NCBI GenBank assembly: GCA_002269645.1
Contig: NIVC01004165.1
Coordinates: forward strand, 1 to 57,170
Reading direction: 5' to 3'
Length of the DNA: 57,170 nucleotides
From: Macrostomum lignano
Taxonomy: Eukaryota
Numbering within the stretch: the stretch's first letter is position 1; every line of letters begins with the position of its first letter. Position numbers and translations under genes: made by a program. Positions 1 to 57,170 of this stretch are shown one piece after another. The notes beneath the pieces were generated by a model. The model saw nothing but the letters and a program-made list of their open reading frames with translations. It had not been told where the DNA came from and searched no databases.

Positions 1-178
1 TATTTTCATGTTTCTATTGCAAACGTATTTTCTCTATATTTCTACCGTTGGTGGTATCAAAAAAAACTTTTAGAAGATGGAGAATAAAATCGAGGTATAT
101 ATACGAGTTAGTATAGATATTTGCATTTGTAAATTTTACCCTGCCACATCTCACACTGCGAGTGGAACATTTTTTTAG

Positions 179-709
179 CTGGTACGCAAGCCAATCCATA
201 GGTGAGTCCATGCTCAGCGGTTTGGACCAGCTGTTGAGAAAAACCGAACTCAGAGAAAACTGGTCCCGAGCACACCAGAAGCCAATACGGACTCTCCCTT
301 GTTTCAAAGTCAGAGTTGCAGGTCATTGATGGCCTCATCAACTATCAACATAAAACCAACTCGGTCGCCCTGACCCGCAGGGAACCACTCCGCCCACACG
401 GAGGCCCAGTTTCGCGCCTACCTGTCCGAGTCGCTGATCAACGTTCGCATCGTGGCCCGAAGCACCACCTCGCCGCAGGTGGTGATCTCGCCAGCGTACT
501 CGGTCACGGCCTTCCTGGCAGACACTGGCGGCCTGCTGGGACTGTACGTCGGCTGCAGCCTGCTCACCCTGTGTGAGTTCTTTGAGCTGTTCTACCGACT
601 GTTGTCGGGGGCGCTGCTGAAGCATCGGGGCGGCGCCCGCCCGGCAGAGCCTGAGGCGCCGCAGGGAGACAGCCAGCCGGACGCCAAGAATGACACCACT
701 GAAGCCTGA
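179..709 (+). CDS. DEG/ENaC (ASIC-like) sodium channel, last exons (partial; 5' part outside window)
   Basis: Exon 381-709 (after ccgcag) reads ...RAYLSESLINVRIVARSTTSPQVVISPAYSVTAFLADTGGLLGLYVGCSLLTLCEFFELFY...*. This matches the DEG/ENaC pre-TM2/TM2 signature (GG.LGL..G.S.LT..E) with a G-C-S selectivity filter. A phase-compatible 23-nt exon at 179-201 (ag|...|gtgagt) is likely. Confidence 0.9.
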
Positions 710-889
710 CGGCTCTGACAATTTACTCGTTTTTTAGAGTCGGGATAGAGTTCGAGATAGGCTTGGAGCCACTGAACTTTCAAGCAGACCAGGCCTTTGT
801 TCAGAAGACGGTGAACGCGTCTGACTCTCACGCCACGACCCCTGGTTGCTTGGACATGAAAATTGGGCCAATCCCCCAAGGGGGCGCTT

Positions 890-2773
890 TCATTAGGCCG
901 AAATTTCACTTCGCCGAAAAGCAGCCTCTTTCACTAGGCCGAAACTTCATTAGGCCGAAACTTCACTTTGCCGAAATGACTAGCATGCTCTTTCATATGG
1001 CCGAAACTTCACTAGGCCGAAACTTCACTTTGCCGAAAAATCATTTTAGCAGCCTCTTTCACTGGGCCGAGACTTCACTTTGCCGAAATGACTAGCACGC
1101 TCTTTCATAAGGCCGAAACTTCACTTTGCCGAAATGACTAGCATGCTCTTTCATATGGCCGAAACTTCACTAGGCCGAAACTTCACTTTGCCGAAAAATC
1201 ATTTTAGCAGCCTCTTTCACTAGGCCGAGGCTTCACTTTGCCGAAATGACTAGCACGCTCTTTCATAAGGCCGAAACTTCACTTTGCCGAAATGACAAGC
1301 ATGCTCTTTCATATGGCCGAAACTTCATTAGGCCGAGGGGTCATCTTGGCAGCCTCTTTCACTAGGCCGAGGCTTCACTTTGCCGAAAAATCATTTTAGC
1401 AGCCTCTTTCACTAGACCGAAACTTCACTTTGCCGAAATGACTAGCATGCTCTTTCATAAGGCCGAAACTTCATTAGGCCGAAAAATCATCTTAGAAGCC
1501 TCTTTCACTAGGCCGAAACTTCACTTTGCCGAACAATCATTTTAGCAGCCTCTTTCACTAGACCGAAACTTCACTTTGCCGAAATGACTAGCATGCTCTT
1601 TCATAAGGCCGAAACTTCATTAGGCCGAAAAATCATCTTAGAAGCCTCTTTCACTAGGCCGAAACTTCACTTTGCCGAACAATCATTTTAGCAGCCTCTT
1701 TCACTAGGCCGAAACTTCACTTTGCCGAAAAATCATTTTAGCAGCCTTAGCAGTCTTAAAGTGCACATACCCTTTCGACCATTAGTAAGAAGGATGCTGC
1801 TAAAATGATTTTTCGGCCTAGTGAAGTTTCGGCCTAGTGAAAGAGGCTGCTAAAATGATTTTTCGGCATTGTGAAGTATCGGCCTAGTGAAGTTTCGGCC
1901 TTATGAAAGAGCATGCTAGTCATTTCGGCAAAGTGAAGTTTCGGCCTAGTGAAAGAGGCTGCTAAAATGATTTTTCGGCATTGTGAAGTATCGGCCTAGT
2001 GAAGTTTCGGCCTTATGAAAGAGCATGCTAGTCATTTCGGCAAAGTGAAGTTTCGGCCTAGTGAAAGAGGCTGCTAAAATGATTTTTCGGCATTGTGAAG
2101 TTTCGGCCTGGTGAAGTTTCGTCCTTATGAAAGAGCATGCTAGTCATTTTGGCAAAGTGAAGTTTCGGCCTAGTGAAAGAGGCTGCTAAAATGATTTTTC
2201 GGCATTGTGAAGTTTCGGCCTAGTGAAAGAGGCTGCTAAAATGATTTTTCGGCAAAGTGAAGTTTCGGCCTAGTGAATTTTTGGCCTTATGAAAGAGCAT
2301 GCTAGTCATTTTGGCAAAGTGAAGTTTCGGCCTAGTGAAAGAGGCTGCTAAAATGATTTTTCGGCATTGTGAAGTTTCGGCCTAGTGAAAGAGGCTGCTA
2401 AAATGATTTTTCGGCAAAGTGAAGTTTCGGCCTAGTGAATTTTTGGCCTTATGAAAGAGCATGCTAGTCATTTTGGCAAAGTGAAGTTTCGGCCTAATGA
2501 AGTTTCGGCCTAATGAAGTTTCGGCCTAGTGAAAGAGGCTGCTAAAATGATTTTTCGGCAAAGTGAAGTTTCGGCCTAGTGAAGTTTCGGCCATATAAAA
2601 GAGCATGCTAGTCATTTCGGCAAAGTGAAGTTTCGGCCTAGTGAATTTTCGGCCTAGTGAAAGAGCCTGCTAAAATGATTTTTCGGCAAAGTGAAGTTTC
2701 GGCCTAATGAAGTTTCGGCCTTGTGAAGGAAGATGCTTTCGGCAAAGTGAAATTTCGGCCTAGTGAAACCCCC
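890..2773. mobile_element. Foldback-type non-autonomous DNA element: ~1.9-kb imperfect palindrome of modular repeats
   Basis: 890-1745 is built from GCCGAAACTTCAC / GCAGCCTCTTTCACTAG / AATGACTAGCATGCTC modules, and ~1795-2773 carries the same modules inverted around a ~50-nt unique centre. CCCCCAA flanks both ends (883-889, 2774-2780) as a possible TSD. No transposase. Confidence 0.75.
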
Positions 2774-5173
2774 CCCCCAAGGCACCGAGAGTGCGCGCAC
2801 GCCTGAGATTAAAATATGCCGGCAGCCCTCCCGCGAAAATTTGTTGATTTCTTTTTCATTGTGCGCAAACGAATCCCAAGAGGCCTTGCAACATCCGAGG
2901 CCTTTTGAGCCCGAGTTTTTAAGCAGACTTGTGTCTGAAATTTATTGCGTAGCGAATGATTAGTTGCTATGCCGCTAGTTATTATTGTTATTTATAATTA
3001 TAATTTTTTACTCTGTTGTGTCAGCTTGAACTGAGCCCTGGTTTTTGTCGGATTATCATGCCACTGTGAAATTATTCAGAGCGGGGCCCCTCGCCTCGTT
3101 AGAATGGGAAATGACGGTGTGCCTGCTCTTTAGGGTTGTTGGCATGGCCTCCGCAGTCCCCTTCAGAGGCCCGGAGAACAGCAAAGGCACTTTAGCAGCC
3201 GGAGGGGTCCTTACAGAGCCTTGCCCTCAGGCGGGTGTGATCTGTGACCACGGGCCTGTGGCGTCGACCAACTTCTATTCAGCCCCGCAGTCCATATCCA
3301 ATCCACGAAGCCCCTGAAACCTACTCCAATCTACGGGATGGAAAGGGAGGATGCAAGATTTTTATTATTGAGTATTAACTAATTATTATTGCTTAGTAAA
3401 GTACTCGGAAGGCGCCTGGCATGGAACAGGGTCAAGGGTCCCTTAGTTTTAGAATGGCTTGAAAATTCTACCGCGCTTCACCAGCTATGCGTTAGTTGCT
3501 CGAAGAGCTGATCCGACGAGACTCTTGTTTACACGACTGTTGACGACATGTATTTGTACACAGATACACATGTACAGTGTGCTTACAAGAAATGTACACC
3601 CTTGTATACAGGCGATCCGGGGGATGGTCACATCGTGCCTGTAGCGGTAAAATTAATGTCTAGAGTAGCGCTAAAATGATCAGTGTCTGTAGCTGCACGG
3701 CTTGCACCATAAAATTACATGTTCAATTTAATCCTGCTTCAGCATCACCGAGCTAGCAGACCATATCATCCGCACCCAGTATAGTTACATGCCATTACAT
3801 GCATTGCTCACACAGCCAGTGTCTGCATGGAGGACAGCTGCGCGATCGATGCACTGGAAAACTAAAAACAAATAGTTGTAAATTTTGCCTATCGCCTGCT
3901 GGCTGACGCTGTCATCCAGACCTAAGTGCATGTACACACCCAGGCCGTGCTTCGTGAACTTTTCGAGCTACATGTTACATGTATGCTAGCTGTATGCACA
4001 ATGTGCTGTGATATATACAACTTGTCAAGCCAAATAAATTGTCAGTAACAAAAATCAGTCTTGCTTTTTATTTTTTCTAATACAGACAAAAAATTGGACC
4101 TGGACATACTGTTTTTAAAAGGAATCGTTAACATTAGATATACTTTCTTAGAAAGAGTTAGTGCAGCATTTTAACTTGTCACTGATTGTTATTTTTGTGC
4201 AATATGGGGGCCGCTCATTGAAAGTCGTAAACTCAAGCCTGAAGCCTCAAGGAGGAAGGAGCACCACGGCAATTATCTGCGGACGATTTAGAATAGGATT
4301 TTGTTAGTGTTATGGAATTAGGGTGTAGGATAGGACATAAGTTAGGTATAAATTAGACCATAAGGGTAGGCCTATCTTCGGCAGTTCATATGTTGCAGTC
4401 ATTGTTGGATTTGTTGGCATTGCCAGTTAATTAGATAGATTAGCATTTGTTTGGCTGGCAGTCAATTTCTCAGCAGTTAATGTTTGTCACTCAAATTGCA
4501 GCAGTTAATTTGTTTTAGACCTTTAATAATGGCCTAAGCTTAATTTTTTAAAATATGATTTAGTCATTAATAAGGGTCACTAGGATATTTAGGTCAAGGA
4601 GATAGATTTCATAATTAAATTACAAAATTAGATTATTCAAATGAAAAACACTTCCCTTAACTGCAGATACTATTACCTGCTGAAGCAGTTAGCACAGAGT
4701 CAATTGTTTTTATATTATGAATAATTGGTTTCGAATCTATTAGTATTATGTCATAGACAACATAGTCATAGAGTTTATATAGACTCAATAGCTACAAGTT
4801 GCAAATTAATAGTAGAGTAAAAGTCATATACCAATTTATCTAATAGAAATCTTAAGTCTGACATCTATTTATTATAAAACAGCTCAGTTCTTAATTGCTA
4901 ATATATATAACACTGTAACACACTATTATATCTATTATATATTTTTTAAAGATTCCTTTTTATAATCAATGTTAAATTTCTAAATAGGCCATAAATCGAA
5001 AATAATATTTGATAATCATTTAGTTTGTTGTATTATACTAAAGTAGGCCTAATAAGAATTTTATAAACTTTTATCTAAAATATGTTTCTATCATATTTAA
5101 TAAATATTTGTATGTTATTTACTAGCATATAACTATTTATTTTTTGTTTAATACTATTTATGTTGTGCCAAAT

Positions 5174-5529
5174 ATATAAAGGGCCTATCAACTTAAGCTT
5201 ATAAAGTGAAACCCAAGTAACCTATATACACAAATGATATGTCATTATGCTTACAATGATACTAGGAAGTTAGATTTGACAAAAAAGTTACAAAAATGGA
5301 TTTGGGATAGAAGAGAACAAGCAAGGGGATAATTAAGGACTTTTATTTAAGATGGAATCCCTAATTGTCCTTGTCCCCTTGCTTGTTCTCTTCTATCCCA
5401 GGTGTAAGTTTTGTAATTTTTTGCCAAATCCAGCTTCCTAGTGTCACTATGAGCAGAATGACATATCATTTGTGCGCATAGGTTACTTGGGCTCCACTTT
5501 ATGAGCTTAAATTGATAGGCCATTTATAT
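5174..5529. mobile_element. Palindromic MITE-like element, decayed
   Basis: GGCCTATCAA..AAGTAACCTAT..AAATGATATGTCATT..CTAGGAAG..GGGATAGAAGAGAACAAGCAAGGGGA recurs inverted across a ~50-nt centre. Confidence 0.7.
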
Positions 5530-5716
5530 GCTAACTTGTGAGCCTTTGTTCAAGTCTACTAGAACTTCTAAAATAATTTATTTCTTGACTGGCTAATTTA
5601 GTGTTGTTGAAAAGAGAAATCATGAAGCCAATGCTTCTATTAAATTGATTTTGTCTTATTTGTTATTAATGATTTTTATCCCATGCAGTGCTGCATTCGC
5701 CATCAAGCCAGGCCCC

Positions 5717-11366
<5,650 letters not shown>

Positions 11367-11371
<5 letters not shown>

Positions 11372-12010
11372 CAGTGGGATTTGTACAGTCTGACAGTGGG
11401 ATTTGCACAGTCTGACAGTGGGATTTGTACAGTCTGACAGTGGGATTTGCACAGTCTGACAGTGGGATTTGTACAGTCTGACAGTGGGATTTGTACAGTC
11501 TGACAGTGGGATTTGTACAGTCTGACAGTGGGATTTGCACAGTCTAACAGTGGGATTTGTACAGTTTGACAGTGGGATTTGCACAGTCTGACAGTGGGAT
11601 TTGTACAGTCTGACAGTGGGATTTGTACAGTCTGACAGTGGGATTTTTACAGTCTGACAGTGGGATTTGCACAGTCTAACAGTGGGATTTGTACAGTTTG
11701 ACAGTGGGATTTGCACAGTCTGACAGTGGGATCTGTACAGTCTACGAGCTAACAGTGGGATCTGTACAGTTTGACAGTGGGATTTGCACAGTCTGACAGT
11801 GGGATCTGTACAGTCTGACAGTGGGATTTGTACAGTCTGACAGTGGGATTTGTGCAGTCTGACAGTGGGATTTGTGCAGTCTGACAGTGGGATTTGTGCA
11901 GTCTGACAGTGGGATCTGTACAGTCTGACAGTGGGATTTGTACATTTTTGACAGTGGGATTTGTGCAGTCTGACAGTGGGATTTGTACAGTCTGACAGTG
12001 GAATCTGTGC
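11367..12010. repeat. 22-nt minisatellite (CTGACAGTGGGATTTGTACAGT) starting at the SLC15 stop codon
   Basis: Direct tandem units. Confidence 0.95.
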
Positions 12011-12454
12011 AGCATATAAAATGTAAGGAAGGTAGGTGTTGTGAATTTTTGTCCACAATATGAATTTTTTAGCACCGATTTAGACATAATTCATGTTTCG
12101 CGGACTCGGATATTTTATCGGCCTTGTCCAGCAGCAAGCTCGAGTCCCATTATCTGTTTATCACAGCGAATATTTTACTCCGTGTTACAGAGGTCGTCAC
12201 GGAGACGGCTCTGTTTACAATTTTGCGCCTGTTCGCTGCTGCGGCTGCGGGTCGCAGCGAATGCCTACCTTTTTATCGACTTCAATTTTTGTCTAAAGAT
12301 TCTGTCTTTCCTACTCTCAGTAGAAATACAAGCATGTTTTGATATCTTCTCGCGTTAATTGATAGAGCGTTGATTTTTTAATTCAAATAGGAAAAAATGA
12401 CAGGTTCTAATCTTCAAGCGTGTTCCACTTCTTTTCTGCCCACGTGATTCAGCA

Positions 12455-13695
12455 CAGCTGAATAAGAGCTGACAGCTGACTGAATAGGAGCTGACAGCTG
12501 ACTGAATAGAAGCTGACAGCTGACTGAATAGGAGCTGACACAGCTGACTGAATAGGAGCTGACAGCTGACTGAATAGGAGCTGACGGTTGACTGAATAGG
12601 AGCTGACACAGCTGACTGAATAAGAGCTGACACAGCTGACTGAATAGGAGCTGACACAGCTGACTGAATAGGAGCTGAAAAAGCTGACTGAATAAGAGCT
12701 GACACAGCTGACTGAATAGGAGCTGACACAGCTGACTGAATAGGAGCTGACACAGCTGACTGAATAGGAGCTGAAACAGCTGACTGAATAAGAGCTGACA
12801 CAGCTGACTGAATAGGAGCTGACACAGCTGACTGAATAAGAGCTGACAGCTGACTGAATAGGAGCTGACACAGCTGACTGAATAGGAGCTGACACAGCTG
12901 ACTGAATAGGAGCTGACACAGCTGACTGAATAGGAGCTGAAACAGCTGACTGAATAAGAGCTGACACAGCTGACTGAATAGGAGCTGACAGCTGACTGAA
13001 TAGGAGCTGACACAGCTGACTGAATAGGAGCTGACACAGCTGACTGAATAGGAGCTGACACAGCTGACTGAATAGGAGCTGACACAGCTGACTGAATAGG
13101 AGCTGACACAGCTGACTGAATAGGAGCTGACACAGCTGACTGAATAGGAGCTGAAACAGCTGACTGAATAAGAGCTGACACAGCTGACTGAATAGGAGCT
13201 GACACAGCTGACTGAATAGGAGCTGACACAGCTGACTGAATAGGAGCTGAAACAGCTGACTGAATAAGAGCTGACACAGCTGACTGAATAGGAGCTGACA
13301 CAGCTGACTGAATAAGAGCTGACAGCTGACTGAATAGGAGCTGACACAGCTGACTGAATAGGAGCTGACACAGCTGACTGAATAGGAGCTGAAACAGCTG
13401 ACTGAATAGGAGCTGACACAGCTGACTGAATAGGAGCTGACACAGCTGACTGAATAAGAGCTGACACAGCTGACTGAATAGGAGCTGACACAGCTGACTG
13501 AATAGGAGCTGACACAGCTGACTGAATAGGAGCTGACACAGCTGACTGAATAGGAGCTGAAACAGCTGACTGAATAAGAGCTGACACAGCTGACTGAATA
13601 GGAGCTGAAACAGCTGACTGAATAAGAGCTGACACAGCTGACTGAATAGTAGCTGACACAGCTGACTGAATAGGAACTGACACAGCTGACTGAAT
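12455..13695. repeat. 24-nt minisatellite (CAGCTGACTGAATAGGAGCTGACA)
   Basis: Direct tandem units; source of the 444-528 aa repeat ORFs. Confidence 0.97.
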
Positions 13696-14493
13696 TCTTT
13701 GAAGTTGCTGACACAGCAAGCTGAATAGGGTTTGACAAAGCAGGCCAAGAAGCCGCACCTTGAGCAGCAGCCGATGCTCTCACTATTCAAAATGAACTGA
13801 ATAAATAAAAGTCCACGCCGATCCTGACAAGCGTCTTTGCCGCCCTCAGCAGGCAACATGCAGGTTAAAGAGGAGCCACCTGTGTCATCAGACCCAATCC
13901 AGCTCCTGTAGCAGCCTACATGCTTGGCACTTGAGCTGCTGACTGTTGCCTGGGCGGGCAAATAAGGCTCGGCAGGCTGTGGATCGACCTGAGCAAACAC
14001 TTGCCGCCTTTATTGTGCTGCTGCGACTTTTCCTCGATGGCCCGCCGCAATTGTTCCCTACGATCCCATCAGCAAGCCTCTGTGGGAAAACTCAACTCCC
14101 CTCGCCTTCTCATCAAACTGATAAGACGCTCCGGAGCTGTGAGTTGAGACGGATTCTTGCTTTCATTTCTTATTTTAGGCAAACTTGCCCTGAGTACCTG
14201 TGGGCGTGACCCGGTACTGGAGTCCGCAGCGCACCTGCTGAGCTGATGGATAAGCGGCCGAGTCTGAGCACGACGGATGAGCGGCTTAGCAGCTTCTGCT
14301 GCTGCGCTCCCTGGGGAGCGGCTAAGGGGAAATTAAGGGGTGGGGGAAGTAGTGTGGATAAGTCTTGGAGATTCGAGTTAAAGGAGATTAGTGGGCGATT
14401 CTGAGGCCTGAAAGCTGATGGAGAATGGGAGAGCTGGCCTGAGTGAAGGCGGCACGAACTTTGTCTGTGTGTCTGCCTGTCTGTCTGTCTGTG

Positions 14494-14572
<79 letters not shown>

Positions 14573-14959
14573 GTGTCTGCCTGTCTGTCTTGTCAGATAT
14601 GTCCAGTTCGTGAGAGCAGCTTTAGATTTCAAAAAAGTTTTCAGTTTTCTGCTCTCCTGACCGAATCCGAGCGAGAAGGTGAGCGCGGATAATCCAGGTC
14701 GTTCTGCCCATCACTGCAGAGGTCCGGGTCATGTGGCCTCATTAATTGGCTGGCTAGATGCCCCTCATTAAAACAAAGATTTTTGTCTGGCTTTTAGACA
14801 AGAGTTGGCGAAATCAAAGAGCGGCTGCTGAGTGACGGCCCGGCCTGATCGATGGATGCCTCGCAGTCCTGTTTATTGTCGCGAGTTAACGAGCCTCTGA
14901 GCTCGAACTGAATGACAGTCAGTTTCGAATTGGAAAATTGATAACTGCGTCTAGCAGGT

Positions 14960-15365
14960 CTCCAGCCTGGTGTGTAACAGGTATGCAGTCTGGTGTGTAA
15001 CAGGTATGCAGTCTGGTGTGTAACAGGTATGCAGTCTGGTGTGTAACAGGGATGTAGTCTGGTGTGTAACAGGTATGCAGTCTGGTGTGTAACAGGTATG
15101 TAGTCTGGTGTGTAACAGGTATGCAGTCTGGTGTGTAACAGGGATGTAGTCTGGTGTGTAACAGGTATGTAGTCTGGTGTGTAACAGGTATGTAGTCTGG
15201 TGTGTAACAGGTATGTAGTCTGGTGTGTAACAGGTATGTAGTCTGGTGTGTAACAGGTATGTAGTCTGGTGTGTAATAGGTCTGTAGTCTGGTGTGTAAC
15301 AGGAATGCAGTCTGGTGTGTACCAGGTATGCAGTCTGGTGTGTAACAGGTATGTAGTCTGGTCTC
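14960..15365. repeat. 23-nt minisatellite (TCTGGTGTGTAACAGGTATGCAG)
   Basis: Direct tandem units. Confidence 0.95.
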
Positions 15366-16185
15366 TAGCACAGGGACTACTTAAACTTAAACTTAAACTC
15401 AAACAATTTTAAGTAGTCCCTGCTCTAGCAGGTATGCAGTCTGATCCGTGTAGCAGGTGTGCAGTTTGTGCAGCGCACTATCAACCAGACTTATAAGATG
15501 TTCTGGCAGAAGTGCTCCCAAATCCTGCTACTCTGCACCTGACTGCGTTGCCACTTCGCTCCGGCAGCTCCCACGGACTCTGGCAGCTGCACAGATGATG
15601 CAGGAACTGTGAGAGCCTCTCAAACAGTTCCTTCCTCAACCAGCCCTTGAGCGCTTGGTCTCATTAAGTGCTGCTGCTCCAGGACTCCTACAGCTGTCAC
15701 CGGGCAGGCATCCCAAAGTCCCAATTTTCAGCAGCTGTGGGAGAATCGATGGCGCAAGGAAATGGGGATAAGAGGAGGGCGGGAGTGAATAGGCGAAACT
15801 GAGACGATTAGCTGGGAGGCTGGGAAGCTGCTGAGAGCAGCGGCACGGCGCCCGCGCTGCCAAGTCAGGAAAAGCGGCAGCTGCCGGGGTGTCGCATCGA
15901 TTCATCTTCGCTCTCACTGCCCCATCCTGCATTCTGCCCAGCTTCCCAGCATCCCTCAGTCGGCCTCATCTCTCTCGGCCGGGCCGTCACCTGCTCTCAG
16001 CCTGCCGCTGCCTTGCATCGTCCCGAGGCTCGGCGCATCCAGTGGCTCCCCTGCTCGAGTGGCGGCCCCGACCTTTGCCGCCGGTCACCCCCAACCCTCT
16101 AATTGCCGCCCTCCGATTGCGCAATCAGTTCAGCTGATCCTGCAGGCTGAGCTCTTCTCCCCTCTGCAGGAGGGGGCGGTCCCGG

Positions 16186-17462
16186 TGTTATGGTTTAGGA
16201 TCTCCGGGGGTCCGGTCAGTTTAGGGTGTCCGGGGCGGAGACCCTAAACGGTTTAGGATCTCCGCCCGGAGACCCTAAACCGTTTAGGATCTCCCCTGGA
16301 GACTTCTAACGGTTATGGGTCTCCGGGGTAGGAGATCTGAAACCGTTTAAGGGTCTCCGGGGCATTTTCAGGTCTCCGCACCCGGAGATCTTAAACCAGT
16401 TTCAGATCTCCCCATAGGAGACTCTAAACCAGTTTCAGCTCTCCGTCAGGGCCGCAAAAACAAAGTCCTGGTTTAGGATCTCCGGTTTCCGATCTCCCCC
16501 CATTTGTGTAAAACCAATGGTCATGGTATTGAACGCGTACATGTATAAGAAGTGGAAAGGCATTTTTATCATCAACGTAGCATTAGTTTTATATGTATAT
16601 GCTCGCACAACTGTGTATTTAAATGGAAAACTGTTTACTGTTAAAGTAATGAAGTAAATGTCCGCTTAGTGAAAAACCGGTGATGCACTTTCAGCCGGTG
16701 CTTGGAGGAAGCATCTCTTGAGGTGTTTCCCATTGACACACATGGTTAGTCCTCCTAGCCTGTACACGTTTTGACCAAGACACCTGGTCACGATGTAGAC
16801 TTGCTGACTCCAAGTGTATCGCATCTTACCACCCTTCCGATCGTCCCTGCGAAGATTGCGAAGCCTAACTCTGTCCCCTCCGCAGTCGTATCGTGCAGTA
16901 AAAAGGCTCACTGTGCTGTTGACACCCACGTGACTTCCTTGCGAGTGAAGGCTGCGGATCTTATCCCGTACCTCTTCCTCTGTGAAAAGTACTCTGCGAT
17001 GGTCTTCAGGCCGCATTCGCTGACTGTCGTCCTTATTAGCCACCCTGTAGTAAAGCGCTCCGTCATGGATGGAGAAACGCTTGCTCTTTTCTCTAATGCG
17101 TCTTTTTAAGTTGGCCTTATCTTTGGCGTCCAATCTGGCTGGTACCTGGGTGTATTCATTGCTTAGGACGTAGAAAAATATTTGATTGAGCGAAGCCATC
17201 AAGCTTTGAAATGCAGAAATCGACGAAAATCACACAGCACAAACCTTTCTTATCATCTGCCCAATGTAAATGTTTACAGCGCTTCCCGCCACCCATAAAA
17301 TATGAGTACAAAGCTGGTCTCCAAAATGTGCAAAGCCTATTGAAAGTTACGCAAGACTGCTCACACTTTGGGGTGCCAATCTCGATGTACATAGAAGTAG
17401 CTATAATTTTCATATAGAAAAACCGCGGAGACCCTAAAACGCGGAGATCCTAAACTCTAACA
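16186..17462 (-). mobile_element. Ginger1-type DNA transposon, internally deleted (non-autonomous)
   Basis: Ends TGTTATGGTTTAGGATCTCCG ... CGGAGATCCTAAACTCTAACA, with a perfect CCGG 4-bp TSD (16182-16185, 17463-17466) and subterminal GGAGACCCTAAAC repeats. TGT ends and CCGG-type TSDs are characteristic of Ginger1. Confidence 0.85.
16666..17202 (-). pseudogene. Gypsy-like integrase/Ginger transposase remnant lacking the DDE core
   Basis: GIN-type N-terminus (KRFSIHDGALYY..RRVL..EE..IRSLHSQGSHVGVNST...RY) fused in frame to a GPY/F-like C-terminus (GDRVRLRN.RRDDRKGGKM.YTW...VY.L...VNGKHLKR). Confidence 0.8.
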
Positions 17463-17684
17463 CCGGTCCCAACTCGAACTCTTATTGAGAGACATCGATT
17501 TTTTTAAATCAACGGAATTCAAAATTGTAAACATAACTTTTTAACTGCGACATCCAAGAGGGCGCATCGGGGCTGCTTTATTGAATTTTCAGATCTGCGT
17601 TCGCCATCGCGACAAGGGAAATGTCCAGCAAATGTGCTTTCAGCTGCTTCACTCTTCTCCTGGGTGGCTCCGCTCAGCGGCTTA

Positions 17685-18660
17685 CTATTTTCCGACGAAT
17701 TCCGACATTCTCTTGCCGACAAATTCCGACATTCGCTTTCGACTCATTGGGCGTTTGCCAACAAATTCCGACATCCGTTTGCCGACAAATTCCGACATCC
17801 GTTTGCCGACAAATTCCGACATTCTCTTGCTCTTGTAGTCGCGAGCCAGCTGGCGCAGCGGCAGCAGCCTCGCTAGATCGTCTTCCTCGGCACCAGGGCC
17901 GTCCAGAGCGTCGGTATCTGACAAGTTAGTTTAGGAAGAGCAGCTTTAATGAACAGTTTAGGTGAGCAGCTGAGGTTATCAGTTTAGGTGAGTGGCTATC
18001 AGTTTAGGTTATCAGTTTAGGTGAGCAGTTTAGGTTATCAGTTTAGGTGAGCAGTTTAGGTTATCAGTTTAGGTGAGCAGTTTAGGTGAGCAGTTTAGGT
18101 TATCAGTTTAGGTGAGCAGTTTAGGTTATCAGTTTAGGTGAGCAGTTTAGGTTATCAGTTTAAGTGAGCAGTTTAGGTGAGCAGTTTAGGTGAGCAGTTT
18201 AGGTGAGCAGTTTAGGTGAGCAGTTTAGGTGAGCAGTTTAGGTGAGCAGTTTAGGTGAGCAGTTTAGGTGAGCAGTTTAGGTGAGCAGTTTAGGTGAGCA
18301 GTTCACCCAGTGTGAGAGTTTGCCTCAGGGCGTGTCTGCATACAGTATTGGCGCGCTTGCATGCGCTCAGGAGCCAGCGGGATGGGCAGAAGAGCCGCAG
18401 CGCTGGTGTGGGATGATGTCCCAATGTTCCAATGTTAATTTGTTCGTACATGTATTTGTCTCTTATGATTTGTTTAAACAGAAGGCTCACCAGGAAACTC
18501 CTCGTGGAGGCGACCCGCGGAGGCGAGGGCGAAGGCGGCGGCCAAGAACAGCAGCTGCCAAACTGAAATGCCGAAATGCCAAATCCTAAACTTTATTAAC
18601 TTTATCTGCGCTTCTTCACTGCAGGATAACTCATGGAAACTCACAGAGAGACCGAGCCAT
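17685..18660 (-). CDS. Neuropeptide precursor, 5x MSEFV-amide (EFLamide/TRH-like)
   Basis: join(18660-18645, 18562-18491, 17917-17685), all GT-AG and phase 1. Product, 106 aa: MARSLFWQLLFLAAAFALASAGRLHEEFPDTDALDGPGAEEDDLARLLPLRQLARDYKSKR-MSEFVG-KR-MSEFVG-KR-MSEFVG-KR-PMSRKR-MSEFVG-KR-MSEFVG-K*. It has a signal peptide, an acidic spacer, KR cleavage sites and Gly amide donors. Confidence 0.92.
17960..18300. repeat. 13-nt minisatellite (AGTTTAGGTGAGC / AGTTTAGGTTATC), neuropeptide intron 2
   Basis: Direct tandem units. Confidence 0.95.
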
Positions 18661-18789
18661 CGAACCGGGCTGCTTCTGCTTGTATGGAAATGCAGTACAG
18701 TAAATAATGCGAGCTGAGAACTTGGCTTTTTGAGTTCGCTGAGCGGCCCGGCGGAGTCAGTGAGAGCTCCATGGTGGGAGCCTCTGCAC

Positions 18790-18865
18790 CAGCTTTTATT
18801 TTGGGACTTCGGATGGCCCCAGCCAGTCTCAGATCCCATTGGCCCGTCTCAGATCCCATTGGCCT
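18790..18865 (-). promoter_or_regulatory. Candidate neuropeptide promoter (two CCAAT boxes plus an AATAAAA TATA-like element)
   Basis: Duplicated CAGATCCCATTGGCC (CCAAT on the minus strand) at ~18830-18865, with AATAAAAG about 40 nt downstream and about 135 nt above the ATG. Position-based inference only. Confidence 0.3.
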
Positions 18866-19004
18866 CCCGCGCGCCTCATCGCATCAACATCGCAGATGCT
18901 CCCCCCCAGCCAGTTTGTCAATCAGTTTGGCACTGACCCACATTGTCAGCTGATCTGCCAGGTGACACACATTGCCAGCTGATTTGCCAGGTCACTCTGT
19001 CACT

Positions 19005-19730
19005 TACTCCCATTCACTGTCACTCACTCACATTCACTGTCACTCACTCACATTCACTGTCACTCACTCACATTCACTGTCACTCACTCACATTCACTGT
19101 CACTCACTCACATTTACTGTCACTCACTCACATTCACTGTCACTCACTCACATTCACTGTCACTCACTCACATTTACTGTCACTCACTCACATTCACTGT
19201 CACTCACTCACATTCACTGTCACTCACTCACATTCACTGTCACTCACTCACATTCACTGTAACTAACTCCCATTCACTGTCACTCACTCACATTCACTGT
19301 CACTCACTCACATTCACTGTCACTCACTCACATTCACTGTCACTCACTCACATTCACTGTCAATCACTCCCATTCACTGTCACTCACTCACATTCACTGT
19401 CACTCACTCACATTCACTGTCACTCACTCCCATTCACTGTCACTCACTCCCATTCGCTGTCACTCACTCCCATTCGCTGTCACTCACTCCCATTCGCTGT
19501 CACTCACTCCCATTCACTGTCACTCACTCCCATTCACTGTCACTCACTCCCGTTCACTGTCACTCACTCCTGTTCACTGTCACTCACTCCCATTAACTGT
19601 CACTCACTCACATTCACTGTCACTCACTCCCATTCACTGTCACTCACTCCCGTTCACTGTCACTCACTCCCATTCACTGTCACTCACTCCCATTAACTGT
19701 CACTCACTCCCATTCACTGTCACTCACTCT
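19005..19730. repeat. 20-nt minisatellite (CACTCACTCACATTCACTGT)
   Basis: Direct tandem units. Confidence 0.96.
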
Positions 19731-19988
19731 CGCATCAGGTTGGCTATGAGCCCCTCTGTCACTGCATATAAATATAAAAGTATTAGTTCGATATCATTAT
19801 TAGATGAACAATTGGCACATATCATACTCAAGTAAAATACTTATTAAGCTTAATGCGAGTCAAGGGCTTTGATCGTGCGACGCGCAAGTAAAATTTTGAG
19901 TAAGATCCGAGTAAGACTCTAGTAATATTCAGTAATATGAAGCAACAGCTGCACAAGTAAGACAGGAGTCAGACCCAAGCCAAGGCAG

Positions 19989-22475
19989 TCACTCCCGCCC
20001 CAGCAGGTTCTCCTCCGGCGCCCCCTCGTCTCCGTCTGTCTGGCGGATGGCGTCGAAGAGATTCAGCGGCGAGCTGAGCTGCGTCAGCAGGCCGGCCACG
20101 GTGGCGAAGGAGGCGACATTCAGCCAGGTGAGGCCCCACAGCAGGCCGGTGAAGTAGGGGGGCCAGCAGGGCGGCTGGCGGCCGGCCGCGGTGACCAGGA
20201 AGTGCGCCACGTTGGCGCAGAGGCAGCCGAAGCTGCCGGCCTGCAGCAGCGGCGACACGGCGCGGTTGACAGCGCCGGCCAGCCAGTTGTCGGTGGCGCC
20301 GCCGGCCGACCAGAGGCAGGCGCAGACGAAGCAGGCGTTCTCCGCGCACAGCGTGATGACGTAACCGCTGCTGGCGCTGGACTCGCAATGGAGCGCCAGG
20401 TACATGAACTGCACTGCGTAGCGGGGCGGGGTGGGTGTGAATGAAGGCCATTGGGTGTGAATGAAGGCCATCGGGTGTGAATGAGGGCCATCGGGTGTGA
20501 ATGAGGGCCATCGGGTGTGAATGAAGGCCATCGGGTGTGAATGAAGGCCATCGGGTGTGAATGAAGGCCATCGGGTGTGAATGAAGGCCATTGGGTGTGA
20601 ATGAAGGCCATCGGGTGTGAATGAGGGCCATCGGGTGTGATTGAAGACCATCGGGTGTGAATGAAGGCCATCGGGTGTGAATGAAGGCCATCGGGTGTGA
20701 ATGAAGGCCATTGGGTGTGAATGAGGGCCATCAGGTGTGAATGAGGGCCATTGGGTGTGAATGAGGGCCATCGGGTGTGAATTATGGTCATTGGGTGTGA
20801 ATGATAGCCATTGGGTGTGAATGATGGTCATTGGGTGTGAATGATAGCCATTGGGTGTGAATGATGGTCATTGGGTGTGAATGATGGTCATTGGGTGTGA
20901 ATGATGGTCATTGGGTGTGAACTATGGTCATTGGGTGTGAATGACGGTCATTGGGTGTGAATGATGGTCATTGGATGTGAATGACGGTCATTGGGTATGA
21001 ATGATGGTCATTGGATGTGAATGATGGTCATTGGGTGTGAATGATAGCCATTGGGTGTGAATGATGGTCATTGGGTGTGAATGATGGTCATTGGGTGTGA
21101 ATGATGGTCATTGGGTGTGAATGACGGTCATTGGGTGTGAATGATGGTCATTGGGTGTGAATGATGGTCATTGGGTGTGAATGATGGTCATTGGGTGTGA
21201 ATGATGGTCATTGGATGTGAATGACGGTCATTGGGTGTGAACGATGGTCATGGGTGTGAATGACGGTCATTGGGTGTGAATGATGGTCATTGGGTGTGAA
21301 TGATGGTCATTGGGTGTGAATGATGGTCATTGGGTGTGAATGATGGTCATTGGGTGTGAATGATGGTCATTGGGTGTGAATGCGCGCAGATGTACAAGCG
21401 CACAGTGGCGGAAGCACTCAAAGTCATATCCTGATATTTTCACTAAGTTATTCCATCTGCTATAAAAACGACTTGTTAGCAGAGTGACAGCAGTTGAGTT
21501 GCTATGCCAGCTAATTCTTACACAGGCGTTTCACGCACCCATCCCAGGCGTCCCTCAACAGCAATGACAAGAAAGCCAGGAAATGCTTCAGTGACAAAGA
21601 AACACGTTTTGGGATCGATTCCGCTGGCAGCCCGTCACGTGACAGAACTCCAATGTCAGACTCAAGCTACGCATAACCTGCCACGGGCCCTGAAGTGCAG
21701 CAGCTGCTTGAGCAAATTGCTGAGCAAAGCATCGGAGTGTTTGGTTAGTGATGAGCGCTCCGGCATCCGCACCCCGGCCGAGGGGGACCAGGCGGGTAGC
21801 GGCAAGAAGAAAGTATTCTTACATTAAACAAGCACCAAATCTAAGCTGCTTTTGAGTGTGCCATGCACTTTAGCCAGGTTAATGCAAATTGTATTCACCT
21901 GTTAGACTGGGGAATTTACCTGTTAGACTGGGGAATTTACCTGTTAGACTGGAGAGTTTACCTGTTAGACTGGAGAATTTACCTGTTAGACTGGCAAATT
22001 TACCTGTTAGACTGGGGAATTTACCCCCCCCCTGTTAGACTGGAGAGTTTACCTGTTAGACTGGAGAATTTACCTGTTAGACTGGAGAATTTACCTGTTA
22101 GACTGGGGAATTTACCTGTTAGACTGGGGAATTTACCTGTTAGACTGGGGAATTTACCTGTTAGACTGGGGAATTTACCTGTTAGTCTGGAGAATTTACC
22201 TGTTAGACTGGGGAATTTACCTGTTAGACTGGAGAATTTACCTGTTAGACTCGGAAATTTACCTGTTAGACTGGGGCATTTAAAGAGGCTCGGTCCGGAA
22301 CCGCAGCAATGTCCCGTCACTCACCCACCAGGACGGCCAGCACTCTGTAGAGCACGCTGGTCAGAAGCACGGCCAGCAGCAGCGAGTACTGGCGCACGAG
22401 GCGGATGTCCTGCTGGGCGCGGCTCCGGTAGCCCGGCCTCGGCTCAGTCAGATGCTTGATCACGGTGGAATGCAT
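19989..22475 (-). CDS. Uncharacterised multipass membrane protein (~191 aa, 2 exons)
   Basis: join(22475-22325, 20413-19989), phase 1: MHSTVIKHL...QYSLLLAVLLTSVLYRVLAVLV|VQFMYLALHC...YFTGLLWGLTWLNVASFATVAGLL...*. A hydrophobic helix runs continuously across the junction. Family not recognised. Confidence 0.7.
20430..21385. repeat. 20-nt minisatellite (GGGTGTGAATGAAGGCCATC grading into GGGTGTGAATGATGGTCATT)
   Basis: Direct tandem units with a polarised change of variant along the array. Confidence 0.96.
21895..22275. repeat. 21-nt minisatellite (TACCTGTTAGACTGGGGAATT)
   Basis: Direct tandem units. Confidence 0.95.
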
Positions 22476-22494
22476 GATCCCGGATGTGCTGATT

Positions 22495-23190
22495 CAGGTC
22501 ACCGGATGTTGCTGTCACGGTCACCGGATGTTGCTGTCACGGTCACCGGATGTTGCTGTCACGGCCACCGGATGTTGCTGTCACGGTCACCGGATGTTGG
22601 TGTCACGGCCACCGGAAGTTGTTGTCACGGTCACCGGATGTTGCTGTCACGGTCACCGGATGTTGCTGTCACGGTCACCAGATAATTGCTCTGTTCTCTC
22701 TTATGATGTTTTTTCAGTTTATCAAATATTTTGACAATGAAGTGAGCACTGACGAATCACCCAAAAGTACTTTAGTCCAGTGACTTCAAAACATTAACAA
22801 AAAATGTTTTTAAATCGACTCTATGGTAGAGGGGCTGGCAATTTTTTCGGGAACACAGAATTTTAATGCAATTTAAACGCGAAATAGCACTCAAAGAAAG
22901 GAGCTCTGGGCTGTGATGATCTTGTCTAGCTTCGAGCTTGTGAAGCCTCGAGCTTGTGAAGCTTCGAGCTTGTGAAGCTTCGAGCTTGTGAAGCCTCGAG
23001 CTTGTGAAGATTCGAGCTTGTGAAGCCTCGAGCTTGTGAAGCTTCGAGCTTGTGAAGCTTCGAGCTTGTGAAGCCTCGAGCTTGTGAAGATTCGAGCTTG
23101 TGAAGCCTCGAGCTTGTGAAGATTCGAGCTTGTGAAGCCTCGAGCTTGTGAAGATTCGAGCTTGTGTGAAGTTTCGAGCTTGTGAAGCTT
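22495..23190. repeat. Two arrays: 22-nt (GGTCACCGGATGTTGCTGTCAC, 22495-22680) and 16-nt (AGCTTGTGAAGCCTCG, 22930-23190)
   Basis: Direct tandem units. Confidence 0.9.
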
Positions 23191-23429
23191 CAATCTTGCA
23201 AATGAATGAATGAAAGACGCAACCGACTGGAGTTCCATATCAAAGATCCGCCGGTTCAAGGCGAGAAAAAGAGGCTGGATGGCCTGGGGCGCAACTCTGC
23301 AACCATTGAGGACATTGCTTCAGTGACCCAGGATTGCAGCATCTTCCGTAGCTGCAGATTACCACAGACAATATCGGGTCGACCCCCAGTCTCGGAAACT
23401 GCAGCGGCATCTTGCTGTTCTGCAGGCAC

Positions 23430-24100
23430 TTTCTATTTATAGATGTGGCTGTTCCACCCGTCACTGGTGGGACTGGGGACATTTCTATTTATAGACGTGG
23501 CTGTTCCACCCGTCACTGGTGGGACTGGGGACATTTCTATTTATAGACGTGGCTGTTCCACCCGTCACTGGTGGGACTGGGGACATTTCTATTTATAGAC
23601 GTGGCTGTTCCACCCGTCACTGGTGGGACTGGGGACATTTCTATTTATAGACGTGGCTGTTCCACCCGTCACTGGTGGGACTGGGGACATTTCTATTTAT
23701 AGACGTGGCTGTTCCACCCGTCACTGGTGGGACTGGGGACATTTCTATTTATAGACGTGGCTGTTCCACCCGTCACTAGTGGGACTGGGGACATTTCTAT
23801 TTATAGACGTGGCTGTTCCACCCGTCACTGGTGGGACTGGGGACATTTCTATTTATAGACGTGGCTGTTCCACCCGTCACTGGTGGGACTGGGGACATTT
23901 CTATTTATAGACGTGGCTGTTCCACCCGTCCACTAGTAAGACTGGGGACATTTCTATTTATAGACGTGGCTGTTCCGCCCGTCACTAGTGGGACTGGGGA
24001 CATTTCTATTTATAAACGTGGCTGTTCCACCCGTCCACTAGTGGGACTGGGGACATTTCTATTTATAAACGTGGCTGTTCCACCCGTCCACTAGTAAGAC
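23430..24100. repeat. 52-nt tandem repeat, ~13 near-identical copies
   Basis: TCTATTTATAGACGTGGCTGTTCCACCCGTCACTGGTGGGACTGGGGACATT repeated with no unique spacers. Confidence 0.95.
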
Positions 24101-24399
24101 TGGGAACAGGCCAGAACGGCACTTTCAGCCTGTTGAATCAAAGGACCAAGTGTACTCAGAGGATTACCGCATGTAAATTTTTTAATTCCAATTTATTTGA
24201 AGGCCTAATTTTGATTCAATTAACTTGGATTCTGTTTTCAACAACCAACTGAACATTTTGCACATTTCTGATTGAAGGTTGGTTTTACAATCTTTACAGT
24301 TTTTCTATGGGTCGGGAGAAGCTCGCAAGCAAGCAGATTGGTTAGTTGACTCAATAGTTGGCCCTCATGCCTGTGAATTGCACGACAAGCCCAAATGAA

Positions 24400-24470
24400 T
24401 GCGGCACGGAATCGAACCCAAGGGGCTCGTGGCGCGAGACCCAGACTGTTCACCGCTGAGCTGCGCCACC
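24400..24470 (-). other. tRNA-like segment (possible tRNA-Ala-derived SINE head or pseudo-tRNA)
   Basis: GTGGCGC-AGCTCAGCGG (A box) ... GGTTCGATTCC (B box) GTGCCGCA. A 7-bp acceptor stem can form, but U8 is missing and the T-stem and anticodon stem are broken. Confidence 0.45.
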
Positions 24471-24924
24471 GAAACCCGGGCCCTAAGAGACTGGGAGATG
24501 AAGAGGGCGGCCCAGTGCTGCATCGTCCCACGCTGCATGCTGCTCAGCTGGCCGTGAGTACCCGTGAAGGACCTCGGACCCCATCCGTTGCAGCGAACTC
24601 AACAACCGGCTGGACCCGAAGTGTCTCCACGCGATCATCCAAGGCATCAATAAGCGGCTCGGACCAGCTGCAGACAAGCAGCAATTGTCTCAGGTGTCGC
24701 TGGAAAGCACTCGGCTTGAGCTGTTTACACACCGCGATGAAGATGAGCTCCACCGCCGGATCTGCCTAATTAATTGGATGTCCTTCTCACCTGCTCGCTT
24801 GAAGCAAATTGGCTCTGTTGTTAACGGGCTGTGGGAACAGGCGGAGTGGCAGACACAGACTGCAGTGAGAATTGAAGGAGTCTGGGCAGCGGTTGGTGAG
24901 AAAATGAAGGGTGAGTAGACAGAA

Positions 24925-25985
24925 TGAAGAGTGAGAGACACAATGGAGGGTGAGAGACACAATGGAGGTGAGAGACACAATGGTGAGAGACACAATGGAG
25001 GGTGAGAGACACAATGGAGGGTGAGAGACACAATGAAGGGTGAGAGACACAATGGTGAGAGACACAATGGAGGGTGAGAGACACAATGGAGGGTGAGAGA
25101 CACAATGGAGGGTGAGAGACACAATGGAGGGTGAGAGACGCAATGAAGAGTGAGAGACACAATGGAGGGTGAGAGACACAATGGAGGGTGAGAGACACAA
25201 TGAAGGGTGAGAGACACAATGGAGGGTGAGAGACACAATGGAGGGTGAGAGACACAATGGAGAGTGAGAGACGCAATGAAGAGTGAGAGACAATCAAGGG
25301 TGAGAGACGCAATGAAGGGCGAGAGACACAATGGAGGGTGAGAGACACAATGGAGGGTGAGAGACACAATAAAGGGTGAGAGACACAATGGAGGGTGAGA
25401 GACACAATAAAGGGTGAGAGACACAATAAAGGGTGAGGGACACAATGGAGGGTGAGAGACACTATGGATGGTGAGAGACGCAATGAAGAGTGAGAGACAC
25501 AATGGAGGGTGAGAGACGCAATGAAGAGTGAGAGACACAATGAAGGGTGAGAGACACAATGAAGAGTGAGAGACACAATGGAGGGTGAGAGACACAATGG
25601 AGGGTGAGAGACACAATGAAGGGTGAGAGACACAATGGTGAGAGACACAATGGAGGGTGAGAGACACAATGGAGGGTGAGAGACGCAATAAAGGGCGAGA
25701 GACACAATGGAGGGTGAGAGACACAATAAAGGGCGAGAGACACAATGGAGGGTGAGAGACACAATCAAGGGTGAGAGACACAATGAAGGGCGAGAGACGC
25801 AATGAAGGGCGGGAGACACAAACTGAAAGCTGAGACACAGCGCACATGAAAGGCCAGACGCAATGAAGGGCGGGAGACACAAACTGAAAGCTGAGACACA
25901 GCGCACATGAAAGGTCAGACACAATGAAGGGCGGGAGACACAAACTGAAAGCTGAGACACAGCGCACATGAAAGGCCAGACACAA
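24925..25985. repeat. 19-nt minisatellite (GAGAGACACAATGGAGGGT), ending in ~3 longer composite units
   Basis: Direct tandem units. Confidence 0.95.
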
Positions 25986-26310
25986 AGCCGGCCGCAGCCC
26001 CCGCAGCCGGAAAAGTTTTCCAGGCAAGCAAATTCAGTTCAGTGGCAATTGTTGAGAAAAGTTTTTCGAAAAAAGACAAATTGCGGCAAAAGTCACGCGA
26101 AGAGGTGTGCCTCCCGCGCCGCTGCCCGCTGGAGCTGGCGGCGCCGCGCCCGTGAGAACGGCGCAGCCGCAGCCCGGCCCGCTTATCTCCCAGAGGCTTT
26201 AAAACAGGCGGCGACCGCAGTAGCGCGGCTTTCTCCAAAATCGAGTCGGTCTCTGAGTGACGCCTGCAATTTCCCAGTCTCCGTCACCAACCAGAAAAGC
26301 AACTGCAGAT

Positions 26311-28803
26311 ATGCTGATGCTGAAGGCGGCCTGCCTGCTGCTCCTGGCGGCAGTCGGCAGCGTCCACGGCCAGTGCGGCTGCACGCCCAACGTGAGTTTT
26401 GGCCAGGCTTTTGAGTTGCTTCGTCCAATTTCTTGAGGTATTGTGCAAAGTGTTTTGCCTCATCTCGACTTTGTTGTACTCGAATTTGAGTTTTTACAGC
26501 CCGAAACTGCGGGTCAGAAAAGTTTTGAAATAATAATTGTCTGGAAAAGTACAGCAATTTAATAATTATACATATATGTAGCTAAGCTTTGCACACAAAA
26601 TGTCTCCCCGGACAAGATGTCTCCCCGGACAAGATGTCTCCCCGGACAAAATGTCTCCCCGGACAAAATGTCTCCCCGGACAAGATGTCTCCCCGGACAA
26701 AATGTCTCCGCGGACAAGATGTCTCCCCGGACAAATTGTCTCCCCGGACAAAATGTCTCCCCGGACAAAATGTCTCCCTGGACAAAATGTCTCCCCGGAC
26801 AAAATGTCTCCCCGGACAAAATGTCTCCCTGGACAAAATGTCTCCCCGGACAAAATGTCTCCCCGGACAAAATGTCTCCCTGGACAAAATGTCTCCTCAG
26901 TCAAAAATACTCTCCGGACAAGACTTCACGGACAAACTCTTTGGCAAAAAATTCCCTGAATACTAACCTGAGCCCTTGGGAATCTGAGCCGCCAGTCCCG
27001 CTGCCGTCACCGCGCTGCCACCCCTCCCGCGCCCCCGCAGGCGCCGTTGAGCTACGAGGACCTGAAGGAGGGCCCCATCGGCGACATGATTCTCACGACG
27101 GAGCAGAAGCTCGGCATGCTCGGCGTGAGTGCTCGCGTTTATTTTTTGCTAAAATTGGTTCTGGGGATAAGGTCCCGGTTTCGAATCCAATACTATAGAG
27201 GCGTCCATGGTTCGAATGCTTAAGCCGTTGAATGCCTCAAAGTCAGTTTCTATTAGAAAAATTGGATTGCCGTAAATTGGACTGATTGCGCTCTGAAGTC
27301 CAGCAGGTACTCTAGTTAAGCAACCAAGTGCTGGGCTTAGGCTGAGGACTCAACAGGTTTGCCTTCATCTTGCAGCTGAGGAACGCCCAGACGAACATCT
27401 GGCCCAGGCGCACCCTGGTGTACAGCATCGGCAGCCACATGAGCGGTGAGTTGCGATCGAGGGTTCGAATTTCCGGTTTGCAATAACTCTGCCTTCTGTC
27501 CGGTAAAAGTGCATCCCGGGGCGGCGACGCATTGCAGGCAACGCCAACACCATCGTGGCAGCGCTGCGGTACATCGAGCAGATGACCAACTACTGCGTGT
27601 CCTTCAAGCAGCGCACCAACGAGTACAGCTACGTCTATGTCACCAATGGCGCCGGGTGAGTCTGGTAGGCAGTTGCCATGGCAACACTGACTGCTGGTTT
27701 GAACTCTGGTCATGCAAATTGTTGTCATGGCAACACTGACTGCCGGATTGAACTTTGATTATGCATTGTTGCCATGGCAACACTGACTGCCGGTTCGAAC
27801 TCTGATTGTGCATTATTGCCGTGGCAACACACTACCGTTTATAAATTTACCTCGTTGCTTTGGCACTCTGGGTAGCAAATCTCTGATTTAAGAATGGCGG
27901 GCTGTTGCCATGGAAACAGTGCTGTATGAACTCTGCCTGAACAAGATAGCCAGCTACCATGGCAACGCTGTTACGCGAAATCTGATTGAGCCAGAGAGTC
28001 TGTTGCTATGGAAACTGAAAAAAATGCTGTCGCTTGGCAACTGGCGAACACCCACCCGCAGCTGCTCCTCCTACGTGGGCTACCTGAACCGCGGTCGCCA
28101 GAACCTGTCGCTGGACAACGGCTGCTTCACCCGCGGCACCATCGTGCACGAGTTCATGCACGCCCTCGGCTTCCACCACGAGCAGACGCGCACGGACCGC
28201 GACAGCTACCTCATCATCGACTGGGCCAACATCCTGACCGGTGAGGGACCGGGTGGAAAAGGCGTGGGAGAGGGTGGGAAAGAGGGGTGGGAGATGATTA
28301 AAAAGAGGGGTAGGAGAGGGTAAGAAAAAAGGGTGGGAGAGGGTGGGAAAGAGGGGTGGGAGGGTGGGACAGAGGGGTGGGAGAGAGGGTGAAAAAGAAG
28401 GGTGGGAGATGGTTAGATTGAGGGGTGGGAAAAAGGGTGGGAGAGGGTAATTCTATCGAAGTTCATACAGCGATTTATGAACTAATAGCAAAGAATATAA
28501 AATTTATTGTACCGCTGAGCTTCAATTAATGCCCCCAAAGTCTACTGCAAGTAGAAATATGCGAATTTCCAACATGGAACACCCGCAGCCTACTGCTCGG
28601 CCTACTACAAGTACAGGGGCAACGTGTTCGGCACCTCCTACGACTACAAGAGCTGCATGCAGTACCCGTCCACCGGCTTCGCCTGCCGCCCTGGCGTCCA
28701 CGTGATGCGGCGTCGGGACAACGGCGGCACCGACCTGGGCGACTATTACAACATGTCGGCCAACGACGCCTACAGGATCCGCAAGGCCTACGGCTGCGCC
28801 TAA
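26311..28803 (+). CDS. Secreted astacin-family (M12A) zinc metalloprotease, catalytic domain only
   Basis: join(26311-26391, 27041-27124, 27376-27445, 27538-27655, 28062-28240, 28589-28803). Signal peptide MLMLKAACLLLLAAVGSVHG; prodomain GDMILT; RNA..WP; GCSSYVG; HEFMHALGFHHEQTRTDRD; Met-turn YDYKSCMQY; terminal YGC. AATAAA at ~28842. Confidence 0.96.
26595..26900. repeat. 17-nt minisatellite (AAAATGTCTCCCCGGAC), astacin intron 1
   Basis: Direct tandem units. Confidence 0.95.
27672..28015. promoter_or_regulatory. Cluster of 7-8 RFX X-box motifs in astacin intron 4
   Basis: GTTGCCATGGCAAC (27672, 27768), GTTGTCATGGCAAC (27721), ATTGCCGTGGCAAC (27815), GTTGCCATGGAAAC (27904), GCTACCATGGCAAC (27953), GTTGCTATGGAAAC (28002), and a degenerate site at 27854. 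Confidence 0.7.
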
Positions 28804-28997
28804 GCTGCAAATATCGGCACTCACTACGAGCTATCCTGTGAAATAAAGTTGTTGAGGTGGCGGTTGTCAGTCACGTGACCGATGTTTTAATCTTGCGGAC
28901 ATCCCGTCTTTACTTTTGAACTTAATGTAGCTGTTTCTCTGCTGAGGTTTACATCCAGCTGTATCAGAACATGTAGGATTCTGTCGGTATCACTTCA

Positions 28998-31400
28998 GTG
29001 ATTCTCATAGAGATCAGGGAGAGTGATTCTCATAGAGATCAGGGAGAGTGACTGTCATAGAGATCAGGGAGAATGACTGTCATAGAGATCAGGGAGAGTG
29101 ACTGTCATAGAGATCAGGGAGAGTGATTCTCATAGAGATCAGGGAGAATGACTGTCATAGAGAACAGGAGAGTGATTCTCATAGAGATCAGGGAGAGTGA
29201 TTCTCATAGAGATCAGGGAGAGTGATTCTCATAGAGATCAGGGAGAATGACTGTCATAGAGATCAGGGAGAGTGACTGTCATAGAGATCAGGGAGAGTGA
29301 CTGTCATAGAGATCAGGGAGAGTGATTCTCATAGAGATCAGGGAGAGTAATTCTCATAGAGATCAGGGAGAGTGATTCTCATAGAGATCAGGGAGAGTAA
29401 TTCTCATAGAGATCAGGGAGAGTGATTCTCATAGAGATCAGGGAGAGTGATTCTCATAGAGATCAGGGAGAGTGATTCTCATAGAGATCAGGGAGAGTGA
29501 TTCTCATAGAGATCAGGGAGAGTGACTGTCATAGAGATCAGAGAGAGTGATTCTCATAGAGATCAGGGAGAGTGATTCTCATAGAGATCAGGGAGAGTGA
29601 TTCTCATAGAGATCAGAGAGTGATTCTCATAGAGATCAGGAGAGTGATTCTCATAGAGATCAGGGAGAGTGACTGTCATAGAGATCAGGGAGAGTGATTC
29701 TCATAGAGATCAGGGAGAGTGATTCTCATAGAGATCAGGAGAGTGATTCTCATAGAGATCAGGGAGAGTGATTCTCATAGAGATCAGGGAGAGTGATTCT
29801 CATAGAGATCAGGGAGAGTGATTCTCATAGAGATCAGGGAGGGTGATTCTCATAGAGATCAGGGAGAGTGATTCTCATAGAGATCAGGGAGAGTGACTGT
29901 CATAGAGATCAGGGAGAGTGACTGTCATAGAGATCAGGGAGAGTGATTCTCATAGGGATCAGGGAGAGTGATTCTCATAGAGATCAGGGAGAGTGACTGT
30001 CATAGATATCAGGGAGAGTGACTGTCATAGAGATCAGGGAGAGTGACTGTCATAGAGATCAGGGAGAGTGACTGTCATAGAGATCAGGGAGAGTGATTCT
30101 CATAGAGATCAGGGAGAGTGACTGTCATAGAGATCAGAGAGAGTGATTCTCATAGAGATCAGGGAGAGTGACTGTCATAGAGATCAGGGAGAGTGACTGT
30201 CATAGAGATCAGGGAGAGTGACTGTCATAGAGATCAGGGAGAGTGATTCTCATAGAGATCAGGGAGAGTGACTGTCATAGAGATCAGGGAGAGTGATTCT
30301 CATAGAGATCAGGGAGAATGACTGTCATAGAGAACAGGAGAGTGATTCTCATAGAGATCAGGGAGTGATTCTCATAGAGATCAGGAGAGTGATTCTCATA
30401 GAGATCAGGGAGAGTGATTCTCATAGAGATCAGGGAGAGTGACTGTCATAGAGATCAGGGAGAGTGATTCTCATAGAGATCAGGGAGAGTGATTCTCATA
30501 GAGATCAGGGAGAGTGACTGTCATAGAGATCAGGGAGAATGACTGTCATAGAGATCAGGGAGAGTGACTGTCATAGAGATCAGGGAGAGTGATTCTCATA
30601 GAGATCAGGGAGAATGACTGTCATAGAGAACAGGAGAGTGATTCTCATAGAGATCAGGGAGAGTGATTCTCATAGAGATCAGGGAGAGTGATTCTCATAG
30701 AGATCAGGGAGAATGACTGTCATAGAGATCAGGGAGAGTGACTGTCATAGAGATCAGGGAGAGTGACTGTCATAGAGATCAGGGAGAGTGATTCTCATAG
30801 AGATCAGGGAGAGTAATTCTCATAGAGATCAGGGAGAGTGATTCTCATAGAGATCAGGGAGAGTGATTCTCATAGAGATCAGGGAGAGTGATTCTCATAG
30901 AGATCAGGGAGAGTGACTGTCATAGAGATCAGAGAGAGTGATTCTCATAGAGATCAGGGAGAGTGACTGTCATAGAGATCAGGGAGAGTGATTCTCATAG
31001 AGATCAGGGAGAGTGATTTTCATTGAGATCAGGGAGAGTGATTCTCATAGAGATCAGGGAGAATGACTGTCACAGAGATCAGGGAGAGTGACTGTCATAG
31101 AGATCAGGGAGAGTGACTGTCATAGAGATCAGGGAGAGTGATTCTCATAGAGATCAGGGAGAGTGATTCTCATAGAGATCAGGGAGGGTGATTCTCATAG
31201 AGATCAGGGAGAGTGACTGTCATAGAGATCAAGAGAGTGATTCTCATAGAGATCAGGGAGAGTGATTCTCATAGAGATCAGGGAGAGTGATTCTCATAGA
31301 GATCAGGGAGAGTGATTCTCATAGAGATCAGGGAGAGTGATTCTCATAGAGATCAGGGAGAGTGACTGTCATAGAGATCAGAGAGAGTGATTTTCATAGA
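28998..31400. repeat. 25-nt satellite, ~2.4 kb (GATTCTCATAGAGATCAGGGAGAGT / GACTGTCAT variant)
   Basis: Direct tandem units lying between the convergent astacin and NUDT9 3' ends. Confidence 0.97.
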
Positions 31401-31849
31401 GAAATGAGTGTGATTGTCACAGAGATCAGAAAACGAGAAAACGCCTAGACTCAAAGCCGATGAAGGCATTAAATTACGTCATGTGTATAAAGGATGACTA
31501 TAAGTTTATTAGTGTGGAAAATAGGTCAGTGCTAGAGTACATCATTATTCAGTTGGCTTCCTGCAAGCGCTGATCTGCGTGGCAAGGCCGAGTTACAGAA
31601 GTCTGTCACTTGACAACTGCGATTGTCATTAAGGGCTGACCTCTGCAGTCTTAAGCGCATCCAAAGCTATGATACGAGCATAGGCTCATTTTTGTGAGAC
31701 AGTTTGAAGTAAGTCTACTTAAGATGCCGAGGAAAATCTTAGCAAAAATAATAGAAAAGGCCTGGCTGTGGTCAGCCTGCTTGGCGTGACCTGCTGCTGA
31801 AGATTGAAAGATGGAAGCTGCAAACTTCTGAGAGATTGGCAGGCGGGCA

Positions 31850-31892
31850 GACAGACAGACAGACAGACACACAGACAGACAGACAGGCAGAC

Positions 31893-31949
<57 letters not shown>

Positions 31950-31960
31950 CACAGACAGAC

Positions 31961-31997
<37 letters not shown>

Positions 31998-32048
31998 CAC
32001 AGACAGACAGACAGACAGACACACAGACAGACAGACAGACAGGCAGAC

Positions 32049-32109
<61 letters not shown>

Positions 32110-32116
32110 GGCAGAC

Positions 32117-32169
<53 letters not shown>

Positions 32170-32170
32170 G
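31850..32170. repeat. (AGAC)n microsatellite
   Basis: Direct. Confidence 0.97.
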
Positions 32171-32354
32171 TCAGTCAAAATTTAGCAGTCAGACTCACAG
32201 TCAGTAAACTATAATAAAAAGACTAAATATGCGTTGAGAAAGTTTTCGAACAAAATGTCAAGTTATAACAAATTTTGGCTACAAAAAGTTGGGAAAATGA
32301 AAAGTTTTCGCTCAGCATCCAAAGGGTTCGAAGGCCTGGAGCGGTGGCCAGAAG

Positions 32355-35300
32355 TCACCAGTGGGCGCCCCTGAGCTGCACCGCCTTCTCAACGAACTGG
32401 TGGTGGCTGGCGTACAGCTTCAGATCACGGGAGATGTCCTTCCAGCAGACTCCGATTGCGTCATCGCCTGGGGATTCGAAGCAAGAGAAAAAATACGGTC
32501 CAGGGTGACTGGGTCAAAGTGGATCAAGGGTGACTGGGTCACAGTGGTTCAAGGGTGACTGGGTCAATGTTGGTCAAGGGTGACTGGGTCAAAGTGGGTC
32601 AAGGGTGACTGGGTCACAGTGGGTCAAGGTTGACTGGGTCACAGTGGGTCAAGGTTGACTGGGTCAATGTTGGTCAAGGTGACTGAGTCAAAGTGGGTCA
32701 AGGGTAACTGGAAAATTTGGGTCAGAGGGTATTTGGGTCCAATTTTTTCAAGGGGATTGTTTGTGCTTCTCACTAAAAGCGGGTCGAGGATCAAAGGGCT
32801 TCCCTGGCTCCAGTCTCCCGCACTCACCGGCGTGCAGCTGGAACATGGCCAGGCCGTCGCCATCTTCGTCGTGAAAGTTGACGGCCACCGTCTCCATCCA
32901 GGCGTTGTCGGTATTCCTGGGGTCGTCCACGTAGCCCTTGTACAGGTCCACGCCGTGGTTGAAGGCCGCTTCCACCTTGGCCTGGTGGGGCGGCGGGGAA
33001 TTCCCAGGTAAATTCGATCCCATTCCCGAATCTCCAGTCCGATTCCCGAATCTCCACTCCGATTCCCGAATCCCCAGCCCGATTCCCGAATCTCCACTCC
33101 GATTCCCGAATCCCCAGCCCGATTCCCGAATCTCCACTCCGATTCCAGAATCCCCAGCCCGATCCCGAATCCCCAGCCCGATTCCCGAATTCCCAGCTCG
33201 ATTCCAGAATCCCCAGCCCGATCCCGAATCCCCAGCCCGATCCCGAATCCCCAGCCTGATTCCCGAATCCCCAGCCCGATTCCCGAATCCCCAACCCGAT
33301 TCCCGAATCCCCAGCCCGATTCCCGAATCCCCAGCCCGATTCCCGAATTTCCACTCCGATTCCCGAATCCTCAGCCCGATTCCCGAATCCCCAACCCGAT
33401 TCCCGAATCCCCAGACCGATTCCCGAATCCCCAGCCCGATTCCCGAATCCCCAACCCGATTCCCGAATCCCCAGACCGATTCCCGAATCCCCAGACCGAT
33501 TCCCGAATCCCCAGCCCGATTCCCAAATCCCCAGCCCGATTCCGGAATCCCCCAGCCCGCCTACCGCCAGCGCAGCTTTGCCGGCCGCATCCGCCATGGT
33601 GGAGTCCAGGGCCTCCTCGCCGAACTCGCGCTTGAGGGTGGCAGAGACCTCCTCGCCGCAGTCCACCATGCCGCCGGGGATCGCCCACTCCTTCACGTCG
33701 CCCCTGAGGATGCTGACGAACTGCAGCACCGGGCGGCCGCTTGCGGGGTCCACGACCTGGCACGGGTTGGCAGCATCGGTTCTGGGCTGTGATTGGCTGG
33801 CTTGATTGCTGGTGCACTGTCTACCCCTGCCCAATGAGCCCCAGCCTGTGCTCTGATTGCACAGAGCCCACCTGCTGTTGCACTCTCTACCCCTGCCCAA
33901 TGAGCCCCAGCCTGTGCTCTGATTGCACAGAGCCCACCTGCTGTTGCACTCTCTACCCCTGCCCAATGAGCCCCAGCCTGTGCTCTGATTGCACAGAGCC
34001 CACCTGCTGTTGCACTCTCTACCCCTGCCCAATGAGTCCCAGCCTGTGATCTGATTGCACAGAGCCCACCTGCTGTTGCACTCTCTACCCCTGCCCAATG
34101 AGCCCCAGCCTGTGCTCTGATTGCACAGAGCCCACCTGCTGTTGCACTCTCTACCCCTGCCCAATGAGCCCCAGCCTGTGCTCTGATTGCACAGAGCCCA
34201 CCTGCTGTTGCACTCTCTACCCCTGCTCAATGAGCCCCAGCCTGTGATCTGATTGCACAGAGCCCACCTGCTGTTGCACTCTCTACCCCTGCCCAATGAG
34301 TCCCAGCCTGTGATCTGATTGCACAGAGCCCACCTGCTGTTGCACTCTCTACCCCTGCCCAATGAGCCCCAGCCTGTGCTCTGATTGCACAGAGCCCACC
34401 TGCTGTTGCACTCTCTACCCCTGCCCAATGAGCCCCAGCCTGTGCTCTGATTGCACAGAGCCCACCTGCTGTTGCACTCTCTACCCCTGCCCAATGAGCC
34501 CCAGCCTGTGCTCTGATTGCACAGAGCCCACCTGCTGTTGCACTCTCTACCCCTGCCCAATGAGCCCCAGCCTGTGCTCTGATTGCACAGAGCCCACCTG
34601 CTGTTGCACTCTCTACCCCTGCTCAATGAGCCCCAGCCTGTGATCTGATTGCACAGAGCCCACCTGCTGTTGCACTCTCTACCCCTGCCCAATGAGTCTT
34701 AGCCTGTGCTCTGATTGCACAGAGCCCACCTGCTGTTGCACTCTCTACCCCTGCCCAATCAGCAGGGAGCAGAGTAGCTTAGCAGCAGTGCCCAGAGACC
34801 AACGAACTAACTAAAGCCCCCCATCAGCTGGTTCCGCTTCTGCTCCCCACTGCCACCCAGGGTATGTATATTGCCACCGACCTTGGCTCCAGTCTTCGGA
34901 TCACGCTTCCACCGCGTGACTATAGGGTCGGCAGCGTGGTTCGGGCCCCAGCGGCCGAGACAGCCGCGGCCGCGAATGCCGGTCCGGCCGCGCGGGTTCA
35001 GCGGCAGACCGTCGGGGTCGAGCGAGTAGCGGCCCTCGTGGCTGACCCGGTTCAGCTCCCCGGCGTCCGTGCCGTTGAACTTCAGGGCAGGCGCGGCTTT
35101 GTTGTTGCTGCGGGCGGGCGGCGGGGCGGCTTGTTGTGACCGTCTATAATTGCTCTCAGCTCATTGTCTTAAAATGAAAACTAACACCATCCATCTGACA
35201 GCTTCCATGAGAATTGTAGGCTTTGTGAATCATTTGAATGATCAGCAGCATCTATTATGATCAGCAGCGTATCTTTGAGTCATTTAAATGATCAACAGCA

Positions 35301-36146
35301 TCTATTTTGATCAGCAGCGTATCTTTGAGTCATTTGAATGATTAGCAGAATATCTTTGAGTCATTTGAATGATCAGCAGCGTATCTTTGAGTCATTTGAA
35401 TGATCAGCAGCATCTATTATGATCAGCAGCGTATCTTTGAGTCATTTGAATGATCAGCAGCATCTATTATGATCAGCAGCGTATCTTTGAGTCATTTGAA
35501 TGATCAGCAGCATCTATTATGATCAGCAGCGTATCTTTGAGTCATTTGAATGATCAGCAGCGTATCTTTGAGTCATTTGAATGATCAGCAGCATCTATTA
35601 TGATCAGCAGCATATCTTTGAGTCATTTGAATGATCAGCAGCATATCTTTGAGTCATTTGAATAATCAGCAGCATATCTTTGAGTCATTTGAATGATCAA
35701 CAGCATCTATTATGATCAGCAGCGTATCTTTGAGTCATTTGAATGATTAGCAGCATATCTTTGAGTCATTTGAATGATTAGCAGCATATCTTTGAGTCAT
35801 TTGAATGATCAGCAGCATGTATAAGTCACGTTTTTAAAGTCATTGAAAATTAATTCAAAAATTGACCGGGATTTTTCACTCATCTGAATAATCAGATGCG
35901 GTACACAACTGTCCAGTGAGCTCACAGGATGTCCGGGTCAGCGTAGCTCGCTTTCTTCAGCTTGGCGTCCTCAAAGTAGGTGGGCTTGTACTCGGGGAAG
36001 GCGACACTCCACGGCACCTTGTCGTCTGGCACGGGGAAGCGGTTCACAGTCTGGCCCTTGCCATACACCGGGGTCCTGGCCTTGGTGTGCACTTGAGCCG
36101 CCATTGCCTGCAGGTCTGATAGGCTGCGGACAAAAGCTTTGTACAT
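32355..36146 (-). CDS. NUDT9: ADP-ribose pyrophosphatase, NUDT9 orthologue
   Basis: join(36146-35926, 35107-34882, 33756-33565, 32981-32828, 32467-32355). Motifs: [104 protein letters not shown]. Confidence 0.97.
33020..33555. repeat. 20-nt minisatellite (CCGATTCCCGAATCCCCAGC), NUDT9 intron 3
   Basis: Direct tandem units. Confidence 0.95.
33820..34760. repeat. 66-nt minisatellite, NUDT9 intron 2
   Basis: ~14 near-identical units; source of the 622-aa chimeric ORF. Confidence 0.96.
35235..35820. repeat. Composite minisatellite (GATCAGCAGCGTATCTTTGAGTCATTTGAAT modules), NUDT9 intron 1
   Basis: Direct tandem modules. Confidence 0.9.
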
Positions 36147-38964
36147 TCGCGTGTGAGATCTGCCAGGACTGAGAGCACTGCAGGGCAGCACAGGAGCATG
36201 AAAATCGCGGGTAATTTAAATTGGTGAGCCAGAATTACGAGTTCCAACTGAACCAATAGAATTTTTATAATAACTAAAACAAAAATTAATCAATTTTCTA
36301 CCAAATATGAAACTACATGCTACTCAGTCAATATGAATGAATGCACTGTGACAATTTTACATAAATATGTTTGTCGTGTCGTAGCAATAAGAAAGACTCT
36401 TTTCTATTTGAGAGAGCTCTTAGCCGAGCGTAGAATACGAGACTTCAACTGGTAGCCAAACCGGCCTTTATATTATATTGAATATGACCGACGGCAACAT
36501 GCCGCCTACATTAGGAGTACAGCGCGATCAAACTTCAAGCTTTAGCATATAGAATAGAAAGATGCAACGTGCCGCGCGTGCACACTAAGTACGAGTACAT
36601 TGGTAATGAGTACACTAGATATTAAGTACGCAGATACGCAACGCGAGTCAGAGATAGTGAGCCCCGCCAAGCGGCGCCACAATGTTAACAACTCACAGTC
36701 ATTAAGAACTGAGCAGTAAAGCATTCCAAACACTTATTGAACATACTAAATAGCCTCAAGAGCAATGTATTGTAGAATACCTAAAAACTAATGAAGACAA
36801 GCCAAATTTTTTCTAGGTTGACAAGGGTTTGGGGTTTGGCCTTTTTGTATAGACCTAGATGCTGACTAATTACAAAGTAACATGTTTCTATTGCAGGCTT
36901 CCTTCATTGACTAGGCCTAATGGCAGTCCTTTGTAATATAATTTTTTGTTTAAGTTTATACTTACTTTCAAGGCTATAATACTGCTTTTTGGCTGGCCTC
37001 TCTGCTAGACAAATGCTTTTTGAATTTTGGTTTATGAATATAATAATTTTGATAGGTTTTATACAATAAACTTGTATTGGTAAAACAATTAGGCCTAATA
37101 GATTAATAAATAATAAATAATTAACAAATATTGTTATGCCATATATCTTTAGATTTGGCATTTCTTATATGCAGTTCTAAAGCAAAAAAAACTTCATGCA
37201 ATTTGCTGTCATTCCCACTTTGTTTTTACTTCTTAAATACAATACTGTTTCATATAAAACTATTATAAGAATGAATAATCTAATATATTTTAAATGACAA
37301 TATTTCATCTTTTATAGCTCATAGTTAGGCTTGATAAGCAGTTAATAATCCAACCAAATACAATAATAAAATGGCAAAAAGTTAGAAATAATGGTTAGAT
37401 AACCCTCAATCTAAGAATAATAAAAAGGCTATAAGATAGTCATTTAAATATAAATTGTCCAACTCCAACCTAGGTCGAACAGAAAACTGCCGTTCACTGA
37501 AACTTAATTTTTTTAGCAGTTCAAGACAGAATGTATAATTTTTTATAACTTAACTATCGTTGCCGGTAAAGAAACACGCCAATTAGATATTTTGAAACGT
37601 GAGGCGTGAGCAAATAACTTAGGCCTATAGGGATGCGTCGAACGATTTCGGGTCTGGTTAAAAAATTAAACAATAATTTCTCAGTTCTCACGTGTTAAAT
37701 TAGTCAGGATACACACACTTCTGGCTATTTACAATCTTCTCATTTTGAGTGCTTTTTATAACAGCAAACCATCCAGTACGAAAATTTGTCAGTGAAAAAA
37801 TACTTTATTGAAAACAAAGTTAAAAAATATTTTTTTGTTTTACTTTAGGGAAATAATAATCAAAATTAATCCGTGAAACCACAATTATTACGTTGCCGTT
37901 ACTGCATTTCTTATCAGGTCAAGAGATGCTAAGATTTTCATGAATGCATTTGAAGTATATCAAGTAAAAAGGTGTTACAGGAGCTGGATTTCGCAAGAAA
38001 TAAAATTTATGCCACTGCACTCATGAATATGGATTTTTAGCAGCTAAAAATTCGACCAAATTCATTTCTATGAGTATAAATTGCATATACTATTCTATTT
38101 TCCCTATGGATAGTCAAATTTAGAAGTGTCTACGCGACTTTAAAGTAGATGCATTGTGCCTAGTATGTACAGTAAATGAGAATTTCCCAGTTCATAGTAG
38201 TAGCGAATTTTAAAAAGACGGAAATTTAGCTATCCGATCGTGCACTCAATTTTACTGGCTGCAAACCGGCTTAAGGATGCAGTTTATACACGGTATTCCA
38301 TGACTGCATGAACGTTTATTGATGCAAATGAGAGCTCTCCTCAATCCGGAGCTCTTGTACAGGGATTGCTCCTGCGAATCGCAATGCCACCAGTTTCTTC
38401 GCCTCTTTTCAACCGAACAGACTCAATTTTGAATTACAACAGAAGACAAAACTCAAGCAAGAAGTGAATTGCAACTATTAATGCTAGAAAAAAGCTAACT
38501 AAGCACAAAACTTTATTTCTGCTTTAAACAAACCTTCAAGGCAAAGCACAGACAACACCGAGAATGAGCAAGCTAAAGACAGGCATGCAAAATCAATAAA
38601 AGTACAAAAAGAATGACATAATTCGCCGGCAATGACACACGCGAGCGAATGCTAAACGAAGAGCAGCGCCGATACAGACAGCAACGAGCGTCAATGCTCT
38701 TCCGCCAACAGTTGAAGACGACAATTTCGAGACGCAAAATGCTCACTAGATAACAAGCAGAAAGTTCTGGTTAAATAGTGGCAATTAACATAGAAACTAA
38801 ATAAACAATTGCTACCGAAAAGCTCTTTCAAGCATATTTGCCATGATTCCGATTGGGAAGCAGAACGGCTTCCATTCACCAACTGCCATTGCTGTACCTT
38901 AATATAAGCATGGATGCCAGAAGATATACAAGAATCCAACAGTTTGAAATCGCAGTTCCGTTCT

Positions 38965-41900
38965 CTAGCCAATCACGAGACCCCGGCCGATGGCCTTAAT
39001 GAATTTCTCCTCAACATCCTCTGGCGACCCGGGCGGGCCCGGCAGCAGCTGCTGCAGTCGCAGGAGCCGCTCGTCCTGCAGCGGCGCAGTTTGAGGCCCA
39101 GCCGGCGGATTTTGCTGCCTTTGCTGCTGCTGCTGCGACTTCCTCGGCGGCCCGACATCGGAGAGGCGCAGCGGCCTGAAGGCGGACTTGTTCCTCTGCT
39201 TGCGGGGCCCCGAGTGGAAGCCGGCGCCGCCATAACTGTTCATGTTGCCCTCCGCGCCGCTAGGAATCAGCTGGGTGGTTGGCTTCTTCGCCGAGATCAC
39301 CGCTGCCGTCGCTGCCGCCGAGGTCGGCGGAGGCGGGCAGGAGAGCCGCGAGGCATCCCAGCTGGAGACGGGATGGCCGGCAACGCGCAGCTGCCCGGCC
39401 GGGTAGCAGCGGACAGCGGGCGGCGGCTGCGGCGCTGGCAGGGACATCTCAAGGGGCCTCAGACCGCGGCCGCGCCCTCCGCCGCGACCTTCGGGGCCAG
39501 AAAGGCGCTGCATCTCCGGCTGCGGCCGCTGCGCCGAACCCGGCTTCGCTGGCTGGCAGAGCCGCGGCTTCTGAAAGCAGGGCCCGCCCACCGGGCTGAG
39601 GGAGCGGAAGAGCGCTGCCAGCGCCGATTCGAAGGCGTCCAGCCGCTCCGGGGAGCCCTCGCAGAGCAGCAGCGGCGGCGCTCGGCCGTGGTCAGCCAGG
39701 CGGAGCAGCCGCTGGAACCGTCGGCCGTCGAAGGCGAGGAAGCCGGCAGCAACGGAGTTCACGACCTCCGGGCTGACGCGGCCGCAGGCGTCGCTGACGA
39801 AGACGGCGGTGTCGAGGCCGGCGGCAAAGAGGCTCGCCAGCTGCAGGCCGCGCAGCGTCGGCGGCGGCTCGGAGGCGTCGGCGATGACCGCGGCGGCCAC
39901 AGCGTGGGCGTCTAAGCCGGGAGCCTCTGGAGCGTCGGCATCGCAGCCCAGCAGCAGCGTGGCGAGCAGGGCGTACAGCTCGAAAGGCTGCAGAAGCGGC
40001 TTGCAGGGCGGCGGCAGCAGCAGGCAGCGGAGCACGCTGAGCGGCAGGAAGAGGCCGGGCGGCACCGCAGCCGGGTCCAGCAGCGGCTGGGCGCACAGCG
40101 GATCGGCCAGTCGCCAGCCGTGCATGCAGGCCAGAAAGGCGGTGGTTCGAACCCCGTCTCCGGCCTGGCCGACTCTGCCCCAGAGCTCGGCGCAGAGGGG
40201 CAGCTCCAGCTGCTTCAGGCCCTTTTCGAACCTCGCGGTTGTCATCAAGACGGTGCTGGTGGTCAGACCGCGCTCCTGCCGGCACACCGTTTCCTGGAAA
40301 GCGGGCCAGAGAAGGAGGCTGAGAGCGGGGGTTGCGGGACAAAATGAGAACTTGATTTTTCAAAACTGCAGGAGGTACAGTATATCTGTCACTGTCAGAG
40401 GCATACCTGTGAATGTCACACTGTCACACTGTCACAGACATACATGTGAATATCCGTCACACTGTCAGAGGCATACCTGTGAATGTCACACTGCCACTGT
40501 CACAGACATACATGTGAATATCCGTCACACTGTCAGAGGCATACCTGTGAATGTCACACTGTCACTGTCACAGACATACATATGAATATCCGTCACACTG
40601 TCAGAGGCATACCTGTGAATGTCACACTGTCACTGTCACAGACATACATGTGAATATCCGTCACACTGTCAGAGGCATAACTGTGAATGTCACACTGTCA
40701 CTGTCACAGACATACATGTGAATATCCGTCACACTGTCAGAGGCATAACTGTGAATGTCACACTGTCACACTGTCACAGACATACATGTGAATATCCGTC
40801 ACACTGTCAGAGGCATACCTGTGAATGTCACACTGTCACTGTCACAGACATACATGTGAATATCCGTCACACTGTCACAGGCATGTCCACACGCCTACAT
40901 ACCCGCACAGCCGCAGCAGAACAGTTAATGTCTTCCTCAGCGCGGCGGATGTCGTACAGCAGCAGGTAGGCCCTGGCTCGGATGTCGGCGAACAGGTCCA
41001 CCGTCAACTCCAGCCGGTCGTCAAGTTCAGCCGCTTCCGGCTGCGGCGGGTCCTCGAAGCCGAGCTCGATGCGGACCTCCCGGTAGTGCAGCACCTGCGC
41101 CACCCAGGGGTGCAGCCGGCCGGACAGGTGCAGCTCCTTGGCCCGGCTCACCAGCCAGGGGTCGAACTTGTGACCTTCGATGCAGGCATCGACGGGCGCC
41201 GGGGGCGACTTCGGGTCCTGCGCGGTGGCGGGGCTGCAGCAGGGCCCGTAGAAGGCCAGGCCGGCCTCGATTTGCCTGCGCAGGCCGCTGCGCTCCTCCT
41301 CGCTTGCTGCGTGGCTGGTGAGATCGGAGTGAAGGACGGGGAGGGGGTGGCGAATGGCGGACACACCTGGGATCGGGGAGGGGGTGGCGGACACACCTGG
41401 GATCGGGGAGGGGGTGGCGGACACACCTGGGATCGGGGAGGGGGTGGCGGACACACCTGGGATCGGGGAGGGGGTGGCGAACACACCTGGGATCGGGGAG
41501 GGGGTGGCGAACACACCTGGGATCGGGGAGGGGGTGGCGGACACACCTGGGATCGGGGAGGGGGTGGCGGACACACCTGGGATCGGGGAGGGGGTGGCGA
41601 ACACACCTGGGATCGGGGAGGGGGTGGCGGACACACCTGGGATCGGGGAGGGGGTGGCGAACACACCTGGGATCGGGGAGGGGGTGGCGGACACACCTGG
41701 GATGGGATCGGGGAGGTGTGATTAAGATTTTCGATGCCCCGATCAAAAGCTTACGGCTCAAGCAGCTTTAATGCCTCGTCCACAGCGTCGGGAGAGGAGA
41801 AACCAGCGACGATTTTGGCCACCGCCAGAGCAACAGAGCGCAGTCGGGCCTGCGGGAATGGATGGGTTGATACTCAGTTGCAACTCAAATGCAACTCAGT

Positions 41901-43668
41901 TGCTACTCAAATGCTACTCAGTGGCTACTCAGTTGCTACTCAGTTGCTACTCAAATGCAACTCAGTTGCTACTCAAATGCTACTCAGTGGCTACTCAGTG
42001 GCTACTCAGTTGCTACTCAGTTGCTACTCAGTTGCTACTCAAATGCTACTCAGTGGCTCCTCAAATGCTACTCAGTGGCTCCTCAAATGCTACTCAGTTG
42101 CTACTCAGTGGCTACTCAGTGGCTACTCAGTGGCTACTCAGTTGCTACTCAGTTGCTACTCAAATGCTACTCAGTTATACTGAGCAAAAGCGGTGCGAAA
42201 TCAGCCACCTGTCGGGGCTCCGAGCTGCATTCGGGCGCCAGCTCCAGATGTAGTTTCTGCAGGCAGTCGGCAGGCAGGAAGCGGTCAGTCAGCAGGCAGG
42301 CCAGCATTGGCAGGCGGTCAGCGCTGAGGCCCAGCAGGCCGCACAGGCGGGGCAGCAGCGCCTGGCGCATCTGCAGCTGCTGGTAGCCGTGGAAAGCCCT
42401 GCCGCCCGCTGGGCTCAGCGAGTTCAGCAGCAGCAACGAACGGTTGGGCGGCTGCAGCAGCCAGCAGAGCGGCGAGTCACTGGCGATGGCGCGGCAGCCG
42501 ATGTTGGTAGAGATACGGGCGCACTCAGCCAAGCGGCTGTCCAGGGACTGCTGGCACGGTACCTCCAGGCGGCGCAGGCAGAAGCGCAGTGCTGTGACGA
42601 GGCCCGGGGGCGGCAGCCACAGCGAGAAAGCCGGGCGGGGCCAGGTCTGCTGCGCCTGGGCACCTGCAGCTGGCTGCAGCTCGCGCAGGTACCTGGGGGA
42701 TCGGAAAAGCGGCAAGTAAAGGTAACTGAGCTGGAACACTCAAAGTTCGGCATGTAGAGGAACAGGAAGGAGCAAAGAGAGGTAAGAGTAAGAGGGGTAA
42801 AGGGAGAAGAGAGGTCAAGAGGGTAGTGTTTAAGAAGATATAAGATACAAGAGTAGAGGGGTAAAGAGGGTAGAGGAAGGGCCCAAGAGGGTAGAGGTCA
42901 TGAGGGTAGAGGAAGGGGCCAAGAGAGTAGAGAGGTCATGAGGGTAGAGGGGTCAAGAGGGTAGAGGGGTCAAGAGAGTTGAGAGGTCATGAGGGTAGAG
43001 GGCGGGGTCAAGAGAGTAGAGGTCATGAGGGTAGAGGGAGGGGTCAAGAAGGTAGAGGGGTCAAGAGAGTTGAGAGGTCATGAGGGTAGAGGGCGGGGTC
43101 AAGAGAGTAGAGAGGTCATAAGGGTAGAGGGAGGGGTCAAGAGGGTAGAGGGGTCAAGAGGGTAGAGGGGTCAAGAGAGTAGAGGGGTCATGAGGGTAGA
43201 GGGAGGGGACAAGAGAGTAGAGAGGTCATGAGGGTAGAGGGGGTATCCAGTGCCCAGCCCGCACCGGATAATCGTGGCCACCCGGTGCTTTCTCCCCCGC
43301 TGCTCGGCGGCCCAGTCGAGCTTGTCGCAGTGGCTGGCGCCGCCGTCCCCCGGCAACAGCGGCATGGGCAGGAAGAGGCTCGCCTGGAAGTCGCGCAGGC
43401 GGGCCGCCAGGTTGAGCCGCAGGCCGCGCCAGTCGCAGCCGCAGAGCCAGCCGGTGCGGGGCCCGCAGATCCAGCGGAGGCTGTCGCCGAGGTCAATGAG
43501 GACGGCCGGCTGCTTGCCGCTGATGGGCCGCTGACCGGCCGTCAGGTCGCTGCCATCGGGCTGGCTAGTCAGCAGGGTGTGCAGAGTGCTGAGGCTCACC
43601 AGCTGGTGGAACTCCTCCACGGGCTGCCGGCTGGTGAGCTCGTGCAGGCAGCGGGACAGGCTGCACAT
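38965..43668 (-). CDS. FAM120: FAM120-family (PIN-like, constitutive coactivator of PPAR-gamma-like) protein
   Basis: join(43668-43265, 42692-42209, 41849-41755, 41314-40903, 40293-38965). FAM120-like motifs: VLIDLGDSLRWICG...W..G.DW, WLPPPGL..ALRFCLRRL.V..QQS, LGLSADRLPMLACLL, LHPWVAQVL...EVRI, LQLASLFAAGLDTAVFVSDACG, FDGRRFQ, LLLCEG. Confidence 0.88.
40385..40880. repeat. ~66-nt minisatellite, FAM120 intron 4
   Basis: Direct tandem units. Confidence 0.93.
41345..42175. repeat. 30-nt (41345-41705) and 11-nt (41870-42175) minisatellites in FAM120 introns 3 and 2
   Basis: GGCGGACACACCTGGGATCGGGGAGGGGGT and GCTACTCAGTT units. Confidence 0.93.
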
Positions 43669-43965
43669 TGTGGGCTGCGGACTGCTGCAAAAGGGGGGCG
43701 GCGTTGGGACTTCTGACACAGGGCTCGACTGGGGCTGACACAGAATACCTGTAGATTTATTGATGTAATCAATTGTAAGGCTAATAAAATCGAAATTAAT
43801 TGCAAGGCAAGTCACGCAACATACTACTTATACTGAAACACATGAAAGTGACAGTTAAAATGTAATTGATTATAAATATGACAGAATGCAGGCAAGCAAA
43901 ATGCTATCAGTTTAGATACATATCGGCCGCGGCCAATGAACTAAAAGGTTATAAGAAGATTCCAG

Positions 43966-44989
43966 TCAGCCGGTCCACTTTAAGCAGCGAGTGTCCTGGT
44001 GGGTGCTGTAGCAGGAGGCGGAACAGAAGCGGGTGCCGCAGACCACGCAGGTGTGCGGACCCAGCAGGCCGCAGACCGCACAGAAATGGCGGGGCGGCAG
44101 GCGGGACGGCCCCACCTGCGCCAGCTCGTACGGAGTGGCCGCCGAGCCGGACGCAGAGGCGCCGGGAAGCTGCGCCCGCCTGGCCAGCTCCTCCTCAAGC
44201 AGCGCGGCAAAGTTGCGGCGCAACCGGCCGCCGAGTGTCCCGACTGCGCCGGAGCCGCCCGCCGCCTTGGCTTTGCGCGACTTTTTACCTGTGGGATTTG
44301 GGTTTGGTTGGGGATTTTTACTGCGCTGCTACTCACTGAGGCACCAGGGGAGTGCAGGAGGGGTCAGGAGGACCAGGAGGTGAGAGGACCAGGTGAGGTG
44401 GGGCCAGGAGGACCAGGTGAGGTGGGGCCAGGAGGACCAGGTGAGGTGGGGCCAGGAGGACCAGGTGAGGTGGGGCCAGGAGGACCAGGTGAGGTGGGGC
44501 CAGGAGGACCAGGTGAGGTGGGGCCAGGAGGACCAGGTGAGGTGGGGCCAGGAGGACCAGGTGAGGTGGGGCCAGGAGGACCAGGTGAGGTGGGGCCAGG
44601 AGGACCAGGTGAGGTGGGGCCAGGAGGACCAGGTGAGGTGGGGCCAGGAGGACCAGGTGAGGTGGGGCCAGGAGGACCAGGTGAGGTGGGGCCAGGAGGA
44701 CCAGGTGAGGTGGGGCCAGGAGGACCAGGTTCAAGCGAGGACCAAAGTGCTCACCATCGGCAGACGCAGCCACCCCACCCAAGGCATCCCGTGACGGCCC
44801 GAAGGAAGAGGCCTCGTCGGAGAACTTTGGCGCCAGCTTGCTGACCCGCAGGTCGGCGTGTGGATCGGCCTGGAAGTTGTCGGCCTCGAGGGCCTCCAGG
44901 GCGCGGCGGTGGCGGCGCTGGCGGGCGGCCTCGTCCAGCACCAGGCGGCGGGTTTCGCGCAGCCGAGAGGAGACGCCGGCGTCAACCAT
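43966..44989 (-). CDS. ZNHIT1: Zinc finger HIT domain protein 1 (SRCAP/SWR1 subunit, Vps71)
   Basis: join(44989-44755, 44288-43966): VLDEAARQRRHRRALEALEADNFQADPHA...RRNFAALLEEE...PPRHFCAVCG...HTCVVCGTRFCSASCYSTHQDTRCLKWT*. Confidence 0.96.
44375..44730. repeat. 27-nt minisatellite filling the ZNHIT1 intron
   Basis: GAGGACCAGGTGAGGTGGGGCCAGGAG units. Confidence 0.96.
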
Positions 44990-47900
44990 GGCTGGCTGAA
45001 GTCACTGGCAGGAAGGTGACGGACACATGAGAAAATAATGACAGATATTTCATGCTTTGCCTGCTTTGGTTTGAAAACTGCAAGCTCAATAATGATCTCT
45101 GCATCGGCTTAAACTTTGGACAGCTACATTTAGTTTGATAATGATAGCATGTGGGATAAAGTACACACAAAACTCTGACTAACTCCCCTGATATCCCTGC
45201 AGATATATCCATATACCTGTGTGCCTGCTAAGGGGAGTCAATGGAATGGGCAGTAATGCCTCTTGTTAGTTAATTCACAATGTCATTTAAAATTCACCAG
45301 TGTGCATATAGTCCTTTGGCTCTAACTAATCAAACTAAAAATATGAATTATAGAATGGCAGAATAAATATGCAAACATATAGAAATATGAAATATTACAC
45401 ATAGGCATATACTCACTATAGCTTTTTCTAATTCAAATTTTACTTAAATTATTAATAATTAAGAGAAATTTAGACTGACCAATCCAGAATCTAGATACCT
45501 AGACTAGAATAATTTGACAAAAATTAAAAACAACTCCATTAGAATACTTTTGCTGTTTTAATTTTCTTAGGATTTTTAAATCTTAACAGTATAAAAGCAT
45601 AAGATAGAGAAATTAACATTTTATTCAATTTTGGAGTTTTTTACTAATTAGCTAAGATTATGTTTTATATTTGGCATCTTGAATTTGGAGCTATGATGAC
45701 AAATAGGACTATGATTATGCTTAAAAAACCTAGCTAAGGAGTAATACTAAGAATAAGAAGCCTTATTGGAATAAATGTTTAAACAAAAGTTAATGGTAAA
45801 CAAATGTAAACAGAGATAAATTTGAAGCTAAGAGGGGATGATATTTTAGTAATAATGCTAAAAAGACTAATAGGAAGTAATAGAAAAAATGTTAAAGGAG
45901 ATACTAACAGAAAGACATTAAGGCCAGGGAAAGTATAATACTAAGGCCATAAGGGGAATGATGTTAAGGAAGGATAAATTTAAAGAAGGAATTTTGATAA
46001 GAAAGAATGATATCTAAAAAAGAAAAAGGAATGATGCCAATAATAATATAGAATACTGAATAGAGCTAAAATGGAAATAAGAACTTAGAAGCAAAGCAAA
46101 AGAAAGAGGGATAAATATATTGACTATTAATGTATGACTAGGCTTATTGCCAATACATGACTTAACCATTTAAAAATAAGAAAAAAAGATATTTAGATAT
46201 TCAGATGTCTAAATTATTCTAATATTTTATATAGGCCTATACTTCTTGAAATAAGGCTTAGGCCTATACATATGTGGTAGGGCGATCTACCACTGCACAA
46301 TGAACATGATGATGCCGTGTGGTGACACTTGCTCATGACCCTCTGTTTTTTCACTCGGTGCACCGTCCCTTGCCCCATCCCTCGCCCCATCTTTTGCCAT
46401 TGCTCAGTTTTTTTTGTTAATTCCCATTTGCGGCTTTAGTGTCGTTTACTGCCCCATTGTCTGCCCCATTCCTTGCCCCATCCTTTGCCTTCCTACCCTA
46501 TCTATTGCCCCATCCCTGTTTAGACAACATTGTTTCCCTTATTTATAAGGCCATTTTGGGCCACCTTTGGTTAACTCCCCCTTTTTCTGCAGTTTGTGCT
46601 CGTTCATTAATATTTGTGTTTATCCAGTTTCTGTTTTAATAGTATAGTGTTTGTAGTCTTTGCCTCTACTAAGTAAGTCTTACAGTTTCGCTTAATAGTC
46701 ATTCAGCACCTAGCACCTAGCATTCTCATGAAATTAATATTCATCCCTAATAACTACTGCTTGCGCAATTAACAATAATAATTAATAATAATTTACTAGT
46801 TGTTCATTTACCTAAGCCATTGACAGTTTATCTTGAGTTATTTGCCTGTGGGGCATTAAACAACCAAACTCATCTCATCTCCAAATGAGCTCTGAGATCT
46901 CAACATTCCGCAATATAAAATTATGGTGGTGGCAGCGCTATTCTACTGATAGTAATCAGCTCAACAACTCAAACAGATTTATGGTGTCTAGACCATTGAG
47001 TCTACAAATCTGAACAACCGGGCTGCTATATGACCGCTCTGCTATGATTGCGACTACCCTCCCCCTGGACTTGAGGACCTGGCTGTCGGAATAAAGGAGA
47101 AGAAATTTGTTGTGATTCGTATGCGCAATTTTCCAGCTTTATTTGTACAAACTCAATACTGGCGGCAATTCAAACGTGGAATCCACCCTACCTCACTGGT
47201 GTCAGCAAATTTTCAAACCAACTCATTCCAAAAAAAACTTCTCCACCTCCACCTCACATATATTAGATAGACTAATAATAAGGACTCCAATGAGTCTGAT
47301 CATTGGATGATCAGATCTTATCTGATGAATGTATCTGATAGAGGACACTAATAGCATCATAAAATGTAATAAATCCATTTTTGCTTAAAAATAAAATTAG
47401 GTCCTAATAAACTAGGCTTCTACAGTTTTACTAGATTAGTTAGGTAGGGCCTAATGGAAGCAATTTTATATGCTATTAAATAATTTTAATATAGTAAATA
47501 TTTTAATATTACATTGAATTTGCTTTTAGTTTAGTTTAGTTAGTTTATTAGACAGTCAAGTCAAGCTGAAACCTATAGAAAATTCTCACAGAAGAGAAGG
47601 GAAACTTTGCATTGAAGTTTCTTATATAAATTTGGGCAAAATTTGGAGGTTGATGATATAGTTTATAAATAGCATATGATTTAAGTCTAAGGTTTCTATT
47701 TCCATTTCATATTATACCATAAGAAGGCATTAAGACACATGGTATATAAGTACGAGTATATTAATATTATATTAGGCCCTAATACATTGGTATAAAATGG
47801 CAACATGTTATAGTTTGGTTAGAAAAATCTTCTATTTAGTATTTACATTACATTTCAGCCCAATAAGTTAAGAAGAGACATTATAGCAATCATATATAAT

Positions 47901-48286
47901 CCTAGTCTAAGTCTAAGAAGACTAAAGACATAGTAGTGTAAGACCAATACCTGGTCTACTCTTACCCACATTAGGCCTTCTCCCTTTTCCCACCTATAGC
48001 CTACCATGGGCCCCGCCATATGGTGTTTGCAGGATTATGTTCACTTGAGCACTTGATTTGCTGTTTAAAATGTATGATAACTAATTGATTATTCAGATTA
48101 TTTCTTTACTTCATAGAACTATTTTAATAGACTCGTATTTAATATGTACCCGTGCCAATTATTTTATAGGAAAGGTATATCAAGTAATTTATTATAATTA
48201 AGGGAAAATGATTAATTCAAATACTTGCATGGTACTAAATAGGCTAACTAATAATTCGTCGTGTTAGTGTTGATGAATTGAGTAAA

Positions 48287-49423
48287 AGGACGGGAAACCT
48301 CGTTTCTTAGAAAATTTTAGAAGGCAGGTTTTCCCGAAAAAATACTTCGTACACTTCGGAGATAGGAAGTTTTCATTTTTTCAGCACAAAAATTGTTATT
48401 GCTTTTGATAGGAGGCAGATCCAGAGTTCATCTTTTGATATGTTGTGCCTTTCTTATTGCTCTATTGATATTCGTAAAGCTTTTCGTTCAAAAAATTAGG
48501 ATTCTATGTTAATTTTTTATTCTACGTACATTTGCACGTGTCTTGTACCTAAAAACCATTACAATGGCACGGCCAGGGGCGTAGCCAGGAATTTCCTACG
48601 GGGGGGGGATACACCAAGGTGAATTTCCTACGGGGGGATACACCAAGGTAAAAGTGCTCACATGGTAGCATGTATAGCGAAAAAGTGCAACAAAAAAGTT
48701 TTGGTCAGGCTCTTCGGGGGGGGATACATCCCCCCTGATCCCCCCCTCCCTACGCCACTGGGCACGGCTCAGCTCTTTGGCTTTATGATTCTATTTTATC
48801 ATTCTTAGCTGACTGTGTAACAAATATGTGTAACAGAGATGATAAAATAGATTCATAAAACCATAGATTGGAGTTGTGCTATGCATTTTATGAGTTTTAG
48901 GTACAGCAAAAATACGTTGAATAAAAATTAACATAGAATCCTAGCTAATTTTTTGAACGAAAAGCTTTACGAATATCGATAGAGCAATAAGAAAGGCACA
49001 ATAAACACATATCAAAAGATGAACACTGGATCTGCCTCCTATCAAAAGCAATAACAATTTTTGCGCTGAAAAAAATGAAAACTTCCTGTGACGTTGTCAG
49101 TTGAGGTGGCCCCGACAAGGACCGTTTTAGCGAAAGCAGTGCCATTCTATAATATTCTTTATTTGATGGTCTCGATCGTACTCTAACGTCTGCTTATAGT
49201 AATGTCCAAGGAATTTTAAACAACATTGCGTGACGTTCGTAAAGCCTATGTGCAATGCGATCGATAATTTCTGTTTTCAAGTCGGTTTTTGCGCCGGCCA
49301 ATAGGAAAGCCGCCCATATATTATGCTAGCCTGAAATTACGCTTGTATCGTGCACCCACCCCCAGCCCGCTCGTTAGAAAACCTGCCTTCTAAAATTTTC
49401 TAAGAAACGAGGTTTCCCGTCCT
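48287..49423. mobile_element. MITE with long inverted arms (AGGACGGGAAACCTCG...CGAGGTTTCCCGTCCT)
   Basis: 48287-48340 pairs with ~49372-49423, and ~48375-48530 pairs with ~48915-49086. No TSD seen. Confidence 0.75.
48574..48760. mobile_element. hAT-type MITE, 187 bp, nested in the larger MITE
   Basis: CAGGGGCGTAG...CTACGCCACTG ends, with a perfect 8-bp TSD GGCACGGC (48566-48573, 48761-48768). Confidence 0.9.
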
Positions 49424-50265
49424 ACTTAAGTCGTCCTTGGTTAGTGTTATGAAAGTGTAAAACTGCGATCTTACAGTTTAATCAATTCACTCTACTAGCG
49501 ATACGCCGACATGACAAGCAACATGCCAACATGCTCGAACAAAATTCGTATTCAATAAATATGCTGCATTTTTTAGTTTTCGGCATTGTGAAATTTCATA
49601 CAGTCTTTTGAAGCGCCTCTCATGATGGCCTGCTATCATGCAATCGTCCATCGCCTTCAATTCTGTTCACGCATTTCTTTCACCGATTCACCCCATTAGT
49701 AGTGAAATAATGATCAATATTCGCATACTGTTTAGGCTGCCTTTGTTTGCTGAGGGCGGTCCTGCAGTCCGAAGCCCCACTAGCTGACCGCCCCGATCGA
49801 GAGGTTGGCGTTGTTCCAGATTGAGCATAGACCATCCTGATTTACAAGGAACGCATATGGAACAAATAAAACAAGTGGTGCACATCGAAAATCGCTCCTG
49901 ACTCGGAGCACCAGTTAGACACGCGCGCTCGTATCGAGCTGGAACTTGACCAAAATCTTTTCCAAGCTGCAGTTTTACTGCTGTATATAAACTTTCACGG
50001 TCTCACATTTTGCATGCATATTTATTTTTTTTCAAGTTGAATAGTGATGCAACGGAACGCAGCTACAGCGCTTCCTGCTGTGTTTAACGTTGGTTTAGAT
50101 AAACAATATGAAGTCATCGATTCATACAACCACATTTTTATTTTTTACCTGTTTAGTTTCGAGAATTTGTACTCAAAACATTGAACTATTTGTAAATTTC
50201 AAGGTTATAATTATAGTTTTATTTTTTATTTTAATCACGGTATCCTGGTCGTTATAAAAACTTAA

Positions 50266-53200
50266 TTAAGCAGCCGGCAGCTTCACCTGCCGGGTCTTCT
50301 TGTTGACTGCCTTCGCGATCAGGCGCAGAAACAATATTAAGCCCGTGCCGCTAAGAAGCCCTGAAATTATTTTTGATGAAGCAACTTTGATTAAATTTAT
50401 ATTTATGCTTAAGTGTGGGAACTTGATTAAAAATGTGTACCTGTATAGATTGTACACAGAACATACAACAGAGCTAGTCTACTCTCTCTAAGTCAAGTAA
50501 ATCTGGATTGAGAAGATCTAGAGAAACTCATGGGAAACTGAGAAATCATGTGCATGTACATGCATGTATAGGACACCTGGGAGCAGATTAGAGCTACTAA
50601 TCGATTTTACAAGTAGGCACATACATTAAGGATGTACTCGTAAAATTTCCATACGAGATGAAGATGTACATGCAGCTCATAATTCTCGGGGAGTGCGGGA
50701 ACCCGAATGCAAGGATTCCGGTTGAGGGTGAGGGCGGAGATGTTGGTCAGGGGAAGTGGATTGGGTCCAGGCTCATAACTGTCTGAATTGCAACATGCAG
50801 AGTACGAGTAGATTGTAAATTTTTCTTTCCTGCAAAAGTGCCGGCTATGATTATATAGAAATCCCTCTGAGTAGGAACAACAGGCGGCTCTCGCTGGTAC
50901 CGGCAAACTGAAATTCATGTATGGAAAATCAATGCAAACATCCCGAATCATAATCTCAGATCCCGAATCATAATCTCAGATCCCGAATCATAATCTCAGA
51001 TCCCGAATCATAATCTCAGATCCCGAATCATAATCCCAGATCCCGAATCATAATCTCAGATCCCGAATCATAATCTCAGATCCCGAATCATAATCTCAGA
51101 TCCCGAGTCATAATCTCAGATCCCGAATCGTACAGTAATCTCTGATCCCGAATCGCATAGTAATCTCAGATCCCGAATCGCATAGTAATCTCAGATCCCG
51201 AATCATAATCTCAGATCCCGAATCATAATCTCTGATCCCGAATCGTAATCTCAGATCCCGAATCATATAGTAATCTCAGATCCCGAATCATAATCTCAGA
51301 TCCCGAATCATAATCTCAGATCCCGAACCATAATCTCAGATCCCGAATCATAATCTCAGATCCCGAATCATAATCTCAGATCCCGAATCATAATCTCAGA
51401 TCCCGAATCGTATAGTAATCTCAGGTCCCGAATCATAATCTCAGATCCCGAATCATATAGTAATCTCAGGTCCCGAATCATAATCTCAGATCCCGAATCG
51501 TAATCTCAGATCCCGAATCGTAATCTCAGATCCCGAATCATAATCTCAGATCCCGAATCATAATCTCAGATCCCGAATCATAATCTCAGATCCCGAATCG
51601 CATAGTAATCTCTGATCCCGAATCGCATAGTAATCTCTGATCCCGAATCATAATCTCAGATCCCGAATCGCATAGTAATCTCTGATCCCGAATCGCATAG
51701 TAATCTCTGATCCCGAATCATAATCTCAGATCCCGAATCGTAATCTCAGATCCCGAATCGTAATCTCAGATCCCGAATCGCATAGTAATCTCTGATCCCG
51801 AATCGCATAGTAATCTCAGATCCCGAATCGCATAGTAATCTCAGATCCCGAATCGCATAGTAATCTCAGATCCCGAATCGCATAGTAATCTCTGATCCCG
51901 AATCGCATAGTAATCTCAGATCCCGAATCGCATAGTAATCTCAGATCCCGAATCGCATAGTAATCTCAGATCCCGAATCTGATCCCGAATTGCCATCCCT
52001 GATCCCGAATTGCCATCCCTGATCCCTAATTGCCATCCCTTATCCCTAATTGCCATCCCTGATCCCGAATTGCCATCCCTGATCCCTAATTGCCATCCCT
52101 GATCCCTAATTGCCATCCCTGATCCCGAATTGCCATCCCTGATCCCGAATTGCCATCCCTGATCCCGAATTGCCATCCCTGATCCCGAATTGCCATCCCT
52201 GATCCCGAATTGCCATCCCTGATCCCGAATTGCCATCCCTGATCCCGAATTGCCATCCCTGATCCCGAATTGCAACCATAAGTGTCTATTTAACCTTTCA
52301 AAATGCTCCATAAGCAATTAGCAATTCCATGAGTTCCCCATCGCCCCAGATGGCAGACCTGGCAGCCCGGAGCGCTGGCACACGGTGCGCACCACGTGCG
52401 ACTCGTCGCCGCAAGGGTCCCAGGGCGGCACAGTGGCGCAGGCGTAGTCCGCCAGGTTGCCATCGTAGTTCACCACTCCGCAGGCCTCGCCGCAGTGGGC
52501 GTTGCTGGGCTCGGAGCGGCTCCACTCGACGCCGGTCCGGTTGTCGGTCCGGCTGAAATCGCTGGTGCTCAGCGGCGGCTCTTCGGGCCCGTCGGTGTAC
52601 CAGCGCCACAGGTCCTGGTCACCAGCTGCTGCGGGATCGGCGTTGACGGGTGAAACTGAGGGGCTGGGTCAGACAGCTGCCAGGCTCGGGTCAGACAGAG
52701 GTCAGGCTCGGGTCAGACAGAGGCCAGGCTCGGGTCAGACAGCTGCCAGGCTCGGGTCAGACAGAGGTCAGGCTCGGGTCAGACAGAGGCCAGGCTCGGG
52801 TCAGACAGCTGCCAGGCTCGGGTCAGACAGAGGTCAGGCTCGGGTCAGACAGAGGCCAGGCTCGGGTCAGACAGAGGTCAGGCTCGGGTCAGACAGCGCC
52901 CAGGCTCGGGTCAGACAGCGGCCAGGCTCGGGTCTGACAGCGCCCAGGCTCGGGTCAGACAGCGCCCAGGCTCGGGTCTGACAGCGGCCAGGCTCGGGTC
53001 AGACAGAGGCCAGGCTCGGGTCAGACAGAGATCGAGGGTCAGACAGCGCCCAGGCTCGGGTCAGACAGCGCCCAGGCTCGGGTCTGACAGCGGCCAGGCT
53101 CGGGTCTGACAGCAGCCAGGCTCGGGTCAGACAGAGGCCAGGCTCGGGTCAGACAGAGGCCGGGCTCGGGTCAGACAGAGATCAAGGGTCAGACAGCGCC

Positions 53201-54683
53201 CAGGCTCGGGTCAGACAGCGTCCAGGCTCGGGTCTGACAGACTCGAGCCAGGCTAGGGTCTGACGGGGGCCTGAACTGGACAGTGGTTTCTTGATGAGGA
53301 CGTTGAAGGGTGGGTTAGGGGCGGGTCAGTAGCGAGACTTATTCTGGTTTCAGGACCGGTGGGTTCAAGGCAAGAGTCAAGCAAGTGAATAAAGGAAAAG
53401 TTAAGTGGGTCAGGGGTGAGGTTGGTGGGTCAGAGGTGAGGTTGATGGGTCAAGGGTGAGGTTGATAGGTCAAGGATGACGTTGGTGGGTCAGGGGTGAG
53501 ATTGATGGGTCAGGGGTGAGGTTGGTGGGTCAGGGGTGAAACAGGGAGAGAATCAAAGGATCCCGATCTAGGTTTGTGAGACGGGGTCAGAGTTAAGGTT
53601 TGGTTGGTCAGGGGTTCGAGTGAATAGGAGAGTGGTTGCGAACCTGAAAACCGTTTTTTGCAGCCTAGCAGAGTGAAAATCACTGGCACTCTGAGAGCCC
53701 TCGCGCACCGCACCTTCAGCGCGCACCACGCCAACCCAGATGCGATGGTTCTGGGCGTAGCTGCGCAGAGTCTGCCAGGCGAACTGGGTGCGCAGCACCG
53801 GCAGCGTGGCGTTGAACAGGGCGCAGAACTCGGCGGCCTGGCGCCAGGTGAGGAAGATCCGCGCGTGGAGCTGGAACAGGCAGTGGTGCTCGCTGCTGTA
53901 CTCCGTGACCGGCAGCTTCGGCACCGGACTTGGGTCACCGATGATGGCCGGAGCGAGGACGGCCGCGGAGATGCGACCTGAGTAGCCTGGAGTTGATGGG
54001 CGGAAGGTGAACTTATTGAGCTCTCAGGTCTCACAGAGAAATCTATTGATGCCACAAAAGCCTTTACATTCAGTCAGATTCTTTTAGCATCAGCAGCAAT
54101 TGCCAGGAGCATTGATAGGTAGATATTAATAGAATCAAGAACAGTATAATCCGAGGCAGGAGCAGCCAGTGCCAGAGGCAGCAACAGCCAGTGCCAGAGG
54201 CAGCAACAGCCAGTGCCAGAGGCAGCAACAGCCAGTGCCAGAGGCAGGAGCAGCCAGTGCCAAAGGCAGCAACAGCCAGTGCCAGAGGCAGCAACAGCCA
54301 GTGCCAGAGGCAGGAGCAGCCAGTGCCAGAGGCAGCAACAGCCAGTGCCAGAGGCAGGAGCAGCCAGTGCCAGAGGCAGCAACAGCCAGTGCCAGAGGCA
54401 GCAACAGCCAGTGCCAGAGGCAGCAACAGCCAGTGCCAGAAGCAGGAGCAGCCAGTGCCAGAGGCAGGAGCAGCCAGTGCCAGAGGCAGGAGCAGCCAGT
54501 GCCAGAGGCAGGAACAGCCAGTGCCAGAAGCAGGAGCAGCCAGTGCCAGAGGCAGCAACAGCCAGTGCCAGAAGCAGGAGCAGGTAACAGAGGCTCACAG
54601 AGTTTCTGAGGCAGCGCGCACTGCAGCGGACAGGCGAAGCACAGAAGCGCGAAGCCGAGCCTGCAAACCAAAGTCGACTTCAT
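50266..54683 (-). CDS. C-type lectin domain protein, probably type I transmembrane
   Basis: Signal exon 54683-54599 (MKSTLVCRLGFALLCFACPLQC). CTLD exons from 53977 (HCLFQ...LTWRQAAEFCALFNATL...IWVG) and from 52655 (WRW...WSRSEPSN...EAC...GNLADYAC...VC). Probable continuation via CAG|GTCTGC at 52359 to exons starting at 50907 and at 50360-50266, giving TM plus tail. Otherwise the protein ends at 52318. Confidence 0.75.
50935..52270. repeat. Two abutting ~20-nt minisatellites sharing the core GATCCCGAAT
   Basis: TCAGATCCCGAATCATAATC (with a 25-nt variant) to ~51975, then GATCCCGAATTGCCATCCCT. Confidence 0.95.
52665..54585. repeat. Minisatellites in lectin introns: 22-nt (52665-53250), 20-nt (53410-53540), 22-nt (54150-54585)
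   Basis: GGCTCGGGTCAGACAGAGGCCA, GGGTCAGGGGTGAGGTTGGT and GCCAGTGCCAGAGGCAGCAACA units. Confidence 0.93.
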
Positions 54684-55318
54684 CCCAACAGAGGAAGAAG
54701 TCTAAAAATGTGTCGAATTCGAGCTAAAACGACAAGGAAAACGTTAGTGCCTGTCGGAGAGGCGCATTAATACTATCGGGCCAGCGACCTGTGCAGCCGA
54801 GACACTTTGATTGGCGACTGCAGCAGCTCGGATTTCATGTCACTTTGACGGATGTCACTCAGTCTGGACTGGGATTTTCGATAAGCCGGCGAGAGCGCAG
54901 GAGAGTCTGCTGCGTATCCCATTGCAGTTCGACAGAAGCCTCCTGCCCCCCCCCCCCCGAGGTCAACTCACGCGAATAATTGACTTCGTGCACGATCAGT
55001 CTAAACTTTTTATAGGTCAGAAGCGATAAGATCAGCTGAACCTCTGAAATCAAATGGGTCTTGCAGTCTTTTTTTCGGAGCCTGTCAGCATGTTTCTGCT
55101 TTCCCAGTCAGCGCCCATCTGCGATTTATGGGCGCTGAAAATCGCGGACCAGATGCCACTCGGCTTTGATTGGCCACAGAAGCGCTCAGCAGAAATGTCC
55201 GAATCCGAAGATTTCCTGTCCGATTGAGCGGCTGAAATACCGTGGCAGCTGAGAACCTCGCTGCGCCCCGAGTCTGGCTTCGGTTTCTAATCCACAGAGC
55301 TTTATTCCCAGGGCTGGC

Positions 55319-55903
55319 ATGCCGTAAGTCTGACTGTTTCGATTATTCATCTAACAAATTCTTCGGATGCTTTTAATGCTTCTATTGTTTGACAAAAATT
55401 TCAGGAAAGGCGGAAGAAAACCAATCAAAGTGAGGTCCTACCTGCAGCAGTTCTATGAAGCCAGGGCTGCAAAGGAAGCTGGTGGCTCTGGTGCGTGCGA
55501 TGGGGTCAGCAGTGGGATCAAAGCCGAACGCCTGTGTCTGCTTCAAACTGCAAATTCGCCGCAGCAGTCAAAGTCGCCACAACCGTCTGCAGCGACATCT
55601 TCCGGCATCGGAAGCTGGCGCTGGGGCCCGTACTGCGAGTACTTCCCGATCGCCATTCTGTGCATCGGCGTCGGCCTCCTGATGCTTGGCTTCGGCTGTT
55701 TTGCTATCCAACAGCTGGGCTTGACTCCGCAGCTGCCTGTGCGCGGGCGCGTGCTGTCCGTAGGCCTCGTGGCCGCCGGCTGTCTCCTGGCCTGCGCGGG
55801 CACCGCGGCCAGCCTGATGGCACCGAGTCGGAAATCTTCGTCGGCCGCCGGAATGACCGGCACCGACGTCGAGACTGCTGGAAAGTCCGCCGACGAAGAT
55901 TGA
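55319..55903 (+). CDS. NRSN: Neurensin-like two-TM vesicle protein (167 aa)
   Basis: join(55319-55323 ATGCC|gtaagt, 55405-55903). VRSYLQQFYE matches the neurensin VRSYLHQFYE motif as I recall it, and is followed by two hydrophobic helices. Confidence 0.75.
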
Positions 55904-56268
55904 CAGGTGCCGAGCGGGCAGTTGCGCCATCACTGTGTAACCTAAGCAAGTTGATGATGGACATCTGAGGACGCGCAAACTCCCCAAAGTCTCTGGGATG
56001 ATCCGCTATTGAGCGTCCAAGTTGTCGTTGTGGCTTTTGCTTCCAAAAGCAGAATGGAGCCAAGATGCGAACGCAACAGTAAATATTTTAATCTTACAAA
56101 TATAACGCAAGTGCTCGCTTGATTGTTAAACTGAGCTAAACTGAATTGAACTCTTATCTGATTAGTCATGCTCAGCAGTGCTTTTGAATTGAACTCTTAT
56201 CTGATTAGTCATGCTCAGCAGTGCTCTTTAAATTGCCAGGACACAGGCGGCTTTACAGTCACCTAGCA

Positions 56269-57170
56269 CCGGGGTGTCGGAATCGGGGGGGGGGGGGGCT
56301 GGAGCCCCCACCTTTTAGCATGATAGCATGTTGGGGTTTTGAGCTTTTGCTTTTCTGAGTCTGGGAGCTAAGGCTACAAGCTGGAGCGAGGGGGCACCAC
56401 AGCTGAGGCAATGTACATGTACGAGCTAAGAATGTACAGTGGCCAGTGGGTAGGGGTATGCACATAACTTGTGAGCCCTTCCTCAAGCGACAAGCCTTCC
56501 TTCCTTTCTGTCTCTGCCCCCCATCACCGCTTGAATGTATAGGCCCCGTCACCCTCAATGGGGTATGTGGACATACAATATAGTTCATGTTGTTCTCAAT
56601 CCCATTCCACTACAGCTTTTATTTATTAATGTGCCTAAGCTTTTAGTGTTTGCCCTTTTACTTTGGCGTCTCCGATCGACATTCCAAGTCTGCCACAATC
56701 CCAAGACTCAAACCGCTGCTGGCGCTGCAACCAAAATCACTAAAATGCCATCAGCTAAAAGAATACTCGTGAAGAGACAGCGCCAAGAGGAACTGAAGGA
56801 GGCAGCCAAGAGATCCAGAAAACTAACTGATATGCTAAAAATTATATAAAGCCCTTGTGCTGTGCATTGTTTGCAGACGTCAATATATTCTATACCTGCC
56901 TGCCTTATCTCGTATGCACAGAGTGAAGAGCTTGCTGCTCAAGCCTCAATACTGGGATCAAGGCTGGCACTGACTAACTGGCAGGCAAGTTGAAGACAGC
57001 ACAGATCAGGTAAACAGTTTCTCCTCAGCACGAGAAGCCGCGCTGTACAGAAAGCATCGAGAAATTTTGCAATTACTGAGAATTTTTGGCCATCTTGTAT
57101 TCCCAAAAATATTTCCTGCATTTAAGGATTAGCAAGACGCCTGTCGGATTTTCCAACAGCTGGCGGTCGC
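56269..57170 (+). mobile_element. Probable degenerate hAT element, left end (runs off window)
   Basis: CCGGGGTGTCGGAATCGGGGG resembles hAT CAGGGGCGTCGG termini. MPSAKRILVKRQRQEELKEAAKRSRKLTDML (56745-) resembles a hAT transposase N-terminus. Downstream frames are broken. Confidence 0.35.

What the first reader, a model, noticed from the sequence alone, without database searches (positions are those of the whole stretch)
27672..28015. Phased array of 7-8 RFX X-boxes inside an astacin intron: candidate ciliary enhancer built from a minisatellite
Seen: seven matches to the RFX palindrome GTTGCCATGGCAAC (two perfect) start at 27672, 27721, 27768, 27815, 27904, 27953 and 28002. Spacings are 49, 47, 47, 89, 49, 49, and a degenerate site at 27854 splits the 89. 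The first four units share their spacer (recent tandem duplication). In the last three the spacer has diverged while the X-box is kept. Known: RFX factors bind X-boxes to drive ciliary and sensory-neuron genes, usually through one or two sites near a promoter. Inference: a tandem repeat has been co-opted as a homotypic RFX enhancer for the protease or a neighbour. In a genome where each intron carries its own minisatellite, this could be a general way of creating enhancers.
Basis: partly seen in the sequence, partly recalled or inferred. Interest (0 to 1): 0.8.

Follow-up and report, generated by a model that had tools for sequence, protein, structure and literature searches.

The report
Flatworm intron minisatellite built on RFX sites
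An intron of a flatworm (Macrostomum lignano) protease gene is almost entirely a decaying tandem repeat whose core is a textbook RFX binding site; the array is real and statistically unusual, but nothing yet shows that it is an enhancer or has anything to do with cilia.

Summary
Seven matches (0-2 mismatches) to GTTGCCATGGCAAC sit at the stated coordinates. A degenerate eighth site lies at 27854 and a ninth half-site at 28029. Together they fill intron 4 (27656-28061) of a secreted astacin gene of Macrostomum lignano.

The window holds 49 minisatellites. This is the only one with a palindrome longer than 8 bp, and 9 of the window's 12 GTTGCCA heptamers lie in this intron.

The array has two generations: three young 47-49-bp units plus a truncated fourth, then four or five old units. 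In the old units the X-box is the best-kept block (47/56 vs 74/141 positions, p=4e-5). A second block (GAAYTCTGATT) is also kept.

Two other genomic copies of the locus give no significant evidence of constraint (2 of 17 differences fall in motifs, 4.7 expected, P=0.11). One copy has one unit fewer. Site 5 is broken in two of the three copies.

No identified neighbour is a canonical ciliary gene, and the array is not promoter-proximal.

Best reading: a minisatellite-amplified cluster of RFX-competent sites with possible weak regulatory use. "Ciliary enhancer" is unsupported.

Side finding: perfect X-boxes form the core of unrelated tandem repeats in about 14 independent metagenomic contig families.

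The parts
26311..28803 (+). Secreted astacin metalloprotease gene (= M. lignano BOX15_Mlig012299g1-type). Six exons: 26311-26391, 27041-27124, 27376-27445, 27538-27655, 28062-28240, 28589-28803.
   Evidence: Protein search, protein sequences, tblastn exon map, splice borders read from sequence.
27656..28061 (+). Intron 4 (406 nt, GT..AG, phase 2). About 90% of it is the X-box array.
27672..27853 (.). Young sub-array: units 1-3 (49, 47, 47 bp; spacers 80-87% identical) plus truncated unit 4 (39 bp). TRF reports period 47, 3.3 copies, 86% matches over 27672-27830. The L001 copy has one unit fewer here.
27854..28041 (.). Old sub-array: units 5-8 (50, 49, 49 and about 27 bp) plus a terminal half-site. 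Spacers are near the random-alignment level except for one conserved block.
27672..27685 (.). X-box 1, GTTGCCATGGCAAC (perfect).
27721..27734 (.). X-box 2, GTTGTCATGGCAAC (1 mismatch; fits GTHNYYATRRNAAC).
27768..27781 (.). X-box 3, GTTGCCATGGCAAC (perfect). With flanks it is a 16-22-bp palindrome.
   Evidence: I10.
27815..27828 (.). X-box 4, ATTGCCGTGGCAAC (2 mismatches; right half-site perfect).
27854..27867 (.). Site 5, GTTGCTTTGGCACT. The right half is broken by a 1-nt deletion in the window and in L002; it is intact (GTTGCTTTGGCAAC) in L001.
27904..27917 (.). X-box 6, GTTGCCATGGAAAC (1 mismatch).
27953..27966 (.). X-box 7, GCTACCATGGCAAC (2 mismatches; right half-site perfect).
28002..28015 (.). 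X-box 8, GTTGCTATGGAAAC (2 mismatches; GTTGTTATGGAAAC, 3 mismatches, in L001).
28029..28041 (.). Ninth, partial site, GTCGCTTGGCAAC (perfect TGGCAAC half-site; 13 nt).
   Evidence: Read from sequence; it is one arm of inverted repeat I9.
27797..27807 (+). Reference copy of the second conserved spacer block, GAACTCTGATT. Other copies start at 27701, 27750, 27878 (AATCTCTGATT), 27928 and 27977. Nothing is known to bind it.
   Evidence: D4.

Best explanation
The feature is an intronic minisatellite of Macrostomum lignano whose roughly 48-bp unit is built around a full, high-affinity RFX dimer site (X-box).

Shown:
- It arose by tandem duplication in at least two waves: old units 5-9 and young units 1-4.
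- It is still unstable. Unit number differs between genomic copies.
- In the window copy it presents five sites that fit published X-box consensus forms. Including these, seven units keep a strong GTTGCCA or GTTTCCA half-site next to a weaker partner.

Inferred: the X-box is not there by chance, and its preferential retention in the old units reflects binding of an RFX dimer. The array would then act as a redundant homotypic cluster of RFX sites inside the astacin gene. Individual sites would be dispensable, so selection on the cluster would be weak. The effect would be modulation of transcription of the astacin or a neighbour in RFX-expressing cells.

The direction of any effect (activation or repression) and the target gene are unknown. 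The label 'ciliary' is not justified by the neighbourhood.
For: - Exact 14-bp consensus twice and five further matches at <=2 mismatches, all confined to one intron. Intron density of GTTGCCA is about 400 times that of the rest of the window.
- It is the only one of 49 minisatellite units in the window with a palindrome longer than 8 bp. A palindrome of 16 bp or more in any unit occurs in about 2% of shuffles.
- In old units the motif matches at 47/56 positions against 74/141 for the (generously gapped) spacer, Fisher p=4e-5. An alignment not anchored on the motif gives 83% against 61%, p=8.5e-4, with the X-box as the best 14-column window.
- Decay is what protein recognition predicts, not what structure predicts. 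There are no compensatory changes, self-complementarity is lost in units 5, 7 and 8, and single-strand hairpins are weak (-1.4 to -5.1 kcal/mol). Yet a GTTGCCA or GTTTCCA half-site persists in every unit of the window copy except unit 5, where it is intact only in L001. This fits the rule that one RFX half-site is the strict one.
- The RFX recognition sequence is conserved from fungi to animals. A flatworm RFX DNA-binding domain 78% identical to human RFX1 exists.
- Synthetic 3x full X-box repeats are sufficient for DAF-19-dependent reporter expression in C. elegans, while half-site repeats are not.
- X-box-cored tandem repeats recur in about 14 unrelated contig families.
Against: - There are no occupancy, accessibility or expression data.
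- The array is 1.36 kb inside the gene, whereas X-boxes normally sit at promoters in ones or twos. No X-box lies at any 5' end in the window.
- No identified neighbour is a ciliome gene.
- Between the three genomic copies the deficit of changes in motifs is not significant (2 of 17, 4.7 expected, P=0.11). One site is broken in two copies, one is weakened in the third, and unit number varies.
- In young, TRF-defined arrays (this one and 11 others) the motif is no better conserved than the spacer.
- The un-anchored test has a weak null: the best window in shuffled sequence averages 0.78.
- A second, non-RFX block is also conserved.
- The genome is 15% simple and tandem repeats, so a neutral origin is the default expectation.
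- RFX in M. lignano itself was not verified.
Confidence: 0.45

Rival explanations
1. Neutral minisatellite. One more product of the slippage or unequal-exchange process that has filled this genome with tandem repeats. Its unit happens to contain an X-box, either by chance or because the unit derives from a dispersed repeat or transposon family that carries one. RFX may or may not touch it, and it has no selected function. The apparent retention of the core would reflect short-tract homogenisation, or ascertainment, since old units are recognisable only because the core survives.
For: - There are 49 arrays in 57 kb, and 15% of the genome is simple or tandem repeat.
- Copy number varies and sites have been lost among the three copies.
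- There is no significant constraint between copies (P=0.11), and no motif-over-spacer difference in young arrays.
- The host gene is non-ciliary and the position is non-promoter.
- In another organism a 145-bp X-box repeat is dispersed over several contigs, one of them carrying a reverse transcriptase. X-box-bearing dispersed repeats therefore exist.
Against: - A perfect 14-mer inside a given unit is improbable. My estimate, from about 49 arrays per 57 kb and 4^14 possible 14-mers, is roughly 0.1-0.4 such arrays expected per 760-Mb genome.
- It is the only long palindrome among 49 arrays.
- The motif is better kept than the spacer in old units even with a generous spacer alignment.
- The unit occurs nowhere else in the window or in the flanks of the two other copies.
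Confidence: 0.35
2. Structure-driven element. The palindrome matters as a nucleic-acid structure. One form would be DNA hairpins or cruciforms that promote slippage and so create and maintain the array. The other would be pre-mRNA duplexes between units that compact the intron and help splicing.
For: - The intron RNA folds better than shuffles: -142.6 kcal/mol, z = -4.6, with X-boxes of different units paired.
- The palindrome extends to 16-22 bp in young units.
- Ten inverted-repeat pairs lie within the intron.
Against: - The fold z-score follows automatically from repeating any self-complementary word.
- Single-unit DNA hairpins are weak and no better than shuffles for most units.
- Old units have lost symmetry without a single compensatory change, yet keep RFX-type half-sites.
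- No other minisatellite in the window needs a palindrome to exist.
- No Rfam family matches.
Confidence: 0.07
3. Binding array for a different factor, for example NFI-type proteins recognising TGGCA half-sites, or an unknown flatworm dimeric factor. Such a factor might act together with whatever recognises the second block, GAAYTCTGATT.
For: - The best-conserved core is ATGG[C/A]AAC, which contains TGGCA.
- A second conserved block at a fixed offset suggests a composite element.
Against: - The full 14-bp match to the RFX consensus is exact in two units and follows RFX degeneracy rules in three more.
- The half-site arrangement (TGCCA immediately followed by TGGCA) is not the NFI palindrome TTGGC-N5-GCCAA (from my own knowledge).
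- The second block is not significantly enriched in the window: 6 hits against 3.0 expected.
Confidence: 0.05

Closest known systems
X-box promoter motifs bound by RFX factors (C. elegans DAF-19, Drosophila Rfx, vertebrate RFX1-3)
   Same: Same sequence. GTTGCCATGGCAAC is the consensus palindrome and is quoted verbatim in three papers, two of them on Drosophila cilia genes. The degeneracy seen in the array follows GTNRCC-N0-3-RGYAAC and GTHNYYATRRNAAC. One half-site is stricter than the other.
   Different: Natural X-boxes are single or paired and cluster at transcription start sites of ciliome genes. Here eight or nine sites sit in intron 4 of a secreted protease gene with no ciliome neighbour.
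VNTR or minisatellite regulatory elements that iterate a transcription-factor site (for example MNS16A at TERT with GATA-1 sites, PMC5438627)
   Same: A factor motif is multiplied by tandem duplication, copy number varies between alleles or copies, and the location is intragenic or near a gene.
   Different: There are no functional data here. The factor and the organism differ, and part of the array is old and degenerate rather than a homogeneous VNTR.
Synthetic tandem X-box reporters (3x klp-6 X-box variant, DAF-19M study, bioRxiv 10.1101/2021.02.03.429678)
   Same: Several full X-boxes in tandem. These were shown to be sufficient for RFX-dependent expression, while half-site repeats were not.
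   Different: The reporters are artificial, tightly packed and placed upstream of a reporter gene. The flatworm array is natural, has a 47-50-bp period and is intronic.
Minisatellites with a conserved core within variable units (Jeffreys-type core sequences; from my own knowledge)
   Same: A short core is shared by otherwise divergent repeat units, and copy number is unstable.
   Different: The classical core is G-rich and chi-like, and is thought to promote recombination. Here the core is a transcription-factor palindrome.
The general tandem-repeat load of the M. lignano genome (Wudarski et al. 2017, PMC5730564)
   Same: It is one of 49 arrays in the window. The published figure is 15% simple and tandem repeats, with large duplicated blocks at 95% identity or more; this explains the three copies of the locus.
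   Different: It is the only array in the window with a long palindrome or a recognisable factor consensus, and one of the few that is old and degenerate.

Membership tests
RFX X-box cis-regulatory site | 13-14-bp imperfect inverted repeat matching GTNRCC-N0-3-RGYAAC (or GTHNYYATRRNAAC) | tested here: met
   Two perfect sites. Seven sites lie within 1 mismatch of GTNRCCNNRGYAAC on at least one strand. Five sites fit GTHNYYATRRNAAC exactly (0.24 strand-hits expected by chance).
RFX X-box cis-regulatory site | An RFX factor with a canonical DNA-binding domain exists in the organism | tested here: inconclusive
   A search with the human RFX1 DNA-binding domain (checked against PDB 1DP7) returned 368 hits. 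They include a flatworm (Trichobilharzia) domain at 78% identity, but no M. lignano entry among the 120 rows shown. Presence is expected from the near-universal distribution of RFX in animals.
RFX X-box cis-regulatory site | Promoter-proximal position, usually one or two sites near the transcription start | tested here: not met
   The array starts 1.36 kb downstream of the ATG, in intron 4. There are eight or nine sites. No X-box lies at the 5' end of any gene in the window.
RFX X-box cis-regulatory site | The linked gene is a ciliome or RFX-dependent gene | tested here: not met
   The host is a secreted astacin. Identified neighbours are NUDT9_N, FAM120A-like, the last exon of a DEG/ENaC channel 27 kb upstream, and zf-HIT and weak Lectin_C exons. 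Dependence of their expression on RFX cannot be tested here.
RFX X-box cis-regulatory site | RFX occupancy in vivo or binding in vitro | not testable with these tools
   Needs CUT&RUN/ChIP or a gel-shift assay.
Minisatellite / VNTR | Head-to-tail units of about 10-100 bp | tested here: met
   TRF: period 47, 3.3 copies, 86% matches. The repeat finder: 7-copy family at 47-49-bp steps.
Minisatellite / VNTR | Copy-number variation between alleles or copies | tested here: met
   L001 has one young unit fewer (359-nt against 406/407-nt intron).
Homotypic TF-site cluster or VNTR enhancer | Motif under stronger constraint than the intervening sequence | tested here: inconclusive
   Old units: yes (47/56 against 74/141, p=4e-5; 83% against 61%, p=8.5e-4). 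Young units: no (94.6% against 93.1%). Between copies: 2 of 17 events fall in motifs against 4.7 expected, P=0.11.
Homotypic TF-site cluster or VNTR enhancer | Enhancer activity or open chromatin | not testable with these tools
   Needs ATAC-seq and a reporter transgene.
Dispersed TE-derived repeat | The same unit (core plus spacer) occurs at many unlinked loci | tested here: inconclusive
   There is no other copy in the 57-kb window or in the flanks of L001 and L002, and no similarity to any of the metagenomic arrays. The M. lignano genome as a whole could not be scanned.
Structured intronic RNA | Match to a known RNA family, or covariation supporting a fold | tested here: not met
   No Rfam hit at E<=1. 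No compensatory changes in the palindrome arms. The fold z-score of -4.6 is explained by the repeated self-complementary word.

The most novel reading that the evidence does not exclude
X-box-cored tandem repeats are a recurrent, independently evolved class of element in animal and other eukaryotic genomes; this flatworm array is one instance and the roughly 13 eukaryote-like metagenomic families are others. Either homotypic RFX-site arrays are repeatedly selected as regulatory modules, or a tightly RFX-bound palindrome itself provokes local tandem duplication, for example as a replication-fork barrier. In the second case a transcription-factor site would drive the birth of its own minisatellite.
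Probability: 0.2. Interest if true: 0.7.

Novelty: new member of a known kind. Interest (0 to 1): 0.4.

Why it matters
If RFX does bind and the array modulates transcription, it would be a natural example of a minisatellite turning one transcription-factor site into a redundant homotypic cluster. M. lignano suits the test: transgenesis exists (PMC5730564) and tandem repeats make up 15% of its DNA. It would also extend RFX cis-architecture beyond the usual one or two promoter X-boxes.

The wider lead may matter more than this locus. Perfect X-boxes recur as cores of unrelated tandem repeats in many eukaryote-like contigs. This points to either repeated co-option or a mechanistic link between a bound palindrome and tandem duplication. 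Both can be tested with genome-wide scans against control palindromes.

If the array is neutral, the locus is a cautionary case. A perfect consensus multiplied by a repeat-generating genome can look like an enhancer without being one.

Tried and rejected
- **Orthologous intron.** The only close relative outside M. lignano (P0002, 73% identity) is an intron-less 904-nt transcript contig, so there is no cross-species intron comparison.
- **RFX in M. lignano.** The search with the RFX DNA-binding domain listed mostly short fragments and no M. lignano entry. I ran no further search on it.
- **Literature.** I found nothing on Mlig012299, nothing on RFX in Macrostomum, and no paper on natural X-box tandem repeats.
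- **Pfam on long ORFs.** Twenty long window ORFs gave nothing useful. Bulk scans of the flanks found only ASC, zf-HIT and weak Lectin_C.
- **Un-anchored alignment test.** The test on the old units works, but its shuffled null is weak because permissive gaps inflate identity. I give it little weight.
- **RNA-structure reading.** Rejected as the main explanation: the z-score is a by-product of repetition, there is no covariation and no Rfam hit.
- **Helical or nucleosomal phasing.** Rejected. The steps are 4.5-4.7 helical turns here, and periods elsewhere range from 20 to 145 bp.
- **Control for the metagenome result.** A composition-matched control palindrome could not be run because that collection allows one scan. 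The prokaryotic (2 hits) and viral (0 hits) collections are only partial baselines.
- **Forkhead or other partner motifs.** I looked at the spacers by eye only. Nothing was convincing and I make no claim.
Full report
**What is in the sequence**

A motif-agnostic repeat finder recovers the same seven-copy family with spacings 49/47/47/89/49/49. The 89-bp gap is split by a degenerate site at 27854. A ninth, partial site (GTCGCTTGGCAAC) lies at 28029-28041.

This is far beyond chance.
- The C. elegans-type consensus GTHNYYATRRNAAC gives 11 strand-hits in 57 kb against 0.24 expected, ten of them here.
- Nine of the window's 12 GTTGCCA heptamers lie in this 406-nt stretch.

**Host gene and organism**

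The array fills intron 4 (27656-28061, GT..AG, phase 2) of a six-exon gene on the + strand. The exons are 26311-26391, 27041-27124, 27376-27445, 27538-27655, 28062-28240 and 28589-28803.

The gene encodes a 248-aa secreted astacin with an intact HEFMHALGFHHEQTRTDRD zinc site. Its product is essentially identical to Macrostomum lignano BOX15_Mlig012299g1.

The public assembly GCA_002269645.1 holds two further copies of the locus, L001 and L002. They are about 93-98% identical to the window. This fits the published redundancy of that genome, which has large duplicated blocks at 95% identity or more, and 15% simple and tandem repeats.

**Anatomy of the array**

- Units 1-3 (49, 47, 47 bp) are young, with spacers 80-87% identical.
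- Unit 4 is truncated to 39 bp and only partly similar to them.
- Units 5-8 (50, 49, 49 bp and a short last unit) are old. Their spacers are 28-71% identical to the young ones, against a shuffled null of 46 +/- 9%.

The old spacers are not wholly random. A second block, about GAAYTCTGATT, survives in units 1-3 and 5-7.

In the young units the palindrome extends to 16-22 bp.

**Is the X-box special here?**

The window contains 49 distinct minisatellite arrays. Their longest palindromes are 0-8 bp, except for this one at 16 bp. Shuffled units reach 16 bp or more anywhere in about 2% of trials. Long palindromes are therefore not a general property of this genome's minisatellites. This palindrome is also letter for letter the RFX dimer consensus, a sequence that three papers (two of them on Drosophila cilia genes) quote verbatim.

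A rough estimate of my own uses about 49 arrays per 57 kb, units of about 40 bp and 4^14 possible 14-mers. It gives only 0.1-0.4 such arrays per 760-Mb genome by chance.

**Constraint: mixed evidence**

Within the array, old units match the consensus at 47/56 motif positions but only 74/141 spacer positions, even with generous gapped alignment (p=4e-5). Aligning the whole old part to the young consensus without anchoring on the motif gives 83% against 61% (p=8.5e-4). The X-box is the best 14-column window, although the shuffled null for 'best window' is high at a mean of 0.78, so this test is weak.

The substitutions are not compensatory. Units 5, 7 and 8 have largely lost self-complementarity and hairpin potential. 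Yet every unit of the window copy except unit 5 keeps GTTGCCA or GTTTCCA on the minus strand, and unit 5 keeps it in L001. This fits the published rule that one half-site of the RFX motif is the strict one.

Three observations argue against constraint.
- **Young arrays.** In young TRF-defined units, here and in 11 unrelated arrays, the motif is no better conserved than the spacer.
- **Comparison of copies.** Between the window and L001 there are 17 independent differences, of which 2 fall in motifs against 4.7 expected (P=0.11).
- **Site and unit changes.** Site 5 is intact in L001 but carries a 1-nt deletion in the window and L002. Site 8 is weaker in L001. L001 has one young unit fewer.

Individual sites are evidently dispensable.

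**Context**

No X-box-like site lies at the 5' end of any gene in the window. The array is 1.36 kb downstream of the astacin ATG, whereas RFX motif instances cluster at transcription start sites.

Genes identified in the window:
- the astacin;
- a NUDT9_N-domain gene and a FAM120A-like gene downstream on the minus strand;
- the last exon of a DEG/ENaC channel at 374-706, 27 kb upstream;
- zf-HIT and weak C-type-lectin exons somewhere in 42-57 kb.

None is a canonical ciliome gene. The 'ciliary' part of the interpretation has no support. Only three of the astacin's five introns hold a minisatellite.

**Rivals**

- **Structure.** An RNA or DNA structure role is unlikely. The intron's fold z-score of -4.6 follows automatically from repeating a self-complementary word. 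Single-unit hairpins are weak, there is no covariation and no Rfam match.
- **Neutral origin.** A neutral minisatellite is the serious rival. The X-box would be there by chance or inherited from a dispersed repeat family. This fits the genomic background, the copy-number instability and the lack of significant constraint between copies. It does not easily explain the exact consensus or its preferential survival in old units.
- **Transposon origin.** I could not scan the M. lignano genome, so a transposon-derived origin remains open. The unit occurs nowhere else in the sequence held.

**Plausibility of RFX action**

RFX half-site recognition (GTTRCY) is conserved from fungi to animals. A flatworm RFX DNA-binding domain 78% identical to human RFX1 is in the database (query checked against PDB 1DP7), although M. 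lignano's own RFX was not seen. In C. elegans, synthetic 3x tandem full X-boxes suffice for DAF-19-dependent reporter expression, whereas half-site repeats do not. A natural array of full X-boxes could therefore plausibly work as an RFX-dependent module.

**An unexpected wider pattern**

I scanned the metagenome collection for two perfect X-boxes 25-50 bp apart. This returned 29 contigs. After masking the X-box they fall into 14 unrelated families, none similar to the flatworm unit.

Most are tandem arrays with a perfect X-box core and family-specific spacers. Periods are 20, 39, 49, 51, 55, 61 and about 145 bp, with up to 13 consecutive units.

The same pattern finds only 2 loci in 596 Gb of prokaryotic genomes and none in viral contigs.

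Contexts are heterogeneous.
- One array sits directly upstream of a rhodopsin-type GPCR ORF.
- One family lies near a reverse transcriptase.
- One family has dense long ORFs with the palindromes between them.

The lead is worth testing.

**Verdict**

The sequence-level reading, 'an RFX X-box multiplied by a minisatellite', is sound. The functional reading, 'ciliary enhancer, general enhancer-making mechanism', is unsupported.

My probabilities:
- about 0.45 that the array is a genuine, weakly constrained cluster of RFX-binding sites with some cis-regulatory effect;
- about 0.35 that it is a neutral repeat, whether by chance or transposon-derived;
- the remainder to structural or other-factor explanations.

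It is a new member of a known kind, a minisatellite carrying transcription-factor sites, and of moderate interest.

Noticed in passing
L004-L032 (metagenome contigs), e.g. L022:306-820, L010:4902-5448, L005:5589-5700, L011:8996-9489: Perfect X-boxes form the core of tandem repeats with unrelated spacers in 14 independent contig families. Periods are 20, 39, 49, 51, 55, 61 and about 145 bp. The same pattern gives only 2 hits in 596 Gb of prokaryotic genomes and 0 in viral contigs. No control palindrome could be run.
   Followed up: partly
L027:7-365 and ORF 654-1742: An X-box array with about 145-bp period lies immediately upstream of a single-exon rhodopsin-family GPCR ORF (Pfam 7tm_1, E=4e-21). 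The contig appears to come from an animal.
   Followed up: partly
L016, L018, L023, L030: A soil-metagenome family in which perfect X-box palindromes, single or paired 39-45 bp apart, lie between long dense ORFs about 1.5 kb apart. It looks prokaryote- or virus-like, so these are probably intergenic palindromic repeats unrelated to RFX. The ORFs have no Pfam match.
   Followed up: partly
window 887-1747 and 1789-2768: Two large arrays built on the same 16-bp motif in opposite orientation: TTCACTAGGCCGAAAC, then its reverse complement TTTCGGCCTAGTGAAG. Together they form an inverted pair of tandem arrays of about 0.9 kb per arm.
   Followed up: no
window, whole (49 arrays); compared with L001 and L002: The window is a third copy (about 93-98% identical) of a locus present twice in GCA_002269645.1. 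Many of its minisatellites differ in copy number between the copies; for example the 25-bp array at 28997-31429 is much longer in the window.
   Followed up: partly
window 28251-28430 (astacin intron 5): A G-rich 23-bp repeat (GGGTGAGAAAGAGGGGTGGGAGA, 7.9 copies) with many GGG runs on the coding strand. It may be able to form G-quadruplexes.
   Followed up: no
window 28589-28803 (astacin exon 6): The Met-turn region reads SCMQY instead of the usual SxMHY. The zinc-binding motif HEFMHALGFHHEQTRTDRD is intact. The 73%-identical relative P0002 shares SCMQY.
   Followed up: no
window 374-706 (+): C-terminal exon of a DEG/ENaC (amiloride-sensitive sodium channel) gene (Pfam ASC, E=7e-12, profile positions 399-455 of 455). 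The rest of the gene lies upstream of the window.
   Followed up: partly
window 16236-16445: Two short arrays (periods 31 and 33) whose units are themselves inverted repeats (GGAGACCCTAAAC-G-GTTTAGGATCTCC). They are hairpin-type repeats of unknown origin.
   Followed up: no
window 42000-57170: A zf-HIT exon (E=4e-7) and a weak C-type-lectin match (E=7e-4) are encoded somewhere in this stretch. I did not locate the ORFs.
   Followed up: no
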